Shown here: one piece after another, positions 1 through 64,000 of the stretch
Position numbering within the stretch: position 1 is the first letter of the stretch
How the letters are laid out: each line of letters begins with the position of its first letter
Source of the DNA: a virus
Taxonomy: Duplodnaviria; Caudoviricetes
Direction: 5' to 3' (one strand)
DNA length: 64,000 nucleotides
Virus record (IMG/VR): IMGVR_UViG_3300027754_000037
The notes under the pieces: model-generated
Database searches by the model: none
Told to the model about the DNA's origin: nothing
What the model saw: the letters and a program-made list of their open reading frames with translations, nothing else
Made by a program: the position numbers and the translations under genes

Positions 1-413
1 CCAAGAATCACGCACAGCACGGCGATACGGAGTATCAATACACAATCAAAGGCAGCGGTCCAGAAGCGCATGTAAGTTGCTTTGACATTCGCCGTGATAA
101 TTTTTGTTGGATAGACGGCAGGGATTTGTGTCCCCTTTGGGAGTTCATCAACAAAAATAGCAAATTAATTGCTGATTTTAAGCCATTTAAGTTGGTGCAG
201 TTGCAATACAACCAACAGTTCTTGAATGAAACTACGGCTCAAAATATGCTGAAATCACCCGTGCATCACCTAAAATGCTGGGAAGGCAGGCACGAAGGCT
301 GTGCAAACTGGAACACTTGCGTCCAAGATGTTCGTGTCTTGGTGCAGGCTTTTCCAGAACTTTACTCGCCCGATTTCTCCAAATATGGAATCACCTTAGA
401 ACAAGTGGCCTAA
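1..413 (+). CDS. 5'-truncated hypothetical phage protein
   Basis: The frame of track ORF 126..413 is open back to position 3 (KNHAQHGDTEYQYTIKG...), so the gene starts before the window; it ends at TAA 411-413, ahead of a terminator. Confidence 0.7.
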   Translation, partial: KNHAQHGDTEYQYTIKGSGPEAHVSCFDIRRDNFCWIDGRDLCPLWEFINKNSKLIADFKPFKLVQLQYNQQFLNETTAQNMLKSPVHHLKCWEGRHEGCANWNTCVQDVRVLVQAFPELYSPDFSKYGITLEQVA

Positions 414-440
414 AGTCCGGCAATTTTAGGTCATTTGCTA

Positions 441-490
441 ACCCAGATTGCGCAGCTTAACATATCTTGCTGCGTGGTCTGGGTTTTTTT
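441..490 (+). terminator. Rho-independent terminator
   Basis: Imperfect stem CCCAGA..CGCAGC / GCTGCG..TCTGGG followed by T7. Confidence 0.7.
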
Positions 491-513
491 GTAAAAATCA
501 AATTTCTTTGACT

Positions 514-553
514 TTAATTGTATTTTTGAAACAAAACTTCCTGTAGGACTTTG
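514..553 (+). promoter_or_regulatory. Early-promoter-like motif, copy P1
   Basis: TTAATTGTATTTTTGAAACAAAACTTCCTGTAGGACTTTG, between a terminator and the RBS (AAGGAG) of 620..2194; one of 9 copies. Confidence 0.75.
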
Positions 554-619
554 ACGGTGTGAAAATTTTAAACACCCTGCCCGTATACAGGGTGTAACAT
601 CCCAACAAGGAGCTTTTCT

Positions 620-2194
620 ATGTCAGCATACCTCATGATCCAGAATCCCGGTGTGGCACCTAGCGAGGCCTTCACATTACTTGGAGCCAGCACGAAGCGT
701 GGCTCTGACAGTAATGCAACTATTGGAAAGTTTGGAACCGGCAACAAGCAGGGAGTTGCCGTCTGTTTGAGGAACAACCTCAATCCAATTGTATTTTGTG
801 GGAATCTGAAGCTCGAGTTTGGCACTCGAGTGCAGAATGTCCACGATGGATTGAAGAACACGGCTTTCAACCGTGTGGTGGTCAAGTTTGGCGGTAAGGA
901 TGCAAATGGCAGCACCCGAACCAGCACAGAAGATTTGGGGTTTGTGCTGGAACACGGAGCAACCGATTGGGGAGGTGTCGATCTCGCCCTGCGTGAGTTC
1001 GTGTCAAATTCACTTGACAGGGCCTACGAAGAAGATCAACACGCTTGGAATGTGGAATACACTTCCAAGTTGACAACGGAGGAGAGGGCGCAGGCAGAAA
1101 TTCCTTACACTCGTGAGCGGGAGGCGTTCCTGAAATCTCTGAGGGGATTTCAGAGCCAGCAGCAATGCTACCACGATGTCAAGGTGGAGATCGTGAACGA
1201 GGCTCAAGTCCGAGCCAAGGCCGGTCACACTCGAGTCTTTGTGCCACTCACCGAAGAGGTGCTCAAGTTCCACACCAACTTGGGCAAGTGGTTCTTGCAC
1301 TTTAGCGAACCGCAACTTCTTAACGAGGCAATTCTGCCAAAGTCCAATCGGAACTTCAAGGACAAAGGCACCGCTGTCATTTATCGTCGTGGTGTGCGAG
1401 TCCGTGAGATCGAACAGCATTCAGCCAAGCCGAGCCTTTTCGATTACAACCTTGAGAATCTCAAGCTTGACGAGAGTCGCAAGGTTGACGATTGGTATGT
1501 CCAGCACGAAGCTGCAAGGGCTTTTGCCAATGCTTCCAAGATTCAGCTTGGTGTGTTTTGGCAGGCAATGGCCGATGCCCAGAGGGTTTGGGAGCAGGAG
1601 TTCAGCGAGTACGGTCTTGAGGGTTTAAATGACCAGCAGAAGGCCGTGTGGTGCGAGAGCTTTGAGTCCACTCTGGGTGCCAACGCCGTGATCTCCACCG
1701 ACGAGGGTGGTGAGCAGGCAGCAAGGAAGGGCTTCAAGGTAGTCAAGGCACCTACAGCCATCGTCCAAGCTGCCAGAAAACGAGGTGTGCGTACTCCTGA
1801 GACTGTCTTGACGCAAGATGAGCGGGAAGGACGGCAGGTGTACGACAGCACCCCTGACGCTGAGGCAGCAGTTGACTTTGCGTGGGGTCTTGTCGAGAAG
1901 TATGGCTTGCAGAATGGTCGCAAGCGTCCCATCGTCAAGACCTTCCGACAGGCGATGGAGGGTGGAAGCCAGTTGCTCGGCTACTACCGTGACGGCACCG
2001 TCTTTATCAATCAAGACATTGCCGGTAACGGTGCCCTTGTGACTGGTTGGCACGGGCTCAACCAGCAACTGCTTGCTACTGCTCTGGAAGAGGTGGCCCA
2101 TCACGCTACTGGAGCAGTTGACTTCACACGGGATTTCCAAGACTTGCTCTTGAATATCACCGTGTACGCTGCCAAGGAACTGCTGATTCGCTGA
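620..2194 (+). CDS. GHKL (HATPase/Hsp90-like) ATPase, circularly permuted, with C-terminal zincin-like region
   Basis: G-boxes IQNPG, LGASTK and IGKFGTGNK precede the N-box-like ALREFVSNSLD; C-terminal GYYRDGTVFIN...ALEEVAHH; AAGGAG RBS. Confidence 0.65.
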   Translation: MSAYLMIQNPGVAPSEAFTLLGASTKRGSDSNATIGKFGTGNKQGVAVCLRNNLNPIVFCGNLKLEFGTRVQNVHDGLKNTAFNRVVVKFGGKDANGSTRTSTEDLGFVLEHGATDWGGVDLALREFVSNSLDRAYEEDQHAWNVEYTSKLTTEERAQAEIPYTREREAFLKSLRGFQSQQQCYHDVKVEIVNEAQVRAKAGHTRVFVPLTEEVLKFHTNLGKWFLHFSEPQLLNEAILPKSNRNFKDKGTAVIYRRGVRVREIEQHSAKPSLFDYNLENLKLDESRKVDDWYVQHEAARAFANASKIQLGVFWQAMADAQRVWEQEFSEYGLEGLNDQQKAVWCESFESTLGANAVISTDEGGEQAARKGFKVVKAPTAIVQAARKRGVRTPETVLTQDEREGRQVYDSTPDAEAAVDFAWGLVEKYGLQNGRKRPIVKTFRQAMEGGSQLLGYYRDGTVFINQDIAGNGALVTGWHGLNQQLLATALEEVAHHATGAVDFTRDFQDLLLNITVYAAKELLIR

Positions 2195-2325
2195 CCTTGG
2201 CATGATCCCGCCGTGGGGAATGTTCGCCCCAAGTCACGGCAACTTGGGGCTGGAGGCAACTTTCAATATTTTCCGTGTAATAGTGATTACTGTGTTGCTA
2301 AAAATCAAATGGAGATGCCATTACC

Positions 2326-2547
2326 ATGATGTACGATTTTCCTCCTGCCTATGTGGTTTACGAAGACCTTAGACAATTTGAGGTCAGCTTTACCATAAAG
2401 AAACCACGCACCATCCGCAGCAAACAGGTGGTGAGTGCTTCCAGTTCGCAGAATGCCCGTGATGTGATTTACGCACAGTATGGGAAGGATAGTGTGACCA
2501 ATATGTCTGTTCGTGAATTGAAGAATAAGGAGAATGCCGATGAATGA
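2326..2547 (+). CDS. hypothetical protein
   Basis: 73-aa ORF, GGAG upstream, co-oriented with neighbours. Confidence 0.55.
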   Translation: MMYDFPPAYVVYEDLRQFEVSFTIKKPRTIRSKQVVSASSSQNARDVIYAQYGKDSVTNMSVRELKNKENADE

Positions 2548-2728
2548 TAGCGAAAAAAGAGTAACTATATTTGCGCTAACATCGTTGAAAGATTCTTTAT
2601 CATCCCGTATTATAGATTATATGATAGGTGATGGAATACCAGGAGTACATGAAAATGATATAAATGGTGTTGCCGATATTATATCTGGTGCTATTTTGGC
2701 AGTTGAAGGGTGCTATTTTGGCAGTTGA
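2540..2728 (+). CDS. hypothetical protein (C-terminus altered by a 22-bp tandem duplication)
   Basis: AAGGAG RBS 7 nt before ATG 2540; exact duplication 2687-2708 / 2709-2730. Confidence 0.55.
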   Translation: MNDSEKRVTIFALTSLKDSLSSRIIDYMIGDGIPGVHENDINGVADIISGAILAVEGCYFGS

Positions 2729-2749
2729 AGGGAAGGATATATAATATGC

Positions 2750-2784
2750 AAAGACCCCCAAGGTGTAGTGCCTTGGGGGTCTTT
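2750..2784. terminator. Bidirectional terminator
   Basis: 14-bp perfect stem AAAGACCCCCAAGG / CCTTGGGGGTCTTT between convergent + ORF and - strand tRNA. Confidence 0.75.
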
Positions 2785-2801
2785 GTGTCTCTTTCGCAAA
2801 A

Positions 2802-2873
2802 AGCGGGTGAAGAGATTTGAACTCTCAACATTCTGCGTGGAAGGCAGACGCTCTACCGTTGAGCTACACCCGC
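2802..2873 (-). tRNA. trnG: tRNA-Gly (anticodon TCC), no encoded CCA
   Basis: Minus strand GCGGGTG TA GCTC AACGGTA GAGC G TCTGC CTTCCAC GCAGA ATGTT GAGAG TTCAAAT CTCTT CACCCGC T: full cloverleaf, U73 discriminator, followed by TTTT rather than CCA. Confidence 0.95.
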
Positions 2874-3035
2874 ATTATCGTTAGGTGGTTTGCCAGTTGG
2901 GTTGAACCAAAGCATCTTGGTTGGCGACATGCCACCTTGGACAGCATTTTCAAGTGCTGTTCTTTGTGGCATTTTGTTGTCGAGTGCTTCAGCAGCATCG
3001 TTGTTAATCTTCTTAATTACTTCGATGTCCCACAT
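2853..3035 (-). CDS. hypothetical protein overlapping tRNA 5' end
   Basis: Strong RBS GAGGAGG before ATG 3035 (MWDIEVIKK...); ATAAATA motif upstream (3062-3068); stop TAG lies in the tRNA D-loop. Confidence 0.55.
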   Translation of the reverse strand: MWDIEVIKKINNDAAEALDNKMPQRTALENAVQGGMSPTKMLWFNPTGKPPNDNAGVAQR

Positions 3036-3084
3036 GAATAACCTCCTCTTCATTAAATTAGTATTTATGTAATTTTTTTTAACT

Positions 3085-3124
3085 TTAATTGTATTTTTGA
3101 CACGAAACTTCCTGTAGTCCTTTG
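3085..3124 (+). promoter_or_regulatory. Early-promoter-like motif, copy P2
   Basis: TTAATTGTATTTTTGACACGAAACTTCCTGTAGTCCTTTG, upstream of GGAGG RBS. Confidence 0.75.
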
Positions 3125-3139
3125 AAGGGAGGTTTTTCA

Positions 3140-3580
3140 ATGATCAAAAACCATGAGATAGGCACGGTTGAAACTCTGAGTGGAAAAATGGTTGTTATTT
3201 CGCACGAAGAGTTCGTGCGATTATGCGATGATCACGGGTTGGATGTCAAGACAGTCTTGACTGAATATGACAATGTACCTCTGAACTTTGGCTATGACAG
3301 CGTGTTTGGAGTAGACGCTGTAAAAACGCTGAATAAGGATGGTAAAGTCTATTCGGCAGCGACTATTGGCATTCAGCCTTGTGAGTTTGTCAGAATGCTC
3401 TACGAGGGCGAGAAATCTTTTCAAGAGTTTCTCGCAGAGCAGCACAAAAACGAAGGGACGATAGTTCCCGGCAGCGCCATATGGCAGAAATCTGCCAAGG
3501 ACTATCACAACTACATTCTAGGTGTAAGTGGCGAAAATCGCCCCAACACCGATCTTGACCTGTTTTTCGCAGGAGCCTGA
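3140..3580 (+). CDS. hypothetical early protein
   Basis: GGAGG RBS, ATG 3140 (MIKNHEIG). Confidence 0.7.
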   Translation: MIKNHEIGTVETLSGKMVVISHEEFVRLCDDHGLDVKTVLTEYDNVPLNFGYDSVFGVDAVKTLNKDGKVYSAATIGIQPCEFVRMLYEGEKSFQEFLAEQHKNEGTIVPGSAIWQKSAKDYHNYILGVSGENRPNTDLDLFFAGA

Positions 3581-3646
3581 GTTCGATTCACGACCATCCC
3601 GGCGTATACCGGGGTGGTCTGTTTGTTTAATCAAAAGGAGCATCCG

Positions 3647-3931
3647 ATGAACCTGAAACAACACCAACTGATTTGGCGCAAGAACTTTCGTGGACCAGTA
3701 CCCTACAAGCGGGGTGAAACCTGCTTTTCAACGGTACGCAGCAAAGTGGCTGAAGGAATTGAATTCTTCATCCTGAATATCCCCAAGGATCATCCAGAAT
3801 TTGAAACTTTGAACGAAGAGTTCAAAGTCATCCACAAAAATGATTGGGACGGCGACTACTTGGTGCCTTGCCAGTTCGTCCAGTTTGCCGAAGTAGCGGT
3901 GACCTCGCAAGGAGGGGAAACAAGTGAGTGA
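3647..3931 (+). CDS. hypothetical early protein
   Basis: AAGGAG RBS preceded by hairpin CCCGG-CGTATA-CCGGG. Confidence 0.7.
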   Translation: MNLKQHQLIWRKNFRGPVPYKRGETCFSTVRSKVAEGIEFFILNIPKDHPEFETLNEEFKVIHKNDWDGDYLVPCQFVQFAEVAVTSQGGETSE

Positions 3932-4142
3932 TAGCATTAAAAGGATCAATATCCTTATGGATGTTTTTCCTGAATACAAGGAAGACCCAAGCGTACTGAT
4001 TGAAGACTTCAAATGTTGGGTGGAGAAAAATAGAGAGGAATTGATCGAAGAAAAAACCGAAAGCATGGTGGATTTGATTTCTTTGAGTGGACAACTTCAA
4101 TCAGTATGTGGCGATGAAGTTGTTAGGGTAATGTTGGGGTAA
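3924..4142 (+). CDS. hypothetical early protein
   Basis: GGAGG RBS, GTG start overlapping the upstream stop. Confidence 0.6.
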   Translation: MSDSIKRINILMDVFPEYKEDPSVLIEDFKCWVEKNREELIEEKTESMVDLISLSGQLQSVCGDEVVRVMLG

Positions 4143-4160
4143 AATAATTCCTAAATATTA

Positions 4161-4199
4161 CAATTGTATTTTTTGAACATAAATTCCTGTAAGACTATG
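4161..4199 (+). promoter_or_regulatory. Early-promoter-like motif, copy P3 (divergent)
   Basis: CAATTGTATTTTTTGAACATAAATTCCTGTAAGACTATG. Confidence 0.6.
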
Positions 4200-4211
4200 G
4201 AGGAACTAAAA

Positions 4212-4604
4212 ATGAAGATACTTCAAGCGTTCGTCTATAGGAACCTACACCAAGCCGGTGTGTGTTATTCAGTAAAGGATCGCAGCACCGGCAAGGTGGC
4301 CATGCACTCCAACAACTTGGTGGTGAGCAGGGCCAACTTCATAGTCCAAAAAGGCGGACAAGCAAAAGTTCGTCAATTGGGTCGAAAACAAGTTCATGCA
4401 GGGGTTGTTGGCGATTTGGTGGTTGACCCCATCGAGTTGGCCAAAGTCCTGCCCGAACTCCAAAGTGCCCCCAAAGCACAATATAACCCCTACCAGAACG
4501 ATACCTTCGTGTCTGAGTCTAACGAACCGCTGACCAAGGCAGACTATGTGCTGCTTACTAGCGAAAATGGCAAGTCGTCTGTCCGTTACATCACAAAGGA
4601 GTAG
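4212..4604 (+). CDS. Conserved phage protein of the VYRNLH...RKxVHA type; candidate Acb4-like cyclic-dinucleotide sponge
   Basis: Motifs FVYRNLH...YSV...GKV..H...F.VQKGGQAKV...RKQVHAGVVG; the assignment to Acb4 rests on recollection of the family and is unverified. Confidence 0.4.
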   Translation: MKILQAFVYRNLHQAGVCYSVKDRSTGKVAMHSNNLVVSRANFIVQKGGQAKVRQLGRKQVHAGVVGDLVVDPIELAKVLPELQSAPKAQYNPYQNDTFVSESNEPLTKADYVLLTSENGKSSVRYITKE

Positions 4605-4608
4605 TTCG

Positions 4609-4890
4609 ATGAGCACCACACTTGAAAAAGAACCAAAAGCCAATCCCGTAAGGGACAAGGTTGTTTTTAATGTACTCAAGGCCTTGGGAACACCTCCCGG
4701 TTACTATCAGACAAAAGCCAGCAATGTCTTCGAGAATCGATGGAGAGTCGATGTATGGGTCACCATTGCCCAATCGATTCTCGGCACCATTGCCCAGTCT
4801 GTAATCACAGACAGTTTCTTTGTGGTTGCCGATGAGAACGGGAAGGTAGTTTCGCCAATAATCACCAATAAGTATGGAGAAAATCGATGA
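4609..4890 (+). CDS. hypothetical protein
   Basis: AAGGAG RBS; NVFENRWRVDVW and ITDSFFV motifs. Confidence 0.7.
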   Translation: MSTTLEKEPKANPVRDKVVFNVLKALGTPPGYYQTKASNVFENRWRVDVWVTIAQSILGTIAQSVITDSFFVVADENGKVVSPIITNKYGENR

Positions 4891-5135
4891 ACAACTACAG
4901 GCATCAGTTGTTATTTGATAACGGTTTTGGAATAAGTATAATTTGCCATAGCTCAAGCTATGGAAATGAAAGTTGCCTGTTTGAGGTTGCTTTGTTGAAG
5001 GAGGGTGGACTTGTTTATCACGAGAATTTTCGGGATGTGCGGGGTTTTTTAGATTTCCACGCCGTTGCCCGGACGGTTGATGAGGTCAAGGCTTATAAAT
5101 CCGACCTCATCGTCCAGAATCATCCTTGTTTTTGA
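4887..5135 (+). CDS. Conserved phage hypothetical (FxNGxGxSxI..SYG..LFEVA type)
   Basis: FDNGFGISIICHSSSYGNESCLFEVALL; ATGA overlap with the upstream gene. Confidence 0.65.
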   Translation: MNNYRHQLLFDNGFGISIICHSSSYGNESCLFEVALLKEGGLVYHENFRDVRGFLDFHAVARTVDEVKAYKSDLIVQNHPCF

Positions 5136-5160
5136 AGTCATTTACTAAGGAGGCGACAAG

Positions 5161-5406
5161 ATGAGCGAACAATATAGAGGTTTTTACTTCATTCACAAAA
5201 CTGAGGTGAAGGACCTCACGAAAGAACAACTTTGGGAGGAGGTCGAGGAGTACGACCGGAGGTGTGAGGTCGCAGCAAGGAACGGCGAGGGAATTAGCTC
5301 GAAGGAGGGGGTGAGGAACCGACTCTGCCGTGCAGAATTGTATCAGCGCACTTGGGGAAATATCCCCTTCGAGCAGGTTCAAAATTTCTTTGAGCCAATT
5401 TCTTAA
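5161..5406 (+). CDS. hypothetical protein
   Basis: AAGGAGG RBS. Confidence 0.7.
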   Translation: MSEQYRGFYFIHKTEVKDLTKEQLWEEVEEYDRRCEVAARNGEGISSKEGVRNRLCRAELYQRTWGNIPFEQVQNFFEPIS

Positions 5407-5426
5407 TTACAACCTAGGAATCAGAA

Positions 5427-5654
5427 ATGAAAGTATCATTAGACAATGGCAATACATGGGTAGAAGTAGAAAATTTAAAGGTTATTCAAAATATTGAAGA
5501 CCCAACTGATTACGAAGATGAACCTTCCGAAGTGGAGTTGCATTTCAATTTCACTTCAGAAGGAGTGGTTACTGATGTTTGGATAAACGATATTTGTCAG
5601 GGTACTTCAAGTGAAGTTTATTTGACTATCGGAGACAATTTGGTCAACCACTAG
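5427..5654 (+). CDS. small acidic hypothetical protein
   Basis: 75-aa D/E-rich ORF, AGGA upstream. Confidence 0.6.
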   Translation: MKVSLDNGNTWVEVENLKVIQNIEDPTDYEDEPSEVELHFNFTSEGVVTDVWINDICQGTSSEVYLTIGDNLVNH

Positions 5655-5746
5655 TTTTTTTGATTGTACAGCCTAATAATTAAACAATCCCGGTGCGGGG
5701 ACAATAGCAATCCAAGGTCGCACCACCTTGGTAGTATGGAGACTAT

Positions 5747-5965
5747 ATGAGCAATCGAGTTGGACGACCCGACAAATTTGCACCAAAGCAAGTGAAACAA
5801 TTGAAGCAGATCGTGTCAATATATGGTCTGCGCAAGGGCCGACAAGTTCTTAATCGACTTGGAATCCAAGTCAGCTTGCCGACTTTGAGCAAATACATCG
5901 GCAGCACTAGCTGTGGGAAACCTCTGGTTCTTAAGCGTGGTCGCCCAGTTAAAGTGGAGGCTTAA
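5747..5965 (+). CDS. small basic, probably DNA-binding (HTH-like) protein
   Basis: VGRP at the N-terminus, helical core VSLPTLSKY, C-terminal KRGRP AT-hook-like motif; GGAG RBS. Confidence 0.45.
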   Translation: MSNRVGRPDKFAPKQVKQLKQIVSIYGLRKGRQVLNRLGIQVSLPTLSKYIGSTSCGKPLVLKRGRPVKVEA

Positions 5966-5966
5966 T

Positions 5967-6257
5967 ATGATCGAAGGAACTATAAACTATCCGCCCTACA
6001 CTATTGCTTGGGCCAACACACAAGGGCGTATATTTCGCTCCTTTCCATTCCAAACTCCAGAAATGGCATTGGCTTGGGCAAAGGAAAAAGCAACAACCCA
6101 CCTCAATATCCACAACCAACCGGTTTATATGATCACCCCTGATCACCAGTTCAAACCTGTCACCGCCCAACAGTTGGGGATTCCAAAACCAAGCAACGAA
6201 CACGAGGACGATTGGAATGACGAAGATGAGGATGAGATGATGGAAACTGATATATAA
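5967..6257 (+). CDS. hypothetical protein with acidic tail
   Basis: GGAGG RBS; C-terminal EHEDDWNDEDEDEMME. Confidence 0.65.
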   Translation: MIEGTINYPPYTIAWANTQGRIFRSFPFQTPEMALAWAKEKATTHLNIHNQPVYMITPDHQFKPVTAQQLGIPKPSNEHEDDWNDEDEDEMMETDI

Positions 6258-6360
6258 CTCTACCATCGAAAGGATTCGATATGGCCATATTTTCAGTCAC
6301 ATTCGGCATTGTCGTCATGATTGCAATCGTGGTCAATAACGCTTGCATGAAGGACGAAAT

Positions 6361-6585
6361 ATGAAACCACTCCTCGCTGCACTCTGTCTAGCCATGACAG
6401 GGTGCAGATGCTGCCAACACCACGAAAAACCCAAATACAAGCACAAGCTTGTTTCGGGACTTGAATCGGGCACCAAACTGTACCCCGAAGGGTTTGGGCC
6501 AAACCAATACACCAAAAACCACGCACCAAGCCCTTTTGAGTGCTTGGATATTAAAGGCAAACTAGAGTACATCATTGAGTGGTAG
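6361..6585 (+). CDS. putative small lipoprotein
   Basis: MKPLLAALCLAMTG-C resembles a signal peptidase II lipobox; AAGGA RBS. Confidence 0.45.
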   Translation: MKPLLAALCLAMTGCRCCQHHEKPKYKHKLVSGLESGTKLYPEGFGPNQYTKNHAPSPFECLDIKGKLEYIIEW

Positions 6586-6587
6586 AT

Positions 6588-6631
6588 AGTATTCTACCCT
6601 GTAGAGTATTCTACCCTGTAGAGTATTCTAC
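6588..6631. repeat. 17-bp tandem repeat x2.6 containing the dyad GTAGA-GTAT-TCTAC
   Basis: AGTATTCTACCCTGTAG at 6588 and 6605, partial copy at 6622. Confidence 0.85.
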
Positions 6632-6674
6632 AGCAAACCATATCTCCACTACACATCCCAACAAGGAGCCTCAA

Positions 6675-7082
6675 ATGCTCAATATTCGCTCATATATTGA
6701 TCCAGAAGTCCAAATGAGGGTGCTGCAATGTGAAGACAAATTCATCGCAGAAACGGCCCTAGCGCAGCAAACTCTGACAGGCTATCAAACCATCAATAGT
6801 GAGCCCCAAGACACGGCAGAACTGGCAAAAATCTACCTGAAAGCCAAGCTGGTGGCCCTCAAGGAGCGTGAGGAGAAGTTCATCGAAAATCCAGCCGAAC
6901 TTATGGAACACTTGTGCTTCAGCCACGACTGGACTTTCAAATTCAGCGATGGCCATTCCCAATGGGAGGCTGGCGACCGCACTCGCAAATTTATGGAAAT
7001 GATCGTAAGGGAAATCGGACAACCTGCCCGTGAAATCTGGAAAAAATACGCACCTAGTGAAATCTTCCGGTGCCACATCTAA
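6675..7082 (+). CDS. hypothetical early protein
   Basis: CATCCCAACAAGGAGC leader, shared with the gene at 620; ATG 6675. Confidence 0.7.
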   Translation: MLNIRSYIDPEVQMRVLQCEDKFIAETALAQQTLTGYQTINSEPQDTAELAKIYLKAKLVALKEREEKFIENPAELMEHLCFSHDWTFKFSDGHSQWEAGDRTRKFMEMIVREIGQPAREIWKKYAPSEIFRCHI

Positions 7083-7276
7083 CACCATTTAACACTACAG
7101 GAACAATCACATGAGCATTCCCGTAGGTCAAGATGTTCACAACCAAAACCCATCACAGGAAAGGTGGTTGGACCCGTCCACTAAAATCGTCAAAGACTCT
7201 GAAATTGACTGGAGTTTAGTCGAATGTTGCGGTTAGATAACTGCAAGCTTCAGAAAAATTCCAGAAAATAATTAAA

Positions 7277-7316
7277 TCAATTGTATTTTTGACACGAAAC
7301 TTCCTGTACCGCTTTG
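7277..7316 (+). promoter_or_regulatory. Early-promoter-like motif, copy P4
   Basis: TCAATTGTATTTTTGACACGAAACTTCCTGTACCGCTTTG. Confidence 0.75.
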
Positions 7317-7346
7317 TACAGTTCAACTCAACAAGGAGCATAAATC

Positions 7347-7682
7347 ATGGGACTGGACAGCATATGGATTGGCGAAAACAACGAGCGGGCTTTTGTGAAC
7401 GCCGAACTCAACCTCTGCGGAGGCATGTTTTCAGACAGCGGCAACTCAAGCTTCAGAGGCAAGGTATACGACCTCCTTGTTTCAACAGCAACAGGGCAAA
7501 CCCTCTACTCAGAGGATATACCCAACAATCTAGTTGTGCAGATGGCCGAAAAACTGGAAAACTGCACAATTTCCTCTGCACAGGTCATTGATCCTAACAT
7601 CGTGGCACAAGAGCTTGAAGACCTCAAGCTTATGTTCAAGCTCCATGCCGAGGCCGGTCACAAGCTGGTCGGCTGGTGGTAA
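7347..7682 (+). CDS. Conserved phage hypothetical (MGLD-start type)
   Basis: AAGGAG RBS; MGLD...FRG..Y...GWW motifs. Confidence 0.7.
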   Translation: MGLDSIWIGENNERAFVNAELNLCGGMFSDSGNSSFRGKVYDLLVSTATGQTLYSEDIPNNLVVQMAEKLENCTISSAQVIDPNIVAQELEDLKLMFKLHAEAGHKLVGWW

Positions 7683-7752
7683 GGGGCTTGCTTGCCATTA
7701 GACAACTGCAAACCTCAGAGAAATTCTAGAAAATAATTGAATTTAATTGAAA

Positions 7753-7791
7753 TTAATTGTATTTTTGAAACGGAACTTCCGTATCACTTTG
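7753..7791 (+). promoter_or_regulatory. Early-promoter-like motif, copy P5
   Basis: TTAATTGTATTTTTGAAACGGAACTTCCGTATCACTTTG, with dyad ACGGAA-C-TTCCGT. Confidence 0.75.
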
Positions 7792-7818
7792 TAGAGAGTT
7801 AAACAAAAGGAGATTCAA

Positions 7819-8160
7819 ATGACCCAGATCAAGAACCTGACACCTCACGCAATTGTTTTGGTTCAAGGGGAAACCCAAGTTACCATCCAGCCGAGTGGGA
7901 CCGTTGCCCGTGTATCTACGGTTGCGGGGAGCAAGCTTGAAAGTTCCCTGCCTGTAGAATTGTGGTCAGCCAGCACTTTGGGGGAGGTTGTGGACCTGCC
8001 TTCTCCCGAAGAAGGTGTGATTTTGCTGGTGTCCAGCCTTGTGGCTGGTGCAGCGAAGAGGGAGGATGTTTACAGTCCCGGCACCGGCCCCAACGATGGG
8101 GCTGTGCGGAACGAAAAAGGCCATGTTGTGGGTGTCACCCGCCTCGTGCGAAGCACTTAA
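7819..8160 (+). CDS. NLTPH-family protein, copy 1; candidate Crn4-like ring nuclease
   Basis: IKNLTPHAI...PSGTVARV...LLVSSLV...VRNEKGHVVGV; family link recalled, not verified. Confidence 0.45.
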   Translation: MTQIKNLTPHAIVLVQGETQVTIQPSGTVARVSTVAGSKLESSLPVELWSASTLGEVVDLPSPEEGVILLVSSLVAGAAKREDVYSPGTGPNDGAVRNEKGHVVGVTRLVRST

Positions 8161-8284
8161 TTAAGGGGGCGACTCATGGTCAAAGAAATCGCCACGCTGG
8201 TCCTGATGCTCTTCACGGGCACAGGACCAAGTCCTAGTCTACATTACCCAAGCGAATCTGGGTCAATCGCTAGTCTCTAATTAC

Positions 8285-8320
8285 AGCCAGAGAGGGCCAC
8301 AGCCTTCTCTGGCTTTTTTT
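8285..8320 (+). terminator. Rho-independent terminator
   Basis: AGCCAGAGAGG-loop-CCTTCTCTGGCT followed by a T-run. Confidence 0.75.
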
Positions 8321-8366
8321 GCAATTTTTAGGACACTTTACCCACCCCAAACAAAAGGAGATTCAA

Positions 8367-9038
8367 ATGAACCAGATCAAGAACCTGACACCTCATGCGA
8401 TAACTTTGGTGCAAGGAGACACCCAAGTCACCATCCCGCCAAGCGGGACCGTGGCCCGTGTATCTACTTTTCCCGGCAGCTTGCTCGAAAGCTCCCTGCC
8501 TGTCGAAGTGTGGTCCCCTATCACTTTTGGGGAAGTGGTGGATCTGCCTCCCCCCGAAGAAGGGGTAATTTTACTGGTGTCCCACCTTGTGGCTAGTGCA
8601 GCCAAGAGGGCGGATGTTTACAGTCCCGCTTTAGCGTTTGCCCACTCCCGCCCCAACGATGGGACTGTGCGGGGGGAAAAAGGAGAGGTCGTGGGTGTCA
8701 CCCGCCTCGTGCGAAGTAGCCAACAGCAACAACCCAAGGAGAATGGAATGAATAAGCTAGAAAACAGAGTGTTTAAGTATTCCCTCATCCAAAGAGGAAT
8801 TAGTCTCCCACTAACCTCAAGTGAGTGGGAGAATTTGAGGAGAAGCTATGAAAGTGAACACCCGTATAGGGTTGATACGAGTTCCAGAACTTGGGGCTCC
8901 GGGGATTATGAGGAGACAACCCTTATTAGTAACATTTTCATTGATACTATTGATGGGGTTGAGTTAATTGCGACTCTCAGGTGTTTTTCAAAGGAAAAAA
9001 TAGAGGATAGGATAAATAGGCAAGAGGCAGGATTTTAA
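8367..9038 (+). CDS. NLTPH-family protein, copy 2, fused in frame to a second ORF (internal RBS and ATG at 8748)
   Basis: First ~120 aa closely match 7819..8160; no stop; AAGGAG-N6-ATG at 8736-8750. Confidence 0.65.
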   Translation: MNQIKNLTPHAITLVQGDTQVTIPPSGTVARVSTFPGSLLESSLPVEVWSPITFGEVVDLPPPEEGVILLVSHLVASAAKRADVYSPALAFAHSRPNDGTVRGEKGEVVGVTRLVRSSQQQQPKENGMNKLENRVFKYSLIQRGISLPLTSSEWENLRRSYESEHPYRVDTSSRTWGSGDYEETTLISNIFIDTIDGVELIATLRCFSKEKIEDRINRQEAGF

Positions 9039-9042
9039 TTAC

Positions 9043-9123
9043 CAAAATATTCCTGAATTAATTGTATTTTTGAAACGAAACTTCCGTATCACTATGAAGG
9101 GAGCCACTAGAGAGCAACCTTCA
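9043..9123 (+). repeat. Promoter (P6) + stem-loop module A (5'-shortened)
   Basis: AAATATTCCTGAATTAATTGTATTTTTGAAACGAAACTTCCGTATCACTA-TGAAGG..GAGCCACTAGAGAGCAA..CCTTCA. Confidence 0.85.
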
Positions 9124-9149
9124 GGGATACCAAAGGAACAACAAAGAAA

Positions 9150-9368
9150 ATGAAAATGTTAGAAAAAACTGTGTCAGATACTGTGTCAGATACTGCTTAT
9201 TGGGCAGTATCTGAGTATCGAGGATACAAGAGCGTTCAAGAAATTGCTGAGATTGCAGAGTCCTGTGTGGGCGATGAGGTCTACGGCAAAACCTTTTCAG
9301 AGGAAGAGGCAAAAAAAGCCGGGGATATGGCTTTTGAACTTGTGTTTGAAATACACCCAGATTGGTAA
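9150..9368 (+). CDS. small acidic hypothetical protein
   Basis: Single gene between module A and a terminator; 12-bp in-frame duplication at 9168-9191. Confidence 0.6.
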   Translation: MKMLEKTVSDTVSDTAYWAVSEYRGYKSVQEIAEIAESCVGDEVYGKTFSEEEAKKAGDMAFELVFEIHPDW

Positions 9369-9391
9369 GTTGTTTTGTGTCCTCAGCTAGA

Positions 9392-9432
9392 GACTGACAG
9401 AGGAATAAACTCCTCTGTCAGTCTTTTTTTTT
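9392..9432 (+). terminator. Rho-independent terminator
   Basis: GACTGACAGAGGA / TCCTCTGTCAGTC followed by T9. Confidence 0.85.
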
Positions 9433-9436
9433 GCAT

Positions 9437-9553
9437 TCTTTAGGCTAATTGTACCTACAGGATAAATGTCAAATAAATTACTGAATTTAATTGTATTTTT
9501 CAAACGAAAGTTCCGTATCACTATAGAAGGAAGCCACTAGAGAGCAACCTTCA
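9437..9553 (+). repeat. Promoter (P7) + stem-loop module B
   Basis: TCTTTAGGCTAATTGTACCTACAGGATAAATGTCAAA...TTAATTGTATTTTTCAAACGAAAGTTCCGTATCACTATAGAAGG...CCTTCA; near-identical to module D. Confidence 0.85.
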
Positions 9554-9575
9554 GGGATACCTTGGAGATTCAGAA

Positions 9576-9995
9576 ATGACCACCGCTACCCTTGAGATGA
9601 TTCAAGACGGCCTGAGTGGGCAAAAGGTCAGCGGGTATCACTACGAGCCGGTCCAGCCCGCAAATTGGGCTGACCTGCCCCAAGAGGAATACGGGTACGA
9701 GGCAACGGCGATGTACGAGTTCCCAATCGCCGTGGGCTTCCACGATGATGGGTACGACCGCTGGACCGACGACGATGGCACCTCTCACGCCAGTTGGGAT
9801 GACTTCCCCTCTGATGTCCTCACGGGGCTGTACAAAAGCCGCAAGGAAGCTGAGGAGGACTTGGCGTGGGACATCCACAACACAGGCGCAAAAAACCTGT
9901 GGCTCATCGAGGGGTATCGCATGAGCGGGTGGCAACTGCGTACCTATGGTGCGCCACCAAACTGGCGCAGCGTCCCACACCGCTTGGTGAAGTGA
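9576..9995 (+). CDS. acidic hypothetical early protein
   Basis: GGAG RBS; GC-rich codons; single gene between module B and a terminator. Confidence 0.7.
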   Translation: MTTATLEMIQDGLSGQKVSGYHYEPVQPANWADLPQEEYGYEATAMYEFPIAVGFHDDGYDRWTDDDGTSHASWDDFPSDVLTGLYKSRKEAEEDLAWDIHNTGAKNLWLIEGYRMSGWQLRTYGAPPNWRSVPHRLVK

Positions 9996-10000
9996 TCCAA

Positions 10001-10027
10001 AGGGGGCTTCGGCCCCCTCTTTTTTTT
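10001..10027 (+). terminator. Rho-independent terminator (C-UUCG-G loop)
   Basis: AGGGGGC-TTCG-GCCCCCT followed by a T-run. Confidence 0.85.
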
Positions 10028-10066
10028 GGCAATTTTTTGGGATGTAGGTACAATTTGTCTAAAACT

Positions 10067-10181
10067 TCTTTAGATAACTTGTAACTACAGGATAAATGTC
10101 AAAAATATTCCTGAATTAATTGTATTTTTGAAACGGAACTTCCGTATCACTATGAAGGGAGCCAACAGAGTGCAACCTTCA
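10067..10181 (+). repeat. Promoter (P8) + stem-loop module C
   Basis: CTACAGGATAAATGTCAAAAATATTCCTGAATTAATTGTATTTTTGAAACGGAACTTCCGTATCACTATGAAGGGAGCCAACAGAGTGCAACCTTCA. Confidence 0.85.
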
Positions 10182-10205
10182 AACGGCTAAAAGGAAACAA
10201 CAACG

Positions 10206-10412
10206 ATGGCTAGTCAGAACAACCGTTTCGGTATCGGTGGCGTGATTAAGTGTCTGGCGTGTGGGAAGAAGACACGGCAGACCGGCGACAACGATGGCAC
10301 GGAGTTGTGCCATCGCTGCTTCCACGAGTGCCTCATGGAGAACGCACACGGCGATGGACACCATGAAGGTGCCTCGCATCCGAAGTGCCACATCTGCAAG
10401 GCTGTGGCGTGA
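10206..10412 (+). CDS. small Zn-finger-like protein
   Basis: CLAC, CHRC..EC, HGDGHH and HPKCHIC motifs; AAGGA RBS. Confidence 0.6.
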   Translation: MASQNNRFGIGGVIKCLACGKKTRQTGDNDGTELCHRCFHECLMENAHGDGHHEGASHPKCHICKAVA

Positions 10413-10414
10413 TT

Positions 10415-10448
10415 AAAGAGGAATGCCAGATGGCATTCCTCTTTTTTT
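10415..10448 (+). terminator. Rho-independent terminator
   Basis: AAGAGGAATGCCA / TGGCATTCCTCTT followed by a T-run. Confidence 0.85.
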
Positions 10449-10463
10449 GTATTTTTTTTGTAC

Positions 10464-10578
10464 TCTTTAGGCTAATTGTACCTACAGGATAAATGTCAAA
10501 AATATTCCTGAATTAATTGTATTTTTGAAACGGAACTTCCGTATAACTATGAAGGGAGCCAACAGAGAGCAACCTTCA
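10464..10578 (+). repeat. Promoter (P9) + stem-loop module D
   Basis: Same ~115-bp module as B and C. Confidence 0.85.
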
Positions 10579-10600
10579 GGTCACTCGCAGGAGCAACCAC

Positions 10601-10807
10601 ATGACCCACAACAACATTCCCGGCCTCGCTGAGTTCCGGGCAGGGGTGTCCGCTGCAATGCGGGCAAGCGAGAGCGGCTTGCAACTGCAAGCGGCAATCG
10701 CCCGCAAGGGTAACGACCTTGCGGCTCTGGAGAAATACCTCGCAACCGCCAACCAGAAAGGTTGGGTAAAGGCGGCAGCGTTCATCGAAAGAATCATGAT
10801 GGCATGA
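10601..10807 (+). CDS. small Ala-rich helical protein
   Basis: AGGAG RBS directly after module D. Confidence 0.65.
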   Translation: MTHNNIPGLAEFRAGVSAAMRASESGLQLQAAIARKGNDLAALEKYLATANQKGWVKAAAFIERIMMA

Positions 10808-10851
10808 ACAATCGGGGCTTCAGAAGCGAAGAAGAATAAAGGAGACAACCC

Positions 10852-11172
10852 ATGTATACTTTCAAGAAGGCCCAAGAGTTTCTCGGCAAGCGTCAGCAAA
10901 AGAAGCTGGCGCACAACACCACCATCCGTATCGAAGACGGTCTGATCAAGATCAAGTACCACGCCACCGACATCGTCACCATCACGCATGACGATGTCTA
11001 CACCCTGAACAATGGTGGTTGGTCAACCCCAACCACCAAGACCCGCATAAACAAGTTCAGCCCTGCCCGAATCTACCAGCAGGACTTCTGCTGGTACATC
11101 AAGGCGGGCGACAAGTCCCTGCCTTTCAACAACGGCTCTAAAGTAGATGTCAATGGTATCATACTACCTTGA
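10852..11172 (+). CDS. Conserved phage hypothetical (LNxGGWxTxTTKxRIN type)
   Basis: YHATDIV...TLNNGGWSTPTTKTRINKF; AAGGAG RBS. Confidence 0.7.
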   Translation: MYTFKKAQEFLGKRQQKKLAHNTTIRIEDGLIKIKYHATDIVTITHDDVYTLNNGGWSTPTTKTRINKFSPARIYQQDFCWYIKAGDKSLPFNNGSKVDVNGIILP

Positions 11173-11197
11173 CCCGCACCTACTGAGATTCTCCCAG

Positions 11198-11229
11198 CCC
11201 GCCACCCAGAAAGTGGCGGGCCTTTTTTT
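11198..11229 (+). terminator. Terminator closing the early region
   Basis: CCCGCCAC / GTGGCGGG followed by a T-run. Confidence 0.8.
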
Positions 11230-11598
11230 GTTTCATAAACAATACAGATAAAAGTAGTTTACTATTATTGTTTGTCTGGAAAATATATAAGATAAAAATA
11301 GTTTAAATATATTTTTACAAAAAAAATAATTAAACAATTAATAATGAAAAAGTTTTAGACTATGGGATACCCCCCTACCCCCCTACCCGCTATGACTGTC
11401 TTCCTTTTGATTCACTCCTTAGCCCTTTTTTGGCCACGGGGATTGTTGCAAATTTTCGTCCCCAACAATTTATGAATTATCCCATATGGGCTGGAAAGTC
11501 AATCGGGGTGGCATCCTAAAAAAATGCGCCGGGAGGTTTTTTGATTTTGGAGGGAGGGTTTTTGGGTGGTTTGGGAGGCGAAAAGAAGATTGTTTGTT

Positions 11599-11831
11599 CC
11601 TAGAGCAATAGGGGAAGCTCCTGAAGCAATAGGGGAAGCTCCTAGAGCAATAGGGGAAGCTCCTGAAGCAATAGGGGAAGCTCCTGAAGCAATAGGGGAA
11701 GCTCCTGAAGCAATGGGGGAAGCTCCTGAAGCAATGGGGGAAGCTCCTGAAGCAATGGGGGGAAGCTCCTGAAGCAATGGGGGGAAGCTCCTGAAGCAAT
11801 AGGGGAAGCTCCTGAATCAATGGGGGAAGCT
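11599..11831. repeat. Tandem array of 11 units of 21 (22) bp, consensus CCTGAAGCAATRGGGGAAGCT
   Basis: Counted directly: nine 21-bp and two 22-bp units; no spacers. Confidence 0.95.
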
Positions 11832-11833
11832 CA

Positions 11834-12700
11834 TCACTTTGGCAGGAAGACTCTTTTCATATGATCTAAATCTGTTTCAAAAGGGTTTTTGCTTGATCCC
11901 GGTATGTCCTTGATAACCTTTTCGAGACCTCCCTTGGAATCGACATTACGGAAGAACTCCAAATCCTTATCTGCTCTGCTTGTGCTTGGATAAACCGATC
12001 TGGCATCTATATTTCCAAATTGGTCCTTGGAGCTCCTGTTATAAGTTGGATCGTATCCAGAAGTTGTTGGCCTTAGAGCATCAAATGCTTGTCCTATCAA
12101 ATCATTAGCTTTTTCGCTGGAATCCATTAAGAATTTACCTGCTTTTTTGATTGGATCTGTCAATCCAAAAAGTTCTAAAGCTTTCTTTACCAGCCATATA
12201 GCTGCATCTGCTGAAGATTTGACAACTGCTTGGAAAGCTGGCCAAAGGTATTCGGTGCCTATCCATTTGAATAATGTTCCTATCTTGTCAGCAAGTGGTG
12301 CCAAGAAAGGGAAAAGAGACCTGATTGCGTCAAAGCGGAAACCAAGGTATATGATGGCAGCAACGAATGTGATCAATCCCACTTTCTTGATGATACTCCA
12401 GATCATGGAGAGTGGTCCGCTGGGTTTCTCGATTTTAGCCTCGTCTTCCTTTGTAATTTTGGCGTTTTTGGCTTGAGGAGACTTGGAGAGCATCTTCATG
12501 GCCAAACTTGGCAGGAAGAAGAATTCGTTTAATTTCTGGCATTCAATATCAACTATCATTCTTTCCTGAATGCTCATGCTGTTGTAGAGGTTATTGAGAA
12601 CTTTTTCCTCCAAGTCTTTGGATTCTTGGATGGACAATCCAGATTTTTTCAGGATGGACCTTTCTATTTCTTTGCAGCGATATTGATCAAGATTTAGCAT
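11834..12700 (-). CDS. hypothetical membrane-associated protein
   Basis: AAGGA RBS before ATG 12700; hydrophobic segment VGLITFVAAIIYLGF. Confidence 0.6.
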   Translation of the reverse strand: MLNLDQYRCKEIERSILKKSGLSIQESKDLEEKVLNNLYNSMSIQERMIVDIECQKLNEFFFLPSLAMKMLSKSPQAKNAKITKEDEAKIEKPSGPLSMIWSIIKKVGLITFVAAIIYLGFRFDAIRSLFPFLAPLADKIGTLFKWIGTEYLWPAFQAVVKSSADAAIWLVKKALELFGLTDPIKKAGKFLMDSSEKANDLIGQAFDALRPTTSGYDPTYNRSSKDQFGNIDARSVYPSTSRADKDLEFFRNVDSKGGLEKVIKDIPGSSKNPFETDLDHMKRVFLPK

Positions 12701-12779
12701 GGTTATATCCTTTTCTTTATATATCGGATGGAAATAAAAAAGGTTGCAATTTAAATTAATTGTTGTTAAAAAGTGAATT

Positions 12780-13184
12780 ATGCAAGAGCCTCTTACTTTA
12801 CATGAAGAAATTGTCAAGAAGTTGCGCAATCGTTCAGAGATTGCTTTCAAGGATTATTTCTGTGGTATGGTTAGGAATAGTGGTACAGAGTGCATCGATG
12901 GATATTTGATTTATTTCCCTGTTGGTGACAGATTTCTTTGCAAAGACGATGTGGACAATGTTCCGGGTAGTGGGGCTAGTGGTTTTGTGGGAGGTCACGC
13001 CGAAGAGTTTACGGTATTTCATGACTGTAGTGATGTGGCTATTGCTTACAAGAGGTGTCGAGAATCTTATAATAGAGCGGGCATGATCCATCCTAGGGGT
13101 TACTGTTGCAGAGTGGACTGGCATATCAACAAGGGTTTCAAGATATTAAATTTCAGCGCATTTGGGGTGGATAATGGGATGTGA
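12780..13184 (+). CDS. hypothetical protein
   Basis: 134-aa ORF divergent from 11834..12700. Confidence 0.5.
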   Translation: MQEPLTLHEEIVKKLRNRSEIAFKDYFCGMVRNSGTECIDGYLIYFPVGDRFLCKDDVDNVPGSGASGFVGGHAEEFTVFHDCSDVAIAYKRCRESYNRAGMIHPRGYCCRVDWHINKGFKILNFSAFGVDNGM

Positions 13185-13255
13185 CATTAATGGATTGGAT
13201 TTCAGCGCATTTGTGGTGGAAAAAGGATTGGATTTCAGCGCATTTGGGGTGGAAA

Positions 13256-13720
13256 ATGGGATGTGACATTAATATTCATCTGGAATATGTGGACAGCAGG
13301 GGTTCCTTAGAATATTTTGCAGAGATCAATCTTTTAAGGAACTATGATATGTTTGGGATTATGGCTGGTGTGCGTGGTGGAGATTCCCTTTATGATCCCA
13401 AGGGATTGCCTTCTGATCCATCTCACAGGGTGATTGAGTGCTGTACCTATTATGTTGCGGTAAATCCTCTTGATGCATCTCCAGAATCATCTGAGACAGA
13501 AATGCTTGCCACGGCCCGTTATTTTGGGAGTGGAAGATTGTACAATCCAGACCTTCATAACTTTTCTTGGCTTAGTCTTAAAGAATACAAGAATGTGCTC
13601 AAGGCATATTCCAAGAAGTATGGCAAGCCCAATGTTACTTGGGAATCTATTCTCATATCCATGAAGTTTTTTAAGAAGAGAGGATTCAAGCCTCGTCTGG
13701 TTTTCTGGTTTGAAGGCTAG
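13256..13720 (+). CDS. Conserved phage hypothetical (MGCDI-start type)
   Basis: MGCDINIHLE...RNYDMFGIMAGVRG...PKGLPSD...LHNFSWL...RLVFWF; the start region is triplicated upstream. Confidence 0.7.
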   Translation: MGCDINIHLEYVDSRGSLEYFAEINLLRNYDMFGIMAGVRGGDSLYDPKGLPSDPSHRVIECCTYYVAVNPLDASPESSETEMLATARYFGSGRLYNPDLHNFSWLSLKEYKNVLKAYSKKYGKPNVTWESILISMKFFKKRGFKPRLVFWFEG

Positions 13721-15066
13721 TAAAGAGTCCAATTCCTTATTTTTTCCATTTTTTCTATCTTATCATCTAATGTGATAGCATCCACAGCGTGGTGGAAAAG
13801 TATGGTTTTCCTGTATTCTTCTTGTTTCTCTCCAGCGTGAATCTGCCATTTTTGTGGAATCAATTCATAGTTAATCTTATGTTTTTCCTCACGGATGAGG
13901 GATTGGTCGAAAAACGGATATCTCGCAATCATTTCAGGCATTCTGCCATCATATTCCTCCAGAATCTCATTCCATCTCTTGTGGATCATCTCATAGAAAG
14001 CGATAACTATATCTGATTTAGATTTTTTATACATGAGGACACCGGCGTTGAGTAGAGGGGTGTCATTTTCGGAGTATTCGTGTGGGTAGTAGATATCACG
14101 ATCTTGTTCTTCCATGAAGCGTATCAATTTTTTCCATTCTTGTAGTCGATTGGGGAAGAATTGAACATCGCAATCGCTCCAGAAGATATATCGGTGGTGG
14201 GAATTACCTGATTGGACTGTCTTGAATACTTTGAGCATGTTTTCGAGTTTCATTTTGATGCAGTAGTTGTAGGTGTCGGATTTGAATTTGATTTCGGGTT
14301 TATATCCACGGGGAATTTGGTAGCTGATGTGCATGATGTTCTGTTTTTGCACACCTGCCTCTTGGAGGCTTGTTTTCCAGCTTTGTGTGAGTGTTCTGTA
14401 GTTGTCTGCTGCGCTTGATCCGAAGATGACTGAGTCCATTAAGAGTGGAATTCTTTTGATTTTGAGGTCTTTTCTATTGCTGAAGTAGAGCATGGCGACT
14501 CTTTCGTAGATGTATGCAGCGGTTCTGGAGGGGTCATCGACTTTGATTTTGAAGTCGTACCCATGTTTCTTGTGCATTTCTTGGAAGGTTTTTCTGAAGT
14601 TATTGACGAAGTCGATAAAGACTGTTTTGTGGCAGACGAAGTTGTTTGCCCAGAGTGTATCGTCGTTGGTGAGTGGTATTCCCATGATATTGGATAGGTC
14701 TTTCATGTAGGGTTCTATTGTTTGGTGGTAGGAGTATGTCCATTTGAGCCAATGGTTTTTGAAAAAGTCATGTGTTGGTGCTGCTGCTAGGACTGTGTCG
14801 GGTTTTAGGAGGTTCTTGATGGATTCTAGGTTTTCTAGTCCTATTAAGTCGTGGTATTTATCGTTGAAGTTATGGGTGAGAGTTCCGATATATTCTGGAC
14901 AATTGCTGAATGTTTCAGGGTCTTGGAGGTAGAACCTGTTTTCAGCTATGTCGTTGGTGTTTGGGACGGGTAGATTTAGCTTGGACAGGTCTGTTTTTTC
15001 TAGGAATTCTAAGTCTGGAATCTTTTTGAGTGAATCTTCGTTATGTCCCAAGATGAATATTTTCAT
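13717..15066 (-). CDS. Two-domain glycosyltransferase (N-terminal DUF4422/GT111-like + C-terminal GT-A), WbbM-like architecture
   Basis: N-domain ends WANNFVCHKTVF...RTAAYIYERVAMLYF; C-domain has WSDCDVQF (DxD), LNAGVL and FDQS. Confidence 0.55.
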   Translation of the reverse strand: MKIFILGHNEDSLKKIPDLEFLEKTDLSKLNLPVPNTNDIAENRFYLQDPETFSNCPEYIGTLTHNFNDKYHDLIGLENLESIKNLLKPDTVLAAAPTHDFFKNHWLKWTYSYHQTIEPYMKDLSNIMGIPLTNDDTLWANNFVCHKTVFIDFVNNFRKTFQEMHKKHGYDFKIKVDDPSRTAAYIYERVAMLYFSNRKDLKIKRIPLLMDSVIFGSSAADNYRTLTQSWKTSLQEAGVQKQNIMHISYQIPRGYKPEIKFKSDTYNYCIKMKLENMLKVFKTVQSGNSHHRYIFWSDCDVQFFPNRLQEWKKLIRFMEEQDRDIYYPHEYSENDTPLLNAGVLMYKKSKSDIVIAFYEMIHKRWNEILEEYDGRMPEMIARYPFFDQSLIREEKHKINYELIPQKWQIHAGEKQEEYRKTILFHHAVDAITLDDKIEKMEKIRNWTLY

Positions 15067-15785
15067 AGGGTATAATTTTCGTCCTTGTATAGAAAGTCTA
15101 GGCAACCTGCGAGTTGCAATCCGGGTTTTCCTTGGAATTTTGGTGGTTTGGTGTTGAGATTTTCATGCCACCAGTCTGGGTTGAGGATGTGTTCCATATA
15201 TCCTTTGAGGCAGGCTTCGTGGGTGAAGATGCCGGGGCTTTGGATGTGGTTCCAGAGGTTTTTGATGATGAACTGTGCTGTATCGTGAAGGTCCACATCG
15301 ATGAATATGGTGTGGAATGGTTTGATGTTATTGGGGAGTGTTTTTTCGATTAGTCCAGAGATGATGATGCATTGTTTTTCTACTTTGAACCATTTGAGGT
15401 TTTCTTGAACTTTCTTTATGGAGCAAGAGTATTGGTTCTTGGTGAATTCTGCGATGGATTGGAGTTCTGGGTCGTAGGTTTCGTAGGAGGCTTCATGAGG
15501 AAGTCCTGTGAATGAGTCGAAGATATAGTATTTTTTTTCTGTGAGTTGTGCTACTTTTGCAAGTTTGGCGCTCATGCCACCCTCGAAGCAACCGAATTCC
15601 GCAATATCGCCGGGGATGTGGTGTGTTTTTAGGATATGGTGTGAGATGTAGAGAGCATCATAGACATAGTGGGCGCAGGGCAGGGTTTTTTGGACGGTGT
15701 GGAAATAGCCTGCTAGAGATGTCCTGATGTTTTTTTTATCTGGACCTTTTTCGGTTGCTAGGTTGATGAATTCATATTCTGTCAT
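15063..15785 (-). CDS. TylF/MycF-family O-methyltransferase
   Basis: PGDIAEFGCFEGG, FDSFTGLP, IFIDVDL; ATGA-coupled to the GT gene. Confidence 0.75.
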   Translation of the reverse strand: MTEYEFINLATEKGPDKKNIRTSLAGYFHTVQKTLPCAHYVYDALYISHHILKTHHIPGDIAEFGCFEGGMSAKLAKVAQLTEKKYYIFDSFTGLPHEASYETYDPELQSIAEFTKNQYSCSIKKVQENLKWFKVEKQCIIISGLIEKTLPNNIKPFHTIFIDVDLHDTAQFIIKNLWNHIQSPGIFTHEACLKGYMEHILNPDWWHENLNTKPPKFQGKPGLQLAGCLDFLYKDENYTL

Positions 15786-15827
15786 TTTGATCCCCGAGAG
15801 TTATAGATAGTTTATTCAGGGGGAAAT

Positions 15828-16166
15828 ATGAAAAAGATCGACATTAATTACATACGGTATTTGAGTGGTGTGATCAGCGAGGCTGCTTACATGGGGGATG
15901 GTTTAGCAGCGCCAGCGGAGAAGTTTAACCTGACGAATCCTATGGTTGGCGGGATGAAGGTTGATCCCAAGAAGATGCACATGGATTTCCACAATTGGCT
16001 TCAGGTGCAGGACAAGAACGACTATGATCTTGCGCAACTGTTTGATGGGTTAGCTCACACGAAGATCATGGAAAAGTTTCTGGGCGAGTACAAGGTTCCT
16101 GAGAATTGGGCTGGTGGGCAATTCAAGGCTACGAAGGGAATGGGGAAGCAGCAGTATATTTCGTGA
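15828..16166 (+). CDS. hypothetical protein (LSGVISE N-terminal motif)
   Basis: MKKIDINYIRYLSGVISE. Confidence 0.6.
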   Translation: MKKIDINYIRYLSGVISEAAYMGDGLAAPAEKFNLTNPMVGGMKVDPKKMHMDFHNWLQVQDKNDYDLAQLFDGLAHTKIMEKFLGEYKVPENWAGGQFKATKGMGKQQYIS

Positions 16167-16239
16167 TTAATGTAGAAAAAAATTTATTAGCGTATACCGC
16201 TAGAGAGTGTTTGAGTTTGGATTCTTTGAGAAAATAAAT

Positions 16240-17142
16240 ATGGAAAAATCAGCATTAAATTTCCGTGAATTCATGCGTTTAGACGAGATCATGGACATTG
16301 CGTCTGCTGACACGAGTGGAATTGTTTTGCAGCGCAGCGGAAACAGTTACATATACGATTTTGAACATAATGGAGAGAGTTACAAGGTTGAAATGGAGAA
16401 TTCGGACTATCCATATGAAGACATGAAGGAATTCAACCCAACTTATGTCATTGCTTTTGAAGGTCCGAATGACATGGATTTGACTGGTACTGCTGGAATG
16501 TCAGCGACTATTATTTATCGTGCCATGTTATTGGCAATCAAGAAGCTTTTAGAGACTACTGAGGTCAACTCTTTGGAATTTGCACCTGCTGCTCCAAGGA
16601 TGTTGCCGATGTACGACATATTTTACAGAAAGTACCTGCTGCCCGACCCTCCTAGAGGGCAAGGTTTTGTGCGTGTGAGGCAGACCCTTTATGTCAGGAG
16701 TTCGCATCTTGATGACAAGATGAATCAAAAAGCAACTGGAGACCAAGAAGTTTTCCGGCAAAATATGGCAAGTGCAGATAAAAAGGTAAGGGCTAGAATT
16801 GATGATATGGATGACATCAGAAAGAAAAAGAGATTTATAGACAAGATTAACAATCCTGTAGATTCTGGGTTCTATTATTGGATAACTTTAAAAATCGGTA
16901 CTCCTAATTTACAAGGTGATAAATCCAATCATCCTGTATTGATTGCTGTGAACCACAACAAGACAGACCGCTGGGCTTATGATGACAGCATCAGGCAACA
17001 AGGAATTTATTTGCGTGATAATAACGGGAAATTCATCGCAATCATGATTAATCGACCCATGAGTCTTGCTTGGATTAAGGACTTCGTGCGTCCTGCGACA
17101 GAAGAGGAAATTCGTAGTGTGAAAGCGATGCCAAGATCCTAG
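16240..17142 (+). CDS. Paralog 1 of a 3-member family; putative internal head protein
   Basis: NFREFMRLDE N-terminus; core FEGP...TG.AG.SA..IY..MLLAIKKLLET. Confidence 0.6.
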   Translation: MEKSALNFREFMRLDEIMDIASADTSGIVLQRSGNSYIYDFEHNGESYKVEMENSDYPYEDMKEFNPTYVIAFEGPNDMDLTGTAGMSATIIYRAMLLAIKKLLETTEVNSLEFAPAAPRMLPMYDIFYRKYLLPDPPRGQGFVRVRQTLYVRSSHLDDKMNQKATGDQEVFRQNMASADKKVRARIDDMDDIRKKKRFIDKINNPVDSGFYYWITLKIGTPNLQGDKSNHPVLIAVNHNKTDRWAYDDSIRQQGIYLRDNNGKFIAIMINRPMSLAWIKDFVRPATEEEIRSVKAMPRS

Positions 17143-17153
17143 TTATTTCTTAA

Positions 17154-17186
17154 AAAGTAGCAGCGACCAGAAATCGCTGCTACTTT
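17154..17186. terminator. Bidirectional terminator
   Basis: AAAGTAGCAGCGA / TCGCTGCTACTTT between convergent genes. Confidence 0.8.
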
Positions 17187-17200
17187 AATTTAATTTCAAA

Positions 17201-17449
17201 TTAGGCAACAAACTTCATGGGACAAAGCTTGCAATCCATCTTCTTCATCTTGCCAAACTCCTCCATGTTGTCAGCAACCTTTTTGCCACAAGAGAGACAC
17301 ATCACGGCATCGCCATGAGGAACCCATCCTTTAGCGATCTGAGCTTTAATCTGGTCGTCTGTAATCGTGTCAGGCTTCGCCTTAGCGACAGTTGCCAACT
17401 CGTCACGAATCAATTCCTTGTGCTTTGTAAAAATTTCTTCAGCGTTCAT
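17201..17449 (-). CDS. small protein with two CxxC motifs
   Basis: CLSC and CKLC; GGAGG RBS. Confidence 0.65.
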   Translation of the reverse strand: MNAEEIFTKHKELIRDELATVAKAKPDTITDDQIKAQIAKGWVPHGDAVMCLSCGKKVADNMEEFGKMKKMDCKLCPMKFVA

Positions 17450-17491
17450 TTTACCTCCATAGGGTGCTTTTTTATTGTTTAAGGGATATTA

Positions 17492-19630
17492 TTAGAACAG
17501 CCTTTGGTTGCAGACTGTGATGGCGGGCACATAAGCGCCGTTTACAGCCGAGCAGATGCCCAGAGACTGTTGGATATTGGAGCATTGGTTATAGAAGAAC
17601 TTAGTCTTGGCGCATGTGCAGGAGTTTGTGCCAATTTTGCAAACCTTTCCAACGCTTGTTCCGCAACCCTTGTTGGAGCAGCTTTTGATGACTTCTGGGC
17701 TTACGAAGCTCTTGACGAAAGAGTTGGCAATCAGCTTCATGTAGGTTTCGGTGACTTCGGCCTCATTTTCTTTGGCGAAGACTAGAACATACAGTTCTTT
17801 TCTACCGCTGAGTCCTGTCAGAACATGAGTATCGCCATAACCGTCATCATCAACAGGATCTGGAACATTTTGGGTGATTCCAGCTTCGATGCCGTCAACG
17901 ATGATGAGTTGATTGACTGTGGGATCGCCACCTGCGGAGCTAGACTTGTAGAAAGCTGCGAATTCAAAGCCATTGACCTTAAATTCAAAGCTTCCTATCA
18001 AGCATTCTCCATTGCCATCCTGCTCGGTGCCGCCGTAGATGTTGAATTCATTAATTGTCATGTTGTTTGCTGCGAGGACAAACAGTCCGGGGAACATGTT
18101 GGTGAAGTAGCGACTGCCGTTACCGAAGTAGTCGTTGGCGTTTTTGATTCTACCATCGCTGGGCATATAGTAGTAGTTGTACTTGTCGCTAGCATAATCA
18201 TAGTACATGTAGCCAACGCTCGAATCGTCACACACGATTACATTGCTGTGAGTAAAAGGAATGCAATTTTCTTCATCCAAGCTGCCGCCATTAATTGTTG
18301 CATAAGTTTGAGTATAGTTGGTGTTGAAGTACATTCCAGAATCCCAGACATTACAGCCGTCAGCTACACCGACACGGTAGAAATTGTAGCGTATGGGTTG
18401 ACCAATCAGTCCACCGTTTGCGGTCAGTTTCATGCAACCATAAGAAATACTGTTGTTGCCGAAGTTGAAGTCGGTGGTGAGGACCTTACCACCATATTGG
18501 GTGAAGTATCCAGCCACAAAGACTGTGTCGTCAGACTTTACAGTCAGGGCCATAACACCGTCATTTGCTCCGATGTTTGATCCGAAGCTAACATCACGGC
18601 TTCCATCGCTATTCAGACGGACAAGTCTATTGCAGAGCTTTCCGTCCAGCGTGACGAAAAAACCACCGACAAGAATCTTGCCTGATGATTGCAGCGCAAC
18701 TGCTTGTACTCCCGCCCACCAGTCGCCATCAAATCCAGTTGTACCAAGGTTAAATGTTGCATCAAAGGTTCCATCATCTTCAAGTCTGCAAAGGCCGTTA
18801 TCGATATTTATAGTTTTGTAGGTACTCCATTCGCCACCAACAACTACTTTGCCGTCTTTTTGGATGGCGATACTGTAGACATCATTATCAAAGCCCGCTC
18901 CAACTGAGAAGCCGCCATCTTCTGTGCCGTTTGCATTTATTTTACAGATTCTGTTAGTAAAACTTCCACCAATAAAATACTCACCATCAGATGTTGGTGT
19001 GATGCACCATACACTATCGTAACCTACGGCATCTACATTGTCGGCAAAGCCTTCATCAAGAACTCCCAATCCATCTAATTTTGCAAGACCGGGGCTGCTA
19101 TATCCATCAAACTCGGCAAACTCACCTCCGACGATCACGGAGTCATCTATATCAACCGTAAGGGCATGGACATAATCATCGAAGCCACCGTTGTCGAAAT
19201 CTGTGTCATGGGTTCCATTTGTGGTCAGTCTAGCGATGTAATAAACAGATGTGGAATTAAGGTCTACAAAATTACCGCCAACGATTACTTTTCCCGAGGA
19301 CTGTAGGGCTAGAGCATAGATGGTGCCGTAGAATTTTGCAGATGTGTTGAAAGTGGTATCTGCGGTTCCATCAGCGTTGAATCTTTTGACTACTGAGTAA
19401 TTATCTTCTTCGCCGCCGTCGAAGAGACCTGAGTCACCAGCAACAAGGACCTTGCCATCGCTTTGAACTGTGATGCAGGTTGCGAATCCGATGTAGTCGA
19501 AATCAACTACAGTTCCCGGCATTTCAAAGTAATCGGGTTCATCTGTGAAATTGAAGCGACTGGACACTAAGCCTGCCACCTGCACACTTGAGGCGCTGGC
19601 TCCCAAGACAACTTGTTCTAACTGAGTCAT
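17492..19630 (-). CDS. Delta-60-repeat beta-propeller protein with Cys-rich C-terminus (probable virion protein)
   Basis: Repeats QSDGKVLVAG, QSSGKVIVGG, QKDGKVVVGG, QSSGKILVGG and RL..DG..D.xF; GGAG RBS; TATAAATA upstream. Confidence 0.8.
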   Translation of the reverse strand: MTQLEQVVLGASASSVQVAGLVSSRFNFTDEPDYFEMPGTVVDFDYIGFATCITVQSDGKVLVAGDSGLFDGGEEDNYSVVKRFNADGTADTTFNTSAKFYGTIYALALQSSGKVIVGGNFVDLNSTSVYYIARLTTNGTHDTDFDNGGFDDYVHALTVDIDDSVIVGGEFAEFDGYSSPGLAKLDGLGVLDEGFADNVDAVGYDSVWCITPTSDGEYFIGGSFTNRICKINANGTEDGGFSVGAGFDNDVYSIAIQKDGKVVVGGEWSTYKTINIDNGLCRLEDDGTFDATFNLGTTGFDGDWWAGVQAVALQSSGKILVGGFFVTLDGKLCNRLVRLNSDGSRDVSFGSNIGANDGVMALTVKSDDTVFVAGYFTQYGGKVLTTDFNFGNNSISYGCMKLTANGGLIGQPIRYNFYRVGVADGCNVWDSGMYFNTNYTQTYATINGGSLDEENCIPFTHSNVIVCDDSSVGYMYYDYASDKYNYYYMPSDGRIKNANDYFGNGSRYFTNMFPGLFVLAANNMTINEFNIYGGTEQDGNGECLIGSFEFKVNGFEFAAFYKSSSAGGDPTVNQLIIVDGIEAGITQNVPDPVDDDGYGDTHVLTGLSGRKELYVLVFAKENEAEVTETYMKLIANSFVKSFVSPEVIKSCSNKGCGTSVGKVCKIGTNSCTCAKTKFFYNQCSNIQQSLGICSAVNGAYVPAITVCNQRLF

Positions 19631-19653
19631 GATTTTCTCCTTTACGGTTGTAT

Positions 19654-19661
19654 TATTTATA
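19654..19661 (-). promoter_or_regulatory. T4-type late-promoter-like TATAAATA
   Basis: Exact T4 late consensus ~25 nt upstream of the delta-60 gene; the region is AT-rich, so chance matches are possible. Confidence 0.45.
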
Positions 19662-19939
19662 CAAACTAGATACAAAAAGATATTTATATGGCAATAATTT
19701 TTAAATGGCAGACTGAACTATTTATGATTCATGCTTTTTCATTTGACACAAAAATTTTTCATGTTAGTCTATCTCTCGAAGGATGTGCGAAATGAAAATC
19801 ACCAAAAGCCAGAAATTTAACGCCGTGTTATTTATTGTTTGGGTTGTATTTGTTTTATTTCTGACTCACAAGATGCGTGGACTCATGGAAGAAAACACCA
19901 GATTGCAGATTATATACAGTAAATACAAATAAGGAAGCC

Positions 19940-20632
19940 ATGAATTTCAGGGAATTTTTAGAAACTGAAGAGATGTTGGGTGAGTTTACAGACCCGAGGG
20001 CTGAGGACATCAGCCAGATTGAGTTTGAGCCTGTAGCACCTGAATTTAAAAAAACCAAAAATCCTATGTTTTCTTATAAGTTTGAATTTGGTGGTAACAA
20101 ATTTTCGGTTATTTTTGAGGAAAGAAAGTTAGACTCCTACATGATGAAGCCATTTGAGATTGTAGGTTATGCCATTTCATTTTATGGACCCCAACAAACA
20201 AAATCCACAGGCATGGCTGGATCTAGTGCAGGAATGATTTATAAAAAATTGATGTTGGCAGTAAGAAAATGGCTTGAAACCCACAGGGTTGATTATCTAT
20301 CTTTCCGTGGAGAGGAGTCCAAGATGGACCTTGTCTATGATTCTTTTTACACGAGGTTTTTGCAACAAGATTTCATCAGAACATCAGCTAACACCTACAT
20401 GAAGAAGTCAGTTTTGCAGGAATTTTTGCAAAAGCATCCTAGTGCCAACCAGACGATTCAAAAGAACATTAAATATACTGAAAAAGAACAAGAGATTTAT
20501 CTGGCAAGCGTGCGTGAGAAGGCTGCTAGGGATCGCAAACTTGCTAGAAAGCCGAAAGATGTAAGTTCATTCGGTCAAAAAGTGACTGGTTTGCTACCAT
20601 CATTTGGTAGGGCAACACCTGAACCCGTTTAA
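19940..20632 (+). CDS. Paralog 2 of the 3-member family
   Basis: MNFREFLETEE...EFTDP; core FYGP...TG.AG.SA.MIYKKLMLAVRKWLET. Confidence 0.65.
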   Translation: MNFREFLETEEMLGEFTDPRAEDISQIEFEPVAPEFKKTKNPMFSYKFEFGGNKFSVIFEERKLDSYMMKPFEIVGYAISFYGPQQTKSTGMAGSSAGMIYKKLMLAVRKWLETHRVDYLSFRGEESKMDLVYDSFYTRFLQQDFIRTSANTYMKKSVLQEFLQKHPSANQTIQKNIKYTEKEQEIYLASVREKAARDRKLARKPKDVSSFGQKVTGLLPSFGRATPEPV

Positions 20633-20644
20633 CTATATTAACCT

Positions 20645-21739
20645 ATGCATTATCTCATCGTTGGCACAGGTTTTTATGGCAGCGTTATTGCCCGTCAACT
20701 TGCAGAGCAAGGTGACAAAGTCACGATCATAGACAAAAGAAACCACATCGGTGGCAACTGTTACACCGAAGTGATTGATGGCATACCGGTCCACAAGTAT
20801 GGACCTCATGCTTTTCACACCAATTCTGAGCGTGTCTGGGAATTTTGCAACAAGTTTGTTGAATTCAATGGATTTCGCTTGCAGGTCAAAGTTGACTACA
20901 AGGGCAAGATATATTCTTTTCCTGTAAACATGATGACTTTGAGTCAACTTTACGGTATCACTCGTCCTTCAGAGGCGAAAAAGGCACTTGCTTCATCAAG
21001 AGTGAAGGTGAGGAATGTAAAAACATTTGAAGATCATTGTTTAAACACAATAGGGCGAGAGCTTTACGAGATTTTCTTTTATGGTTACACTCACAAGCAA
21101 TGGAACATGCATCCTAATCTCTTGGGAGCATCGGTAGCCAAGCGTATTCCTGTGCGATTGGAGTACAATGATTATTATTTTACGGACAAGTATCAAGGAA
21201 TTCCAATTGGAGGTTATACTCGGCTTTTTGAGAACATGCTTGATCATAAGAACATCAAGGTTTTGTTGGATGTTGATTTTTTTGAAAATCGTAAGGACTT
21301 TGAGCGCAAGTTCAAGAAAATAATTTACAGCGGAAAGATTGACGAGCTTTTGGAATACAAGCATGGAATGTTGGCTTACAGAAGTTTGAAATTTGATTTC
21401 AAAAAAGTTAGTGGTACTTATCAGGGCAATTCGATCATTAATTATACGGAATACAAAGTTCCTCATACTAGAATCGTGGAGCACAAATACTTTAGTGGGA
21501 TTGAAAACGGTAAGTCTGTGATTTCTATTGAGTATCCAGATGATTACTCCTTGGGCAAGACACCGTTTTATCCTATTCCGGCAGAGGAGAATCAAAAGTT
21601 ATATCAGAAGTACAGGGATGAGATTTTGGGGCAGGACAAGTATTTGATTGGTGGCAGGTTGGGTCGATACCAATATTTGAATATGGATCAAGTAATTGGG
21701 ATGGCTTTGATTGATTTTGATTCAAAATTGGCTAAATAA
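20645..21739 (+). CDS. glf: UDP-galactopyranose mutase
   Basis: FAD motif IVGTGFYGSVIA; RNHIGGNCY, HKYGPHAFHTN, YFTDKYQGIP, TRIVEHKYF, GRLGRYQYLNMDQ. Confidence 0.93.
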   Translation: MHYLIVGTGFYGSVIARQLAEQGDKVTIIDKRNHIGGNCYTEVIDGIPVHKYGPHAFHTNSERVWEFCNKFVEFNGFRLQVKVDYKGKIYSFPVNMMTLSQLYGITRPSEAKKALASSRVKVRNVKTFEDHCLNTIGRELYEIFFYGYTHKQWNMHPNLLGASVAKRIPVRLEYNDYYFTDKYQGIPIGGYTRLFENMLDHKNIKVLLDVDFFENRKDFERKFKKIIYSGKIDELLEYKHGMLAYRSLKFDFKKVSGTYQGNSIINYTEYKVPHTRIVEHKYFSGIENGKSVISIEYPDDYSLGKTPFYPIPAEENQKLYQKYRDEILGQDKYLIGGRLGRYQYLNMDQVIGMALIDFDSKLAK

Positions 21740-21742
21740 TGC

Positions 21743-22354
21743 ATGATTACATTTCAAGAATATATGCAAATTGTCGAATTCACCGATCCATCACAAGCTG
21801 ACATAAGTGATATTAATCTTATCAAGCAAGAATGGGGATATTATTACGATTGGATTTACAACAACAACAAATACAGCGTTGGTCTTGAAAAAATACAAGA
21901 CCCCAACCCGTCTTGGCTAGGATTACCGGATGGAAGCGAGATTGAAGCGAATGGTTATATTGTGGAATTTGTGGGTCCCAAGGGAACAAGACCTACTGAT
22001 TTATCTGGAGGTACAAGTCTTGTAATTTATAAGCAAATGATGTTGGTAATTAGAAAGCTTATTGAAACCGAACATGTTGATTACTTGGCTTTTTCGGGCC
22101 AGACTGGAAAGATGGATCGACTTTATGACAGGTTTGTAAAGACATTTCTTGGAGATCGATATACTTGGTATAATTATCAAATTTTGATGAATAATACATT
22201 CCTTGATCAGATAGCGCTTAAGCATCCTTCTAGTGCAAACTCGGTTGCAGAAAAGTTGTCACAAACAAAAAAAATAAGGCAACAAAATTTGATGTTTCAA
22301 AAACAACAAGACGACAAATCAAGAATCCAAAAAAGAACTAGTTTTGCCGTATAG
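21743..22354 (+). CDS. Paralog 3 of the 3-member family
   Basis: MITFQEYMQIVEFTDP; core FVGP...IYKQMMLVIRKLIET.HVDYL.F. Confidence 0.65.
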   Translation: MITFQEYMQIVEFTDPSQADISDINLIKQEWGYYYDWIYNNNKYSVGLEKIQDPNPSWLGLPDGSEIEANGYIVEFVGPKGTRPTDLSGGTSLVIYKQMMLVIRKLIETEHVDYLAFSGQTGKMDRLYDRFVKTFLGDRYTWYNYQILMNNTFLDQIALKHPSSANSVAEKLSQTKKIRQQNLMFQKQQDDKSRIQKRTSFAV

Positions 22355-22364
22355 AAGAAACCAA

Positions 22365-23660
22365 CTATTTAGCAAATCTTTCAGCAGCTTTCATGCTTGC
22401 TGCTGTTTGAGCAGTACCTTGTTGAGCTTGTTTCAAATATCTGTCTATCTCTGGGTCAGGATTGCTCCAAACGCCACTTGTGTCTGGTGGTTTTGGTTCT
22501 GTAAATCTTTTCAGGCGTTCCCAATTAGGTGAATCTGGGACATCTTTACTTGCAAATTGCTTGATAAGATTTTTGATAGTATCTGGGTCTACCTCATCGC
22601 CTTTGGCTGCTCGAGCTTGAGCAAGTTTATATTGTAGTTTTTCATAGGGGCTCATGGCAGCGTATTTGGCTTCTGCATTATAACCCTCAATGTCTTTCAA
22701 CAAATCATCAGTACCGCTTGGAGGTTGTGGAGCACGCATCCTAGCCCTAAAAGATTCCATGTCTTTGTTGATTAGCGTGGAACCACTATGCTTCATCTGG
22801 TCGGCAGTAGTTGTGTTGTCACCAAATTCACCACCGGATGCATTTCCACCCTCGAAGTCACCAGATCCTGCTTCAGGTTGAATCTGTTGTTGAACATGTG
22901 ACAAATCGTTGCTGGTTGGTAGTAGACCTTTGATTTTGTCTCCGACTTCGTTGACTAAATCCTTGGAAATCTTGCCAACGATTCCACCAGTAGCTGCTGC
23001 CAGTCCGATGGTGAGGGCGATTTTGGTTATTTCACGGGGATTTTGCGTGATATAATTTTTTAACTCCTTCATTCTGCTGGCAACTGTCTTGTAAACATTC
23101 TTGACAAGCGAGGACACAGCGCCGCCTATGGCACCAATTCCATAGCCTGTTTTTTTAGCAAGATATTCACCCCAACCTTCTTTCTCTTCTTCGGTCATCA
23201 ACCATTCACGGAAAGAGAATGATTCAGGCTGTAGTTCTGGTTTTTGCTTGCCAGCCACGGCATCAAAAGCCTTGTCAACTCCGTAGCCTACAACAGCAGA
23301 AAGTCCTTTGGTGTAATATTTTCTGGCAAAATACATGAGGGCAGACATGGGGATTGCTGCTGCTCCACCTGTGAGTCCCGCTGCTGTCAAGGTGATTGCC
23401 AGAATGGGGGAAATTCCTGTTTTATCTTGCATGAATTGTGCAAAATCTTTGCTTTTATTCAAAGCTTGTTTCGCAAGGTCGGCATATTTTGCGTATACTG
23501 CATCTTCTTTATCGGTTTGAGTGCTATAACCAGACTTTACTCCTCCTACAAAACTTTGATAGACGGACTCTTCAAATTTAAGAAAAGTCTCATCAGCAGG
23601 ATGCATTTTTTCAAAAGAATAAGAAATCATAATAGTTATTTCTTTTTTCCCATGATCCAA
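22365..23660 (-). CDS. hypothetical protein with repeated hydrophobic Gly/Ala segments
   Basis: 431-aa ORF; internal ESFSFREWLMTEEE separates two similar halves. Confidence 0.6.
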   Translation of the reverse strand: MDHGKKEITIMISYSFEKMHPADETFLKFEESVYQSFVGGVKSGYSTQTDKEDAVYAKYADLAKQALNKSKDFAQFMQDKTGISPILAITLTAAGLTGGAAAIPMSALMYFARKYYTKGLSAVVGYGVDKAFDAVAGKQKPELQPESFSFREWLMTEEEKEGWGEYLAKKTGYGIGAIGGAVSSLVKNVYKTVASRMKELKNYITQNPREITKIALTIGLAAATGGIVGKISKDLVNEVGDKIKGLLPTSNDLSHVQQQIQPEAGSGDFEGGNASGGEFGDNTTTADQMKHSGSTLINKDMESFRARMRAPQPPSGTDDLLKDIEGYNAEAKYAAMSPYEKLQYKLAQARAAKGDEVDPDTIKNLIKQFASKDVPDSPNWERLKRFTEPKPPDTSGVWSNPDPEIDRYLKQAQQGTAQTAASMKAAERFAK

Positions 23661-23899
23661 TTGTAGACTTCCTCGACATCATCACGGCTGGTGGAGATGT
23701 GATCGTTGGCCCAATCGTGGCCATCTGCAAGCATCTTGTCGATCTTGTGAGGGTCCATAGCCAAGAGTTTTTCGACTCTGTCTTTGATGTTTTTCAGGTT
23801 ATTGAAAAACATGTAGTGTTTAATTTCGTCTTCGGCTTCTGCGTAGAGTTGTTGCTCATTAAGAACGCCGGAAAGAAACAGAAAATACTTGTGGTCCAT
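23636..23899 (-). CDS. Conserved large-phage hypothetical (YMFF..GHDWAxDHI)
   Basis: Motifs HYMFFNNL and DGHDWANDHIS; N-terminal FLSGVLNE; ATAAATA upstream. Confidence 0.7.
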   Translation of the reverse strand: MDHKYFLFLSGVLNEQQLYAEAEDEIKHYMFFNNLKNIKDRVEKLLAMDPHKIDKMLADGHDWANDHISTSRDDVEEVYNWIMGKKK

Positions 23900-23981
23900 G
23901 TTAAATCCTCACTATAATTATTATTTATGTATAAAAATTACATAAATTAAGATAAATAAAGAAAGTCTTGGAGAATAAAAT

Positions 23982-24371
23982 ATGAAATACGATATGAATT
24001 ACATTCAGTTTTTGTCCGGGGTCATTTCCGAGGAGGAGTTCAGGGGTGAGCCTGTCAATGAACTTTTCGGCTTCGGCAAATCTGATGCTGTGGCTGAAAC
24101 AGATCCCCTGACTACTCTTCAAATTACAAGTTTCTTGAAGGCAGAAGTTACAAAGCTTTCTAAGTTTGTGGAGCCAGATCAGATTGATAAACTGAATGCT
24201 CTCCATCATGACACAATGGCTTTGACAAAGGACATTGAGGATGTCATGGGTCGTATTAATGACCTCAAGTATCCTCGAAGGACTTATGCTTCAAGTGGCT
24301 CCAGCAGCAGATTGGGGGTGGGAAGGTTAAGCGCATCTCCCAGAGGACTTTCTGGATTTGGTGGCGTTTAA
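23982..24371 (+). CDS. hypothetical protein (LSGVISE motif)
   Basis: MKYDMNYIQFLSGVISEEEF; ATAAATA at 23952. Confidence 0.65.
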   Translation: MKYDMNYIQFLSGVISEEEFRGEPVNELFGFGKSDAVAETDPLTTLQITSFLKAEVTKLSKFVEPDQIDKLNALHHDTMALTKDIEDVMGRINDLKYPRRTYASSGSSSRLGVGRLSASPRGLSGFGGV

Positions 24372-24385
24372 TTTCAAAGATACTT

Positions 24386-24423
24386 AAAAAAGCCCCGGCA
24401 ATTTTTGGCCGGGGCTTTTTTTT
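24386..24423. terminator. Rho-independent terminator
   Basis: A-run, GCCCCGGC / GCCGGGGC stem, T-run. Confidence 0.8.
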
Positions 24424-24470
24424 GAGCCATATATGTTCAAAAAAGCATCTTGTATTTCAAGGAGGAAATT

Positions 24471-24671
24471 ATGTTGGAACTTATATTACCAGTTTTGCTG
24501 GCTACTATGTTAGTTGTTATATTTTTGGTGATTGTTGGTTATTTATTCTTAAAAAAAGACAAAACTCAAAACAATCACGATGATTACATAAGGATGTTGC
24601 GTTTTCAAAGCAAATATCAGAGGCATATTGAGAAGAAAAAAATGACGAGGAAAGATGATTCTGGGTTTTAA
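24471..24671 (+). CDS. small membrane protein
   Basis: AAGGAGG RBS; one long hydrophobic helix. Confidence 0.65.
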   Translation: MLELILPVLLATMLVVIFLVIVGYLFLKKDKTQNNHDDYIRMLRFQSKYQRHIEKKKMTRKDDSGF

Positions 24672-24836
24672 ATCTTTTGTTGATACAAAATAATCATATC
24701 GACTAAATAAACATATTGTTATTGGAACTGGAGCGATGATTGCGGAAGTCTGTGCATTTGATGCTAGATAAACAATCAGATGTGAATAAAGAATATGAAG
24801 ATTTTTTAAAAAAACGATCTTAATTAGGAGAAAATT

Positions 24837-25544
24837 ATGATATCTTTTGAAGACTGGCGTTCTCTATCGCAATATCGACTTCAATTAGAAGGATCGTTTA
24901 CTGCTTTGCTTGAGGCTATGGAAGACGAGCGTGAAACAACTGTTTTAAAAACACTCAAGTCATGGGCATCGAGTTTTTTGAATAAGGTAAAAGGATATAC
25001 AACGAAAATTCCCGATGATAAAAGACTTGATATTGAAGTCGATAAGTTGTTGGGTCAACTGCGTGACAAGTTTTCTCAGTATTCCAAAGAAGACTACGAC
25101 CAGAGCTTGATTGGAAATTTTGATTTCTTCAAGAACATAAAAGCACAACCTGTTGCAGAATCACTTGGATTTCTTGGCAACGCTTTTTTTAAAGGTGTTG
25201 TGATGGTTTTGAAATGGATGTTCATCAGTCTTGCAGACTTGGTAAATGCGAGTCTCAACATGCTCAGGCATTCCTTGACCGGAGAGGGCTTTTTAAAGAT
25301 TTGTGTGTTTTGGGTTGCTCCAGCTATACTTATATCGCCAGTTATGGGATTGCAGGCGATTTATGGCATCAGCAATTGGTTCGGACTTGTTCCATTCATC
25401 GGATGGTTCGTGTGGCATGTGTTTGTTAAGCCTGCGCTTTTTAAATTAAGCGGTGCCAAGCGTGTTTCCTTAGGCAGGATGGACCCTGACGATGAGGATT
25501 CGACCACGGTACTTGGAGGTTGGACTAGACCTAAGATGGCCTAG
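24837..25544 (+). CDS. hypothetical protein with C-terminal TM segments
   Basis: AGGAG RBS; MISFEDW N-terminus. Confidence 0.65.
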   Translation: MISFEDWRSLSQYRLQLEGSFTALLEAMEDERETTVLKTLKSWASSFLNKVKGYTTKIPDDKRLDIEVDKLLGQLRDKFSQYSKEDYDQSLIGNFDFFKNIKAQPVAESLGFLGNAFFKGVVMVLKWMFISLADLVNASLNMLRHSLTGEGFLKICVFWVAPAILISPVMGLQAIYGISNWFGLVPFIGWFVWHVFVKPALFKLSGAKRVSLGRMDPDDEDSTTVLGGWTRPKMA

Positions 25545-26173
25545 TCCTCAATAAGATCTGCAATTATCTTGTTGGGTAGTTCTAGAACTATGTCTGCAAG
25601 TTTTTGCAGGTCTATTCGATTGTTGTATGGACTATCAAAATAGGATCTGTGTGCTGAGTTTGCAACCATTAATTCATTATCTTCTAACATGACTGCTCCA
25701 AAACAGGCATGAGCACAACTGATATTTTCATGTTCTGGTGGGATGTTCTCATCACCCATTTGGGACATGAGTTCATTTTGTATTTTTTCTGCCGTTTCTT
25801 TGTTTGTGTCAATTCCCCGAAGGTAACTGATAGCCCATTTTTTGAAGATGGGATTTTGAATGATTTGCAAACAGCAAAGAATGGCAAATGTTACTCTGTG
25901 GCTTCTTGTAATTGGTGGTTGTAGTGCGATTTTGGTTGTGGTGAGTTTGGTTGTCTCGAAATAGAATCCAATTTTTTTTGGATTTTCAGGAACTGCTTCC
26001 CATATTTTGGGTTTTTGAATTCCTTCATAGGCTGGATGCATAAATAAAGCAGTCGGGATGTGATCATAAACGGAAAAGGGAAAGTTGGGATTGGTTTCTT
26101 CGTGTGTGATATCGGTTCCCCACTCGACACCTCTTTCGGTCATGTCATTGCAATCAGTAACAAGGTAATACAT
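25541..26173 (-). CDS. hypothetical phage protein
   Basis: MYYLVTD...VEWG...H; AAGGGA SD upstream; its start codon overlaps that of the divergent gene. Confidence 0.6.
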   Translation of the reverse strand: MYYLVTDCNDMTERGVEWGTDITHEETNPNFPFSVYDHIPTALFMHPAYEGIQKPKIWEAVPENPKKIGFYFETTKLTTTKIALQPPITRSHRVTFAILCCLQIIQNPIFKKWAISYLRGIDTNKETAEKIQNELMSQMGDENIPPEHENISCAHACFGAVMLEDNELMVANSAHRSYFDSPYNNRIDLQKLADIVLELPNKIIADLIED

Positions 26174-26798
26174 GAGAATCATCCCTTCTGCTCTTGAAAT
26201 AAGATGGTTTTGTGCAACTCTTTTTCTGTTTATTATAATAGTTTGTCTTGGTTTTAATGATAAAAAACATCCAGCACAGTACGAGATTGCTTTCAAAACT
26301 TTGACTAGACAACCCGATGATATCACTTGTGGTCCAGCAAGTACCGTGATGGTCCTGAGCCATTATGGGAAAAATATTTCTATTGATGAAGTCAAGAAAA
26401 TAACAAAAACTGTGTGGTATAGCAGAAACGGCGTTGATTTCGGTATGACTGCGCCTCAGTTGATACGAGAAGCCTTGGATTATTTTGGTTTTTTTTCTAA
26501 GTTAAATTATGGTGGTCTGGATACTCTGAAGCATTTTGTGAGTTTGGGAAAACCTTGTATAGTTTTGATTCGCAGCGATGAGTACGCATGGCATTATGTT
26601 GTGGTCACGGGATTTAGTGATGGAAAAATAAAATTTGCGAATCCAACCCAAGGACAAATGGAAATTGTCTCTGAGGAGACTTTTGTAAGGGCTTGGAGAT
26701 GGACTGGCGATTTATCTGGTCGTGACTGTGGTTGGTGGATAGCATTCTGGTTGAGAACTATGGAAATCTATCCAAACTCTTTCGTACATTTGGAATGA
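26172..26798 (+). CDS. Peptidase C39-like protein with N-terminal TM/signal
   Basis: Q..DITCGPAS (Cys), WHYVVVTG (His), FANP (Asn). Confidence 0.75.
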   Translation: MRIIPSALEIRWFCATLFLFIIIVCLGFNDKKHPAQYEIAFKTLTRQPDDITCGPASTVMVLSHYGKNISIDEVKKITKTVWYSRNGVDFGMTAPQLIREALDYFGFFSKLNYGGLDTLKHFVSLGKPCIVLIRSDEYAWHYVVVTGFSDGKIKFANPTQGQMEIVSEETFVRAWRWTGDLSGRDCGWWIAFWLRTMEIYPNSFVHLE

Positions 26799-26815
26799 TC
26801 TTGCAGAAATTTGTA

Positions 26816-26823
26816 TATAAATA
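26816..26823 (+). promoter_or_regulatory. T4-type late-promoter-like TATAAATA
   Basis: Exact match 18 nt upstream of ATG 26841. Confidence 0.45.
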
Positions 26824-26840
26824 AGTAATATGAGGTGGTT

Positions 26841-27803
26841 ATGAAATTGAAATATCTTCCCTTGGTGATGTTTTTGGCTTTAGGACTTATATGGTTGCTC
26901 AAGAGCAACAACAAATCTGAAGTGGGCGAGGGAATTACTGAACAAGACATGCCCTCCGTGGTTTTTCGTAATGTTTTAAGCAGCGCACCGGAACCTAGTG
27001 ATGAACCTCGTTGGATGAAATGGCCCAGAATGCGTGAAGTAAGCGATCCTAAATATGGGGTCGTGCTCGGAGACTTGGAATCCCACATGCCGAAGGACCA
27101 TGTTTATCGTGATGCCAACAAAATGACATGGGCGCACGAAACAACCCACGGAATCAACGCAAACATTCGTAACAGAACCTTCGACCAAGATGCTGTCAAC
27201 GGATTTTATGTGCTTCAGGATCGTGCTATTTTGCTCAAGGAGCCCAAGACAACCATTCGTGATGTAGCTATCAAGATACCTGAAGTTTTACGGGGTCCTA
27301 GCTATAAACTTTATTTGGTTGAGCAAGCCGTAGCTTGGAATGACAGGCCTCTATACCTCATGGATGAGTGGATCAGTTATACTAATGGCTCTGAGGTTGG
27401 CAAGGAATTGAATGTTTATGGCTGGCACTACGAATTGCTGCAAGCTCACAACTTCAATGTTTATTGCACTTATTTGGCTATGGTCATCCAGCGTGATTTG
27501 AGTGATTATCAAGAGACAGAATTCAAGAAATTCCTAAAGTGGAACACCGAAAGGGTTTTCATGATTACACTTCCATCCGATAAAACAGTCATAGATAAGG
27601 GAATGCCAGATGTGAAGGTTGCAGCAGCCAGTAACGCCCACATTTGCCCTCATCAAAAATTGGAAGTTGGTGGGGAATTCGACATGAAAATTGTCGATGA
27701 TTATTTGGAAGTGATTCGTAAATCGCCCCAAGCTGACAATTTCAGGAAATTTGCCAAGTCTTATTTTGGAGACGACTGGTGCAAAAAAGTTTATGGATTT
27801 TGA
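26841..27803 (+). CDS. Secreted or anchored zincin-like metalloprotease
   Basis: N-terminal signal helix; WAHETTHGIN (HExxH) and downstream LMDEWISY. Confidence 0.6.
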   Translation: MKLKYLPLVMFLALGLIWLLKSNNKSEVGEGITEQDMPSVVFRNVLSSAPEPSDEPRWMKWPRMREVSDPKYGVVLGDLESHMPKDHVYRDANKMTWAHETTHGINANIRNRTFDQDAVNGFYVLQDRAILLKEPKTTIRDVAIKIPEVLRGPSYKLYLVEQAVAWNDRPLYLMDEWISYTNGSEVGKELNVYGWHYELLQAHNFNVYCTYLAMVIQRDLSDYQETEFKKFLKWNTERVFMITLPSDKTVIDKGMPDVKVAAASNAHICPHQKLEVGGEFDMKIVDDYLEVIRKSPQADNFRKFAKSYFGDDWCKKVYGF

Positions 27804-27811
27804 GAGGAATC

Positions 27812-28294
27812 ATGAAATTTAAAGATTGGATTGTTAGTAAAGTTAAAAATGAAATGGCATCTTTCAGTTTACGGAAGGATCAGTTCACTATTCCTTGTCG
27901 TTTTTTGACCATGCGAAAACTTCCTTGCAAAGAAGAGGATGTTTACGCACTTGATATGAGATTCGAGGACCCCGAAGCTTATTCTTCTCCTTATAATCAT
28001 TTGCACCAGCATTCTTTTTTTGCAGCCTTGGTTCCCGGCACGAAAAATTATCTTGTTTATCATGGTGGTGAGCATCCTGCTGATGTGATGCCTGAAGGTC
28101 TTGCTTTGAATGCTGGATATTTGCCTGTAGACAACAACGGAATAGACCGCAGTAACGGAGCTATGTCAAGCAAGGGTTATTACTTGGTTCCAAATGATTG
28201 GTTTGTTCACGCCTTGTTGATGAATAAAGACTATGAAGAAATCAAACCAGCTTTGGCAGACTTCACGGGTTTGAGAGCAGCACACTTGTCCTGA
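27812..28294 (+). CDS. hypothetical protein (CTS-like N-terminus)
   Basis: GAGG RBS; MKFKDWIVSKVKNE. Confidence 0.65.
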   Translation: MKFKDWIVSKVKNEMASFSLRKDQFTIPCRFLTMRKLPCKEEDVYALDMRFEDPEAYSSPYNHLHQHSFFAALVPGTKNYLVYHGGEHPADVMPEGLALNAGYLPVDNNGIDRSNGAMSSKGYYLVPNDWFVHALLMNKDYEEIKPALADFTGLRAAHLS

Positions 28295-28303
28295 GTACGA
28301 CTC

Positions 28304-29155
28304 ATGAAGGTTTTATACATTTTGAACGAGTCATGTTTTTACATGCGACTTGCGTGGTTCAGTCTTACCACTCTGAGGAAATACAATCCCGACATACCTG
28401 TTGAAATACTTTTTATCTGCGACAACAAAAGAGAGAACCGCTTTCTGGGCAGGCTTGAAAAGCTTGATATGGGGATTCCTTGGTTCAATAAATCGATGTT
28501 TTTTGATGAATGCGAGCATCTGGGGGTAAAACTTAATATTGTTGAAAACATCGAAATGGGAGAGGAAGAAGGCTTTCATTCAGCACAAAGGAAAGAATTT
28601 GTAAGGGTTGATGGCGAACAAATACTTCTCCTAGATGCAGACACTTTTATTTTCGATGATATATCATGCATCTTTGATAATCTGAGATATTATGATATAA
28701 TTATAGATCAAAACGAATGGAGTAATTTTGGCAACAGGTTCCCCTTCATGGGGAAATACCAAAGGCCATTTAATTCAGGAGTGGTTCTCTTCGGTAAAGG
28801 TTTTTTGCAAGAGTACGGAAAAAGAGTTTTTGACTTATGTCTTGAAATAAAACATGAAAGACACGCTGTTGGAAAGTGGCTTGGAGAATACGAATCAAAC
28901 AAAGATATAGTAATTCCAAAATTAAGTAGGGAAGAGTTCGCATTGACGCTGTTTATTCTTGAAAATAAAATTAATTTTCGATTTTTCAATAGGAGTGAAG
29001 TGCAAACTGGAAGGTTGACTGGAAGAACACGAATATATCACACTATGACTCAATATTGGCCAGCAGCATGGCAAAAATTCTTTAAAAATGGCGTTTTTAA
29101 ACCTCCTTTTTTTTATAGGCCAAAATCTTTCATAAAAATCAATAGACATCAATAG
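28304..29155 (+). CDS. GT-A glycosyltransferase (GT8-like)
   Basis: LLLDADTF (DxD) and FNSGVVLF. Confidence 0.7.
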   Translation: MKVLYILNESCFYMRLAWFSLTTLRKYNPDIPVEILFICDNKRENRFLGRLEKLDMGIPWFNKSMFFDECEHLGVKLNIVENIEMGEEEGFHSAQRKEFVRVDGEQILLLDADTFIFDDISCIFDNLRYYDIIIDQNEWSNFGNRFPFMGKYQRPFNSGVVLFGKGFLQEYGKRVFDLCLEIKHERHAVGKWLGEYESNKDIVIPKLSREEFALTLFILENKINFRFFNRSEVQTGRLTGRTRIYHTMTQYWPAAWQKFFKNGVFKPPFFYRPKSFIKINRHQ

Positions 29156-29163
29156 ATATTTTC

Positions 29164-29328
29164 ATGAAAAAGAAGAAAAAGATACCTATGCATCCCACCA
29201 AAACTTTGCACATGCAATTCCATGACAAAGTGGCACCGATGTCAGCTTGTGGCGAGAGTTTTATGGGATTTACGGAGTGGCTTCAAAAGAGAGATTTGAA
29301 GCATCCTGCGAAGCGTAGAAAGGGTTGA
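29164..29328 (+). CDS. 54-aa basic protein (not in ORF track)
   Basis: MKKKKKIPMHPTK...ESFMGFTEWLQKRDLKHPAKRRKG*, followed by a terminator. Confidence 0.45.
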   Translation: MKKKKKIPMHPTKTLHMQFHDKVAPMSACGESFMGFTEWLQKRDLKHPAKRRKG

Positions 29329-29360
29329 ATGAAGAACTGAAAGATCATCAGTTTGATGAT

Positions 29361-29395
29361 AAAAAAGCACCCACTTTGAAGGGGGTGCTTTTTTT
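29361..29395. terminator. Bidirectional terminator
   Basis: AAAAAAGCACCC / GGGTGCTTTTTT between convergent genes. Confidence 0.75.
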
Positions 29396-29397
29396 AT

Positions 29398-29688
29398 TTA
29401 TACAAATTTTTTGTCAGCCAACCTCTGAGCTTTCTCAATTTTGCCATTTACCAAAGCTTTGGAGAACTTTTTTTTATGAACTAGTTCTCTGACAGCGTCT
29501 ATCTCTTCGATTCCGATAGGACGGGAGAAGAAAATGCGGTGTTCTTCATTTTGATGTCCAATATAGCAGATGCTTTCTCCGCTTTCAGCATCGAGAATCT
29601 TGACAACATCTTTGCCAAGTCCTGATATTGCGTCTAATGCGTTTATCTCGACAATTTTTTTCTTTTCAATTGAATCTTTAGACTTCAT
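29398..29688 (-). CDS. hypothetical protein
   Basis: AAGGA RBS; ATG overlaps the stop of the 2H gene. Confidence 0.55.
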   Translation of the reverse strand: MKSKDSIEKKKIVEINALDAISGLGKDVVKILDAESGESICYIGHQNEEHRIFFSRPIGIEEIDAVRELVHKKKFSKALVNGKIEKAQRLADKKFV

Positions 29689-30068
29689 GACAATTCCTTT
29701 AATGCTACTTCTTGGACAACTCCCGAGAGTTGGATCGATGGTATTGGTGTCCAAGACTGCAAATTATTGCTATCTTTGGGCTTACCGCCAGCGACTCTGT
29801 TAAGAGCTACCGTTATATGCTTGGGGCTTTTTTTGCTTGGCACATCGGTTTCTACTTCAACAGCGATTACTTTATCACTTTGACCCACTTTTGTCACTAT
29901 CAACTTTGCATAATTTCCAAGTAGATCAGCGGCAGGTCCATCCACGGCTTTGCCAAGGTTGATAGTCATGTGGTGACAGATCATTTCCCATCCATCTGGA
30001 ACCTGCGAAACAAAGTGGGAAATTAAATTAGATTGAGAAAGTTCGTCCAAAACAACTGCTGTATACAT
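29685..30068 (-). CDS. 2H phosphoesterase (tRNA-ligase cyclic phosphodiesterase-like)
   Basis: Two HxT motifs: CHHMTINLG and PKHITVA. Confidence 0.7.
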   Translation of the reverse strand: MYTAVVLDELSQSNLISHFVSQVPDGWEMICHHMTINLGKAVDGPAADLLGNYAKLIVTKVGQSDKVIAVEVETDVPSKKSPKHITVALNRVAGGKPKDSNNLQSWTPIPSIQLSGVVQEVALKELS

Positions 30069-30069
30069 A

Positions 30070-30681
30070 TCAAGCACTTTCAATAAAAGAGTATTTGACT
30101 TTGACCTCAATCAGCATCTCAGGCATACCGATATGTGTGCAAATTTTATGTTTTTTAGCTTCTTTGGCCGTCAAGAAAATGTCAGCGTGACTTTTTTCGT
30201 GAATTAATTTGTCAAAGTAGCCTTCCTTTTGACCGCAATTTCTGGCCATGATTTGGAAAATTAATTTATTGAGTCGGTCGCATTCCTTGGCATCGGCTTT
30301 GATTTCCTCGTTTTTACCAACCGTGTTGGTTGCTGCATCGTGAAGCATCAAAGTTGCAATTTCACTCATGAATCTCTTTTGGCCTGTGCTGAAGAGGATT
30401 GCTCCAGCGCTCATAGCTTTACCTGTACAGATGGTGTAAACCGGAAGGCTACACTTTTCAACATGGGATATCATATCGAGACAACCGTAAACGCTACCGC
30501 CGTATGAGTCGATTAAAATTGGCACGAAGGGCTGTCCTGTTTGCTGTGCATCTTCCATTTCCTTACGAAAATCTTTGACGGCAATTTCCGTGAATTGCTG
30601 AACCAAAACCACCACAGGGTTTTCAATCAATTCGCTATGTTTGGAACGAATGCGTGGATCAACGATTAATTTTTTAAACAT
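30070..30681 (-). CDS. clpP: ClpP-family serine protease
   Basis: IDSYGGSV, CTGKAMSAGAIL (Ser), LMLHD (His), DIFLTAKEAKK. Confidence 0.85.
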   Translation of the reverse strand: MFKKLIVDPRIRSKHSELIENPVVVLVQQFTEIAVKDFRKEMEDAQQTGQPFVPILIDSYGGSVYGCLDMISHVEKCSLPVYTICTGKAMSAGAILFSTGQKRFMSEIATLMLHDAATNTVGKNEEIKADAKECDRLNKLIFQIMARNCGQKEGYFDKLIHEKSHADIFLTAKEAKKHKICTHIGMPEMLIEVKVKYSFIESA

Positions 30682-30902
30682 TTCAGTTCTCTATAACGGA
30701 GAAATTCGAGTCTAACTGAATTCAGCATGTCAATGATGCCGATTCGGGTTTTATACTTAATTTCATCAGTTTCTTCAAGATTGGAATTTTTAATTTTTTG
30801 AATTATGTCAGAAAATTCTTTTAAATTACTTATGATTACTTTTGCATGGTCGTGTTCATCTGTGATAAAGATTACTCCTTTTTGATGACTAACTTTAATC
30901 AT
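30666..30902 (-). CDS. hypothetical protein
   Basis: 78-aa ORF co-oriented with and overlapping clpP. Confidence 0.5.
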   Translation of the reverse strand: MIKVSHQKGVIFITDEHDHAKVIISNLKEFSDIIQKIKNSNLEETDEIKYKTRIGIIDMLNSVRLEFLRYRELKCLKN

Positions 30903-30964
30903 AAGTGTCCTTGTCGTGATGGAATATTTACGAGACTTGTTTCAATAATTTTTTTGAGGAAATA

Positions 30965-31351
30965 ATGGAAAAGAACCACAAACATTTGGTGCTCAACGCA
31001 TCAGTCAAAAGCCCCATCATCAGCGAGGAAGAATGCAAAAACTGGCTTATCAAACTCGTTGAAATAATTGATATGAACATTCTAATACCACCCGTAGCAA
31101 AATATTGCAACACGGCAGGCAACGAAGGAGTTACAGGGACCATAGTGATTGAAACAAGTCACAGCAGCATTCATGTGTGGCACAAGGAAGCTGCGCCTTA
31201 CATCAGAATGGATGTGTATTCCTGCAAGGATTTTGATGTGCAGAAAGTGATTGATTTTGTTCGAGAAACTATGAATGTTGTAAGTGGTGGTTACATTCTT
31301 CTAGACAGAAATAATATTATTCCTGAATGGACCCATATTGGATCATTTTAA
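30965..31351 (+). CDS. speD: S-adenosylmethionine decarboxylase proenzyme (SpeD/SpeH-type)
   Basis: HLVL, GVTGTIVIETSHSSIHVW (autocleavage E-S/T-SH motif), MDVYSCKDF; GAGG RBS. Confidence 0.8.
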   Translation: MEKNHKHLVLNASVKSPIISEEECKNWLIKLVEIIDMNILIPPVAKYCNTAGNEGVTGTIVIETSHSSIHVWHKEAAPYIRMDVYSCKDFDVQKVIDFVRETMNVVSGGYILLDRNNIIPEWTHIGSF

Positions 31352-31702
31352 CATTGTGCTCATAATCATCTTGGTTTCCATTTCATAGGAATTGCAGATT
31401 TCCCTGTGGGTTTCTGGATTTTGGATGAGCCAGTTCATCAATTCTCCCAAACCCACAAATGGCAAGGCTACTAGCACACTCGTACCCGGAATTGGACTTA
31501 AACATCCAACCAAAGCTGCTGCCATGATTACTTTTGACATGCTTTCTCCGTAACGATCCCGCAATAAAAGGTAATTTTCTTGAATTTTCTTTTTGAATGA
31601 ATCCGTGATGGAAGTGATTTGAACTATTTTCACTTCTTGTTCAATCGCATTTTCCATAGTACATTTTTCTATGAGGTTGAAATCAAGTTTGTGATCAAGC
31701 AT
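31343..31702 (-). CDS. hypothetical membrane protein
   Basis: Hydrophobic segment IMAAALVGCLSPIPGTSVLVALPF. Confidence 0.55.
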   Translation of the reverse strand: MLDHKLDFNLIEKCTMENAIEQEVKIVQITSITDSFKKKIQENYLLLRDRYGESMSKVIMAAALVGCLSPIPGTSVLVALPFVGLGELMNWLIQNPETHREICNSYEMETKMIMSTMLK

Positions 31703-31703
31703 A

Positions 31704-32564
31704 TCAAGACCTTTTCTTGAGAATGTTGGAAGCCAATTCTGACATGTAGTGTGCAGTAGGAGTCTGTATCAGTTTGCTTATTGTTTCAATTGGATCGCCA
31801 AAACAAATCCTTTTTGGCATGGGATAGGTGTACATCGACTTGTTGAAAACTGGTGGCATGCCATGATCATAGTCGATGAACGGGGTGATTTTACTGTCAA
31901 TCATCGTTGATGATAGACCGTATGTGCCAAAAATATAAGCTTGATCGAAGACATCAGACAAATTCAAAGCCCATGCTAATTTGACAGTTTCTTTCCAAAT
32001 TGTTCTTTTGTTAATCAACTGGCGCAAAATCAAGGTTTCGGCAACCTGCAAAACCCTGTTGAAAAATTCAAATGTGAATTCCTTGAAACACATGATTCCC
32101 CCCAAGGGGACCCAATTTTTTAAGTAATATTCTTTGTTGTTTGGCATCACTTCCCAAAAATCGCCCGCCATTTTTTCTGCGTTTTGGAATGTAAAAGTAG
32201 CGTCAGGAGCGAAGATGCAGGCTCTGAATTGATTTTCAGGAAATGGCTGAAAACCTTGTTGACTTATCAAGACATGAGGATCGATAATCGTAAATTCATT
32301 TTTGATCTTGTTATTTTGTATGCAATGAATTAAAGAATATAATTGATTTAGTTTTACAAATCCCCTTTTATGGCCGATATTATTGTGTAAAAATTTATTG
32401 TTGTGATTGTTGATGTTTACGGGGAAAAAATACCCCGGATCATCCGTTTCTGCCACGGATATAATAAGATTATTTGCTTCACCCTGAGCAATAAAACTCT
32501 CTATCATCAATTCATATTGCCATTGATAATAGGTTGTGTTTTCGCTGCTGACAAAATACTCCAT
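31704..32564 (-). CDS. Glycosyltransferase resembling the plant peptidyl-serine galactosyltransferase / Hyp arabinosyltransferase family (GT96/GT95-like)
   Basis: N-terminal SSENTTYYQWQYELMIESF..QG pattern; IIDP at the DxD position. Confidence 0.5.
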   Translation of the reverse strand: MEYFVSSENTTYYQWQYELMIESFIAQGEANNLIISVAETDDPGYFFPVNINNHNNKFLHNNIGHKRGFVKLNQLYSLIHCIQNNKIKNEFTIIDPHVLISQQGFQPFPENQFRACIFAPDATFTFQNAEKMAGDFWEVMPNNKEYYLKNWVPLGGIMCFKEFTFEFFNRVLQVAETLILRQLINKRTIWKETVKLAWALNLSDVFDQAYIFGTYGLSSTMIDSKITPFIDYDHGMPPVFNKSMYTYPMPKRICFGDPIETISKLIQTPTAHYMSELASNILKKRS

Positions 32565-32583
32565 GTTTTTATTGAGTAACAGC

Positions 32584-32591
32584 TATAAATA
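32584..32591 (+). promoter_or_regulatory. T4-type late-promoter-like TATAAATA
   Basis: Exact match in the divergent intergenic gap. Confidence 0.4.
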
Positions 32592-32626
32592 TTTCCGCTT
32601 TTCCAAAGTGTTTTCAGGCGGCATGA

Positions 32627-32959
32627 ATGTCATATGAAGCATACAAACAAGTAGTCGATATCCTAAAACAAAGATGCAAGCTTGCGTTTCCGGTAAGCAT
32701 ACGCAGAACCAGTCTTAAAAATCTCGATGGGGATTGTTGCCTAAAAAACAAAAAATTCTACATTAGAATAGACAGCAACCTCAGCGAAGCTTCTGCAATA
32801 GACACTATTTTGCATGAATTTGCCCATGCCCGTGCGTGGAATCATCTACACGACTCTCTCAACCCCCACGAATTTCAGGACCAAGTTCATGATGCCTCAT
32901 GGGGAGTGGCATATAGCGAAGTTTATCAAATATACGAAAAGAATTTTTTAAAAAACTAG
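32627..32959 (+). CDS. small zincin-like (HExxH) protein
   Basis: DTILHEFAHA and HDASWG. Confidence 0.65.
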   Translation: MSYEAYKQVVDILKQRCKLAFPVSIRRTSLKNLDGDCCLKNKKFYIRIDSNLSEASAIDTILHEFAHARAWNHLHDSLNPHEFQDQVHDASWGVAYSEVYQIYEKNFLKN

Positions 32960-33567
32960 TGCTCGTGCGACACATTATTTGGAATATCATTAATGACTAT
33001 TTTCTTAATATTAGGAAATTTCGTTTTAACCTCAGGAACAAATTCCTTAAATTTAAGTATTTGATCTGGTCTATCTTCGTGAATTTCAAGTGTTTTATAA
33101 TTTGGGTTCAAGAGACCCATAATAAAATTGAATTTAATTTCAAAAGTGCTGCTGCCAACAGTTCCCGGTTGGCCAGTCAGGAAATATCCGTCCATTTTGA
33201 GGTCAGCATGATCAAGAATCTGCGTAATCCTGCGACGAAACTGGTTGGGACGACCCGTCATCAACACAACGGTAGCTTCAGAATCACTTAGATCATTCTT
33301 ACAGCTTTCAACTGACTTGGTGATATACCATTCTGGTCCCGGCATTTCAGGAACCAAGGGAGGCGACAAAGTTTCTAGCCTGCCCCACCATCCACGATGA
33401 GGCCAAGGATATCCAGTTATATCTTTATATAAAACCTTACCAGTATCTGAGTCTGGGGAATGAAACAAAGTGCCATCGAAGTCGTAGATGATCAATCTAG
33501 ACACATTAACTGCGCTCTCGTTCAGTCTATTCTGGCAATATTCCTTAAATCTTGATATTTTAGCCAT
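32956..33567 (-). CDS. HAD-superfamily phosphatase (Swiss-army-knife RNA-repair type)
   Basis: IYDFDGTLFHSP, WWG, LMTGR, IHEDR. Confidence 0.75.
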   Translation of the reverse strand: MAKISRFKEYCQNRLNESAVNVSRLIIYDFDGTLFHSPDSDTGKVLYKDITGYPWPHRGWWGRLETLSPPLVPEMPGPEWYITKSVESCKNDLSDSEATVVLMTGRPNQFRRRITQILDHADLKMDGYFLTGQPGTVGSSTFEIKFNFIMGLLNPNYKTLEIHEDRPDQILKFKEFVPEVKTKFPNIKKIVINDIPNNVSHEH

Positions 33568-35038
33568 TTTGCTTGCTTCTTAAGTCATTCCAGCGGTTGG
33601 TCATCAAAGTGCGCTTAATGGCATCAAATTCGCCACCTACTGGGGTTCTGCCCATGAACTTGAGATAAAGAGGGTTGATCTTCCTTTTGCCGTCATCTTC
33701 GCTTTGATAGGGAGAAAGATCACCGCTGTCAAAACTGAGGAAGGTATCCACATCGGGATTGTGGGCCTTTGCCATCTGCATCCAATCCTTGATCTTGGAC
33801 CTAGTCAAACCGCTGTGGGTTTGAACCATATCATAAAACTGATCGGGATCAAACTTACCTTTCGACCATTGGAATAACTTAACCAAGTAAACCACATCGT
33901 TAGCTTCTTGTTTAGACCAACCGCCTTGCAATAGAATCTGACGAACATCGTCAGGATTGTTGTTGCGCATGGTCCAAGCAGCCGACATCCATCTGTCGTT
34001 CCTGAGTTCTTCCGGCAAGTCGTCTCCGCTAAATTCAATATTCGGGAAAATTAAATTCAACAAACCAGAATCTGAAGCTGTCTTCATATATTTTCTGGCA
34101 TCAGTATCTGGATTTTCTAAACCCTTGACAAACTCTGTCTTGGCACAGCCCGAGGGCAATTTCCAGTCTTTGTGAGCTTTGACGACACTCATATACTTGT
34201 CTGGAAGTGAATTGCCTTTTCCAAAACGATTGAAGTGGTTTAGCAAGCGAAATGCCGTCATGGGATCTTCCTTCATGCGATCACCAAACTTCTCTCCAAC
34301 AGCCTTGATCTCACCAGACTTCAAATGATTGGCACCGCCGAATGGATCAATCAGATCGCTGTTGGGACCATCTTCGTTGGTCAAGGGAATATACATGGAG
34401 TTGATGGTGAAGTCACGATTTGATGCATCTTCCTCGATGTTTGCTGCGCTCATGGCATCATCTGGTGTGAAGTTTTTGCTTTTGGGAGACTTAGAAAGTG
34501 TCGAAAGAATAAAGGGTTGGCCATTCACCTCAGCCGTAATCTCCATTTCCTTGCTTTTTTTGTCCCACTTGCTGGCATAGAAAACTTTGTTCTTATTGCC
34601 AGCAACAGGCAGGCTGGAATAATTCTTGATAGCTCCGTGGCTGGGTTTGACCTCTTTGAAACCATTTTGAGACAGAATCATTCTGATTTCGCTTGGTGTA
34701 GCATCTGTGACCAGATCATAGTTGTTGGGAGTTTTTCCCATGAGGTGGTCACGAACTGCACCTCCTGTCAAATACAGAGATTTCTTTTTGAGTTGAGGTT
34801 CAACTTCGCCTTTGTTTTTTTCAATCGTCGTGTAGCCAACAGTCACCTTGTTGGAATTTGTAAATGCCTTGACGACCTTGGCAAGATTGGCATGATTGGA
34901 CTTATCAATCATGAATGGCGTGAATTCCTTATCGCCACCTTCCTTCTTTTGGAGCTTGATTTTTGCGGTAACGCCTGTGACTGGCTCCGCTTCTTTTTCT
35001 TCTCTAAATTTCAAATAATCTGAGAAATAATGTGCCAT
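33560..35038 (-). CDS. Class II CCA-adding / poly(A) polymerase-like nucleotidyltransferase with degenerate motifs
   Basis: LYLTGGAVRDHLMG, PNNYD, EDASNRDFTINSM, DPFGG..HL, EDPMT. Confidence 0.8.
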   Translation of the reverse strand: MAHYFSDYLKFREEKEAEPVTGVTAKIKLQKKEGGDKEFTPFMIDKSNHANLAKVVKAFTNSNKVTVGYTTIEKNKGEVEPQLKKKSLYLTGGAVRDHLMGKTPNNYDLVTDATPSEIRMILSQNGFKEVKPSHGAIKNYSSLPVAGNKNKVFYASKWDKKSKEMEITAEVNGQPFILSTLSKSPKSKNFTPDDAMSAANIEEDASNRDFTINSMYIPLTNEDGPNSDLIDPFGGANHLKSGEIKAVGEKFGDRMKEDPMTAFRLLNHFNRFGKGNSLPDKYMSVVKAHKDWKLPSGCAKTEFVKGLENPDTDARKYMKTASDSGLLNLIFPNIEFSGDDLPEELRNDRWMSAAWTMRNNNPDDVRQILLQGGWSKQEANDVVYLVKLFQWSKGKFDPDQFYDMVQTHSGLTRSKIKDWMQMAKAHNPDVDTFLSFDSGDLSPYQSEDDGKRKINPLYLKFMGRTPVGGEFDAIKRTLMTNRWNDLRSKQNG

Positions 35039-35092
35039 GTGACATCCCTAGCTGTAAGATTGTAAATTATTTAGCCGTTTATCCTGTATTTT

Positions 35093-35401
35093 TCAATCAT
35101 TCGGAGGACTTTGTAAATTCAAGAAGTAAAGTATCGTGCCTCCTATTACCATCAAGGCAATTTTCCATAGACTATCGAAAATTCTGCCCCAAATACCATC
35201 GACAGCTTCTAATTTTTTTTGCATCACATCTAAACTATGTTTAATGTCCTTGATTTCATTATTAATAATGAGAATATCTTTGTCAATACTCTCGTTTTTT
35301 TCAGTATGATTTTCTAAAGACTTAACGATGGTTGTGATGCGTTCATCGTGCCTTGTCACTATGTCAGAAACATCTGAAGTTGTTTTCTTGGCTGGTGGCA
35401 T
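35093..35401 (-). CDS. coiled-coil protein with C-terminal TM (holin/XhlA-like topology)
   Basis: Heptad-rich middle, terminal WKIALMVIGGTILYFL. Confidence 0.45.
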   Translation of the reverse strand: MPPAKKTTSDVSDIVTRHDERITTIVKSLENHTEKNESIDKDILIINNEIKDIKHSLDVMQKKLEAVDGIWGRIFDSLWKIALMVIGGTILYFLNLQSPPND

Positions 35402-35441
35402 AATTTTCCATTTCTATTAACCCGACCCTATATATTTAGTG

Positions 35442-35951
35442 ATGAGTAATACAACAAAAATTGAAGAAAAAACAGAAGTTGTCATCATCGAAGAGTCCGA
35501 ATCTTCGTTTGAGCAACGAGTTGATTCCATGCTGCCAAAAATGAATGTGAGCATCCCAGAGAACTCAGGGCCACCGGCAGATGCTTTGATCAGCGACCAG
35601 CATTATTTAACGGTGTTGGACGAGATCATGAACAACATCCGTGACGACCGCAAGCAGGTTGATGATTTTTTGTCAACTTTCGCAAATATGGTCATAAATG
35701 ACGGCGATGCCACCACATCCAGCAAGGAGGCGATGGTCAATCTCGTGAAAACCAAGGTTGATCTTCAGGACAAGATGCTGAAGGCAGCGGACTTGATGAC
35801 AAGGCTGAAATTGAAAAACACTTATGCTTATTCTGGACCACATTTGAACGCCCTTCAGCAAAACAACATAAATATTGGTACGGATAACACAACTTTCAAT
35901 CGAAAAGAGCTTATTAGAGCCATCAATCAAGCGAAGAAGAAAAAGGATTAA
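35442..35951 (+). CDS. hypothetical helical protein
   Basis: 170-aa ORF heading a tightly packed + operon. Confidence 0.7.
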   Translation: MSNTTKIEEKTEVVIIEESESSFEQRVDSMLPKMNVSIPENSGPPADALISDQHYLTVLDEIMNNIRDDRKQVDDFLSTFANMVINDGDATTSSKEAMVNLVKTKVDLQDKMLKAADLMTRLKLKNTYAYSGPHLNALQQNNINIGTDNTTFNRKELIRAINQAKKKKD

Positions 35952-35953
35952 TT

Positions 35954-37276
35954 ATGTCAAGGCACGCACTCGAAGAATGGCTGGTAGAAGCAAGTGGCGA
36001 TGTTCCGGGCGGTCAATCTCCTATGGGACAGCCAGATTTCCCTCCTATGGGTGGTCCTCCTCCCGGCGACCCAAATGCCGCCAATCCTCCTGCTCCCAAT
36101 ATGGCTCCACCCGGTGCTGCACCCCAGCAGAATTCTCCAGATGCTGAGAAAAAAGCAGCAGAAATGCCCGATGTCAGCAAGGACCCCCAATCTCCCGACA
36201 TGCCCGAAAAAGCATCCGATCAGGATTTTGAAACTTGGAAAAACGAATTTTTCAAAGAAAGCGTCAAGGGAGATGTCGGCAAGCTAATCGAAATGGTCCA
36301 GCAAATTAGGGATGCGGAATTGGAAGCCTATCCCCGCAAATTCGTGGAAGATAACCTTCAAATTTGCTTTCTGCGCCAAAATGCCAACATTGAAAAGGCA
36401 GGAAAGGCTATTCGCAACAACATCAAGCAGAATCTCGACCAGAATAATCCCTCTGTTTCCCTTGTGAACCACCTACTAAGCGCTCTTCAAGTGACTCCAG
36501 AATTGAACAATGTATTCATCAAGCTGAAAGGTCTTCTGGGAATGAAGGGCGACCTTCACCGCAAGTACATGGCGAGCCTTCTTGGAGCAGTACAGGTCGG
36601 TACTGGTGGCAACAACGAAGACATCATTTATAACGAGCGTGATTATTCAATTCGCATTTCGACCCGCTTCAATGATAAGTGGGGAAGAGTCGATATCGGT
36701 AAATGGAGCCTAAAAGAAGACGATCCCGAGCGTTATCTCACCGAGCCTGAGCAAAAGAGAATGGAAGAAGGCAGTCCTGAGGAGAAAGATGTTCTTCGAC
36801 GCAGAGTGGTGATGGAGTCGATTGCCGAGGGTTTCAAGAAAAGAAGCTTTATGATTCATGTTGTAGGACAGGATGGTACTGTTGCCACACTTGGTTGGGA
36901 TTTATCTGGTAGCTTGAAGAGTGCTTATACCTCAGGAAAGCTGGTTGTAAAAACAATTCAGAGTGATAATTCCGAAGCCATGATTGATGATGACGGCGAA
37001 ATCATCCCTTACATGGACATCAAGATCAAATATGTGAAAGATGCCGATGGTGGCGTTGACGAAGATGGCAAGCCAGCCAAGGAAGATCATGATTTCATGG
37101 AGCGGATTGACGGAATGCTATTCCTGACCGCTCAATACAAAATTCTGAAGGAAGCTGCTTCAAGCTTCAGCGGTATTGTCCTGAAGGAAACGCCCTATAC
37201 CGGCAATCCGAGCGACCTGAAGACCATCATGCGCTGTGTTCCAAGTGCTCCTGAGCTTTTAATGAGGAATTGCTGA
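35954..37276 (+). CDS. hypothetical protein with Pro/Gly-rich N-terminus
   Basis: MSRHALEEWLVE followed by a PGG/PPP low-complexity tract. Confidence 0.75.
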   Translation: MSRHALEEWLVEASGDVPGGQSPMGQPDFPPMGGPPPGDPNAANPPAPNMAPPGAAPQQNSPDAEKKAAEMPDVSKDPQSPDMPEKASDQDFETWKNEFFKESVKGDVGKLIEMVQQIRDAELEAYPRKFVEDNLQICFLRQNANIEKAGKAIRNNIKQNLDQNNPSVSLVNHLLSALQVTPELNNVFIKLKGLLGMKGDLHRKYMASLLGAVQVGTGGNNEDIIYNERDYSIRISTRFNDKWGRVDIGKWSLKEDDPERYLTEPEQKRMEEGSPEEKDVLRRRVVMESIAEGFKKRSFMIHVVGQDGTVATLGWDLSGSLKSAYTSGKLVVKTIQSDNSEAMIDDDGEIIPYMDIKIKYVKDADGGVDEDGKPAKEDHDFMERIDGMLFLTAQYKILKEAASSFSGIVLKETPYTGNPSDLKTIMRCVPSAPELLMRNC

Positions 37277-37277
37277 T

Positions 37278-37754
37278 ATGCGACAATTTTTAGAATTCGT
37301 AGACCGCAAACAGCGTGAGACCAAACGACAATTGAAATTGGTCGAGAAGGCTTTGCGTAAAGGCAACTTCCATGTTTACTCCCATCTTGAAGATGATGAT
37401 CCTTATCTTTTCGTGAGGAGCCCTTCAAAAAAGCTTAGCTTTGAAGGAATCCGTGTTTACACGATTGGAGATCAAGTTGCCTATCGTGTTCAAAAAATGG
37501 AAAAAACCGAGCCTTATGGCAAATCTTATTCCTTGAATATCGAAGACATGTTCAATGACTACATGGGAGAGGACATGGACGAGGAAGAGGCTGGGAAAAA
37601 GGTTGTTGAGAGCATGGTCTCTGAATTGAAGAAGTTTTTTAGCAAGAGCGAGGAAGCTGAAGAGGAAATGAGATCGAAGACCGGAGATGGAGTTGGTCTG
37701 ATTGTTAAGACTGGCGGCAGCGATTACAGCAGTACGGTACTAAATAGGTTGTAA
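37278..37754 (+). CDS. hypothetical protein
   Basis: MRQFLEFVDRKQRE; operon packing. Confidence 0.7.
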   Translation: MRQFLEFVDRKQRETKRQLKLVEKALRKGNFHVYSHLEDDDPYLFVRSPSKKLSFEGIRVYTIGDQVAYRVQKMEKTEPYGKSYSLNIEDMFNDYMGEDMDEEEAGKKVVESMVSELKKFFSKSEEAEEEMRSKTGDGVGLIVKTGGSDYSSTVLNRL

Positions 37755-37762
37755 GGAGGACC

Positions 37763-37948
37763 ATGAGCGAAGAGCAACAGAAGAGTGATTCAGAGCTTTT
37801 GGCTGTTATTTTGGCTATCTTTTTGCCTCCACTTGGAGTTTTTCTCAAGAGAGGTTTGGACGCACAGTTCGTTATCAACATTTTATTGACTTTGTTTGGA
37901 TGGTTGCCGGGTATTATTCACGCACTTTATGTTATTCTGAAAAAGTAA
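37763..37948 (+). CDS. YqaE/Pmp3-family membrane protein
   Basis: ILAIFLPPLGVFL...INILLTLFGWLPGIIHALYVI; AAGGAGG RBS. Confidence 0.9.
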   Translation: MSEEQQKSDSELLAVILAIFLPPLGVFLKRGLDAQFVINILLTLFGWLPGIIHALYVILKK

Positions 37949-37970
37949 TAAGGCCGGTTGCAACAAACAT

Positions 37971-38000
37971 AAAAAAGTCCCGTTTCGACGGGGCTTTTTT
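37971..38000. terminator. Rho-independent terminator
   Basis: GTCCCGT-TTCG-ACGGGGC stem flanked by A- and T-runs. Confidence 0.7.
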
Positions 38001-38024
38001 GTTTTATGGTCCTGTAGATAAGGT

Positions 38025-38540
38025 ATGGCAGTACCATTTGTCGATGCTGTGATTCCCGGCGGTCTTCTCAATACCACGAGTACGAGTTCTGCGATCAATC
38101 GTGGAAGTTTAGTTACATTCAATTATCTTTTTCATAAACCGGGACACGATCCTGCTCCGATGGTTTTAATCACAGACATTTGGCCACAGTATATTCGTGG
38201 GATTAATTTACACTATTTAACTTTTCCTGTGATTAAAAAACTTGCTTTTCCTTCACCGGGGAGAAGCGTGTGTGACAGCCCAATTTTTACCTATCAATAT
38301 ATAAAAGGCAACAACTATATAGTTTCATCTTTCCGTCAGTATAAACGCAACGGAATCGAGCGTCTGAAGAAGCTGGATTGTGCGTTTATAGTGAATGCTC
38401 TCGCCGTATCTCGGTCATTTGACCCCAACGAGATAGAAGCGATTCGCAAGTCTGTGCGAGAGCAAATTCGTCGCATGGTTAACCAACCAGCAGCACCCAC
38501 AGGCGAAATGACATTTGGACAGGCTCCACCAACAACATAA
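38025..38540 (+). CDS. T4 gp2-like DNA end-protector protein
   Basis: LVTFNY...DPAPMVLI...RGINLHYL...FRQYK. Confidence 0.6.
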   Translation: MAVPFVDAVIPGGLLNTTSTSSAINRGSLVTFNYLFHKPGHDPAPMVLITDIWPQYIRGINLHYLTFPVIKKLAFPSPGRSVCDSPIFTYQYIKGNNYIVSSFRQYKRNGIERLKKLDCAFIVNALAVSRSFDPNEIEAIRKSVREQIRRMVNQPAAPTGEMTFGQAPPTT

Positions 38541-38609
38541 TTGTCGATAGGAGTCCTAAATATGTCAACTAATTTCTCATATAAAAATAAGTCGAAATCA
38601 TAGGATATC

Positions 38610-41600
38610 ATGGCAGACAATGTAGGTCGTAGCATAGACGCACTAAATTTGACAATAGGTCAATTAAAAGACTTGTTAAATACGAAGTGTAGCACTCCCA
38701 CGCCTATGGGTGGAGGCAGTTCTGGAAGTTTAGGAGAATTAGCTCAAGTTCTAGAGAAATTTACCAAAGATTTTAAAAAGGAAATGGAAGATCAAACCAA
38801 ACATCTAAAAGATGTCTTGGGCGCAAAATCAAGCGTAGATGGTAAAAGGGCCGCAAATAAGAAAACAAAACCAGTTGCTGACAATGCTGACTCTCTCGGA
38901 TCAGATGATTACTTGGATGATGTTAGTGACAATTACAAATTCATGAATGCACTCGAGTCATCTTTACAAAAGAACAAATTAAAGTTTGATAGGCAGTATT
39001 TGGCCACAGCGACCCAAAATATACGCACAAGACATACTGAACTCAGCCATTTAGACGAAAAAGCATTCTTGGCAAAATTAGAAAGTGAAACCTACTATAA
39101 AAAAGCTCTTGCAGATGAAACCTTAGCTCTGAAACAAAATATTAGTGCTGCACGCCAGCTTCGTGATCAGTTTAGCGAAATTCAAAGTATGTTGGGTTCC
39201 TTTGAGCAAAGTCTTGGACTCAAGACCACAGAGACTTTGTTTGGTGGAATAGTTGAACAAGAAATGAAGTTCACTCAGGAAATTCGTGCCACAGCATACG
39301 AGACAGCAGGTGCTACCAAGGAAGCTCGTGGACTTCAAAGAGCATTCGAGGATATTGGCAAGTCTGTAGCACAGACTGGTGTCAACAGAACTGAATTCCA
39401 AAAATCTTATCAGCAAGCTCTGCGAAGCGGTGTCAAAGACCTTAAGCAGGCAGGCAATCTCACCACAGCGCAACTGAATACCGAAAAACAGTTGGGGATG
39501 GAAGCAGGTTCTTTGCAAGACACATTCCAAGATTTGGCGATGTCTGGTCGCATGAATTCTGGACAGATAGCCGACATGGGTCGTGGCATGAGAGATGTAG
39601 CCAAAGCTACAGGCTTAACAGGCGAAGCTCTTAGAGGGGCTATCGACAGCAGTAAAGAGTTAATTCGTGATTTAAGAAACGCATCACAGTTGACGGCAGC
39701 TTCTGCCAAGAATGTCATCGAAATTTCGGCAAATGCCAAAAAACTTGGAGTTGAATCAGAGGTCAATAATTTGATGAAAGGTTTGGTTTCATCGAATAAT
39801 CTTATCCTTGATGCCTCGAACGAAACAAGAACATTGATTCTTCAAGCTGCCAGCAAAGTAGGCAGAGTTGAAGATGCTATGAATGGCACAATAACAAGAT
39901 CAAAGGAAGGCATCAAAGACTTGGCCAAGGGTATGGAGAAAATCCTTAAAGATTTTGGAGTCAATGGTGTTGAAGAAATCGACAATCTTTCAGACACAGC
40001 AAAAAGAGATTTAAATCTTAGAATCAAAGCTGTTTATGGTATGGAGCTTGGACAATTTAGATCAACTCTTGAAAGTATGAAGGAAAGCGGTAAGGGTCTG
40101 GGAGACAGACTGGAAGACATCAATAAAAAACTGCAACAAAATGCAACAACTGAAGAAAAAAAGGTATTGATGGAGCAGCAACGCCAGTTGAAAACATCCA
40201 AGCAATTAGAGGTTTTGACTGCGTTAGATGAAGCTGCCAAGGGTGCTAAGGACATGGGTCAAGCCCTGTCTAAATTTGGAGATCGCAAAAAAGACTTTGA
40301 AAAAGACATGCAAGCCTTGGGCACTTCTTGGACAAGCGAAACCCAAGTTGCTAGAGATGCGATCAAGGGATCTTTGGAAAGCGTTAATGAAGGTCTCAAG
40401 AAAGCTGGCAAGGAAGAGATCAAGATCAGCAGCGACGAAATTGAAAAAGCCATCAAAGACCCGACTGCTCTGCGTGAATTGACTGCCAAGATCACAAAGG
40501 GTGAACAACAGTTGGCAACAGCGCAAAAAGCACAACTTGATCCTGTCACAGAAACAAATCAGAAGCTGACTGAGATTAATGACACTTTGAGAAATATGTC
40601 TCAAAATGTTATCTCTAAACTGTTCAATAGTTTCTTGGGCAAAATAATCATGATAGGAGGTGTTCTTTCTGGTATCGGAGCGGCAGTTATAGGTCTTGGA
40701 GTGACTGGAAAAAATGCTTATGACACGCTCGGTAAGTTAATAAAGGGTGGGCAAGATTTATACGGAGGCAAGCAAGAAAGCTTCGTAAGTAATATCAAAA
40801 AGTATTTTGGAATAGGTGGCAAGAAGAATGCTACTCCTGAAGGTGGAGCGTCTTCTCCAACGGAGGCAGCAGCAGCAGCGGCAGCAGCGGCAGCAGCAAC
40901 AGCGCCTAAGGAAACAGCACCTAAGTCAGCAGAAGCGGTCACCAAGGCTACGACAGAGGGAAAGGGAGGAAGATATGTAAAAATTCTGGAAGAGTCTCTG
41001 AAAGAGCTTAATTCTATTTCAAACACTATGTCGCAATCAAGTCTCTTCCTTCAAAAAATATCAGAATGCATTTGCAGACCCAGAAAAGCAGCGGCAGCGG
41101 GCACCCCACCCGGTGCTGGAGGAACTAGTGCTGATTCTGCTGCTCGAGTAGCCCTCCAGAGAGAACAAAAAACCAATGTCAAAACGGATGCCAAACTCAA
41201 CGAAAAGCAGTTAAAAGAGCAAAATAAAGAAATTAAAAGAGGAAAAAGAGAAGACATAATTCAGAGAGCGGAGACAAAGGGAGCCAAAGCTGCTGCTAAA
41301 GAAAGCAAGGGAGGAAAAGTAGATTGTCCTCCAACAGCAGAAGCAGGTTGTTTAGAACCCAGCGTGATGGAAAATATGGGAGCAGAGATGAAAAAGGCCG
41401 CTCCTGCTATTCTCATGTTTGCTGCTGGAGCACTTTTGTTGGGTATTGCGCTGATGTGGCTTGCCAACAAGTTGCTTGCGGCCTTGAATCTTGATGCTGC
41501 AAAAATTGCAGAGACTGCCGAGTCGTTAATTGTGATTGTCGGAGTAACGGCAGCTATCGCCGCTGCTGCTTATGCAGCGGGCAAAGTCTTGATGTCTGAA

Positions 41601-44600
41601 GAGATGCAAGATTTTGTTAAATCTTACAAAGAAGACAAAGCAAAAATCATAGAGGCAGCTAAGGTTTTGATGATAATGGGTCCTGCCCTACTTTTGTTGG
41701 GTGCTGGATTGGTAGCTTTTGCAGGCTACTTGATTAAGACTCTTGGCATCGACATGAGTATGGGCATCGAAATTGCCGGGGGAGTAGTGGTCATAGCCGG
41801 TGTAACTGCCGGAATTGCAATTGCAGTAAAAGAATTCGTAGAAGCTTATGAAGAATTGTCCGCAAATGCCACATGGCAAAAAATACTTAACAATAAAAAG
41901 AAAATAGCAATGGAAATTGCTAAAGGAGCTTTAGCCCTTATAGTGCTTGGCGCAGTAATTTTGACAGTAGCAATAGCAGTAGTCAAATTTGCAGATTTAC
42001 TCATGGGAGCATTCGGAATAAGCCCGCAAAAGGCTGCTGAAGTGGCAACAGGCGTGGCTGCACTTCTACTTGCAACTGGCGTAATCGCCTTAGGTGTTTA
42101 TGCCGGATATCGTGGTCTGCAATTATTGTCAACTTTAGGAGCGGAAATATACGCAAGTTTTGGTGCTAGTTTAGCTGCTGTTGGATTAGGCGCATATGCC
42201 TTGCTAATTTTGGGGCCGATTATTTTAGGTGTAGCAGTTGCAGTCACTAAATTTTGCCAGCTTCTTTTGGGAGCATTTGGGCTTGATGCAGCTACAGCCA
42301 CCAAAGTTGCTTATGATGTTGGCGCTCTTCTTTTGGCTACTGGCATAATAGCTGCTGGAATACTTGCTGCTACATATGGACTAAAATATCTTTCGACTTT
42401 GTACAAAGAATTGAGCGACATTATCAAGAAAATGTTAAAGGGAGCCTTTGTGCTCTTTGCTTTGGGAGCGCCAGTCTTGTTGTTGGCTGCTGCTGTAATT
42501 GGAATTACAAAATTATTCTTAGCACTTACTGGGCTCGATTCAGCTAAAACTGCTAAAGCAGCAGAAGATTTGGCAACTCTTTTGGTTTCTGCTGGTATGA
42601 TTGCATTAGCTGTTATAGGCGCATCTTATGGCATTTCATATTTGGGTGCAAATGCAGGCGCATTAATGGCTTTGATTTGGCCAATGTTTGTAGGCGCAGG
42701 AGTATTGATTTTATTGTCGCTTGCGGTCGGAGTTCTGGCGGCAGCAATTAACTATATGGCTTCTGCAATTATCAAAGGTACAAATCCTAAGAAGGCAGCA
42801 GAAACATCAGAAGCGCTTGGTAGTCTGTTGACATCCTCTGGCAAAATCGCTCTGGCTATAATTGGAGCTTCTGCTTCTTCTGCATTACTTGCCGGGATGC
42901 TTCTTTATGTGCCTTATTTAATAGTTGCTATGTTTGTGGCTGCTGTAGTTCTCGCCCTTTTGTCAGTTGCATTAACTGCTTTCGTCAGATCAGTAATTGG
43001 AATTGCAGACCAGATGATGCTGCTTGGCAGTCCTAAAGCTTTAAGCAAGAAAGCAGAAACTGTTGCAGGAATTCTGAAAGCAGCGGGTGATGTTGCGCAA
43101 AATATCATGGATGCCAAAGACAAAGTTAAAGCTCTATACGAGTCCGTTTCATATTGGGATTATTTTTTTGGCATTAGGCGACCTTTGATTAAAGGCACAA
43201 AAGTTCTTGAAGAAATCAAATGGCCACTAGTTCTTTTTGCAATCGAAATGATGAACTTCCATTGGCTTTTGACTCGTTTTGTGAGTGCGCCCAAAGCCAT
43301 AGCTGCTGGCAAACAAGTTGCCGCTATTTTAGGAGCTATGGGCGATGTAGCGCAAAATATGGTAAAGACTAAAGATGCTGTTGCTGCTCTTGCGCCTTCT
43401 TATTTAGGTTCCTGTTGGCCTAAAATGCTTACTTTTGCGCCAACTATGGAAGATGGTGTCAAGGCTCTTGAAACTATCAAACAACCTCTGATTGATTTTG
43501 TCATTTCGATGATAGATTTCCACACGAATCTACTCAGTCAAACTGGGAGTAGCGCACCCAAGATAATAGCAGCAGGAAGACAGGTTGCCCAAATATTCAA
43601 AGCAACTGGTGAAATAGCTGAAGGCATAATGAAAACCAAAGATGCTGTTGCTGCTCTTGCGCCTTCTAAATTAGGTGCCCATTGGCCTGCATGTCTTACT
43701 TTGACACCAACTTTGGCAGATGGAACAGAAGCTCTAAAAACTATGGAAGAACCTCTGATTGATTTTATCAAAGAAGTCAAGGTATTTGCAGACAAGCTTG
43801 AGGGTGTGGTAAATCCAGCAGAAGTGAAGAAATATAGTGGCATCATTAGAAATGCCACAAGCCTTATTTCTCAAGTTGTCAGAATGCTTGATATCTTGTC
43901 TAAGAAGTTGGTCCCCTTGACTACCGGTGGGTGGTTTTCAGAATCTCCTATTAAACAAATAGGAAATGCTACCGTAGAAATATCAGCTTGGTTTGGAACC
44001 ATAGCCGTGCTTTTGAAAACTGGAATCATCGAGCCAATCAAAGAAAATTTCCCAGCCGAGGAGGAGCTCAAGATAGTGACGGGAAAACTTAACAACATGG
44101 TTAAAGTTTTGGACGCTCTGCCTCCGGTTTTGGACAAATTAGGCAGTCTTGTGGGTCAATATGCTGTTGGTGGATGGTTTACTGTCTCTCCCATAGCAGC
44201 CATAGGCAAATTTACTGATATTTTCGCTAAATGGTTTACATCCATAGCAATGATGTTGAGAACGGGAATTGTCAATCCAGTTATGGATTACTTCCCCGGA
44301 GAAGATGAAATTGAAGATGCGGCTCTTAGATTGGACGGGATGGTCACTATTTTAAATAAAATACCTCCTGTTCTTGATACTTTGGGTGATTTGCTGAACA
44401 CCTATACAGCCGGAAACTGGTTTGAACTTTCGCCCATCGGATCTTTGATGGTTCTTGGAATCAGATTTGGAGGTTGGTTCAACGGTGTTGGAATGATGTT
44501 AAGGGATGGCGTAATTAATCCTGTCCTCAAATACTTCCCCGCTGAAGACGAAGTCACAGAGATAGTCAGCAGACTTGAAGGAATGGTGGTTGTTCTCAAC

Positions 44601-45296
44601 AAGCTGGGTGTTGTTCTGGGCGAGTTAGGATTTGTTATGAGTGCTCTGAGTTCCATATCCATGCCCTTTGGATTCATGAATCTCTTCCCGATGGCAAGTC
44701 TTGGAGGCATGTTGACGGGTCTTGCTGGCGCTACCTCAGGAATAGGTTCCTTGTTCTCGGGAGGCGGGAAAACAAGTGTTGGAACTCCCAGCGATAATGC
44801 AATAGATAAAAGAGTTGAACAACAAAGTGCAGAAGCTGCCCAAATGCAAGCTGGACTGCTGGCAAAATTGGTAGATCAAGCGATTTATGGCGATGGTATC
44901 AATGTTCAGAGCGCCGGAAATGCTGCGGTCACTAGTAAAACAACAGCATCAACGATTGGCGCAAACATGGCAGATATACAGTCGAAGGTTGCAGCGCAAA
45001 AAGCAGGCAATCAACTTCCTTCCAGCAAGGTTTCAAGCGATGAGTTGGCAGACATTGCTACAGAAAGCGAGACCCAAACAGAATTGCAGAAGAAGCTTGT
45101 TGGTTTGTTTGAGGATATGCTTAAGGCGCTTAAGCCTGCTGATCAAGCGATTGTTGGTCAAGCAGGAGCAGGTCCCGCCGACACTTCTGGCGAAAAAGTA
45201 GGTGGAAAACCGCCAAATTACTTTCGATCCAGCCAAGGCATGGTAAACAGCGGCCCCGGCAAGCAAACGCTGAACATGGGTCCACAAAAAGCGTAA
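38610..45296 (+). CDS. Tape measure protein
   Basis: 2228 aa, helical A/G/K-rich N-half, long hydrophobic TM-rich middle, internal repeats (TKDAVAALAPS..WP; GGWF..SPI); lies directly upstream of the baseplate genes. Confidence 0.8.
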   Translation: MADNVGRSIDALNLTIGQLKDLLNTKCSTPTPMGGGSSGSLGELAQVLEKFTKDFKKEMEDQTKHLKDVLGAKSSVDGKRAANKKTKPVADNADSLGSDDYLDDVSDNYKFMNALESSLQKNKLKFDRQYLATATQNIRTRHTELSHLDEKAFLAKLESETYYKKALADETLALKQNISAARQLRDQFSEIQSMLGSFEQSLGLKTTETLFGGIVEQEMKFTQEIRATAYETAGATKEARGLQRAFEDIGKSVAQTGVNRTEFQKSYQQALRSGVKDLKQAGNLTTAQLNTEKQLGMEAGSLQDTFQDLAMSGRMNSGQIADMGRGMRDVAKATGLTGEALRGAIDSSKELIRDLRNASQLTAASAKNVIEISANAKKLGVESEVNNLMKGLVSSNNLILDASNETRTLILQAASKVGRVEDAMNGTITRSKEGIKDLAKGMEKILKDFGVNGVEEIDNLSDTAKRDLNLRIKAVYGMELGQFRSTLESMKESGKGLGDRLEDINKKLQQNATTEEKKVLMEQQRQLKTSKQLEVLTALDEAAKGAKDMGQALSKFGDRKKDFEKDMQALGTSWTSETQVARDAIKGSLESVNEGLKKAGKEEIKISSDEIEKAIKDPTALRELTAKITKGEQQLATAQKAQLDPVTETNQKLTEINDTLRNMSQNVISKLFNSFLGKIIMIGGVLSGIGAAVIGLGVTGKNAYDTLGKLIKGGQDLYGGKQESFVSNIKKYFGIGGKKNATPEGGASSPTEAAAAAAAAAAATAPKETAPKSAEAVTKATTEGKGGRYVKILEESLKELNSISNTMSQSSLFLQKISECICRPRKAAAAGTPPGAGGTSADSAARVALQREQKTNVKTDAKLNEKQLKEQNKEIKRGKREDIIQRAETKGAKAAAKESKGGKVDCPPTAEAGCLEPSVMENMGAEMKKAAPAILMFAAGALLLGIALMWLANKLLAALNLDAAKIAETAESLIVIVGVTAAIAAAAYAAGKVLMSEEMQDFVKSYKEDKAKIIEAAKVLMIMGPALLLLGAGLVAFAGYLIKTLGIDMSMGIEIAGGVVVIAGVTAGIAIAVKEFVEAYEELSANATWQKILNNKKKIAMEIAKGALALIVLGAVILTVAIAVVKFADLLMGAFGISPQKAAEVATGVAALLLATGVIALGVYAGYRGLQLLSTLGAEIYASFGASLAAVGLGAYALLILGPIILGVAVAVTKFCQLLLGAFGLDAATATKVAYDVGALLLATGIIAAGILAATYGLKYLSTLYKELSDIIKKMLKGAFVLFALGAPVLLLAAAVIGITKLFLALTGLDSAKTAKAAEDLATLLVSAGMIALAVIGASYGISYLGANAGALMALIWPMFVGAGVLILLSLAVGVLAAAINYMASAIIKGTNPKKAAETSEALGSLLTSSGKIALAIIGASASSALLAGMLLYVPYLIVAMFVAAVVLALLSVALTAFVRSVIGIADQMMLLGSPKALSKKAETVAGILKAAGDVAQNIMDAKDKVKALYESVSYWDYFFGIRRPLIKGTKVLEEIKWPLVLFAIEMMNFHWLLTRFVSAPKAIAAGKQVAAILGAMGDVAQNMVKTKDAVAALAPSYLGSCWPKMLTFAPTMEDGVKALETIKQPLIDFVISMIDFHTNLLSQTGSSAPKIIAAGRQVAQIFKATGEIAEGIMKTKDAVAALAPSKLGAHWPACLTLTPTLADGTEALKTMEEPLIDFIKEVKVFADKLEGVVNPAEVKKYSGIIRNATSLISQVVRMLDILSKKLVPLTTGGWFSESPIKQIGNATVEISAWFGTIAVLLKTGIIEPIKENFPAEEELKIVTGKLNNMVKVLDALPPVLDKLGSLVGQYAVGGWFTVSPIAAIGKFTDIFAKWFTSIAMMLRTGIVNPVMDYFPGEDEIEDAALRLDGMVTILNKIPPVLDTLGDLLNTYTAGNWFELSPIGSLMVLGIRFGGWFNGVGMMLRDGVINPVLKYFPAEDEVTEIVSRLEGMVVVLNKLGVVLGELGFVMSALSSISMPFGFMNLFPMASLGGMLTGLAGATSGIGSLFSGGGKTSVGTPSDNAIDKRVEQQSAEAAQMQAGLLAKLVDQAIYGDGINVQSAGNAAVTSKTTASTIGANMADIQSKVAAQKAGNQLPSSKVSSDELADIATESETQTELQKKLVGLFEDMLKALKPADQAIVGQAGAGPADTSGEKVGGKPPNYFRSSQGMVNSGPGKQTLNMGPQKA

Positions 45297-45308
45297 TGGG
45301 GTGATTGA

Positions 45309-45845
45309 ATGAAGGCGACACTAGAGTCAGGAGCACTTAGAGACATAGACAAATGCTATGTCTATATACAAAATTACGGAAAAATTGTCATGACAATTTT
45401 GCCCGACATTGGCGATCAAAAGAACGCCAACTATACAGATGAAAACTCCATTGGTCGTTCGATGCCATTTAAGACATATCAAAACTCGGACAATAGGACT
45501 ATCAGTTGGACTTGTCACTTCGTAGTATGCAAGCAAACTGATATTCCATTGTTTTTACAGTACATAAAAGCCTTCCAGTCTGCTGTCTATCCATCGACAG
45601 ACGATAACTGGAGCCCTGCACCTTGGAGTCCACCTCCTATCTGCAAGATCAAATGCGGTGATTTACTGGGCTCTGAAGAGGTCTGTGTGATTATGAAGAG
45701 TTACAGCCTAAAATGGGACACGGGTGTGGTATGGGATGAAGAAACTTATTTGCCCTATAAATTCGATGTCGATCTTAGCTTTGATGTTGTATACAACCAA
45801 AGCAATTTGCCGGGATCAGAAAGAATCTTAATGGTAGGTTATTAA
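45309..45845 (+). CDS. Tail-tube initiator / baseplate-tail junction protein (gp48/gp54-like)
   Basis: GRSMP...Y.NS..RTISW...YP...PPICKIKCG; position after the TMP. Confidence 0.6.
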   Translation: MKATLESGALRDIDKCYVYIQNYGKIVMTILPDIGDQKNANYTDENSIGRSMPFKTYQNSDNRTISWTCHFVVCKQTDIPLFLQYIKAFQSAVYPSTDDNWSPAPWSPPPICKIKCGDLLGSEEVCVIMKSYSLKWDTGVVWDEETYLPYKFDVDLSFDVVYNQSNLPGSERILMVGY

Positions 45846-45848
45846 AAT

Positions 45849-46175
45849 ATGGCCAATTATGTAGAAAAAACCAAGATCACCGCTAAAAAATTTGTTCCAG
45901 TCAGTAGTCGATATGCTGAGTCTGAAGTCATTTATTACACCGAAAACAAATTACTTACCTTTAAAACATATAAAAAAAAGGAAATTGCACTCACACAAAA
46001 TGATAAATACTTTGTTGTTACTCCGGGTACTGAATTCAGGCCGGATTTGGTTTCAAAATCAGCATATGGCTCTGTAGATTTCTGGTGGAAAATTATGGAG
46101 GCAAACAACATCAAGGACATTTACGATTTTAGGGCTGGATTAAACATACGATTACCGGACAAGGTTTTAGGATAA
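45849..46175 (+). CDS. Baseplate wedge protein gp53-like (LysM-like)
   Basis: RPDLVSKSAYGSVDFWWKIMEANNIKD...G.NIRLP. Confidence 0.75.
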   Translation: MANYVEKTKITAKKFVPVSSRYAESEVIYYTENKLLTFKTYKKKEIALTQNDKYFVVTPGTEFRPDLVSKSAYGSVDFWWKIMEANNIKDIYDFRAGLNIRLPDKVLG

Positions 46176-46176
46176 A

Positions 46177-47652
46177 ATGGCGTGTACATTACCAATAGAA
46201 GCATCGAACTATAGTTGCGATGGCAAGCCCAAAACTCCTCCTGAAGGGGCTGTTTATACTCCTTATGTTAGATTGGAGTTTGGCGATGGCAATGTGCTTA
46301 CTGGTGGTAACAATTCATCTCCAGCTACAAATTTAGCAGCTATTACAAGTTTTGAATATGGATTTGGCTCTGGTACTCAAGGGTGGGGAGTAAACATTGA
46401 AGCCATCGACAATGGCGGTGCCATGTATCGTAAAATTCTTCGTTCTATCAACAAAACCATTGTTAAAATTCCAGATGAAGTTGCAAATGTTGAAATTGAT
46501 TTTGGTTGGATCATAAAAAATTGTGATGGTTCTGTTACCACGGATTTTGCAAGCAGAATTCATAGTCTTTACGGCATTTTCTTTAAATGCGATATGACAT
46601 TTGAAAGTGGAAATGTCAAAATGAAAATTGAAATTAGGGCTCCAAGCGTAAAAAGCGCTGATACAAGACATGCAGAGGCTTTTGGTACAGAAGATGGAAA
46701 AGTTTACTTGAGAGACGCTCTCATTGAACTTTTTACAGAAAGACATCCTAGATTTCAAGAAGTGAAATTTATAGACCAATATGGTTTTCGAGATTTTGAA
46801 TTTTTAAATTTTGGCGTGGACGGTCCTCCAAATGTTTGGCCATGTGATCAAGAGGATTCATTTGCAATTGCGAGAAAGTGGTTAAATGGAATTGTTACTC
46901 AAGACAATAGAGGCATCGTCATAGGCTATGAGTCGGATTCTGTCTCTGTAATTATTCAAGAAGACCCTGAAGATGGATGTTGTCCAAAGTCCAGATATCT
47001 AGGAACTTATGTAGTAAACGGTGGCAATTGCAGTCCGGTAATTAGTTTTAATCCCACAATTGCTTGGGACAAAGGCTATATTCCGGGTGGTGGTGGCGCT
47101 ACAGGTGGAGCCTCAACGGGTGATTTTGGCGAGTTTGCAGAACCAGAAGTTAATATCGAAAAAGCAGGCACACAAACTTCAATTGCAACCGAGCAAAATC
47201 AATGGAATTTCAGAAATCCAGAAGATCAACCCGATGAAGCAAACAATGCACTTTCTGCACACGAACATGCAGAGGCTAAAACAATTAATGGACCAGTAAA
47301 AGGTTGGGAAGCTGATTTGAAAATAATTGGCGATCCTACATTTATTGACCTGCCGGAAATGATGGGAGCTACTCTGGGAATTGTTTTCATCAATCCTTTC
47401 TATATTGATGAGTGTGTTTGGATTCAGAGACCTGTGGTCAACTCGATGTTGAGCAACAAAAACTATATGGTTGTAGGAGTCACACATCAGATCAGCGCAG
47501 GTTCTTTCACAACCAATTTAAAACTCAGACTTACAATCCCCAATGTCGATCTCGACTTCGACGCACCTTTGGGCGAGTGTGGTACGGAGACGATGGACGG
47601 TGAAGGTGGCTTGGGCGAATCTACAACTGGCGACGCTAACGGTAATGAATAA
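46177..47652 (+). CDS. Baseplate hub (gp27/gpD-like)
   Basis: Position; C-terminal IIGDP...YMVVGVTHQISAGSFTTNLKL. Confidence 0.6.
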   Translation: MACTLPIEASNYSCDGKPKTPPEGAVYTPYVRLEFGDGNVLTGGNNSSPATNLAAITSFEYGFGSGTQGWGVNIEAIDNGGAMYRKILRSINKTIVKIPDEVANVEIDFGWIIKNCDGSVTTDFASRIHSLYGIFFKCDMTFESGNVKMKIEIRAPSVKSADTRHAEAFGTEDGKVYLRDALIELFTERHPRFQEVKFIDQYGFRDFEFLNFGVDGPPNVWPCDQEDSFAIARKWLNGIVTQDNRGIVIGYESDSVSVIIQEDPEDGCCPKSRYLGTYVVNGGNCSPVISFNPTIAWDKGYIPGGGGATGGASTGDFGEFAEPEVNIEKAGTQTSIATEQNQWNFRNPEDQPDEANNALSAHEHAEAKTINGPVKGWEADLKIIGDPTFIDLPEMMGATLGIVFINPFYIDECVWIQRPVVNSMLSNKNYMVVGVTHQISAGSFTTNLKLRLTIPNVDLDFDAPLGECGTETMDGEGGLGESTTGDANGNE

Positions 47653-47660
47653 GGAAAAAT

Positions 47661-49886
47661 ATGGCAGTAGCATTTGAAAAAGACATCAAAAATCTCGAAG
47701 GCAGGCTTTCAGCCATTGAGAACAGATTTGGTGGCATCAATTACGAAATGAAATCTGTGGTGACCAGCGAAATCTCAGATCGCTCACGAGTAGTAGAGCA
47801 GTCGCAAATGCAGTATGGTCTTTATACTGCACTCTGTATGGAAACGGTGGATGTATGGAAACAAAATAGGATTCGCTGGTACTCGCCAATTTTTCACAAA
47901 AAGAATACACCTCTGAAAGAACTTCCTTGGGCTAATGCAGTAAGTGCATTGGGGGGATTCGATGACTGCGGGGCAACATGGGTGCCACCAGCAGGTTCGA
48001 CGGTTTGTATTCTTTTCGAGAATGGAAATAGAGGTTCTCCATATTACATCGGCACTTCATGGCACAGAAACCGTGGAAAAGATGGACAGCACAATTGGCG
48101 AATTGATATTCCAGAATATTCTGAAGTTTGGGATGGCAAAAGAGGTGGTTACTTAGTAGGACCAGATGATGGTTCTCAGAATTTTCCACCGTGGAATACT
48201 GAAAACTACAATGGCTTTGATCTTAGTTCTCTTGTGGATTTTGCATTCAATACAGATGCACAAAAACTCATAACTGTGCCTAATATTTACGGTTTTAAAA
48301 CACCTGAAAAACATATGATCAAAATGGTCGATGGCGATCCCCATTGTGATCGAAAATGGAAGCGTCTTGAGATCATGTCCAGTTGTGGAAACTGGATCAT
48401 GATGAAAGATGACCATATTCACTATGCTGGCCAATGGGCTCACAAGGACTGTGGTGGAGTGGTAAAAGAAGGTGAAGTGTCTTGCTTTGAAGACGCATAC
48501 ACTCAGAGTCAAATCGACAAACTCTTGGGTGGTTTTCTAAATAATCCAATTGATCCAGACATTAATGTTGAAGACCAGATAGACGCAGCATATGGTGATG
48601 AATTTCAACTAAAGAATGTTTTGGATCAAACTCCGAAAAAAGGCAAAAAATACGAAAAATTAGAATGCGAAGGCAAAAAGAGCAACAAGAAAATTGTTAT
48701 TGGACACCCTTGGACTGGAGCTCCGGGAACAAAATATTATTCAAAGGGAAGTGGCGATATACAAAAGGGCGACAATCCTTTCTTCAAGCACAAACAAGAA
48801 TGTAGGCCATACAGGGGTGCTGCTACTCCTCAGAACAATCAAGTTGACTTGCCTCAATCCGGCATTCAAATACAGAGCATTTCTGGCCATTGTTTTGTGA
48901 TGGACGACAGCGTTGAGGAACCTTCGGGAGCTCCACGATGGGATAGAGAATTTGATTTTGGTTGCAACAACCACTATGTCGGTAGAAGCTACTGGAAATC
49001 AGCAACAGGCCACACTATTGAATTGAGCGATGTTGAAAGTCCTCAGGGTGAAGATGGTGCCAATCTCAGGGGCAGTAGTAACTATATCAAATTGCTTACT
49101 GCTACTGGCAACAAAATTGAACTTAACGATCATACAGAATCTCAACCAGATTGCGTTGGATGCCCTCCAAATATTGCAGGATCAGAGCGTGGCATTCATC
49201 TCCAAAGCACCAGTAATCACACGATTGATATGGTCGATGAAGGCAATGAACAATGCGGAAATTGCCGTATGGAAGGTGGTGTTCCTGTACCCAAGGCCAA
49301 AAAGGCCTTTGTAAGAATTAGAACCGGTTACGGACTAGAAATATCCATGAACGACGATGCAAGTCAAGAAGACACGCAGCAACAAAATATTCAACTATTC
49401 TGCCCTCAAAAAGACAACACAGAAAGAGGTCCACATATCACCCGTTGGCAAGAAGCTCCTACAGGACCGGGATTGGTATTTTTGAGGGCTGGAGGCAACT
49501 ATGTGACTTACACTTATGACAACCATTACACGGTAGTTGGCGACGAAGAGCAGAATCCTTCCAATAAAATCGACTATGTAACAAAAATGAACTTAGTATA
49601 CACCAAAAAGGAATACATAAACATATCGGATAAATTGCATCTTTTTTACGCAAAAGACATGATTTTGTTGCTTGCGGGTCAAGATAATCCTACTGATCCA
49701 GATTCGACTACTGCCTGTGGTTGCGGTGGTGAAGCTCCAAATATTGGTGCTGTACTTGTCTATGACTTTTGTACTGGCTGCGTAAGAATTAGTGATCGTG
49801 TATTTGCAAGCTCCTCGGGTGATGCTCAACCACTTTCAATATTCCAGCTTAAACCTTTTGCAAAACAATGTGTGGGATGTAACTAA
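47661..49886 (+). CDS. Baseplate spike gp5/VgrG-like
   Basis: OB-fold signature WVPPAGSTVCILFENGN...PYYIG; repeated (S/T)GH.IE..D beta-helix-type motifs. Confidence 0.75.
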   Translation: MAVAFEKDIKNLEGRLSAIENRFGGINYEMKSVVTSEISDRSRVVEQSQMQYGLYTALCMETVDVWKQNRIRWYSPIFHKKNTPLKELPWANAVSALGGFDDCGATWVPPAGSTVCILFENGNRGSPYYIGTSWHRNRGKDGQHNWRIDIPEYSEVWDGKRGGYLVGPDDGSQNFPPWNTENYNGFDLSSLVDFAFNTDAQKLITVPNIYGFKTPEKHMIKMVDGDPHCDRKWKRLEIMSSCGNWIMMKDDHIHYAGQWAHKDCGGVVKEGEVSCFEDAYTQSQIDKLLGGFLNNPIDPDINVEDQIDAAYGDEFQLKNVLDQTPKKGKKYEKLECEGKKSNKKIVIGHPWTGAPGTKYYSKGSGDIQKGDNPFFKHKQECRPYRGAATPQNNQVDLPQSGIQIQSISGHCFVMDDSVEEPSGAPRWDREFDFGCNNHYVGRSYWKSATGHTIELSDVESPQGEDGANLRGSSNYIKLLTATGNKIELNDHTESQPDCVGCPPNIAGSERGIHLQSTSNHTIDMVDEGNEQCGNCRMEGGVPVPKAKKAFVRIRTGYGLEISMNDDASQEDTQQQNIQLFCPQKDNTERGPHITRWQEAPTGPGLVFLRAGGNYVTYTYDNHYTVVGDEEQNPSNKIDYVTKMNLVYTKKEYINISDKLHLFYAKDMILLLAGQDNPTDPDSTTACGCGGEAPNIGAVLVYDFCTGCVRISDRVFASSSGDAQPLSIFQLKPFAKQCVGCN

Positions 49887-50305
49887 TGAAAACTTTTCTC
49901 GGTGTTCCGTATCCAACCAGACCCAATCCTAGAGGTTATTGGTATTCGCAAGACGGAACCAATCAGATCAAATCTGATTTGCTCAGTCTTTTACTTACAA
50001 ATCCCGGCGAAAGAGTCATGTTGCCAGAGTTTGGAACACCGCTGAAAAAGTTGGTTTTTGAGCCCAATGACACTACTTTAAGTACGCAGGCAATCAATAT
50101 GATTGCCTCTTCGATTAAAAGATGGGAGCCCAGACTTGTCGTACAAAAAATTGAGGCCTCTGCAAATGTTGACAAGACATCATTAAATAAACTAGACGAC
50201 AAAAGCGAACTAGATCAAATCCTGTTTATACGAATCATATTCGTTGATCCCCAAAAGATCAAAGATGTTCAGGAGTTAACGCTACAGGTGCCATTGTCGG
50301 CGTAA
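49886..50305 (+). CDS. Baseplate wedge gp25-like
   Basis: IKSDLLSLLLTNPGERVMLPEFGTPL..LVFEP...IKRWEPR. Confidence 0.9.
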   Translation: MKTFLGVPYPTRPNPRGYWYSQDGTNQIKSDLLSLLLTNPGERVMLPEFGTPLKKLVFEPNDTTLSTQAINMIASSIKRWEPRLVVQKIEASANVDKTSLNKLDDKSELDQILFIRIIFVDPQKIKDVQELTLQVPLSA

Positions 50306-50317
50306 AAAGGAGAAAAA

Positions 50318-51877
50318 ATGGCAATAAACAACAACTGTCCCTTCGACTTAGCGCCTTATACTCAGTCGCAGGTGATCACTACTCCTAATATTTTTAATTT
50401 AAATTATACAAACCAAGACTTCTGGAGTATGAAGACGAGGTTAATTGAATTTATTCAACAAAAATTCAGCACAGATTTTTCTGATTTTGTCGAATCCTCT
50501 CTTGCCATGATGCTGATTGAAAACTGGTCGTTTTTGGCTGATACTTTAAGCTTCAAAATGGATCAGATAGCCAATGAAATTTTTATAGACACAGTTACTG
50601 AAACAGAGAATGCATTTAGATTGGCCAAGTTGGTGGGTTTCAATCCGCAACCGCCAATTGGAGCCCGTGCTATGTTCACGGCAACTCTTAACAATCCTCT
50701 TAGCTACGATGTGGTTGTCCCAAGCCCATTTCAAATTAAATTACCTGCTGCTGGGGCAGTAGCATATATTGAATTATATCAAGCAGATTCAGAGAATAAT
50801 CCCCTATTCGATGAAGATATCATAATTCCATCTGGAAATATTGTTAACGCCAGCGTCATCGGAATAGAAGGCAGAACAAGAACTTTATCTGCTGGTGGAA
50901 CAGGAGCAGTTGGACAAACTTTGCAACTTGGTACTTCACCAGTAATCTTCGATTCAATCAGAGTTTATGTTGATGGCGTTCTGTGGGACCAAGTTGAATA
51001 CTTCACAGACTCACAACCAAGGCGTGAATATAGAATCGAATATGATAGCAATTATGTCGCTTATATAATATTTGGAAATAATAGAACTGGTCTAATTCCA
51101 AGTATTGGAAGTTCAATAGAAGCGGTTTACCGCACGGGTGGTGGTCCTATCGGCAATATAGTCAGCGGTTCAGTCAATTCTCAGACCGTGATAACCGTAC
51201 CCGGATTGCAATATCCTGTTCCAGTCTCATTTAGAAATTACACAAAAGGTGAGTTTGGATTTTCTGGAGATACGATTGATGATATTCGTTTAAAATTACC
51301 TGCTTGGCAAAGAGCTCAGAATCGTGCTGTAACAGGATTGGATTACAAAACACTAACAGATCAATTTGCAACGCCATACCAAGGACAAATTGGCAAATCT
51401 ACGGCTGTTCTTAGGAATTATGGTTGTGCTGGCAATATTGTCGATTTATATATTTTGGCTTTAGATGGGCAAAGCAATCTTCAACTTGCTTCAGACGACC
51501 TTAAGAATAGCTTGCAGGTTTACATCAACGATAAAAAAATGCTGACAGATTTCGTTTGTATTCGTGATGGTCATGTGCTTTCGGTTGACATGGCGCTTGA
51601 TGTTGTACTTGATCGATTATACAGAAAATTTGAAGATGAAATTAGAACAAAGATACAAAGAAGACTGGATACTTATTTTACTATCCAAAATTGGGAATTT
51701 AATGAAAATCTTAAAGATACCGAAATTGCCAAGGTGATTTCAGACATCAAAGAAATAAGCAGACTTGATATTACTTTCACTACAAACGATCCAAACAACG
51801 GCGGTAATTTGGTTACGACGCAATTTTTCGAGATCATAAGACCAGATGTCACTACTATTGGATTCACATACGAATAA
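50318..51877 (+). CDS. Baseplate wedge gp6 / baseplate J-like
   Basis: DFSDFVESS, LAKLVGF.P, YRTGGG..GN, RAVT..DY. Confidence 0.85.
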   Translation: MAINNNCPFDLAPYTQSQVITTPNIFNLNYTNQDFWSMKTRLIEFIQQKFSTDFSDFVESSLAMMLIENWSFLADTLSFKMDQIANEIFIDTVTETENAFRLAKLVGFNPQPPIGARAMFTATLNNPLSYDVVVPSPFQIKLPAAGAVAYIELYQADSENNPLFDEDIIIPSGNIVNASVIGIEGRTRTLSAGGTGAVGQTLQLGTSPVIFDSIRVYVDGVLWDQVEYFTDSQPRREYRIEYDSNYVAYIIFGNNRTGLIPSIGSSIEAVYRTGGGPIGNIVSGSVNSQTVITVPGLQYPVPVSFRNYTKGEFGFSGDTIDDIRLKLPAWQRAQNRAVTGLDYKTLTDQFATPYQGQIGKSTAVLRNYGCAGNIVDLYILALDGQSNLQLASDDLKNSLQVYINDKKMLTDFVCIRDGHVLSVDMALDVVLDRLYRKFEDEIRTKIQRRLDTYFTIQNWEFNENLKDTEIAKVISDIKEISRLDITFTTNDPNNGGNLVTTQFFEIIRPDVTTIGFTYE

Positions 51878-51886
51878 GGAGCATTT

Positions 51887-54800
51887 GTGACACAGGTTTT
51901 TTACAACGAAAATCCAACTATTACTGATTCTGTTGTTCTAAGGTTCTTAACACCGGACAGCAGCGGTTGCTTGCTGCAAATGCCTTACAAAGTTGATAAT
52001 TTAACAATTTACTTTGTTGAAAGGGATTTTAGTTCAGGCAAAACCAGCACATACGATGAAAAAAAATACAATCCTGCAAAATTGGTATTGGCTGAAGCAG
52101 CAGAAGTTGTTGCGTGCAATAGTCCTACATCGGAAAATATTACTAATGCCAAATTAGCCAGAGCTACGGCTGAAGCAAGCGTCACATCAAACAACTTTTA
52201 TTTCAACGATGCTGTTCCAATCAAAATTGTTGGCAACTCGAACTTCCCTGCATGGCTTGGATACAAGATTACCGGTATCACAGCAGCAAATCCTGTCGAA
52301 ATAACCACAGACGATCCTCATAATCTTACAACCGGCGATACAGTTTACTTGTATGCCACCGATTGCATCCCGCCGATTGATGATGCTTATAAAGTTACCG
52401 TGACAGGAGCTAATACATTTGCTATTGATTACGACCTTAGTGGTGGAACAGCAGGTTCTAATGGAGTTTGGATTTCTGCTCAAATCAATAGCGACAATGC
52501 CTTAAAGCCTGTGGTCACGGATAATCAAACGACAATAGGACTATTTGAATATGTTTGGGAACCACTTGGAGCTCGTGAAGGCGATTACTTTGTATGCTGG
52601 ACATGGACTTCCTTAGTAGCTGGCACATCGCTTTCATCGCATTTGAAATTCAGCTTGGGTGGCAACACTCAGGTAACAACCAGCATCCCCACTCACTTTA
52701 CAGACCCAAAGAAATACGACACGCTTCTGGAAAGATACACTCCAGAAATGTTCAAGATGTACATGACTTCGGATGATGTCACGCCATCTGTAATCGATAG
52801 ATTTAATCAATCGATAGCCTTGGGATTCACAACTCTTGAAAATTTGGCAAATCAAATTGTTGACTTGCAAGACGCAAATAGCATTCACGAATCTCTGTTG
52901 CCCTACCTGTCTAATATTTTTAACTTAAAGTTGAAGACTGCCGATCCAACGAGATGGAGAGGGCAAATCAAAAGAGCAATCCCTCAATTCAAAAGAAAAG
53001 GCACCAAAGGTGGTCTTGAGGAAGGCTTAGAACATGCGAGCATGAAGCTTGTAAATATAAGAAGACTTTGGCAAATTAAATCAAAGTATACTTGGCAAGA
53101 ATCCTTTTTATGCACCGGAAGCAAAGAATTTATTCTTGAAAAACAACTGTATGTGTCTCCAGATCCAGACAATATAGAGTTGTATATTAATACTGAGCAT
53201 TTAGTTACATCAATCGAAGTTTATATTCCAGACACCACAAAAACCAAGATTTTTTGTTTCAGTAATCACGGTTTGAATACTGATGATGAAATATACATCT
53301 ATAAATCAAACAGCGTCCCAAAAATTGATGGAGTTTACAAGGTAAATGTTGATTCTAATAGCACTTTCATAATCGATTTTGATTTAAGCACAGGCACAGA
53401 AGGAACATATGCTTTATGGCATCAAACGGTTCTTGATCAAGCTTATCAAGTTTTGACACCATACAGCAGCTATGTAAGTTTCAGCACCGTAGACGGTGTC
53501 ACCACGATGACATGGACTTCAACTAGTACGCCTCTCAGAAACGGTGATATAGTAAGGATATTGTATCAGACCGATGCTGTTCCATCTCCTACGGAACAAC
53601 TTTATGAGATGTATTTAAGAAGCTTGCCTATGATTGATCAAAGAGACGAATCTCAACAAATTTATCCGCTCAAAAACTGGAATGTGCGAGGCTTGTCCGA
53701 AGATGATCCTTTTTTTGACACTTTGATTTCAGTACGACATCCATTTCATGAATTTCTTGTATACGGAAAGATCAGAACTGAATTTCCTTACAGCGAAAAC
53801 ATCTACAACATGGAAGAATACAACGGCAGTATTCGCAACTCTAAAAGCCCTTGTGATATTGACCGACAATTCATTGATCCATGCCAATACTGCATCAGCA
53901 GCAGCTACAATATTGATGTTGAAGTAGACAACATTTGCGACGATAGAATCAATGAATTTTTTGAAGTCATAAAAGAAAACACTCCGTTTCATGCCGTACT
54001 TCACACCGTGAATTTTTACGGTACATTCAATGATTTTATCATGCCTCCTGCTGAAACCATCGAGTGTTATGTGAAAATTAAAGGCTCTGAATTCGCATTG
54101 GCAGGTGAAGGTCAGATGTATTTCAACAGGAACATGAGCCTTAGCAATTTAAATGATTTAAATAACACAGAATGCATTTTCAGAGGCTCGGCAAATCCTT
54201 ATGGGAAGCAATATCTTGTAGATATTGAAGCAAATTTGGTGCTTTCTGGAGCCAGCGGTACAGTCTACAACGATGATATAGTTTTGTACAACAACAAATC
54301 AATGGAAAGAATTAGAATATCGCCTAACGGAAACGGATTCATCAAGGTTTTGGATGGAACTTATTACGGAACATATCAGATTATTTTAATAGATAAACAT
54401 GTTTTAAAGATCGATCCTGTTCCAACAGAACCAATTGAAGACTGCAATGACATTTTCCAAATGAGCGGAGAATTGAATACATGTACTTTTCCGTTCAGAG
54501 TTTTCAACATTGTTATCGATATAAGTCCTTACAGTTCATTGTGTAACATTTTTCAAGATAATTATTTGTCTTTGGCAGATGCAACTCAAGATTGGGGTGT
54601 TCTGGGCGTACAAACCGTGGCTGATGTCGCTAGGGGAACAGCCACAGGAACTTGGACGATTGAGATTACAGGCTACGGCAATCATGATATTCTTGATATT
54701 ACACCACAAGGTGAATTGTTAATTGAATATGGTGGAAGTCTATCATCTTTAGCATCTGGCAATTACAATTACGAACTATACGACGAAAACTCCACTTTGG

Positions 54801-56188
54801 TGATCCCACAAACAGGCACCATAAGTGGAAATTTAACTGTAGTTCTCAGAGCAAAGGTGGAAGTTCTAAACACATCCTTGAAACCCATCAGCAATAACAT
54901 CAGAAATGATAATTTCTATCAAAAAATATCTGGTGTTGAATATAAAATCATTGAAGTTTTAGACACCGATGGCACATATGATTACTTCTGGATCGAAGGA
55001 TACAACGGTGGTGATGTTGCTGGTGCCAATTTAGTTGTATATGAGAGAATTCTTGACAATCAAATCGGCTACATGAGTCATCGTGGTCTAAATCTTGTGT
55101 TACCATCAACTAATGTTGAATATGATAAATACATCCAAAATGGATTTAATCAATATCGATGGGATGGTGATGGTACTCCAAACATGAGTGCCGATCCAAT
55201 TAGGCCAACTGCTAGTACAACTGAGCCATTTTCTTTGAAAGAAAATTTCATTGTGGTTGTAAATGATGGCACGAACCAAGATTCTTACTGGATGGAATCA
55301 ATTAACGGCGATGATGGAGGTGACACGCTAATCACGCTTTCCGGCAATGACCATTACTGGCAAGCATTGACAGCGGGAGGCACAGCAGCAACTGTCAATA
55401 TTTACAGATATGTGCCAAAAGGTGCGGATATCATGGGTCAAGTATTTGACCAGCCAAATCACAGCTTCAACTACATCACTCGATCTGGGAGTCCTAATGT
55501 GACTGCCTATGAAGGCGCTTACTACACATGGAATGCTTCCAATAGAGATCAAATAGAAACTGCTGTTCCTTATTCTCTAAATACTGCAAAAACCTTGGTG
55601 ACAACCAAGAGCCTTCATAGTTTGTCAAACAATAACAAAATCGTAATTTATGATTCCAATCCATCAATTGATGGAGAATTCATTGTTACGGTTGTTGATG
55701 AAAAAAAGTTTCTGATTAATTTTGATATGACAGCCCTGACCACCGTAGAGACAGGGTTTTGGCACTTGGTTCCAAAAAATGGGGGAGCATTCTCTCGACC
55801 AGACATGCCAAATGCCACCAAATTGTTTATGAGTTTCTATGAAACTGGTGGCAGAAATCAATATACAATGCTCACCAACTGGACTACATCGGGATATCTA
55901 CATTTTGTTAACAGTTCTGGCACCGTGGTCTGTGTGATGCAGATCGACAACTCCAAAATTCCTTATGCAAAATACTATGAAATTCCTGTTGTTTTCGTCA
56001 GCGGAGATGACTTAACTGAAGGGCAACAATACAGAGTGTTTTATAACTCTGCAATATTGACTTCTTCTGTTGTCCAGTCTTTGGCAGCAAAAGAACACAA
56101 CGGTCCAGAAGACTTTATAAAACAAAAAGAAGCTATCTCATATAAAATTGACTACATAAATGGTGCAGAAGAAAAAGGAGAACTGTGA
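51887..56188 (+). CDS. Baseplate protein with P2 gpI/gp7-like domain and large appended domains
   Basis: LLPYLSNIFNLKL...WRGQIKRAIPQFKRKGT; IKENTPFHAVL; two copies of a TG..ANPVEI/HNL.TGD.V repeat; position after gp6. Confidence 0.65.
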   Translation: MTQVFYNENPTITDSVVLRFLTPDSSGCLLQMPYKVDNLTIYFVERDFSSGKTSTYDEKKYNPAKLVLAEAAEVVACNSPTSENITNAKLARATAEASVTSNNFYFNDAVPIKIVGNSNFPAWLGYKITGITAANPVEITTDDPHNLTTGDTVYLYATDCIPPIDDAYKVTVTGANTFAIDYDLSGGTAGSNGVWISAQINSDNALKPVVTDNQTTIGLFEYVWEPLGAREGDYFVCWTWTSLVAGTSLSSHLKFSLGGNTQVTTSIPTHFTDPKKYDTLLERYTPEMFKMYMTSDDVTPSVIDRFNQSIALGFTTLENLANQIVDLQDANSIHESLLPYLSNIFNLKLKTADPTRWRGQIKRAIPQFKRKGTKGGLEEGLEHASMKLVNIRRLWQIKSKYTWQESFLCTGSKEFILEKQLYVSPDPDNIELYINTEHLVTSIEVYIPDTTKTKIFCFSNHGLNTDDEIYIYKSNSVPKIDGVYKVNVDSNSTFIIDFDLSTGTEGTYALWHQTVLDQAYQVLTPYSSYVSFSTVDGVTTMTWTSTSTPLRNGDIVRILYQTDAVPSPTEQLYEMYLRSLPMIDQRDESQQIYPLKNWNVRGLSEDDPFFDTLISVRHPFHEFLVYGKIRTEFPYSENIYNMEEYNGSIRNSKSPCDIDRQFIDPCQYCISSSYNIDVEVDNICDDRINEFFEVIKENTPFHAVLHTVNFYGTFNDFIMPPAETIECYVKIKGSEFALAGEGQMYFNRNMSLSNLNDLNNTECIFRGSANPYGKQYLVDIEANLVLSGASGTVYNDDIVLYNNKSMERIRISPNGNGFIKVLDGTYYGTYQIILIDKHVLKIDPVPTEPIEDCNDIFQMSGELNTCTFPFRVFNIVIDISPYSSLCNIFQDNYLSLADATQDWGVLGVQTVADVARGTATGTWTIEITGYGNHDILDITPQGELLIEYGGSLSSLASGNYNYELYDENSTLVIPQTGTISGNLTVVLRAKVEVLNTSLKPISNNIRNDNFYQKISGVEYKIIEVLDTDGTYDYFWIEGYNGGDVAGANLVVYERILDNQIGYMSHRGLNLVLPSTNVEYDKYIQNGFNQYRWDGDGTPNMSADPIRPTASTTEPFSLKENFIVVVNDGTNQDSYWMESINGDDGGDTLITLSGNDHYWQALTAGGTAATVNIYRYVPKGADIMGQVFDQPNHSFNYITRSGSPNVTAYEGAYYTWNASNRDQIETAVPYSLNTAKTLVTTKSLHSLSNNNKIVIYDSNPSIDGEFIVTVVDEKKFLINFDMTALTTVETGFWHLVPKNGGAFSRPDMPNATKLFMSFYETGGRNQYTMLTNWTTSGYLHFVNSSGTVVCVMQIDNSKIPYAKYYEIPVVFVSGDDLTEGQQYRVFYNSAILTSSVVQSLAAKEHNGPEDFIKQKEAISYKIDYINGAEEKGEL

Positions 56189-56667
56189 TGGAAATGTTTT
56201 CTGGGCTGAAAGCTAGGGGCGATGTTCAAGCCGTGATTGAACATCTTTCTGGTCGTGTTGATGTGATTGAATTTCCCAACACAGTTCTTGGAGATGGACG
56301 CAAGGCTCTGGCTGCGAGTTTGGCTAACAAATTTATTGGCACTTATCCGTACTACATCAGCAGAATGGTGTTTGGAGATGGAGGAACATCGAACGGAAGT
56401 CCTAAATTTATCAGCACAGACAGAATGGCTTTGTATTGTGGGACTCCTGTAGTCAGCAAGCCAGTAGTATCAACAGTCGATCCCAATGTTGCATCGCAAA
56501 TCATTATTACTTCAATTTTGACTGTGAATGACGCTAATGGATATAGCCTAAATGAAATGGCCCTGCAAATGTCAAATGATCAACTTTACAGCATGGTGAC
56601 ATTCCCAGACTTGAACAAGACAAATCAGATGCAAATCACATGGTCATGGAGACTATCATTCGTCTGA
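56188..56667 (+). CDS. Tail-collar/fibre-attachment-like structural protein
   Basis: NTVL.DGR..LA..L, MVFGDGG, NEMAL, ITWSW; coupled to the upstream gene. Confidence 0.55.
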   Translation: MEMFSGLKARGDVQAVIEHLSGRVDVIEFPNTVLGDGRKALAASLANKFIGTYPYYISRMVFGDGGTSNGSPKFISTDRMALYCGTPVVSKPVVSTVDPNVASQIIITSILTVNDANGYSLNEMALQMSNDQLYSMVTFPDLNKTNQMQITWSWRLSFV

Positions 56668-56686
56668 TGTAAAATAAGGAGAAAAA

Positions 56687-57571
56687 ATGCCCGATTTAGA
56701 CAAATTACCAGTCCCCCAATATGCAGCGGAACAGCCTTATCATTTCAATTATGATAATCTGCCCCTGAAAACTTTGGCAGAACGGGATATTTTAATTAAC
56801 AACGCCGTTGATAACATGGATTTGATATTGGCAGATGCTGCCGGAAGCACAGCAAGTTTAGCAGACAGGCTTGATGTAACCCTGAATGCAGACGGCACAA
56901 TCAGCACAGTTGTATTTGATGATGCAATGCACAACATTGCAAAGCACGAGGACGGCTACAGCAGCACCGTGGCTGGCGCTGGCACCACCACAGTTGATGG
57001 TACAGAACTTCTTGCATATCAAGGTTTAGGATATCCCTCTCTTACCAATCCTGTCTCTTTTGTTCGTATGTTGGATGTGGAAAGAAATAAACTCACAAAT
57101 ATTCAAGCAGATGCAACCAAGCTCACAGTTGAATTTCCTGACGCAACCGCAGCCATTTTTGGCGACACTAATCCCACTTTGATCGTTAGCGATTCTCCCA
57201 GCATTGCGTGGACTTGGGACGGATCAAGCATCAGCGCAGGAGTGGTTGGTTCTTTCACCAACCCTCACGGGCATTACTACAATTTAGTGCCTTATAATCC
57301 ATCGGTCGATTATCAGACATATTTTACAAATAATGTGTCCACGCCATTTGTGGAAGGTAGTTTAAGAGTTTATGTGAATGGCATCCGTCTTCCTGAATAT
57401 GATTCAATGAATACCATATATGCATATGTTCCTACCTTCTCAGGGGGTTCGCCATCTAGTTGGAGTCAAAATTATTTTACTCCTGATTATACGAGTGGAA
57501 CATTTGACTTATATGTTCCTATTACAAGCAACGATGTGATCGTAATAGATTTTGATATTGATCTGAGCTAA
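56687..57571 (+). CDS. putative virion structural protein
   Basis: AAGGAG RBS; EGSLRVYVNGIRL motif near the C-terminus. Confidence 0.55.
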   Translation: MPDLDKLPVPQYAAEQPYHFNYDNLPLKTLAERDILINNAVDNMDLILADAAGSTASLADRLDVTLNADGTISTVVFDDAMHNIAKHEDGYSSTVAGAGTTTVDGTELLAYQGLGYPSLTNPVSFVRMLDVERNKLTNIQADATKLTVEFPDATAAIFGDTNPTLIVSDSPSIAWTWDGSSISAGVVGSFTNPHGHYYNLVPYNPSVDYQTYFTNNVSTPFVEGSLRVYVNGIRLPEYDSMNTIYAYVPTFSGGSPSSWSQNYFTPDYTSGTFDLYVPITSNDVIVIDFDIDLS

Positions 57572-57625
57572 AAAATTTAAGTTTTTCTCTGTTATTTGTG
57601 AACCTACAGAAAGACAGGGAAAAAC

Positions 57626-58162
57626 TTGGAAATATATCAAGAAAAAGAAATAAAATACGGATTTGTGATTCTGTGTCCAGATCATTCGATCAGCATGGTA
57701 AAAACCACCGTATTTTCCGTCCAATCAAAATACGAAAATGCTTCCTGCATTTGCGTTGTTGACAATCAAGCGACCAAGGAAGATGTCGCTTTAATTAAGG
57801 AAATTTGCCCTGTTTATAAAGGCGGTTCGACCGTAACCTCCTTAATCAATGTCGGCATGAGACACTCTCCTACTGAATGGGCATTTCTTGTATTTGCAGG
57901 AACAACCGTCAGAAGTAAAATGAACCAAAAATATTCATTTTTCATGAATAGCGAAAAAGATGTCGTATATCCAGTTGCAAACAACAAAAGTAATTTCATC
58001 GATGCTACCTTGAACGGACTCTTGATCAACAAGAAATTTTTCAAGGAAGTTGGAGATCTCCAAGACGAAGGCAGTTTGGAAGAAATCAAATGTGAATGGG
58101 CTTGCAGAGCTATGGCGCATGAATGCAAGTTCAAATCAATTGTTGGCGCAAAACTTTGTTAA
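57626..58162 (+). CDS. degenerate GT-A (GT2-like) fold protein
   Basis: FVIL...TVFSV...ICVVDN...LINVGM...WAFLV; no clear DxD. Confidence 0.4.
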   Translation: MEIYQEKEIKYGFVILCPDHSISMVKTTVFSVQSKYENASCICVVDNQATKEDVALIKEICPVYKGGSTVTSLINVGMRHSPTEWAFLVFAGTTVRSKMNQKYSFFMNSEKDVVYPVANNKSNFIDATLNGLLINKKFFKEVGDLQDEGSLEEIKCEWACRAMAHECKFKSIVGAKLC

Positions 58163-58677
58163 ACATCTCCGTACATGAGACTCCATCTGTCATCGTGGCG
58201 ATGCAGACCTTCGTCAACTTGGGAAAGATACAAATAAAGTTCGTCCCATGAAGCAAACATGTATCGAGTAGGCACAAATCCAAAATACCATAATGGAATA
58301 TATTTGATGTGATTTTTGTTGGTAACCAAGAGAGTAGGCTTTTTGGCGTTATTGCTGTTGATGATTTCATGTACCGTGCCTACAGTTTGCACACCATAGG
58401 GAACATACGCAATTATGAAATCGCAACGGTCTATTATACCTAAATCTTTACGAACAAAACCTTTAGCTACTGCAACCATCTGTTCAATATCATCTTTTTT
58501 TTGAGCATTTCTGATTTTTTCATGAGCATTTTGTTTTAAATCTTTGAATGGATCAAACAAATTTATGTTGAATTTTTCAGTCAAAACCGCAGTCGGACAT
58601 CCACGCCACTTGTCTTCGGTTGCAAACTGTATGGGTCCACTAAGATAAGCTCGCTTGGATGATAGGAATCCTAACAT
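58159..58677 (-). CDS. Nucleoside 2-deoxyribosyltransferase-like protein
   Basis: AYLSGPI, DLGIIDRCDFIIAY, GTVHEI. Confidence 0.7.
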   Translation of the reverse strand: MLGFLSSKRAYLSGPIQFATEDKWRGCPTAVLTEKFNINLFDPFKDLKQNAHEKIRNAQKKDDIEQMVAVAKGFVRKDLGIIDRCDFIIAYVPYGVQTVGTVHEIINSNNAKKPTLLVTNKNHIKYIPLWYFGFVPTRYMFASWDELYLYLSQVDEGLHRHDDRWSLMYGDV

Positions 58678-58717
58678 TTATAATTTCCTGTAAACTCATT
58701 TAACAAGGGGAAACAAC

Positions 58718-59425
58718 ATGAATTCAAATGATCAGATTCTAAGCGAAATGAATGAACTTTTGCAACACGAACCAACGCAAAGACACAGCTATTTTCAGCT
58801 TAAATATTTTCTAATTGGCAAAGAGCCAACCATTCAGTCCAAAATGTGGCAATGTCTTCGAGAATTGAAAAATCGCAAAGACTCGCTGCAATCGATGGAT
58901 TTGGAAATCTCTGAAACAAATGATAAACTTTTATTGCTAGATATAAACATACAAAAGTTGGAACACAATATCAAAGAATTTTCGGCCCAGCCAGTCACGA
59001 CGATGAATGAGTTGTCGATGCAAGAATGGAAAATCAATATTCGACAACTTGAAAGGCAAAAAACCGCATACCTAGAATCCTTGAATCAAATTGAAGAAAG
59101 AAAAAAGTGGACCGCTGAAGAGTCAAGGTTCTTCATCGAGACATTTAAAAGCTTGATCAAAATCGAGGACTTGAAGCATTTTGACGACTTCGAGTCGCAA
59201 ATGAATTACTGGAATGAAAAGCTTACTCAGAAAATTAATTTGAAGATGCTGACCAGCGGTCATATCGATTCTGAGTTGATCGAAACTGTGGTTGCTCTGC
59301 CAGAAGAAACTCCCATTAAAAAACAAACTCTTCAAACACTTAATATGAAACAAGCTCAGATATTACAGCAGTTTAAAGAAATGGCGCAAAAAATAGACAA
59401 GAAAGAAAGCCGTGAGGAGAATTGA
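58718..59425 (+). CDS. coiled-coil hypothetical protein
   Basis: 235 aa, heptad-rich; AAGGGG RBS. Confidence 0.7.
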   Translation: MNSNDQILSEMNELLQHEPTQRHSYFQLKYFLIGKEPTIQSKMWQCLRELKNRKDSLQSMDLEISETNDKLLLLDINIQKLEHNIKEFSAQPVTTMNELSMQEWKINIRQLERQKTAYLESLNQIEERKKWTAEESRFFIETFKSLIKIEDLKHFDDFESQMNYWNEKLTQKINLKMLTSGHIDSELIETVVALPEETPIKKQTLQTLNMKQAQILQQFKEMAQKIDKKESREEN

Positions 59426-60501
59426 TGGCTATTACGAGAATTTCATCGCAAGATGGTGGTTATACTGTTGGGAGTCTATCGGTTTTTCCAAATGCGATTG
59501 ACTCTCGATATCAGCTTTATGAGGCCAAAAATAACGCTGAAACCAAACTTGTTCAAACTCTGACATATTCCGCAAAATATATAGTAGTTGACAACAATGA
59601 CCTTTTCCCGTCAACAGGTATTCTGAGGGTGGGACCTCCTCCGGGGCAACCCGGAGCGGCGGAAATGATTTACTACGAAAGTAAGACAAATGGTGCTTTT
59701 AAAAATCTGATCAGAGCTTTTGCTGGTTCTAGACAGAATTATTGGCCTGTTGGCAGTTTTGTGACAAATAGCGTTTTTGCAGAGCACCATAATTCCTGTA
59801 AAGACGCCATCCTGAACATAGAACAGGATTTGGGGATAGAAGTCTTTCCAACTACAGGATCGCTGAATCAAATTCTCAAAGCTCAAGAAAACAAATTTTT
59901 GGCACCAAGGGCAGTCTTCCGTGCTCAACCCATCAAAGGTCCTCCCGGCACTAAAATACGCTTTCAAAACTTCAGTACAGGACCATTAGTCCGCAACCTC
60001 TGGGATTTTGGCGACGGCACGACATCTGTCGATAGATCGCCTGTGCACACCTATCAAAAAGAAGGAAACTACACAGTCAAATTAAATATCATCAGCACCC
60101 TTGGAGCTCAAGGCATTGCAGAGAAAGCTGGATACATAACAATCAACGAATCTGAAAGACAGCCGTTTTTTTATGTTTTGCCAACCACCGACACGATCAT
60201 ACCCGGATATTCTCTCAAATATGCAACCGAAACTCTTGGAGATCCTGATCTTGCCACAACATTTACATACATGGACCAAACCGATGGCAATATCGTTCAA
60301 CGATTCTGGGTATTCGACGGTGCTGGCAAACATAATGGCGAACAGGTAGAGGGCAATTCAATTACCGAATATGATCCGAATATTCACATGACGACCTATG
60401 TTTATGACAAACCGGGAGAATACAGGCCTTCTCTTCTGACTTTGTTCGAGAATCAAAAACTACAAAGAGCCTTCCTAACAGACAAAATCGTGGTGATATA
60501 A
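59425..60501 (+). CDS. PKD-domain virion protein (AEHHN paralog 1)
   Basis: VFAEHHN..KDAI..IE; PKD signature WDFGDGTTS...PVHTYQKEGNYTVKL. Confidence 0.8.
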   Translation: MAITRISSQDGGYTVGSLSVFPNAIDSRYQLYEAKNNAETKLVQTLTYSAKYIVVDNNDLFPSTGILRVGPPPGQPGAAEMIYYESKTNGAFKNLIRAFAGSRQNYWPVGSFVTNSVFAEHHNSCKDAILNIEQDLGIEVFPTTGSLNQILKAQENKFLAPRAVFRAQPIKGPPGTKIRFQNFSTGPLVRNLWDFGDGTTSVDRSPVHTYQKEGNYTVKLNIISTLGAQGIAEKAGYITINESERQPFFYVLPTTDTIIPGYSLKYATETLGDPDLATTFTYMDQTDGNIVQRFWVFDGAGKHNGEQVEGNSITEYDPNIHMTTYVYDKPGEYRPSLLTLFENQKLQRAFLTDKIVVI

Positions 60502-62822
60502 TGGCAGATTTAAGTAATTTTCCTGCAATTCTTGACACCAATGTTGAACTCTATCATGTAAGTGATGGACTTCGTGTTGTGCTTGCCGAAGATTATAATC
60601 CCGGCGATACATCAATTACCGTGCTAGGCGACGAAGAAATGATGAGGCGGTTTACACCAACCGGCATCATCACGCTCACGGAACAATGCAGCGAACCAGA
60701 ACTCAGAGCAATCAGTTTTTCCTACACATCCAGAACACTAACCACATTTGATGGATTGATTCTTCTGGATGGTTTTACAGATGTAGGCAAACCAAAATCC
60801 ATCACAAATGTCACCCAAAATGTGATGGCCCAACATCACAACAGTCTCAAAGATGCACTAATAAATATCGAAGAATTTGCAGGGATAAAGGGCGAGGTTG
60901 GACCTCGTCCTCTTGAGGGAACGATGGAAGAACGCATCAACTATCTGAGGAGCATAGTTTTACAACCCAAGGCTTGGTTTTCCAGCAATAAACAAATCGG
61001 TTTGGCTCCTCTAACTGTCGAATTCACCAACAAGAGTTTTCGTTTGGGAACAGACGGCAATTCGCAAACCGTTAGCTATATTTGGGATTTTGAGTATGAT
61101 CCCAGCGTTACCCCAACAACAATCTGTAACGCCACTTCGGTTGTACCATCGACAATCAGCCATGTTCTGATAAGAGATTTGGATGGAGGTGCGATCACAA
61201 AAACCTATTATGACCCCGGAATTTTCAGCGTTAAACTCACCGTGACAAATAATTTTGGCTCTGATAGCGTTATTTTCGACGACTACATTCAAGCTCGTTT
61301 TCCTGCGCCACTTGATGCTTGCATTGAATTCACGCAGCGTGCGAATCAAGTTGTCATACTGGGCACAAATCCTACCGGTGGTCCCTATATTCAGACGAAC
61401 TCAACCACTCCAGTCATTAGAAGTCCTGTCAATAATATCATTGACATGTACATTAACCCCGGAGAAAACACTACAAACGCACCCGGATACACTTTTGCTG
61501 GCGAAGAATTAGATGGAGCTTCTCCTATTGATCCAATTATTCAATACACTTGGTCTTTATCAGATGATATTCCACACAGCAACGCAAGCACAGCAAGAGC
61601 GGTGTATAGCGTTGGTGGTTTTTATGATCTAATTTTGAGGTGCGACACTCAATTTGGTGCATATAAAATTACAAAATATCCCAAGGCTTTTGATATTGTA
61701 GAAAAATTAAATTTATGGCTATGGCTGTCTAATCCCTTGGACTCTTCTGATGTATCTGTATCTGAATTCGGTTTATTAAGCGAAACTTTCAAAACCGCTA
61801 CTGCCAACACCACAATTGCCAGAAATTATACATTTCTAGAAGACAATTCCCCATCTTATGTCGTGCCAAATGAAATTCAACAACAAAGAGAATTTAGAAA
61901 TAATGTAGGTTTTGCCCGCAATACCACCGCATCTTCTGGCAACAATGGTACAGGATATTTGTATTGGGCAACAGGCAGAAGTCCTTTGGACAGTAAATCG
62001 AGTGAAAAAATTCAATCGCTTACTTTTAACGGTTTTACACAATCTTATATTGCCGGTTTTTCAGATGTTTATAGACCTTGGAACTGGGTCGATCTGTATT
62101 CTAGCAGTAAGCTTTGGTTTATTTTGGGAGGTGTCACGACTCTTGATATCAATATTCCTCAAGACACATCTCCAACAAATCAAGTAAAATCTGTAGTTTC
62201 ACTTGGTACTGGAAATGTAGATTCAAGCGTCTCATTTGTACAAACTAATTACAAAAATGGCGCAGATAATTTGCTTAATAATGCAGTTTCATATCCTATA
62301 GGTGGAGGAGACACTCTTCAGGGTCACATGAGTGTTTACCGGTCATGTTGGTTTGATGATGCTGGATATATCCTCAGAAATGAAGGTGTCGGTTCCTTTT
62401 TTAGAATCAAAACTTTCTACAAGACTAGTGGAACATCAGCAGACTATGTGCAGGACATACGAAAATTGCCAGACATGAGCGGCGCAAGCCGTGTTGAGGG
62501 CAAACTTGTTCCACTCAGCTTGGGTGTTTATTTCTTCAGCAACGCTGGTGCTGTTAGTGCATACAGCCCAAGCTCGGGTGTTTGGGGTACGGGTGGTCCC
62601 GGCATCAATAGTCCAGCCTTCCGTGTGCTTCAAGATACAAGCGTGGTCGGCTACGACGATCCAGATCAAACTCTACTCTGCGCTTCGGATGGAGATAAAA
62701 TTGCATATCTCAGTTTTGATTATAGTCAAAAATCTTTTGTAAAGTTCAACGAAACCGACACTACTTTCACCAGCGTCACAGCAAGACCAATTGGAGATCA
62801 GTTTCACATGACGATTTTCTAA
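60501..62822 (+). CDS. PKD-domain virion protein (AEHHN paralog 2)
   Basis: VMAQHHN..KDAL..IE; APLTVEF, YIWDF, YYDPGIFSVKLTVTN. Confidence 0.75.
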   Translation: MADLSNFPAILDTNVELYHVSDGLRVVLAEDYNPGDTSITVLGDEEMMRRFTPTGIITLTEQCSEPELRAISFSYTSRTLTTFDGLILLDGFTDVGKPKSITNVTQNVMAQHHNSLKDALINIEEFAGIKGEVGPRPLEGTMEERINYLRSIVLQPKAWFSSNKQIGLAPLTVEFTNKSFRLGTDGNSQTVSYIWDFEYDPSVTPTTICNATSVVPSTISHVLIRDLDGGAITKTYYDPGIFSVKLTVTNNFGSDSVIFDDYIQARFPAPLDACIEFTQRANQVVILGTNPTGGPYIQTNSTTPVIRSPVNNIIDMYINPGENTTNAPGYTFAGEELDGASPIDPIIQYTWSLSDDIPHSNASTARAVYSVGGFYDLILRCDTQFGAYKITKYPKAFDIVEKLNLWLWLSNPLDSSDVSVSEFGLLSETFKTATANTTIARNYTFLEDNSPSYVVPNEIQQQREFRNNVGFARNTTASSGNNGTGYLYWATGRSPLDSKSSEKIQSLTFNGFTQSYIAGFSDVYRPWNWVDLYSSSKLWFILGGVTTLDINIPQDTSPTNQVKSVVSLGTGNVDSSVSFVQTNYKNGADNLLNNAVSYPIGGGDTLQGHMSVYRSCWFDDAGYILRNEGVGSFFRIKTFYKTSGTSADYVQDIRKLPDMSGASRVEGKLVPLSLGVYFFSNAGAVSAYSPSSGVWGTGGPGINSPAFRVLQDTSVVGYDDPDQTLLCASDGDKIAYLSFDYSQKSFVKFNETDTTFTSVTARPIGDQFHMTIF

Positions 62823-62865
62823 GTGTAATTCTACATACTTTTATTACAAAAAGGGATCATTTTAA

Positions 62866-64000
62866 GTGCCATATTTATTTCCACCAGCACCTGTCTACCC
62901 AAACGACTACGATAGTGATCAAACACTATTTGTAGTTTATAACACTTCGGAAACCGTCACCACAGCAGAGAATCAGCCTTGGTCTGATGAAATCTCCATC
63001 AAGCCTGTAGCTGCCGACAAAGATGAAATGTGGTCAGACAACGGATTTGCCAACATAGATGGTGAATTGTTTTACTATGGATCTGTTGAGTACGATGGCA
63101 ATAGCAAAATAAATAAATTCAAACAATGTTGCCGTAATATTGGTGGAACACATACCAAAAGAACCTTAGCGGGTGCTGAAGTTCGTGGTTTCGTAATCGC
63201 AGAACATCACAACCAGATTGTTGATGCCATTGTTAAAATCGAAAACTTCGTTGGATACAACTTCACTCCTGACACAGCTTCTTTGGACTGGAGAATTAGA
63301 AATCTTCAAAATCTTGAAGTAATTTTTGACGACTTTTCCTGCCCTGATGTTGTCTTTGATTTTTTTGTGATTGAAAACAACCCCACTACAGGCATTTTGG
63401 CCCAATATAACATTACAATCACAGGAATTTTCACAAGTTATCGGTTAGATTTTGGAGATGGAACATACACGACTACCTCTCAGAATGGCACACACAGGTA
63501 TGCTCCTAACGCCTCAATTGATCCTGCGCTGACCGTAGCAAACAACAAATGTACTCTTGTTCAAACTCCAATTGAAAGATTGAATGTAACTGAACCTACA
63601 GCACAAAAACCAACCACAGCTTTTGAAATCCCTATTCCTGCTTTGCCTACTATTCCTCAATTCACGGTGCCAACAATTACGGTGCCATCTTTGGTTCCGC
63701 AATTGCCTCCTATTGTGTTTCCGTGTTTGAATGTTGGGCCTATTGGGCCAATCAACATACCATCGGTAATTAGCGTAATTCCCGGCATCAACATACCCTC
63801 ATTGGTGTCAATCACACCTGTGAGCTTGCCGTCTAAGATTACCATAACTCCTGTAACTATTCCAGATAAAATTACTTTTAATCAACCTAAAATTCCTGAC
63901 ACAATCACGATCAGTCCAGCACCAACTATTCCAAACATCAAAATTGATCCTGTTCCTACAATTCCCAATATTAAATTTGACACATTTCCAACATTTCCGA
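62866..64000 (+). CDS. 3'-truncated virion protein (AEHHN paralog 3) with PKD-like and Pro/Ile-rich repeats; absent from the ORF track
   Basis: GTG 62866: MPYLFPPAPVYPNDYDSDQTLF...VIAEHHNQIVDAIVKIE...LDFGDGT...; the frame runs open to the window end through P-x-I-P repeats. Confidence 0.75.
   Translation, partial: MPYLFPPAPVYPNDYDSDQTLFVVYNTSETVTTAENQPWSDEISIKPVAADKDEMWSDNGFANIDGELFYYGSVEYDGNSKINKFKQCCRNIGGTHTKRTLAGAEVRGFVIAEHHNQIVDAIVKIENFVGYNFTPDTASLDWRIRNLQNLEVIFDDFSCPDVVFDFFVIENNPTTGILAQYNITITGIFTSYRLDFGDGTYTTTSQNGTHRYAPNASIDPALTVANNKCTLVQTPIERLNVTEPTAQKPTTAFEIPIPALPTIPQFTVPTITVPSLVPQLPPIVFPCLNVGPIGPINIPSVISVIPGINIPSLVSITPVSLPSKITITPVTIPDKITFNQPKIPDTITISPAPTIPNIKIDPVPTIPNIKFDTFPTFP

Follow-up and report, generated by a model that had tools for sequence, protein, structure and literature searches.

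The tandem genes at positions 7819 to 9038 quite probably encode two ring nucleases of the Crn4 type, carried by a huge, uncultured T4-like phage. They are old paralogues, and the second has recently been fused to its downstream neighbor by the loss of a stop codon. Crn4 was first described in 2025 (PMC12830947). Phage-borne Crn4 is not new in itself, and the locus is a well-supported new addition to the published family. What it adds is modest, i.e., a clade-specific variant of the loop that bears the catalytic Arg and a natural fusion that can be dated, and no new kind of system is involved.

The window, that is, the whole 64-kb stretch of DNA that was analyzed, corresponds to bases 64001-128000 of a 144-kb IMG/VR virus record, and all positions given here refer to it. 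The features of the locus are as follows.

7758 to 7787, plus strand: early-promoter-like motif heading the copy 1 unit, one of five motif copies in the window
7801 to 7821, plus strand: leader 1 with the ribosome-binding site (RBS) AAGGAG and the copy 1 ATG, identical to 8349 to 8369
7819 to 8160, plus strand: copy 1, Crn4-family ring nuclease of 113 amino acids (aa), with His10, Arg97, and an 11-residue Arg loop
8176 to 8280, plus strand: candidate small ORF of 34 aa with its own RBS, AAGGGGG (ORF list)
8285 to 8321, plus strand: intrinsic-terminator hairpin between the copies, with a 13-bp stem, a 4-nt loop, and U7 (terminator scan)
8349 to 8369, plus strand: leader 2, identical to leader 1, with the copy 2 ATG (sequence identity)
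8367 to 8720, plus strand: copy 2, Crn4-family domain of 118 codons, with His10, Arg102, and a 16-residue Arg loop
8721 to 8723, plus strand: lost stop, now a CAA codon (TAA in copy 1), where six copy-2-type relatives end
8721 to 8747, plus strand: former intergenic spacer, now the linker QQQQPKENG, holding the RBS AAGGAG at 8736 to 8741
8748 to 9038, plus strand: orphan ORF of 96 aa, the C-terminal part of the fusion
8367 to 9038, plus strand: complete fused ORF of 223 aa, found as the exact protein on five contigs
9063 to 9092, plus strand: following early-promoter-like motif, at the end of the unit (motif search)

The long copy 2 frame is opened at TTG 8319 in ORF listings, and the homologous start is ATG 8367.

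Assignment to the Crn4 family

The proteins of copy 1 and copy 2 were 77% identical (BLASTP E value, 7e-60), and their genes were about 82% identical at the DNA level over the stretch between the shared leader and the last codons in common, where copy 2 has a single 15-nt insertion. The leader, AAACAAAAGGAGATTCAAATG (21 to 22 nt), had exactly two matches in the 64-kb window, at 7801 and 8349, with 0 expected by chance. We thus confirmed the two close paralogues with identical leaders that had been noticed in an earlier reading of the same DNA (hereafter, the sequence-only reading).

In single-sequence searches with phmmer, one solved-structure entry, PDB 9r7b (Crn4b), was matched by both copies, with E values of 2e-6 for copy 1 and 4e-7 for copy 2. 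A profile of 121 homologues retrieved Crn4b with an E value of 1.9e-16 and Crn4a with 2.6e-14, and the NLTPH and V-R motifs were aligned. Besides, an AlphaFold model of copy 1 that was built on the homologue alignment (pLDDT, 96.8) matched 9r7b in Foldseek with a TM score of 0.76 and an E value of 1.4e-8. VIA-align gave a Z score of 13.8 for this model against Crn4b (rmsd of 2.5 Å over 108 residues) and 12.1 against Crn4a, and the next unrelated chain in the structural search against representatives scored 2.4. The fold evidence is that of the copy 1 model, and copy 2 is placed by its 77% identity to copy 1; single-sequence AlphaFold of the 223-aa fusion gave a pLDDT of 32 and no reliable model. 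Published Crn4 is a small homodimer with a previously unseen fold (Chi et al. 2025, bioRxiv 10.1101/2025.07.17.665281 / PMC12830947), composed of pairs of beta-strands and one short helix and unlike other solved structures (PMC12830947). The hairpin region, a feature of arm exchange in the Crn4 homodimer, is seen in the monomer model of copy 1. No Pfam (E ≤ 1) or NCBIfam model matched the Crn4 copies, and two PHROGs of unknown function did.

The residues required for catalysis were conserved. Activity requires His15 and Arg112 in Crn4a and the corresponding His17 and Arg103 in Crn4b, and Thr13 is dispensable (PMC12830947). His10 in both phage proteins aligns, within NLTPH, with the catalytic His of Crn4a and Crn4b, and His stands at this position in 275 of 276 homologues; Arg97 in copy 1 and Arg102 in copy 2 align with the catalytic Arg of the V-R motif, which is Arg in 274 of the 276. 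In Crn4a, a Ser91-Arg92 pair contacts the ligand, and Arg92 stacks on adenine (PMC12830947). The ligand-contacting Ser is present in both copies as Ser72 and was kept in 275 of the 276 homologues. At the position equivalent to Arg92, copy 1 has Ser and copy 2 has His; since Arg stands there in only 5 of the 276 homologues, this position does not define the family.

Membership of both proteins in the Crn4 family, in its short, Crn4b-like form, is therefore well supported by sequence comparison and by the modeled fold. Alignment of the profile to Crn4a needs a 12-residue insertion and that to Crn4b needs none; the copies are without the hairpin extension of about 10 residues found in Crn4a, and the best scores go to Crn4b. 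Like Crn4b (Hyphomicrobiales MBK8772583), the phage proteins show the otherwise unique fold, belong to the size class of 113 to 118 aa with the short hairpin form, and align at the NLTPH His and the V-R Arg with approximately 30% identity. The Arg loop of the phage clade (PGTGPNDGAVR; 16 residues in copy 2) is longer than that of Crn4b, and the Ser-Arg pair is replaced by Ser-Ser in copy 1 and Ser-His in copy 2. In addition, the phage genes do not lie beside CRISPR genes and form a diverged tandem pair, one member of which is C-terminally fused to an orphan. Crn4a (Actinomyces procaprae WP_136192672; PDB 9sma and 9qs9) also shares the fold, and equivalents of its His15 and Arg112 are present in the phage proteins; however, its longer hairpin arm is missing from them, and Crn4a occurs together with Csm6-2 and CorA in type III-D loci.

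Clustering at 90% identity gave 810 clusters for the Crn4 family, and 2088 representatives were matched at E ≤ 1e-3. Crn4-like genes were found by tblastn in seven distinct GenBank phages or viruses, and the Crn4 fold was common to seven BFVD viral models. Crn4b-type orthologues, which may act as anti-CRISPRs, have been reported from 11 phage genomes and 10 plasmids (PMC12830947). The sequence-only reading had named both the Crn4 family and its phage homologues. The profile and Foldseek searches that it had proposed, together with both catalytic residues, now back the family assignment, and the Crn4 paper itself proposes phage orthologues as anti-CRISPRs. It had also proposed a comparison with AcrIII-1; no match to PF08960 was found among the proteins (Pfam, E ≤ 1) or in the 144-kb record. 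The locus had no blastn match among the GenBank phages, and neither the conserved 3' end nor the leader was recovered by exact-pattern scans of viral and metagenome contig collections. Protein-guided contig scans for the fusion, the orphan, and copy-2-type genes revealed no close relative in these collections, from which near relatives may be missing.

Phage setting and expression signals

The Crn4 pair sits in the early region of the phage, amid small genes, and no known family was matched by its small neighbors. No type III CRISPR-Cas locus or effector was met beside the pair, whose surroundings are phage early genes. Because of this setting in a phage early region, the pair fits the published phage-borne group of Crn4 and not the host-encoded group. 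The window contains a T4-type baseplate wedge gene. Besides, a 106-aa early-region protein (10852 to 11172) matched Pfam Kyano_Gp96 (E value, 1.8e-9), and this sequence match ties the phage to T4-like cyanophage-type gene content. A 491-aa phage protein encoded on the minus strand (33560 to 35038) matched tRNA nucleotidyltransferase PHROGs (E value, 4e-28). The GC content was 56 to 58% in the Crn4 genes (GC3, 58 to 61%), 40% in the fused orphan, and 42% in the whole window.

In IMG/VR, the 144-kb record is labeled a provirus with 33% completeness. The same proteins are recorded on a contig of 240,945 bp, indicating that the phage genome is larger than 240 kb, and the 144-kb record probably represents part of a huge lytic-type phage rather than a provirus.

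A 30-nt promoter-like motif occurred five times in the window with 3 or fewer mismatches, at 7758, 9063, 9492, 10121, and 10518, with 0 expected. In the first unit, the motif is followed in order by copy 1, the candidate 34-aa ORF, and the terminator, whose fold z-score was -4.27. The 34-aa ORF has a short hydrophobic N-terminal stretch and gave no Pfam match. Because copy 2 lies directly 3' of the strong terminator and is without a full early-promoter motif, it is uncertain whether it is expressed. Upstream of copy 2, the stretch from 8315 to 8366 resembles a decayed early-promoter motif, which retains the TTTTTG.AA part and ACACTTT and is without the ACGGAA-C-TTCCGT dyad; the U run of the terminator overlaps this stretch.

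Divergence of the two copies and fusion of copy 2

Between copy 1 and copy 2, dS was 0.46 and dN/dS was 0.26, implying that both copies have long been kept under purifying selection. Metagenomic relatives of the copy 1 type were 83 to 95% identical to copy 1, and six metagenomic relatives (P0010, P0272, P0273, P0011, P0125, and P0278) were of the copy 2 type. Based on a maximum-likelihood tree, the copy 2 type formed one clade (SH-aLRT, 99), and both types jointly formed a clade with a support of 92. The Crn4 pair is thus old and diverged, and the earlier suggestion of gene amplification in progress was not borne out. It is also unusual, since ten other viral contigs each hold a single Crn4-like gene. 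That the two leaders are identical despite a dS of 0.46 suggests that the translation start has been under selection or that gene conversion has acted locally; relatives such as P0007 and P0279 show the same leader in their upstream translations.

What distinguishes the copy 2 clade is an insertion of 5 residues where the loop bearing the catalytic Arg begins. The resulting 16-residue loop, which has invariant Leu, Phe, and Ala residues and an extra Arg, was found only in the 11 copy-2-type sequences among the 276 examined, and the standard length of 11 residues was found in 215. In Crn4, the Arg loop lies above the ligand cavity (PMC12830947), and ring-size preference varies between members (PMC12830947; bioRxiv 10.64898/2026.09.16.751991). 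It is therefore reasonable to suppose that the two copies differ in substrate range, and they probably do so in substrate range or kinetics. In the lineage of P0125 and P0278, about 105 aa without any Pfam match are added at the N terminus of the copy-2-type Crn4, and within P0278 the 9-residue unit CGVRLSEPA occurs twice in tandem.

In each of the six copy-2-type relatives, the last residue is 118 and codon 119 is a stop; only the phage protein described here continues. Its Ser118 is followed by nine codons encoding QQQQPKENG, and AAGGAG lies 6 nt before the in-frame ATG 8748 of the 96-aa ORF. Two further observations of the sequence-only reading were hence reproduced, i.e., the loss of the copy 2 stop, with the frame open from CAA through the QQQQ linker to 9038, and the second ORF that keeps its own RBS and ATG. 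No indel is needed for the fusion, because a single T-to-C substitution at 8721 (TAA to CAA) suffices. A frameshift or indel origin was rejected, as this one substitution explains the read-through. The 24-nt spacer is free of stops and in frame, for which the chance was estimated at approximately 1 in 4 (1/3 for the frame multiplied by about 0.7 that 8 codons contain no stop). Five contigs from JGI/IMG and Logan, the longest being 240,945 bp, carry the exact 223-aa protein, and the contig counts of copy 1 were the same as those of the fusion protein. Judging from these comparisons, the fusion is recent and real.

In 5.8 billion clusters, the 96-aa orphan had a sole homologue, a stand-alone protein of 101 aa (P0271) with 86% identity. 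It had no match in Pfam, PHROGs, NCBIfam, PDB sequences, or the ESM Atlas, was unlike the C-terminal extensions of other Crn4 fusions and the Crn4 neighbors in 15 other loci, and had no second copy in the 144-kb record. C-terminal extensions of 80 to 240 aa were carried by at least 9 of the best 150 family matches. Several of the extensions found elsewhere in the family, which include those of P0206, P0168, P0140, and P0198, have zinc-ribbon-like Cys clusters, and one family member carries the C-terminal domain of the RNA polymerase alpha subunit (PF03118; E value, 3.6e-9). Since such extensions are common in the family, a C-terminal add-on is likely tolerated.

Natural fusions of the Crn4 domain are also known from TSR1 (TIR-SAVED-Crn4; bioRxiv 10.64898/2026.09.16.751991) and Csm6-2-Crn4. 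These proteins are host effectors with Crn4 as the C-terminal domain, whereas Crn4 is N-terminal in the phage fusion, whose partner is an unknown phage protein and whose origin is a single stop-codon change. In TSR1, the Crn4 domain dimerizes its fusion partner (bioRxiv 10.64898/2026.09.16.751991), and by analogy the phage fusion would be expected to dimerize the 96-aa part. Besides the fusion, a free 96-aa product is plausible in view of the retained RBS and ATG.

Two alternative explanations bear on this part of the locus. It is extremely improbable that the read-through arose through an error of sequencing or assembly and that a stop follows copy 2 in the true genome. The stop found at this site in every relative and the metagenomic origin of the assembled record would accord with such an error, but the identical 223-aa product on five contigs from two sources strongly disfavors an assembly artifact, and the change is a substitution in a nonrepetitive context and not a homopolymer indel. 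A somewhat more serious alternative, although still unlikely, is that copy 2 and its fusion are decaying, i.e., that copy 2 is a poorly expressed leftover in which the stop loss was neutral or slightly deleterious and gave no functional fusion protein. Against decay, a dN/dS of 0.26 over the long term and catalytic residues that remain intact show that copy 2 has been maintained; the translation leader is perfectly conserved despite the dS of 0.46, all 223 codons are open on the five contigs, and C-terminal extensions are a common feature of the family. The position of copy 2 behind a strong terminator with no promoter motif, the absence of the fusion from all six copy-2-type relatives, and the nature of the partner, an orphan with a GC content of 40% against 58% for the Crn4 part, speak for decay. 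Having been seen in this phage only, the fusion itself may be neutral or mildly harmful and not adaptive. The sequence-only reading had spoken of domain accretion in progress; this rests on a single recent stop-codon substitution, which may or may not be adaptive.

Proposed function of the locus

Published activity is that of Crn4a, Crn4b, and TSR1 only, and all characterized members cleave cyclic oligoadenylates. Crn4a cleaves cA3, cA4, and cA6, and Crn4b cleaves cA3 and cA4, in a metal-independent reaction that yields linear products with 2',3'-cyclic phosphate ends (PMC12830947). Furthermore, Crn4a relieves type III CRISPR immunity in Escherichia coli (PMC12830947), and cA3 is also a CBASS signal (PMC12830947). 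We propose that the two phage proteins, old paralogues of the Crn4 family, are probably small, dimeric, metal-independent phosphodiesterases, in which His10 would be the general acid and would act together with Arg97 or Arg102. They would open the cyclic oligoadenylates (cA3, cA4, and possibly cA6) of host type III CRISPR, as well as cA3 made by CBASS, and by such cleavage of the signal the host effectors would never be switched on. In the lineage of copy 2, the remodeled Arg loop, which is 5 residues longer, probably confers another substrate range or other kinetics. The T-to-C change, by turning the TAA of copy 2 into CAA, would let translation run through the 24-nt spacer into the next gene, giving the Crn4-orphan fusion and probably a free 96-aa protein from the retained RBS.

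It is quite improbable that the proteins have the Crn4 fold but serve another signal, either by degrading or sequestering other cyclic nucleotides, such as CBASS trinucleotides or Panoptes-type cA3 decoys, or in a role outside defense. The family far exceeds its CRISPR-linked set, with 2088 representatives and 810 clusters against 22 members in CRISPR loci (PMC12830947); moreover, the Arg92 equivalent is not conserved, the Arg loop of the clade is longer than that of Crn4a or Crn4b, and the CBASS signal cA3 is itself degraded by Crn4. However, the near-invariance of the catalytic His and Arg and of the ligand-contacting Ser argues for catalysis and against a sponge, and each characterized Crn4 member cleaves cyclic oligoadenylates.

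Starting from the preferred reading as ring nucleases, a bolder model can be drawn, although we consider it rather doubtful. The paralogues might divide the signal spectrum, or might form a heterodimer with an asymmetric site for the nonsymmetric cA3; the loop of copy 2 might handle a ring or nucleotide that is otherwise poorly served, and the fusion might tether a second anti-defense module. If this were true, the fusion would be a snapshot of the origin of a multidomain anti-defense protein.

The locus strengthens the case that huge phages invest in counteracting cyclic-oligoadenylate immunity, and it leaves the known picture of such counterdefense unchanged. Two diverged copies in one phage, which differ mainly in the catalytic-Arg loop, constitute a natural experiment and could reveal what sets ring-size specificity in the Crn4 fold. 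In addition, a dated gene fusion of one nucleotide offers a case for the gain or loss of function. Among other phage enzymes, the anti-CBASS phosphodiesterase Acb1, compared by its published description only, likewise degrades cA3 and other cyclic nucleotides and blunts signaling defenses, but it belongs to a different family and fold. AcrIII-1 (DUF1874 / PF08960) is likewise virus encoded, a His-dependent phosphodiesterase of cyclic oligoadenylates directed against type III CRISPR, which is the role proposed for phage Crn4; its fold, however, is unrelated, and it is specific for cA4.

Follow-up and report, generated by a model that had tools for sequence, protein, structure and literature searches.

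Promoter-early stem-loop (PeSL) cassettes are known from phages of the T4 type (Arbiol et al., 2010, PMC2839356; Comeau et al., 2014, PMC4122927). Their motif joins an early promoter, at or close to the sigma-70 consensus and AT-rich upstream, with a stem-loop terminator/attenuator, and excised mini-circles holding one gene and one chimeric motif have been described (PMC2839356). In T4-like cyanophages, small novel genes that are quickly gained and lost form clusters known as the ORFanage or hyperplastic regions (PMC4503421). The array described here, composed of small genes set between repeated regulatory modules, was studied in a 64,000-nucleotide stretch of phage DNA (the window) and in a 144-kb fragment representing only ca. 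33% of the phage genome. A first-pass annotation of the window had likened it to PeSLs, which is apt (PMC2839356).

Four modules, starting at 9044, 9437, 10067 and 10464, share a promoter-like core and a hairpin, and all except that at 9044 also an upstream tract (Table 1). The repeats lie where they had been placed: a 115-nt family has copies at 10067-10181 (the reference), 10464-10578 (94%) and 9009-9123 (77%). Copies of an 84-nt family occupy 9425-9508, 10055-10138 and 10452-10535, and those of a 36-nt hairpin family start at 9096, 9526, 10154 and 10551. In the 64-kb window a 30-nt promoter core gave five matches against none in 100 shuffles, while the hairpin (four matches) and the upstream tract (three) likewise gave none by shuffling. 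The hairpin is present at all four positions claimed for it, although the copy at 9526 is a variant with one loop change and without the outermost pair. A second upstream subfamily (UP2), noted earlier as well, precedes the cores at 7281 and 7757, with one more copy at genome position 61456. The four units of the proposed array were confirmed, but its left edge lies at ca. 7227, to the left of 9043, and the promoter family is larger, with nine members in the window and 21 across the fragment. All 21 are on the plus strand within 26 kb (genome 48674-74517), each preceded by a terminator or a stop and followed 15-90 nt downstream by an SD-led ATG.

Strong intrinsic terminators were predicted by scan at the end of each of the four units, in agreement with the first-pass annotation (the second at 10001-10027), and an additional one was found further left. 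That a terminator also precedes each module is correct for 9437, 10067 and 10464 but not for 9044, which has none in front because the 223-aa gene ends at 9038. Terminator and promoter-like core recur as one repeated unit, and the sequence supports the proposal of putatively self-contained units of promoter, leader, gene and terminator. Base composition is a mosaic, with modules at 36-37% GC, the genome at 41% and cargo ORFs at 56-59% (the 72-aa ORF at 42%); the upstream region of the modules is AT-rich.

Table 1. Features of the cassette array in window coordinates.
Feature	Position	Strand
UP2 tract + promoter-like core (7281-7304), before 111-aa gene 7347-7682 that it would drive	7227..7322	+
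UP2 tract + promoter-like core (7757-7780) + putative 5'UTR with SD	7692..7818	+
Cargo: 113-aa predicted Crn4b-like ring nuclease (candidate anti-CRISPR / anti-cOA signalling)	7819..8160	+
Intrinsic terminator (predicted; 13 pairs, T-run)	8285..8320	+
Cargo: 223-aa protein, no promoter core of its own	8367..9038	+
Short module: core 9062-9085, hairpin 9095-9123; no upstream tract, no preceding terminator	9044..9123	+
Cargo: 72-aa ORF (GC 42%), absent from B, E and F	9150..9368	+
Terminator T1 (predicted)	9389..9432	+
Full module: UP1 upstream tract (9439-9475), core 9491-9514, hairpin variant 9526-9553	9437..9553	+
Cargo: 139-aa ORFan (GC 59%)	9576..9995	+
Intrinsic terminator (predicted)	about 10000..10027	+
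Inverted partial copy of UP1 motif	10043..10063	-
Full module: UP1, core 10120-10143, hairpin 10153-10181	10067..10181	+
Cargo: 68-aa Cys/His-rich zinc-ribbon-like protein (Zn gene; GC 58%)	10206..10412	+
Intrinsic terminator (predicted)	10415..10448	+
Full module: UP1, core 10517-10540, hairpin 10550-10578, then shared leader ending ATGACC	10464..10578	+
Cargo: 68-aa chimeric ORF	10601..10807	+
Cargo: 106-aa Kyano_Gp96-family protein, second gene of last unit	10852..11172	+
Intrinsic terminator (predicted), closes array	11197..11229	+

The conserved core is probably a promoter. A scan with the sigma-70 consensus calls none of the modules, their best hexamer pairs having the wrong spacing or missing key -10 bases, and many core copies hold a 13-nt palindrome. 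Transcription would start at about the G of a CTWTG motif, some 11 nt past the core, which places the hairpin in the 5'UTR, where it may stabilise or regulate the mRNA. Its stem is invariant across copies and therefore offers no compensatory support; in relatives of type C the hairpin, including its loop, is kept although the promoter there has diverged. Rfam returned sub-threshold chance matches only. The hairpin was also considered as a leader peptide (ATG AAG GGA...) and rejected as such, the ATG being lost at 9521, the frame ends varying by copy and an SD being absent. As for a possible T4-type late promoter in the upstream tract, the tract holds ATAAAT, whereas long ORFs are preceded by an enriched ATAAATA or TATATAA. 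Scanning viral and metagenome contigs for the promoter core gave only nine matches, single chance ones inside genes, and the hairpin found no match among viral and genome contigs. Searches of the 144-kb fragment for sigma-70, single- and multi-subunit RNA polymerases, RecA, CsrA and reverse transcriptase returned nothing or one sub-threshold match; the PF00940 control likewise went without a match, so that this search is uninformative either way. Two metatranscriptome runs contain 5-12% of the sampled words, which does not count as evidence of expression.

The cargo is best understood for the two cassettes neighbouring the stretch 9043-11229. The Crn4 fold has conserved Thr and His residues close to the N-terminus and a C-terminal Arg (PMC12830947). 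Profile comparison matched the 113-aa protein to Crn4b in the PDB (E 7.7e-12), its predicted structure (pLDDT 96) has a TM of 0.76 to 9r7b, and comparison with Crn4 structures gave TM 0.76-0.78 at probability 1.0; across 35 homologues T8 and H10 are invariant and R108 nearly so. The cargo at 7819-8160 and at 8367-8720 has the Crn4 characteristics, and both are predicted ring nucleases. The 223-aa gene duplicates the Crn4-like gene in tandem from the 5'UTR on (85% over 280 nt), the copy being fused to a low-GC C-terminal part. A further Crn4 homologue (P0011), 65% identical, is carried on contigs of 160-186 kb. The 68-aa ORF at 10601 takes its first ca. 15 codons from the 79-aa family and the remainder from the 63-aa family, a chimera that marks the deletion of two cassettes retained in relative B. 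Most cargo gave no Pfam or PHROG function, the 81-aa protein of relative E had no record in an exact-protein look-up, and related-locus searches with a 524-aa protein and the 79-aa family found none. The suggested anti-defence role is upheld for the two predicted Crn4-like cassettes, while no function was found for the genes of 9043-11229. Taken together, the cargo seems largely foreign, as it is GC-rich, and includes predicted anti-defence genes of the Crn4-like kind.

Relatives were recovered from other lake metagenomes and fall into types B, C, D, E and F, with every array different. Naming proteins by length in amino acids, the window (type A) carries Crn4, Crn4-fusion, 72, 139, Zn and 68+106; B has 140, Zn, 79, 94 and 63+106, identical in three independent assemblies; C has 79-80-59-106 without internal promoters; E has Crn4, Zn, 81, 63 and 62+106; and F begins Crn4, Zn, 81, 148. 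The right halves of E and F each come from a single metagenome assembly, as does the insertion in the distant relative L030 considered below. Of the cassette genes, only the Zn gene is retained in all of A, B, E and F; the 139-aa ORFan is present in B (82% amino acid identity) and missing from E and F. The first-pass annotation had named a fixed gene order among relatives as evidence against shuffling; the five further configurations clearly differ from that of the window, and in several of them breakpoints fall inside modules or at module edges. ENA scaffolds hold 100-N gaps, one separating two promoter copies, and the apparent indels L012:9130-9229, L022:8629-8728 and L027:453-552 are such gaps and were discarded as events. 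Apparent joints in Logan contigs from four DNA runs (window 1-13000) were dismissed too, having sides of only 27-39 nt that other module copies, outside the stretch, explain; these contigs break at repeated modules and carry no information on order, circles or absence. Against phage records the array gave no blastn match. The closest record, LR756511.1, is a 595-kb uncultured phage whose matching 41 kb contains neither such a motif nor another frequent 14-mer.

Between relatives whole cassettes have been gained, lost or replaced, and the junctions can be followed at nucleotide level. Clean indels include a promoter-only unit of 70 nt and a terminator-plus-promoter unit of 106 nt, and the 72-nt stretch 10027-10098 is itself an indel relative to B. 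T1 with its following module is flanked by different genes in A and B, standing in B behind an unrelated 94-aa gene (window 9391-9556 against L012 11656-11822, 88.8% match), and occurs again at genome position 51155; orthologs of the module 7692-7818 in B, E and F sit before different genes. In B, 30 nt of the Crn4 gene survive, with a spoiled SD, and are joined to the hairpin at its 3' foot. E contains, elsewhere in its array, a 117-nt duplicate (99%) comprising the 3' end of the Zn gene (its last ca. 35 nt), the terminator of that gene and the first part of the upstream tract. One and the same leader precedes unrelated genes, fused to each at its start codon. Junction sites are thus heterogeneous, lying inside ORF starts, 5'UTRs, the upstream tract and the T-run of terminators, and several within coding sequence look illegitimate rather than homologous.

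The association of indels with modules depends on the scale at which it is counted. All differences within the array involve modules; region-wide, only about half of the indels do. By edges, 15 of 43 lie in modules against 7.6 expected for A-B, and 12 of 28 against 4.9 for B-E, an enrichment of ca. 2-fold that is not significant in A-E (p 0.12) or E-F (p 0.31). Counted as whole indels there is no enrichment, a module being touched by 7/12 against 6.0 expected (A-B), 5/12 against 5.4 (A-E) and 4/8 against 3.9 (B-E); over longer spans the counts are 6/17 (A-E) and 2/8 (E-F).

A separate case of exchange concerns L030, a phage of 61% GC whose syntenic early proteins share only 27-57% identity with their counterparts in A, B, E and F. 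This phage carries 327 nt at 99.4% identity to F, running exactly from the first base of the hairpin to the T-run of the terminator, and placed downstream of a different promoter family of its own. A near-identical expression unit is therefore found in two phage lineages of 41% and 61% GC.

Considered as a whole, the locus is probably an array of autonomous cassettes shuffled via near-identical regulatory modules, with PeSL-like recombination, not an integron, as the best fit. It might instead be argued that selection for expression is all that keeps these strong promoters and terminators alike, that they take no part in recombination, and that random illegitimate indels, which the early region tolerates, fall nearby by chance. 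The roughly half of A/B/E/F indels that miss modules, the missing enrichment of whole gaps, the junctions inside ORFs or 5'UTRs, and the non-module gene indels and one translocated gene of the same region are all compatible with this account. It does not predict, however, that neighbouring modules of one genome (A5-A6; E2-E3-E4) are 98% alike whereas those at the same position across genomes are 90-94% alike (permutation p 0.012), nor that genome-specific hairpin variants are common to all copies within a genome. Modules are moreover clean indels themselves, one was copied along with a gene remnant, and at replacements between B and E both ends fall inside modules, whichever of the two genomes is considered. 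We regard selection alone as unlikely.

Some junctions hint at dedicated mobility, in which a hairpin-to-terminator cassette would be moved by a hairpin-recognising recombinase or by copying of mRNA. The L030 unit corresponds to about one transcript, the B deletion ends at the hairpin foot, the B4/E4 replacement begins at the CTWTG motif, and type C preserves hairpin and loop beside a diverged promoter. Other junctions nevertheless occur at many different places, one terminator travels with the downstream module and not with its gene, and no core sequence in common is seen at the two cassette ends. Extending the earlier statement that no recombinase is seen in the window, neither a tyrosine nor a serine recombinase (PF00589, PF00239) nor a reverse transcriptase was found in the 144-kb fragment (ca. 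33% of the genome). Dedicated mobility of this kind is very unlikely. A related reading, in which the exchangeable unit is the transcript-length segment from the first base of the hairpin to the T-run and moves by such a route between lineages with distinct promoters, is also quite improbable; if true, the hairpin would double as leader and mobility signal in a phage "cassette commons" through which GC-rich cargo, anti-defence genes for instance, is exchanged. Finally, the ca. 45-nt core could be another cis element (an operator array for a DNA-binding regulator, or a replication or packaging signal), with transcription starting elsewhere, as the failure to match sigma-70 hexamers and the operator-like palindrome would allow. 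Yet every copy is co-directional with the genes, behind a strong terminator and 15-90 nt before an SD-led ATG, the intervals from terminator to gene contain no further promoter candidate, and in L030 the equivalent positions before the genes are taken by another repeated motif, so that we consider this extremely unlikely.

Under the favoured reading of cassettes shuffled via their modules, the stretch would be the right-hand end of a hyperplastic early-gene region in a large uncultured freshwater phage, built of autonomous transcription units each bounded by a composite module. The module would consist of the terminator of the preceding gene, an AT-rich upstream tract and a phage-specific promoter of ca. 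45 nt, to which one subfamily adds a leader with a conserved stem-loop; an SD follows, with homology often through the first codons (ATG ACC). Each small cargo gene would in this way gain strong expression of its own and insulation from its neighbours, and the modules, being near-identical repeats, would serve as portable homology too. Recombination between them, presumably by general rather than dedicated machinery, could, along with illegitimate joins in their vicinity, delete, duplicate, replace and import cassettes and also homogenise the modules. The hairpin-to-terminator unit may move even between distant phages using different promoters.

These observations carry the PeSL idea, in which regulatory repeats drive the modular shuffling of genes, beyond cultured T4-type coliphages and vibriophages to a clade of large phages from fresh water that are uncultured and whose putative promoters are of another, non-sigma-70 type. 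They provide nucleotide-level footprints from natural populations: remnants of genes, one chimera, a duplicated module and the homogenisation of modules. The L030 sharing suggests one path along which small accessory genes, Crn4-type ring nucleases included, may spread between phages, and the leader hairpin and polymerase specificity become concrete questions open to test.

Among known systems, integrons resemble the locus in their arrays of small, unrelated, exchangeable genes between structured repeats, and the L030 case recalls a promoterless unit behind a resident promoter. The label "integron-like" given in the first-pass annotation is nevertheless not sustained: each unit has its own promoter and terminator, no integrase was found in the 144-kb fragment, there is no attC-type 3' site or precise crossover point, junctions are variable and contain gene remnants, and about half of early-region indels miss the modules. 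Morons, reportedly autonomous promoter-gene-terminator insertions in the lambdoid phages studied by Hendrix and colleagues, are likewise self-contained transcription units with a composition unlike their surroundings (here cargo of 56-59% against 41% GC). They differ in that here foreignness is confined to the ORF, which sits among native, AT-rich regulatory parts that are repeated, and in that the units form a tandem array in a lytic-early region, whereas morons are prophage-expressed. Small novel genes are clustered and rapidly gained and lost here as in the cyanophage ORFanage, from which no comparable repeated module family is known to us. PeSLs come closest, with composite terminator/promoter motifs of ca. 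100 nt in many copies, situated before ORFans in a hyperplastic early region, carrying their own expression signals and, here at least within the array, flanking genes that are inserted, deleted or replaced between close relatives. In contrast to PeSLs, the promoter here is not sigma-70-like and is conserved over a contiguous ca. 45 nt, the stem-loop of one subfamily lies downstream in the putative 5'UTR and separate from the terminator, homology often extends through the SD into the first codons, and many junctions are illegitimate joins with remnants. PeSL hosts are T4-type phages, whereas this phage is uncultured, much larger and of freshwater origin, with a T4 kinship that seems only partial: it shows a T4-type baseplate wedge match (phrog_219) and a Kyano_Gp96 domain, and most of its structural proteins lack a family match.

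The four modules that the first-pass annotation had described (window positions 9043, 9437, 10067 and 10464) are real, being recovered as repeat families and giving 0 matches in shuffled sequence. The window holds five matches to the 30-nt core, four to the hairpin and three to the upstream tract, each against none in shuffles, and a terminator scan finds a strong intrinsic terminator closing each unit. These modules belong to a larger family, of which they form the right-hand end; its core, TTGTATTTTTGAAACGRAACTTCC, is present in 21 copies, all on the + strand and confined to one segment of the genome. A tract with ATTGTACCTACAGG lies upstream of six full core copies and several partial ones, the hairpin stands downstream of five, and the second upstream tract noticed earlier is present ahead of three. 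The virus record itself is 144,066 bp long with 41% GC, the window being its positions 64001-128000; it is rated ~33% complete, and its source classes it as a provirus. A JGI contig nearly identical to it measures 239 kb, and among phage records the nearest is an uncultured phage of 595 kb; the virus record is probably a piece of a very large phage. A tRNA-Gly (TCC) gene lies antisense to early genes of the window, at a depth spike where contigs of many organisms match.

Positions of the features discussed (window coordinates unless a genome or contig is named)
Feature	Position	Remark
115-nt repeat family	9009-9123, 10067-10181, 10464-10578	repeat search
84-nt repeat family	starts 9425, 10055, 10452	repeat search
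36-nt hairpin repeat family	starts 9096, 9526, 10154, 10551	repeat search
Core copies	genome 48,674-74,517	
Good SD directly after CTWTG	genome 60289; 3089, 4164	
Sigma-70-like site	10026-10054	TTGGCA-17-TACAAT, 10/12
Crn4b-like gene, 113 aa	7819-8160	tandem with next
Crn4b-like gene, 223 aa	8367-9038	
75-aa gene	5427-5654	between 81-aa and 72-aa genes
80-aa homologue of 75-aa gene	L012 712-954	81% nt identity
21-nt tandem repeat	11604-11832	10.8 copies; heptad AIGEAPE in one frame
394-431-aa ORF at the same site in relatives	L012 12843-14138, L013 3854-5038, L022 13117-14382	
AT-rich 323-nt insertion	L022 12273-12595	
Extra ~150 nt in Zn cassette	L027 ~19210-19360	
tRNA-Gly (TCC)	2802-2873	- strand
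L030 motif copies	L030 1-20246	~24, both strands
L030 23-24-nt tandem repeats	L030 24-320, 7275-7810	long arrays
Unit common to L030 and F	L030 9950-10276	327 nt, 99.4% identity

Relatives with flanks 80-95% identical were recovered through exact-protein and homologue look-ups. Type B comprises L012 (ENA), L013 (JGI) and L014 (Logan), with the whole array 100% identical among the three, type E comprises L022 and L026, with L023 confirming the left part, and type F L027 and L028, while types C (L015) and D (L016, L017) are fragments. Giving cargo ORFs by their length in amino acids, and a zinc-ribbon-like gene as Zn, array A of the window reads Crn4 (113), Crn4-fusion (223), 72, 139, Zn (68) and 68+106; array B 140, Zn, 79, 94 and 63+106; array E Crn4, Zn, 81, 63 and 62 plus a split 106; and array F Crn4 (115), Zn, 81, 148 and so on, with array C, 79-80-59-106, forming a single operon without internal promoters. 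The outcome that the first-pass annotation had named as refuting its reading, identical order and content among relatives, is clearly not what is found: arrays A, B, C, E and F all differ.

The footprints of these changes can be followed to the nucleotide in several places. B retains 30 nt from the start of the Crn4 gene, placed behind the orthologous promoter and with a spoiled SD; this remnant is fused to the 140-aa gene at the hairpin's 3' foot. The 68-aa gene of A takes its N-terminus from the 79/80-aa family and its body from the 63-aa family, so that A has lost two cassettes through a join ~40 nt inside two ORFs. Missing from E and F is a 1.7-kb stretch of A that begins shortly ahead of the 223-aa gene's SD and stops within the upstream tract of the Zn module; that 72-nt tract is itself an indel, and units of 70 nt (promoter only) and 106 nt (terminator plus promoter) in B and E are cleanly absent from A. 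The terminator T1 with the next module follows the 72-aa gene in A, and in B a 94-aa gene unrelated to it. Array E has, behind its 63-aa gene, a 117-nt copy (99%) that comprises the final ~35 nt of the Zn gene, the Zn terminator and the beginning of the upstream tract, and that splits an operon intact in B. The start codon of the unrelated 148-aa gene of F is joined to a Zn-type leader, and a leader ending in ATGACC is found ahead of members of three unrelated gene families.

Further differences were observed in and around the arrays. The window's 75-aa gene has its homologue in B, E and F 5 kb further left, immediately ahead of the terminator and promoter belonging to a 524-aa gene, which is a translocation inside the early region. 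The 21-nt tandem repeat of the window seems to be a collapsed or truncated version of the repeat protein gene that relatives carry at this site. The insertion in E cuts the Kyano_Gp96-like gene into two ORFs and carries a 55-aa ORF. Either end of the insertion has a 46-nt direct repeat, and both repeats contain an SD and an ATG, which gives the C-terminal half a new start. In F, the extra sequence between the stop codon and terminator of the Zn cassette includes a GGTTCGATTCC stretch resembling a tRNA T-arm.

When each module is defined as the span from -100 to +110 nt about its core, modules make up 14-18% of the early region. On this definition, indel edges lie in modules in 15 of 43 cases between A and B (7.6 expected, p 0.005), 12 of 28 between B and E (4.9, p 0.0015), 12 of 56 over the longer A-E span (8.3, p 0.12) and 5 of 27 between E and F (3.7, p 0.31), all p values being optimistic because each gap contributes two edges that depend on each other. 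Whole gaps display no enrichment at modules (seven of 12 A-B gaps touch one, for example, with 6.0 expected), and 100-N scaffold gaps account for some apparent gaps. By these counts modules are frequent but not sole rearrangement sites. The early region is plastic throughout, whereas only two gaps occur in the 5 kb flanking the array on its right. Neighbouring modules within a genome (A5-A6, E2-E3, E3-E4) are 98% alike, compared with 90-94% for same-position modules of different genomes (label-permutation p 0.012). Hairpins carry GGGAGCC in all copies of A and F and GGGGGCC in all of B and E, yet the overall identity between E and F is 95%; a private AAT variant is common to three E copies. 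A pattern of this kind marks gene conversion or a recent spread within the repeat family.

We infer that the core is a promoter. Every copy is co-oriented with the genes, has a terminator or stop codon upstream of it and is followed after 15-90 nt by an SD-led start. The conserved part consists of a contiguous ~45-nt block followed by TA-N3-C-T-W-T-G, the spacing between them varying by 1 nt. A sigma-70 consensus scan called 0 of the core copies, and the 144-kb fragment (about one third of the genome; one control search was uninformative) yielded neither a sigma factor gene nor an RNA polymerase gene. The array's only good sigma-70-like site arises from an inverted copy of the upstream-tract motif, normal copies having TACAAT on the minus strand. 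In three core copies a good SD directly follows CTWTG, so transcription must start at or before this motif, and the hairpin, whose first base is the G of CTATG, would then fall in the 5'UTR. All hairpin copies tested have one common fold, a 6-bp stem with a 17-nt loop enclosing a small inner helix, at -10 to -17 kcal/mol with flanks (z -0.9 to -3.6). A comparison of 18 copies, drawn from seven genomes or contigs, shows an invariant GAAGG/CCTTC core and variation at seven of 17 loop positions, with no compensatory change. In type C the hairpin is unchanged although the promoter core has diverged. An Rfam search returned nothing resembling it.

Cargo ORFs have a GC content of 56-59% (GC3 58-74%), modules 36-37% and the genome 41%, with a native-like composition in the 72-aa ORF and in the C-terminal portion of the 223-aa protein. 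The 223-aa gene is a Crn4 copy duplicated from the 5'UTR onward and fused in frame to this low-GC part. Its N-half and the 113-aa protein are assigned to the Crn4 ring-nuclease family by a profile match to Crn4b (E 7.7e-12) and a model (pLDDT 96; TM 0.76-0.78 to 9r7b and 9sma), and conserve T8, H10 and Arg, residues shown to be important in Crn4 (PMC12830947). Phage Crn4b has been proposed as an anti-CRISPR (PMC12830947), and the tandem genes are candidates for type III anti-CRISPR or anti-cOA enzymes. Function searches with the 139-aa, 72-aa, zinc-ribbon 68-aa, chimeric 68-aa and Kyano_Gp96-like 106-aa proteins gave no known function.

A distant relative, L030, from a 119.7-kb JGI contig (60.8% GC in the 20 kb examined), has early proteins only 27-57% identical to those of A, B, E and F; where they match A, they follow the same order on the opposite strand. 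These 20 kb contain 0 copies of the A-type core. L030 has a promoter-like motif of its own (GAGACGAATG with an upstream GGAAAAGTTTACGG part) ahead of genes, and behind this motif there is often a small L030 hairpin, GTGGC...GCCAC; tandem repeat arrays are also present. The unit common to L030 and F consists of hairpin, leader, SD, 81-aa ORF and terminator stem, starting exactly at the hairpin's first base, stopping in the T-run and sitting behind a copy of the L030 motif. Its sequence points to transfer between lineages; the unit comes from one assembly and an assembly chimera is possible, a reading that would require two precise joins in a functional context. As to the direction of such a transfer, the indications diverge: the GC of the ORF fits L030, but the hairpin is multi-copy only in the A-F group.

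The integron-like reading offered by the first-pass annotation is not supported: every unit comes with a promoter of its own, crossovers have no fixed site, and no integrase was found in the 144-kb fragment (~33% of the genome). Its comparison with PeSLs is supported. A T4-type PeSL combines, within ~100 bp, a sigma-70-like early promoter with an AT-rich tract and a terminator stem-loop; PeSLs are clustered in hyperplastic regions before ORFans and flank genes that differ between close relatives. The same logic is seen in this array. However, unlike PeSLs, the promoter type here is not sigma-70-like, a separate conserved leader hairpin is present, homology extends into the first codons, junctions mix homologous and illegitimate joins, and the phage belongs to a different clade.

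Follow-up and report, generated by a model that had tools for sequence, protein, structure and literature searches.

The window, by which we mean the whole 64-kb stretch of DNA that was analysed, belongs to a 144-kb contig that covers about a third (~33%) of a genome. The contig encodes a baseplate protein and is matched most closely by an uncultured phage of 595 kb, so the phage origin proposed in the first-pass annotation is borne out; the source is a very large uncultured T4-like phage, present here as a fragment. On the minus strand there is a pair of genes, one for a TylF-family SAM-dependent O-methyltransferase of 240 aa (15063-15785) and, directly after it, one for a 449-aa transferase with two modules (13717-15066). 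A glf gene, encoding UDP-galactopyranose mutase (364 aa), is found on the plus strand at 20645-21739. Positions 13717 to 21739 had been annotated as a single pathway unit, but this does not hold: glf is 5.6 kb away from the pair, on the opposite strand and with five unrelated genes in between, and these are separate operons. On its own strand glf is the middle gene of a trio, orf251-glf-orf203, and its flanking genes are unrelated, paralogous ones. A motif scan of the 64-kb window located six copies of TATAAATA, the late-promoter motif of T4, but none of them before the TylF-transferase pair or before glf; the motif gives no indication of when these genes are expressed. All three are under purifying selection (dN/dS 0.04-0.17), the value for glf, measured against its orthologue in L004, being 0.04.

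The glf gene is intact as annotated. Its product matches PF03275 (1e-69, 234.8 bits), residues 5-71 contain the N-terminal FAD-binding Rossmann motif (PF13450, 7e-22), and the score against the NCBIfam equivalog model TIGR00031 is 333.9 bits, above the cut-off of 303.75 bits. Residues 2-357 align end to end and with no large gaps to Glf of E. coli (1I8T, E 2.9e-100). On sequence grounds, the assignment is solid. Genes for Glf are rare among phages, occurring in 88 of 50,697 phage records. Those of Pootjesviridae and of Aeromonas, Streptococcus suis and Lactobacillus phages are 40-43% identical to the glf described here, and in the two records that were inspected the neighbouring genes are those of DNA metabolism, or of lysis and tail. 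For the Pootjesviridae (Rhizobium phages) it has been proposed that Glf supplies UDP-Galf for a glycosylated 5-hydroxycytosine (PMC13326640, 2026), and the DNA of RL38J1 carries Gal-Glc-Glc (PMC13326640). In Lactobacillus phage ATCCB, the neighbours of glf include a gene for thymidylate synthase and one annotated as a beta-glucosyltransferase. Such cases speak for DNA hypermodification, in which UDP-Galf and transferases would glycosylate a modified base and block host nucleases; the first-pass annotation had not taken up this reading.

The product of the first gene in the minus-strand pair scores 47.8 bits against PF05711, for which the gathering cut-off is 23 bits. It also matches the O-methyltransferases 5I10 and 4CDZ in the PDB (1.5e-7) and NovP (3.5e-4). 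Among 22 homologues, E63, G65, G69, G70 and the stretch F161-D165 are invariant. The protein thus resembles TylF, NovP and MycF in its above-cut-off Pfam match, in the SAM-binding glycine motif and in the conserved acidic DVD motif, but the characterised members act on antibiotic deoxysugars, whereas the partner of the phage enzyme is a glycan transferase. The TGA stop of the methyltransferase gene and the ATG start of the transferase gene overlap as ATGA, which agrees with the earlier description of a translationally coupled TylF-like gene directly upstream. The two genes stay paired in L004 and L026, at 83% and at 50% identity. Three complex predictions for transferase plus methylase scored 0.00, 0.42 and 0.00, and neither support nor oppose binding between the two proteins.

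The open reading frame of the transferase was listed as 13717-15105 from a TTG codon, but all 15 full-length homologues start at the position of a later ATG, at 15066, and this is taken as the conserved start. The motif quoted for its N-terminal half in the first-pass annotation does exist, as NNFVCHK...R-x6-YERVAMLYF in residues 141-196, and most of it is invariant among homologues, namely N141, N142, F143, C145, H146, K147, R181, Y187, E188 and R189. Both modules are predicted to fold with high confidence (pLDDT 96-97). When the whole protein is compared with the PDB, the top Foldseek match is 6U4B (E 6.9e-12), which is WbbM from Klebsiella pneumoniae O2a. No relatives of the 449-aa transferase were found in the 50,697 phage records, using both a DNA search and tblastn.

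The N-module (residues 1-208, 14443-15066, minus strand; pLDDT 97) is a predicted Galf-transferase with a GT111/DUF4422-like fold. Comparing its structure with WbbM had been suggested as a check, and the model matches the GT111 domain (6U4B_A, residues 9-262) with a Z score of 14.7 and an rmsd of 3.4 Å over 198 of the 208 residues, with the runner-up chain at Z 9.3. 6U4B is the sole Foldseek match of the module in the PDB at E<=1e-3, and in the ESM Atlas the module reaches TM 0.73-0.75 with clusters that are 100% PF14393. Sequence models give a different picture. The Pfam DUF4422 model (PF14393) does not match the transferase even at E 10, and it finds nothing in a six-frame translation of the contig. 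The same model matches one of 16 close homologues (E 0.0045) and none of 64 stand-alone relatives of the N-module at E<=0.01. With phmmer and with two profile searches against PDB sequences, the N-module could be connected neither to DUF4422 nor to WbbM, and a profile of the module run against a set of 5.8 billion proteins returned only members of its own family. The label DUF4422-like that this half had been given is thus upheld by fold, in both WbbM GT111 and the Atlas, and not by the Pfam sequence model. The structural models suggest that the N-module represents a viral branch of the GT111/DUF4422 fold which standard domain models miss. E. coli K-12 WbbI, a Galf-transferase, was tried as a relative and rejected (hhalign E 0.39, no Pfam family).

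The C-module (residues 209-449 plus the stop codon, 13717-14442, minus strand) has, in the model, the Rossmann-like GT-A fold that had been annotated for this half, and its DxD motif, DCD at residues 298-300, is invariant in the 15 full-length homologues. Its best structural match is A64R of the chlorovirus PBCV-1 (2P73; Z 16.5, rmsd 3.4 Å, 199 residues aligned), followed by LH3, mimivirus R699, GT6 and UGGT; many GT-A enzymes match with Z 14-16.5, and the neighbourhood is of the retaining type. At the level of sequence, PF03407 matches two of 16 homologues (best 1.7e-5) and the Pfam GT8 model does not match the C-module, while an hhalign comparison with GT8-like partner domains gives E 1.7e-4 across the DxD, NAGV and DQ motifs. 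The protein A064R, whose domain 1 is 2P73, is a virus-encoded, soluble GT-A enzyme that glycosylates the major capsid protein, and its likeness to the C-module is one of fold only. It is 16% identical, its virus infects a eukaryote, and the sugars involved are rhamnose and not Galf. In addition, A064R has a methyltransferase domain, which acts on the terminal sugar.

WbbM itself has an N-terminal GT111/DUF4422 Galf-transferase and a C-terminal GT8 Galp-transferase. The phage protein reproduces this order of a GT111-like module followed by a GT-A module, as had been claimed, within one chain, with a DxD motif in the C-module and with glf at hand. There are also clear differences. Identity is only 14%, the phage protein matches neither Pfam DUF4422 nor GT8, and it has 449 residues where 570 are modelled for WbbM. 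The placement of the domains differs too, with an rmsd of 16.7 Å when both modules are aligned together. Finally, the enzyme is phage-encoded and has a TylF methylase as partner, with no ABC transporter or priming enzymes nearby.

The N-module belongs to a family of 225 cluster representatives (E<=1e-3), most of them viral or metagenomic and either stand-alone or fused. It is a sizeable sister group that Pfam does not annotate. The invariant residues of the family are H8, E42, R44, K70, W106, N141-H146, R181, E188 and R189. When 185,579 species genomes were scanned with a pattern, one match came up, on a MAG contig, and no true DUF4422 sequences were found in 151 genomes from the phylum of this sole bacterial MAG match. 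In 37 fused relatives the N-module is joined to GT8 (nine of the 37), GT2, GT4 or methyltransferase domains, which are the module sets of multi-domain glycan-synthesis enzymes such as WbbM. One fused relative, P0022, contains GT4, GT2 and a terminal methyltransferase; this methyltransferase end has no BLAST similarity to the TylF-like protein, and the two methylases can therefore not be called the same kind.

In five or more separate lineages a gene of this family and glf are adjacent or within 14 kb of each other. Besides the source phage and L004, where glf is near N-module genes, glf adjoins an N-module gene in L008, L022 and L023, behind an HNH gene. In L021 its reading frame overlaps the last part of the gene for a 1061-aa protein in which an N-module is combined with GT4, GT2 and a methyltransferase, in L024 it adjoins a stand-alone N-module, and in G004 and G005 the distance is 13.4 kb. 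In the two full-length homologue clades nearest to the phage protein, at 43% and 38% identity, no glf occurs within 10 kb or in the fragmentary records. As a proxy read from gene neighbourhoods, the linkage suggests that the N-module family uses UDP-Galf. In Kingella kingae, PamA, a stand-alone GT111 protein, adjoins PamB, which is a Glf (PMC12269835). The L024 genes, stand-alone N-modules with glf as neighbour, share this arrangement, although PamA, unlike the phage N-module, is bacterial and is recognised by DUF4422.

With Glf, a WbbM-like two-part transferase and a sugar methylase all present, the phage probably builds its own methylated Galf-containing glycan. In such a pathway Glf would, by homology, convert host UDP-galactopyranose to UDP-galactofuranose. 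The N-module would transfer the Galf, a role assigned to it because of the GT111 fold and the repeated linkage to glf, and the C-module, as a DxD-containing GT-A enzyme, would add a second sugar from a nucleotide sugar. Together the modules could produce a disaccharide unit, or an alternating chain as in WbbM. The TylF-type enzyme may then O-methylate a sugar hydroxyl of the product, to judge from its family and the conserved gene pair. The polymerase activity, the methyl cap and the target (virion or host surface) named in the first-pass annotation are inferences.

For the acceptor, a protein of the phage virion is favoured, and a lipid-linked glycan of the host envelope would be the main alternative. 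No hydrophobic segments were found in Glf, the transferase, the methylase or orf283, a further candidate transferase in the window, and the enzymes are read as a soluble cytoplasmic set. In a related T4-like contig (L028) the TylF homologue comes directly after the gp23 capsid gene, a single case, and a 61%-identical glf is 5 kb from it. Glycosylation of virion proteins by phage and virus transferases has precedents in the work of Freeman (2023), as cited in PMC12619734, and in PBCV-1 A64R. We give the combined reading, in which a soluble cytoplasmic set makes a Galf glycan for a virion protein, about an even chance. Counting against it are the distance and strand of glf, the two nearest homologue clades without glf close by, and the lack of a late-promoter motif before either the gene pair or glf. 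Its wider form, that the virion proteins of huge T4-like phages from fresh water are coated with a methylated Galf glycan which virus-specific GT111-fold enzymes build in the host cytoplasm, is put forward tentatively, as possible but doubtful.

The enzymes could instead remodel the host envelope. In their soluble form they would act at the inner face of the membrane on undecaprenyl-linked intermediates of O-antigen, capsule or wall glycan, and host exporters would carry the altered glycan out. The surface of the cell would thus change in the course of infection, which would exclude superinfecting phages or protect the infected host. WbbM, the sole characterised GT111 enzyme, does build a lipid-linked O-antigen (PMC12269835), the fused relatives share their kinds of module with polysaccharide synthases (P0022 being one example), and there are two further GT2 genes on the 144-kb contig. 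On the other hand, the enzymes have no membrane anchor, and the 144 kb yielded neither an initiating transferase nor a flippase or ABC transporter; searches there for an ABC ATPase (ABC_tran) and a Bac_transf initiating phosphoglycosyl transferase came back empty. Moreover, the phage looks lytic and T4-like, and seroconversion in its classic form belongs to temperate phages. These points are not decisive since host enzymes could serve, and with only about a third of the genome at hand missing export or initiation genes prove little. We regard envelope remodelling as rather unlikely, though as a serious contender.

It is quite improbable that the genes do not form one pathway at all, with glf supplying other phage transferases (orf283 or the GT2 genes) while other sugars are used by the TylF-transferase pair. 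The position of glf on the other strand and in a different gene trio would fit, as would the 43% and 38% clades and L028, which has the TylF homologue and glf but no homologue of the 449-aa protein within 10 kb. The N-module and glf are, however, repeatedly adjacent in other lineages, and the fold of the module is GT111. The DNA hypermodification proposed for other phage glf genes is a genuine rival but very unlikely here, because a thymidylate-synthase-family gene (the family makes 5-substituted pyrimidines) is missing from the contig and from four related N-module viral records, one of them 88% complete, the candidate DNA transferases proposed for the Rhizobium phages match GT-B-type templates and not GT111, and no role on DNA is known for a sugar O-methylase.

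If a virion protein is indeed the acceptor and the particle carries Galf, no phage particle glycosylated with Galf would have been known before, GT111 would gain a functional context beyond the single one known so far, and particle glycosylation in phages would extend beyond mycobacteriophages. Should the target be the host envelope or DNA, a new type of enzyme would be added to those strategies. In either case, the N-module family mixes with other transferase and methylase modules and travels with glf, which offers a testable route to the use of Galf by large phages. Galf is not known from mammals, which makes it an interesting antigen and marker.

Two other reading frames in the window were looked at. 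The one at 31704-32564 (286 aa) has no Pfam match and no sequence match in the PDB. The other, orf283 (28304-29155, plus strand, 283 aa; likely start Met14, at 28343), is a candidate third transferase of the GT8-like GT-A kind. It has an Atlas feature score of 0.98 to viral clusters with GT8 or Nucleotid_trans, contains DAD and NSGV motifs, and aligns with GT8-like domains at hhalign E 2.8e-4 (probability 41%). A place for it in the glycan set is a lead and not proof; in L009 and L010 its homologue is found 4.6 kb from an N-module homologue.

The locus comes from a large tailed phage, recorded as a single viral contig of 144,066 bp (41% G+C; the window spans 64001-128000) with a CheckV completeness of about 33%. 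The terminase matches its counterpart on a T4-like contig bearing Portal_T4 and Gp23 genes, and the phage looks lytic and T4-like. A baseplate wedge/J protein (50318-51877), recognised by a PHROG tail-family match, has its closest database relative, 46% identical, in the 595-kb uncultured phage LR756511.1. The locus itself is absent from 50,697 phage records, both by DNA search and by tblastn. The first-pass annotation had described glf, a two-domain glycosyltransferase and a TylF-like methylase here, and all three are present. On the minus strand lie the genes for the transferase (449 aa, 13717-15066) and the methyltransferase (240 aa, 15063-15785). For the transferase the ORF finder chose a TTG start at 15105, whereas all full-length homologues begin with the Met at 15066; the ATG there and the methylase stop overlap as ATGA. 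Then come genes for proteins of 112 aa (15828-16166, +), 311 aa (16207-17142, +), 82 aa (17201-17449, -) and 727 aa (17492-19675, -; DUF5122/delta-60 beta-propeller repeats), followed by a plus-strand trio in which glf (20645-21739) is the central gene, between those for a 251-aa protein (19877-20632, likely start 19940) and a 203-aa protein (21743-22354). Because of its separate placement and strand, glf is outside the transferase's transcription unit. The 311-, 251- and 203-aa proteins, whose genes bracket glf, are mutually paralogous (~30% identity), and the related contig L004 holds four copies of the family. In the ESM Atlas the 251- and 203-aa proteins fall near DUF6934-like phage clusters and have a weakly GNAT-like shape, and we see no reason to count these paralogues as pathway members.

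The glf product is securely predicted to be a UDP-galactopyranose mutase. It matches PF03275 at 1e-69 together with the FAD-binding domain PF13450, scores 333.9 bits against TIGR00031 (equivalog cut-off 303.75), and aligns end to end with E. coli Glf 1I8T (E 2.9e-100). Compared with the L004 orthologue its dN/dS is 0.04, indicating strong purifying selection. A glf gene in a phage is already known and not new: it occurs in 88 of the 50,697 phage records (0.17%), mainly Rhizobium, Aeromonas, Streptococcus suis and Lactobacillus phages, with this phage's Glf 40-43% identical.

The 449-aa transferase has no match at the usual thresholds in Pfam, NCBIfam or PHROGs, the sole trace being GT2 around the DCD motif (E 0.055). 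A word-indexed search gave 16 homologues with 38-97% identity, most of two-module length (442-457 aa), and exhaustive HMMER against 1.84 billion cluster representatives gave 225 at E<=1e-3. These sequences show residues 1-208 and 210-446 to be independent modules. Each is also found alone, as proteins of about 205-230 aa, and many proteins of 450-1060 aa carry the N-module as their C-terminal part; the 37 fusions of this kind join it to GT8 (in 9 proteins), GT2, GT4 and domains of several methyltransferase families. A metagenomic protein of 1061 aa (L021:3933-7118) joins a GT111-like N-module to GT4, GT2 and Methyltransf_24, and looks like an entire glycan assembly line within one chain. A pattern scan for the GT111-like module across 185,579 species genomes matched only L014 (JADLGZ010000010.1), a 34.6-kb contig of a Fimbriimonadaceae MAG, which may be viral DNA binned into that MAG; glf was not found in the MAG genome.

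An AlphaFold2 model of the full transferase (mean pLDDT 96.4, from an alignment of 88 rows) has as its best Foldseek match in the PDB the Klebsiella O-antigen polymerase WbbM (6U4B, E 6.9e-12), with both domains aligned, followed by the chlorovirus PBCV-1 glycosyltransferase A64R. Folded alone (pLDDT 97.0), the N-module has 6U4B as its sole Foldseek match at E<=1e-3. In an exhaustive alignment to 48,161 PDB representatives it superposes on the GT111 domain of WbbM (residues 9-262) with Z 14.7 and rmsd 3.4 A over 198 of its 208 residues, the runner-up being a GT6 enzyme chain at Z 9.3. Its nearest ESM Atlas models are viral clusters (TM 0.86-0.87), one with PF14393 in 15% of members; bona fide DUF4422 clusters reach TM 0.73-0.75, and among these is a 623-aa DUF4422+GT8 cluster from Pseudomonadota, which is the architecture of WbbM. 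Given the matches to WbbM and DUF4422, the claim that the N-half is DUF4422/GT111-like therefore stands at the level of fold but fails with the Pfam sequence model, since DUF4422 matches one of the 16 close homologues (E 0.0045) and none of 64 stand-alone relatives in single-sequence Pfam scans. For the C-module, a second structural aligner places residues 209-443 on A64R (Z 16.5, rmsd 3.4 A, 199 residues), followed by LH3, mimivirus R699, GT6 enzymes and UGGT, in each case through the glycosyltransferase domain. It has a weak hhalign match (E 1.7e-4) to the GT8-like fusion-partner domains across the DxD, NAGV and DQ motifs, and PF03407 (Nucleotid_trans) matches the C-half of two of the 16 homologues. 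We class it as a GT-A module with a DxD motif that lies near GT8, without making it a GT8 member.

The N-module and glf recur together. In this phage they are 5.6 kb apart, and L004 (83% identity, fully syntenic) has the same layout. In L008, L022 and L023, which encode a GT8-like + N-module fusion, glf is the next gene but one; the intervening gene encodes an HNH endonuclease (L008:10649-11380, likewise in the other two). In L021 glf overlaps the 1061-aa gene at its 3' end and a GT2/Branch gene comes next, in L024 it is convergent with the gene of a stand-alone N-module, and in viral records G004 and G005 it is 13.4 kb away. There is no glf within 10 kb, or within the fragmentary records, of the 43% and 38% full-length clades, and none was seen in viral records G007 and G008, the MAG contig or the short contig L025. 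The lineages with the recurrent adjacency share 30-45% identity, and since just 0.17% of phage records have glf, coincidence is an unlikely account of it. Of the evidence available, this linkage speaks best for use of UDP-Galf by the N-module.

The methyltransferase scores 47.8 bits against PF05711 (cut-off 23) and matches the solved O-methyltransferases 5I10 and 4CDZ, as well as NovP; 22 homologues keep its glycine-rich SAM motif (E63, G65, G69, G70) and acidic FIDVD segment without exception. The methylase and transferase genes stay paired in L004 (81% and 83% identity) and, with an 8-bp gap, in L026 (52% and 50%), where a gene for a PvuII-type endonuclease comes after that of the transferase. 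On the related T4-like contig L028, a 40% identical methylase immediately follows the gp23 major capsid gene (L028:8376-10729) and a 61% identical glf is 5.3 kb downstream, with no 449-aa homologue within 10 kb.

Further glycan genes are present. The product of orf283 (28304-29155) has DAD and NSGV motifs and ESM Atlas neighbours with GT8 or Nucleotid_trans, and hhalign aligns it weakly with GT8-like domains; in L009 and L010 its homologue is 4.6 kb from the N-module gene. Two GT2-family genes lie on the same contig outside the window (G000:C1:15034-16161, +, and 8176-8982, -), so that the phage has at least five transferase modules scattered over 80 kb. The proposed Galf-glycan pathway is a reasonable reading, strengthened by the comparative context; within it, polymerase activity, a methyl cap and the place where the glycan ends up are inferred.

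As to that destination, attachment to virion proteins is favoured. The enzymes all appear soluble, with no hydrophobic segment found in the pathway proteins, and export or initiation genes are not in view: searches of the 144,066-bp contig (~33% complete) found neither an ABC ATPase nor an initiating transferase of the Bac_transf family. The lytic, T4-like appearance of the phage and the L028 methylase gene adjoining gp23 point the same way, and there are precedents in mycobacteriophages (cited in PMC12619734) and in chlorovirus A64R. Attachment to lipid-linked envelope glycans of the host, as with WbbM (PMC12269835), also fits, in which case priming and export would be left to the host's own machinery. 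Modification of DNA fits as well, as Pootjesviridae Glf has been proposed to supply UDP-Galf for glycosylated 5-hydroxycytosine (PMC13326640, 2026) and glf of Lactobacillus phage ATCCB adjoins thymidylate synthase and beta-glucosyltransferase genes, but a thymidylate-synthase-family gene is absent from this contig and from four related N-module records, one of them 88% complete.

It is worth noting some features of the surroundings. The 727-aa protein has at least four of its beta-propeller repeats and a cysteine-rich C-terminal stretch of 70 residues, its true start is probably Met16, and its gene is beside the glycan genes in L004 too. Two TATAAATA T4 late-promoter-like motifs (19654-19661 and 19681-19688) are on its strand. 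Long G+C-rich hairpins with T runs at 17154-17186 (+, 13 pairs) and 24386-24421 (-, 14 pairs) look like strong terminators bounding gene blocks around the glycan genes. The window also encodes a ClpP-family protease (30070-30681, -, E 6e-22) and a Peptidase_C39 family protein (26172-26798, +, E 4e-11). In L028 a C39 peptidase is situated between the TylF homologue and glf, and the portal gene there has an intein, with a LAGLIDADG endonuclease gene nearby.

Follow-up and report, generated by a model that had tools for sequence, protein, structure and literature searches.

Several described systems bear on the locus considered here. RNA-repair toolkits have already been reported in jumbo phages (PMC7824862, Iyer et al. 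2021): 2H phosphoesterases for cyclic ends, standalone SAK HAD phosphatases for linear phosphates, CCA-type nucleotidyltransferases (NTases), polynucleotide kinase and ATP-dependent RNA ligases, with the parts scattered over a large genome. Phage T4 follows the same logic of end healing and then ligation with Pnkp, Rnl1 and Rnl2. The 2H fold with two H-x-T motifs is found in CNPase and in the CPD part of fungal, plant and giant-virus Trl1 (PF08302), and also in Acb1, the small anti-CBASS nuclease of T4-type phages. In CCA-adding enzymes, motif A binds two catalytic Mg ions and motif D acts as the base template, and active CC-adding enzymes can have QRD in place of RRD (PMC7947759). T4 also provides the model for loading proteins into the head: its internal proteins IPI-III carry a capsid-targeting sequence (CTS) that is cut by gp21. 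The T4 CTS is MKTYQEFIAE (PMC8442874), in which residues 4 and 7 serve targeting, residues 8 and 10 serve processing, and the cut falls at L/I-x-E (PMC9026906).

The block studied, positions 29685-35038, lies in a 64,000-nt stretch of IMGVR_UViG_3300027754_000037 (the window), from an uncultivated, T4-related, huge phage. The window is contained in a 144-kb genome fragment (G000; CheckV 33% complete), and a complete 533-kb relative (G001) encodes an NTase 57% identical to that of the window. As an earlier note on this DNA had it, the 2H, HAD and NTase genes are all on the minus strand and the HAD gene overlaps the CCA-like gene; the three ORFs are intact, and the overlap of 8 nt can be read directly from the sequence. 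The features are:

29685..30068, minus strand: mini 2H phosphoesterase of the CNPase / Trl1-CPD type, 127 aa, no leader (H-x-T motifs, PF08302 in relatives, AF2)
30070-30681, minus strand: ClpP-like gene, between 2H and HAD; not RNA repair
30965-31351, plus strand: SAM-decarboxylase-like gene, between 2H and HAD; not RNA repair
within 30070..32959: a 78-aa ORF and a 119-aa ORF, flanking the SAM-decarboxylase-like gene on either side; not RNA repair
31704-32564, minus strand: HPAT-like GT-A glycosyltransferase, between 2H and HAD; not RNA repair
32627-32959, plus strand: SprT-like zincin, between 2H and HAD; not RNA repair
32956..33567, minus strand: SAK-family HAD phosphatase, 203 aa, complete catalytic set (PF10307, motif conservation)
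33517..33567, minus strand: HAD leader, CTS-like, residues 1-17, with F7, Y10 and L15-N-E17
33560..33567, minus strand: overlap of NTase stop and HAD start, 8 nt, ATGGCTAA (read from sequence)
33560..35038, minus strand: class II CCA-enzyme-fold protein, 492 aa, rewired active site (PF01743, Foldseek, motif alignments)
35000..35038, minus strand: NTase leader, CTS-like, residues 1-13, with Y4/F5, Y8, L9 and F11-R-E13

The reading that we favour, and to which we give an even chance, is that the block forms part of the phage's RNA-repair toolkit. The mini 2H enzyme would open the RNA 2',3'-cyclic phosphate ends generated by metal-independent host RNases, with a 2'-phosphate as the product assumed from CNPase and Trl1-CPD, and the HAD enzyme would strip the remaining terminal phosphate to give a 2',3'-diol end. 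The NTase-like protein would no longer polymerise CCA but would keep its binding of tRNA 3' ends, helping the phosphatase by recognising the RNA or by protecting its end. Both this protein and the HAD probably enter the prohead, are trimmed there by a gp21-type protease and are injected with the DNA, which could let them work ahead of any synthesis of phage proteins. The sealing of an internal tRNA break would need a P-loop kinase and an Rnl2-type ligase from elsewhere in the genome. Such a toolkit would differ from those described in jumbo phages in the leaders of the HAD and NTase, in an NTase that lacks the canonical catalytic and templating residues, and in the unusually small size of the 2H enzyme (122-127 aa).

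The assignment of the first gene to the 2H family holds up. Its true start is ATG 30068 and not TTG 30110, since all 18 aligned homologues begin M-Y-T-A; this ATG lies 1 nt past the ClpP-like stop. Both H-x-T motifs, H33-M-T35 and H84-I-T86, are invariant across 19 sequences. The only Pfam family matched by the relatives is PF08302 (tRNA_lig_CPD), found in 17 of 19 family members with a best E-value of 1.6e-7; the window's own protein gives no match to it at E <= 0.1, and the PF08302 assignment comes from the relatives. Structure agrees: the AF2 model (pLDDT 90.7) superposes on the CNPase catalytic domain (2xmi) with Z 12.5 and an rmsd of 2.2 A over 121 of 127 residues, compared with Z 5-8 for other 2H structure entries. 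In contrast with CNPase and Trl1, the phage protein stands alone at ~60% of the usual domain size, with no kinase or ligase fusion.

The loose arrangement of the genes raises a different explanation, namely that the three are functionally unrelated neighbours. On this view the 2H protein would break down cyclic-nucleotide immune signals in the manner of Acb1, and the HAD would dephosphorylate nucleotides or metabolites. Acb1 is itself a 2H enzyme of T4-type phages, similar in size, and matches the model (7t27, Z 7.9; BFVD, E 2.4e-3). This match is nevertheless well below those to CNPase and to the CPD portion of Trl1-like RNA ligases from giant viruses, the latter being the best viral matches (E 5e-5); a tblastn search against T4-type Acb1 genes returned nothing, and the sequence matches of the 2H family go to PF08302. 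The earlier description of the three genes as a dedicated unit finds no support here: glycosyltransferase, SprT-like zincin, SAM-decarboxylase-like and ClpP-like genes are interposed, and the 2H gene is loosely linked in relatives, lying within 10 kb in 4 of 55 related loci, in addition to the window and two further loci (L010 and L011). The intervening genes are conserved, and L010 and L011 keep the window order of NTase, HAD, SprT-like protein, 280-290-aa protein, ClpP-like protein and then 2H. Against unrelated neighbours stand the RNA-repair contexts that define the HAD family and the tight pairing of the HAD with a tRNA-enzyme fold, and we regard that explanation as very unlikely.

The family assignment of the HAD is secure: PF10307 (HAD_SAK_1) scores 56.5 bits against a cut-off of 25.6 (4.3e-15) and is present in all 65 homologues. 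Motifs I-IV (DxDxT, T/S, K/R and the acidic pair) are all intact, with D29, D31, T33, T104, K145 and D165 invariant in 32 sequences and E164 nearly so (>=90%). The family is the one reportedly named 'Swiss-army-knife' by Burroughs and Aravind in 2016; a literature search found no paper characterising a SAK-family HAD. The HAD gene lies directly downstream of the NTase on the same strand in 30 of the 55 loci of the leader-bearing NTase family, and in 0 of 12 loci of ordinary phage tRNA NTases. It was not called downstream in the other 25, some of which end within ~1.5 kb of the NTase gene. In the window the HAD start ATG lies within the final NTase codons (ATGGCTAA), an arrangement that supports translational coupling of the two genes.

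The third protein has a PF01743 head domain (78.4 bits) and, over its whole length, the head-neck-body-tail fold of class II CCA-adding enzymes (Foldseek E 1e-11 over ~450 columns; 6q52, 8cbm, 1miv and others). Conserved with them are GGAVRD and motif C, together with RD in motif B and ED in motif D. The protein differs from these enzymes in having a leader, an extra N-terminal domain of ~65 residues (~residues 24-87), an insertion between motifs A and B, and a changed active site. Motif A reads N106-Y-D108 (NxD for DxD), with the first metal-binding Asp absent; of 121 homologues, 110 carry N and 2 carry D at position 106, and in some members of the clade residues 106 and 108 are both Asn. The acidic residue of the canonical E-h-T-T-F-R strand is the third carboxylate, and it is with this Glu that I177 aligns, in a column that is variable in the same homologues (E 31, N 30, D 11, R 11, others). 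Motif B is N207-R-D (NRD for RRD), with N207 conserved in the family, and motif D is E-D-P-M-T261 (EDxxT for EDxxR), in which the templating Arg is missing and T occurs in ~80% of the family. Cultured-phage NTases retain DxD, E, RRD and EDxxR. N207-R-D alone does not exclude activity, because QRD is found in active CC-adding enzymes.

NTases of the window type account for 39 of 55 family loci and fall into one derived clade (support 100/100, branch 0.71); degeneration took place separately in a second clade. Given the replaced motif residues and this single derived clade, CCA rebuilding cannot be assumed, contrary to the proposal that the third gene restores CCA ends; moreover, it is the sole PF01743 gene in both G000 and the complete G001. 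N106, N207 and T261 are themselves conserved, which is no less compatible with a new activity than with plain loss of activity.

The genome as a whole also speaks to the kind of repair. The 64-kb window indeed holds no RNA ligase, from which repair of acceptor ends had been favoured. A genome search for Rnl and Pnk, a check set beforehand, found both a ligase and a kinase in G000 outside the window: an Rnl2-type ligase (PHA02142-OB + RNA_ligase) at 22417-23409 and a P-loop kinase (AAA_33) at 35728-36441, both in G000 coordinates. Repair restricted to acceptor ends does not follow, because the same genome encodes these two enzymes. In the relative G001 the kinase and a ligase are adjacent and an Rnl1 is also present. 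Elsewhere, a more distant member of the 2H family has an OB + RNA_ligase gene of this type at a distance of ~2.3 kb. The resemblance to T4 is one of logic: here the phosphatase is a separate SAK-family HAD and not fused as in Pnkp, cyclic ends would be handled by the 2H enzyme, and the genes are dispersed.

These results bear on an alternative in which the 2H enzyme, the HAD and an active CCA-adding enzyme are delivered by the virion and serve tRNA acceptor ends only, opening the cyclic phosphate, removing the phosphate and re-adding CCA. The chemistry is coherent, and clear leaders are found only on the two enzymes acting at 3' ends. In addition, 8 deeper-branching leader-bearing NTases keep DxD, E, RRD and EDxxR, 5 of them with a HAD downstream, and the ancestral pair probably worked in this way. 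For the window we nonetheless consider it improbable: its NTase retains one of the two DxD aspartates, with no acid at 177 and no templating Arg, some relatives in its clade have Asn in place of both aspartates, a second PF01743 gene is missing from G000 and G001, and the genome holds a ligase and a kinase.

The proposed delivery of the HAD and NTase in the virion was suggested by their N-termini, whose likeness to a CTS is borne out. Both leaders have aromatics at i and i+3 followed by hydrophobic-x-Glu. The NTase leader (consensus M..F..Y.x[LIF][RK]E) and, behind it, a Gly/Ser/Asp-rich linker of very variable length are present in all 121 homologues; E13 is invariant in a 32-sequence alignment, and AF2 models residues 1-23 with a pLDDT below 50, detached from the fold. 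The HAD has a leader of the same pattern in a subset of homologues, and others begin directly at the DFDGT motif. At ORF starts the leader motif occurs in 11 of 197 ORFs in G000 against 1.1 +/- 1.0 in shuffles, and in 14 ORFs of G001 against 3.1 +/- 1.8; the pattern was written after seeing G000, which leaves the count in G001 as the one independent test. G001 also has a head module in T4 order, gp21-gp22-gp23, comprising PF03420 (4e-29), a coiled-coil scaffold and PF07068 (1e-86).

Like the T4 CTS, the leaders are N-terminal, have aromatics three apart, end in hydrophobic-x-Glu and are unrelated to the cargo, and the T4-type protease-scaffold-capsid module is here known from G001. In contrast with T4, the leaders are 2-7 residues longer, the putative cargoes are RNA-metabolism enzymes and members of anti-defence families instead of small basic proteins, and a gp21-type protease was not found in the incomplete 144-kb G000 fragment.

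The leaders could instead serve, for example, recognition by the co-encoded ClpP-like protease, localisation or regulation of translation, with the three proteins made after infection as a conventional cytoplasmic set for RNA repair. Jumbo-phage RNA-repair enzymes have been described as expressed enzymes and not as virion cargo (PMC7824862), a ClpP-like gene is part of the same conserved block, and the sequence upstream of the NTase gene shows no T4-type late-promoter motif. However, the residues shown to matter for targeting and cutting in the T4 CTS are the very ones that the leader shares; the leader Glu is invariant, the linker behind it varies widely in length, and relatives have the T4-type protease-scaffold-capsid trio. 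Expression solely after infection seems rather unlikely, and packaging of the HAD and NTase into the virion is inferred from sequence.

If the pair is packaged, a more specific and more tentative suggestion can be made, which we consider rather unlikely: that throughout a large clade of huge phages related to T4, a non-polymerising CCA homologue and a SAK HAD make up a capsid-loaded, injected device for the rescue of tRNA 3' ends. The dead CCA enzyme would recognise the acceptor end, and the phosphatase would remove 2'/3'-phosphate (or pyrophosphate) blocks left by host abortive-infection toxins. If this is true, host enzymes would complete the tRNA end before the phage translates anything. 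The same leader pattern is found at the start of two further proteins, one of the SAM-lyase family and one FMN-reductase-like.

Three open reading frames lie on the minus strand, as the earlier note had read them, at 29685-30110, 32956-33567 and 33560-35038. The last two share 8 nt, ATGGCTAA (33560-33567), where the stop of the gene for a nucleotidyltransferase (NTase)-like protein overlaps the start of the gene for a HAD phosphatase. These two genes and that of the 2H phosphoesterase are not contiguous, and other genes intervene:

29685-30068, minus: 2H phosphoesterase, 127 aa
30070-30681, minus: ClpP-like protease (PF00574, 6e-22), translationally coupled to the 2H gene; same block in relatives
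30965-31351, plus: SAM-decarboxylase-like protein (phrog_3125, 7e-16), on the strand opposite to the 2H, HAD and NTase-like genes
31704-32564, minus: HPAT-like GT-A glycosyltransferase, 286 aa (Atlas structure and feature matches), between the HAD and ClpP-like genes
32627-32959, plus: small SprT-like zincin (HExxH), also on the opposite strand
32956-33567, minus: HAD phosphatase of the Swiss-army-knife (SAK) family, 203 aa
33560-35038, minus: NTase-like protein, 492 aa

CheckV rates the parent viral record, 144,066 bases long, as 33% complete; the window takes up its bases 64001-128000. The nearest complete relative in IMG/VR (G001, 532,729 bases), whose NTase-like protein is 57% identical to that of the window, has a T4-type head module whose genes keep the order of T4 and encode a gp21-type protease (PF03420, 4e-29), a protein resembling a coiled-coil scaffold and the gp23 capsid protein (PF07068, 1e-86). 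Full-length NTase homologues occur on contigs of up to 670 kb, and among deposited phage genomes one alone, that of an uncultured 595-kb phage, gives a full-length match; a megablast search of the region against the INPHARED phages gave no match. Because of the T4-type head module, the size of these contigs and the 595-kb match, the source element is an uncultivated, T4-related huge phage, here from freshwater samples.

The NTase-like protein has the complete fold of a class II CCA-adding enzyme (Foldseek E 1e-11 to 6q52, 8cbm, 3h37, 1miv and others, over ∼450 columns). In class II enzymes, motif A binds the pair of catalytic metal ions and amino acids of motif D serve as template for the incoming base, and CC-adding enzymes tolerate QRD as motif B (PMC7947759). 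The same four changes emerge whether the protein is aligned, pairwise or by profile, with solved enzymes or with the tRNA NTases annotated in two cultured phages: motif A is N106-Y-D108 in place of D-x-D, I177 replaces the Glu of the E-h-T-T-F-R strand, motif B is N207-R-D in place of RRD, and motif D is E-D-P-M-T261 in place of EDxxR. N207 and T261 are conserved in the set of 121 homologues. Of these, 110 have N at position 106, six have G, two S and two D; at position 108, 110 have D and 11 have N, and several members have Asn at both sites; position 177 is E in 31, N in 30, D in 11 and R in 11, with others in the remainder. Further traits of the family are an insertion between motifs A and B and an extra N-terminal domain of ∼65 residues, for which an Atlas look-up (residues 20-88) returned unnamed clusters only. 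In the window's protein an inserted hairpin carries D159, E164 and E166.

The earlier note had this protein rebuilding tRNA CCA ends, a role that the altered D-x-D, Glu, RRD and EDxxR elements do not support, and a second PF01743 gene was found neither in the window's genome fragment nor in G001. Because of the non-canonical site, the derived clade, the extra domain and the insertion, it is not filed here as a CCA-adding enzyme: judged by its sequence, it is a derived, strongly conserved offshoot, and would be either non-catalytic or possessed of a changed chemistry. The rewired clade is a candidate pseudoenzyme or neo-enzyme in a family that is not known to have inactive members.

Across 55 IMG/VR loci of the family, 39 carry the site seen in the window, eight a fully canonical site and eight an intermediate one. 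In a maximum-likelihood tree, midpoint-rooted and with ordinary phage NTases on the outgroup side, all window-type sequences group together as a single clade (100/100, stem length 0.71), and their sister group, made up of canonical and intermediate members, has weak support (80/52). Nested within this sister group, a second clade (L104, L105, L107 and L109; 100/100, stem 1.16) lost residues independently, having N-x-E or D-x-Q and GRD or SRD with the templating Arg kept. The tree points to a single origin of the rewired clade, retained in many phages. At 30 of the 55 loci (window-type 20/39, canonical 5/8, intermediate 5/8) the next gene downstream, in the same orientation, is the HAD gene; at 12 loci with ordinary NTases it never is. 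Since the pairing spans all three kinds of site, it is older than the loss of catalytic residues. A 2H gene is found within 10 kb in only four of the 55 loci. Complex prediction for the NTase-like protein (24-492) with the HAD protein (20-203) gave a score of 0.00, which has no bearing on interaction either way.

The HAD protein matches PF10307 (HAD_SAK_1) with 56.5 bits (cut-off 25.6) and Pnkp-type HAD weakly; a sequence search of the PDB gave no match. All 65 homologues found carry PF10307. With D29, D31, T33, T104, K145 and D165 invariant, and E164 almost invariant, the enzyme looks active. In a survey of jumbo phages (Iyer et al., PMC7824862), the standalone ‘Swiss-army-knife’ HAD is the linear-phosphate remover of phage RNA repair, occurring beside 2H enzymes, kinases, ligases and CCA-adding enzymes; among the papers searched, none reports experiments on PF10307 or SAK-HAD proteins.

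All 2H homologues start with M-Y-T-A in the alignment, so the start of the gene is ATG 30068, 1 nt past the ClpP-like stop; TTG 30110 is ruled out by the same N-termini. The window's protein has no match in Pfam. It has 23 other homologues of 119-168 aa. Both H-x-T motifs are invariant across the aligned sequences, and 17 of 19 members match PF08302 (fungal tRNA ligase, phosphodiesterase domain). Sequence searches of the PDB with the protein and its family profile returned nothing meaningful; relatives there emerge from structure comparison only. With the confident AlphaFold model (pLDDT 90.7), Foldseek against the PDB finds 2H entries only, namely CNPase, the Trl1 kinase-CPD structure 6u05 and a LigT-like protein. 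An exhaustive structural scan places the CNPase catalytic domain at the top (Z 12.5, rmsd 2.2 Å, 121 of 127 residues), with the anti-CBASS nuclease Acb1 at Z 7.9 and plant or bacterial CPDases at Z 6.5-7.3. The closest viral models are giant-virus Trl1-like ‘RNA ligase’ proteins of 765-771 aa, Acb1 ranking seventh. We read the gene as encoding a predicted minimal RNA 2′,3′-cyclic phosphodiesterase of CNPase/Trl1-CPD type, whose product is assumed by analogy to be a 2′-phosphate.

The window holds no RNA ligase, as had been observed, and this had been taken to favour repair of acceptor ends over anticodon repair. A check for Rnl and Pnk across the genome (G000, the phage's own IMG/VR record, separately numbered) finds a ligase gene (PHA02142-OB + RNA_ligase) at 22417-23409 and, at 35728-36441 (-), a kinase gene (AAA_33). 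G001 encodes one Rnl1 besides three ligases of PF09414, and its kinase gene adjoins one of the ligase genes; RtcB (PF01139) and Tpt1/KptA (PF01885) were found in neither G000 nor G001. With this gene content the phage lineage can, in all appearance, seal internal breaks, and the acceptor-end-only argument fails. A PHA02142-OB + RNA_ligase gene also lies ∼2.3 kb from a more distant member of the 2H family.

The capsid-targeting sequence (CTS) of T4 is MKTYQEFIAE (PMC8442874). Targeting depends on its residues 4 and 7 and processing on residues 8 and 10, with gp21 cutting after L/I-x-E (PMC9026906). The CTS-like N-termini noticed earlier on the HAD and NTase-like proteins do follow this pattern, slightly stretched. 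In every member of the NTase family the leader reads M, one to a few residues, F, two residues, Y/F, a hydrophobic residue, any residue, L/I/F, R/K and E (E13, invariant in a 32-sequence alignment). Behind it comes a Gly/Ser/Asp/Asn-rich linker, from almost nothing to ∼60 residues, and then the first conserved block; AlphaFold renders residues 1-23 as a detached low-confidence helix. Homologues of the HAD protein either start a few residues before DFDGT or carry a leader such as M-I-T-F-E-K-F-V-T-I-K-E-S, that of the window having F7, Y10 and L15-N-E17.

A leader pattern written from this genome's leaders, with G001 unused, occurs at 11 of its 197 ORF starts (residue shuffles 1.1 ± 1.0, maximum 5 in 500), at 14 of 374 early versus 1 of 750 internal methionines, and in 14 ORFs of G001 (shuffles 3.1 ± 1.8, maximum 10). 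Independent cases number fewer than 11, because several other window matches are mutual paralogues. One such family (window 16240-17142, 19940-20632 and 21743-22354, all plus; G000 43945-45270, minus) has the CTS-like leader followed by a common acidic stretch of T-D-P-S-Q-A-D-I-S-D-I type, and no Pfam match. Outside the window, leaders are found on a SAM-lyase-family protein (PF23780, G000 53073-53738, plus), which if packaged would fit an anti-restriction role, and on an FMN-reductase-like protein (PF03358, G000 31726-32595, plus); an ORF of this genome with a weak acyltransferase-fold (AAT) match has one too. The 2H protein and the ligase have none. The AAA_33 kinases of both genomes (G000 35728-36441, minus; L049 1252-1875, minus) have loosely leader-like N-termini, M-K-A-F-A-Q-W-V-E and L-F-Q-W-M-Q-D-P-L-N-E, and the kinase may also be head cargo. 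From sequence alone, leaders allow the proteins that uncultivated T4-related huge phages probably inject to be listed, in this genome a SAM-lyase-family protein among them. Three small proteins, at window 15828-16166 (+), 23994-24371 (+) and 23636-23899 (-), make up a second leader-like family, with N-termini M..Y..F-L-S-G-V-I/L-S/N-E.

Toxins that cleave tRNAs or modify their ends halt phage translation, and some HEPN toxins trim tRNA 3′ ends. A phage needing to translate its repair enzymes first would be in a bind, which delivery as protein cargo would solve; we know of no described case of healing enzymes delivered in this way. In the proposed scheme, the leaders suggest that the NTase-like and HAD proteins would be carried in the head, trimmed by the gp21-type protease and injected. 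The 2H enzyme would open cyclic phosphate ends and the HAD enzyme take off the remaining phosphate. The resulting diol end could be extended by a CCA enzyme, which would have to be the host's because the phage-encoded protein does not look capable of polymerisation, or joined by an Rnl2-type ligase after 5′ phosphorylation. For the NTase-like protein we favour binding of tRNA ends without polymerisation, because catalytic residues were lost twice with the fold, leader and HAD partner kept; given the conservation of N106, N207 and T261, it may instead have a new activity. The enzymatic activities, packaging and injection are what we infer. Should the leaders not be packaging signals and the NTase-like protein be inert, an ordinary jumbo-phage RNA-repair set remains. 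The parts list of such repair is already known for jumbo phages (PMC7824862), and the variations on that theme here are repair enzymes that bear leaders, a CCA-enzyme clade that is derived and a 2H protein of very small size.

The gene order NTase-like, HAD, SprT-like, glycosyltransferase of 280-290 aa, ClpP-like and 2H is found again in two related contigs (L010 and L011). The glycosyltransferase, which is not for RNA repair, is kept in synteny (L010 copy 40% identical), and further small ORFs also lie between the 2H and HAD genes. The ClpP-like protein was considered as prohead protease, a reading rejected as the likelier one; it is probably not that protease, because relatives own a gp21-type protease in their T4-order head module. 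In L011 a cREC_REC domain gene (1159-1491; PF20274, predicted cyclic-phosphate processing) adjoins the HAD gene, and the block also holds two aminoacyl-tRNA synthetase genes. An additional ORF separates the NTase-like gene from the HAD gene in G001 (L002 9445-10176), with an internal Met and then a leader-like F-N-E-W-L-E-V, and a 146-aa ORF likewise lies between them in L011. The T4 late-promoter motif TATAAATA is absent upstream of the NTase-like, HAD and 2H genes, and a sigma-70 and terminator scan was not above shuffles; the window as a whole has six copies of TATAAATA against 2.0 expected. The window also contains a tRNA-Gly(TCC) gene at 2802-2873 (-) and an intact UDP-galactopyranose mutase gene at 20645-21739 (+; PF03275, 1e-69).
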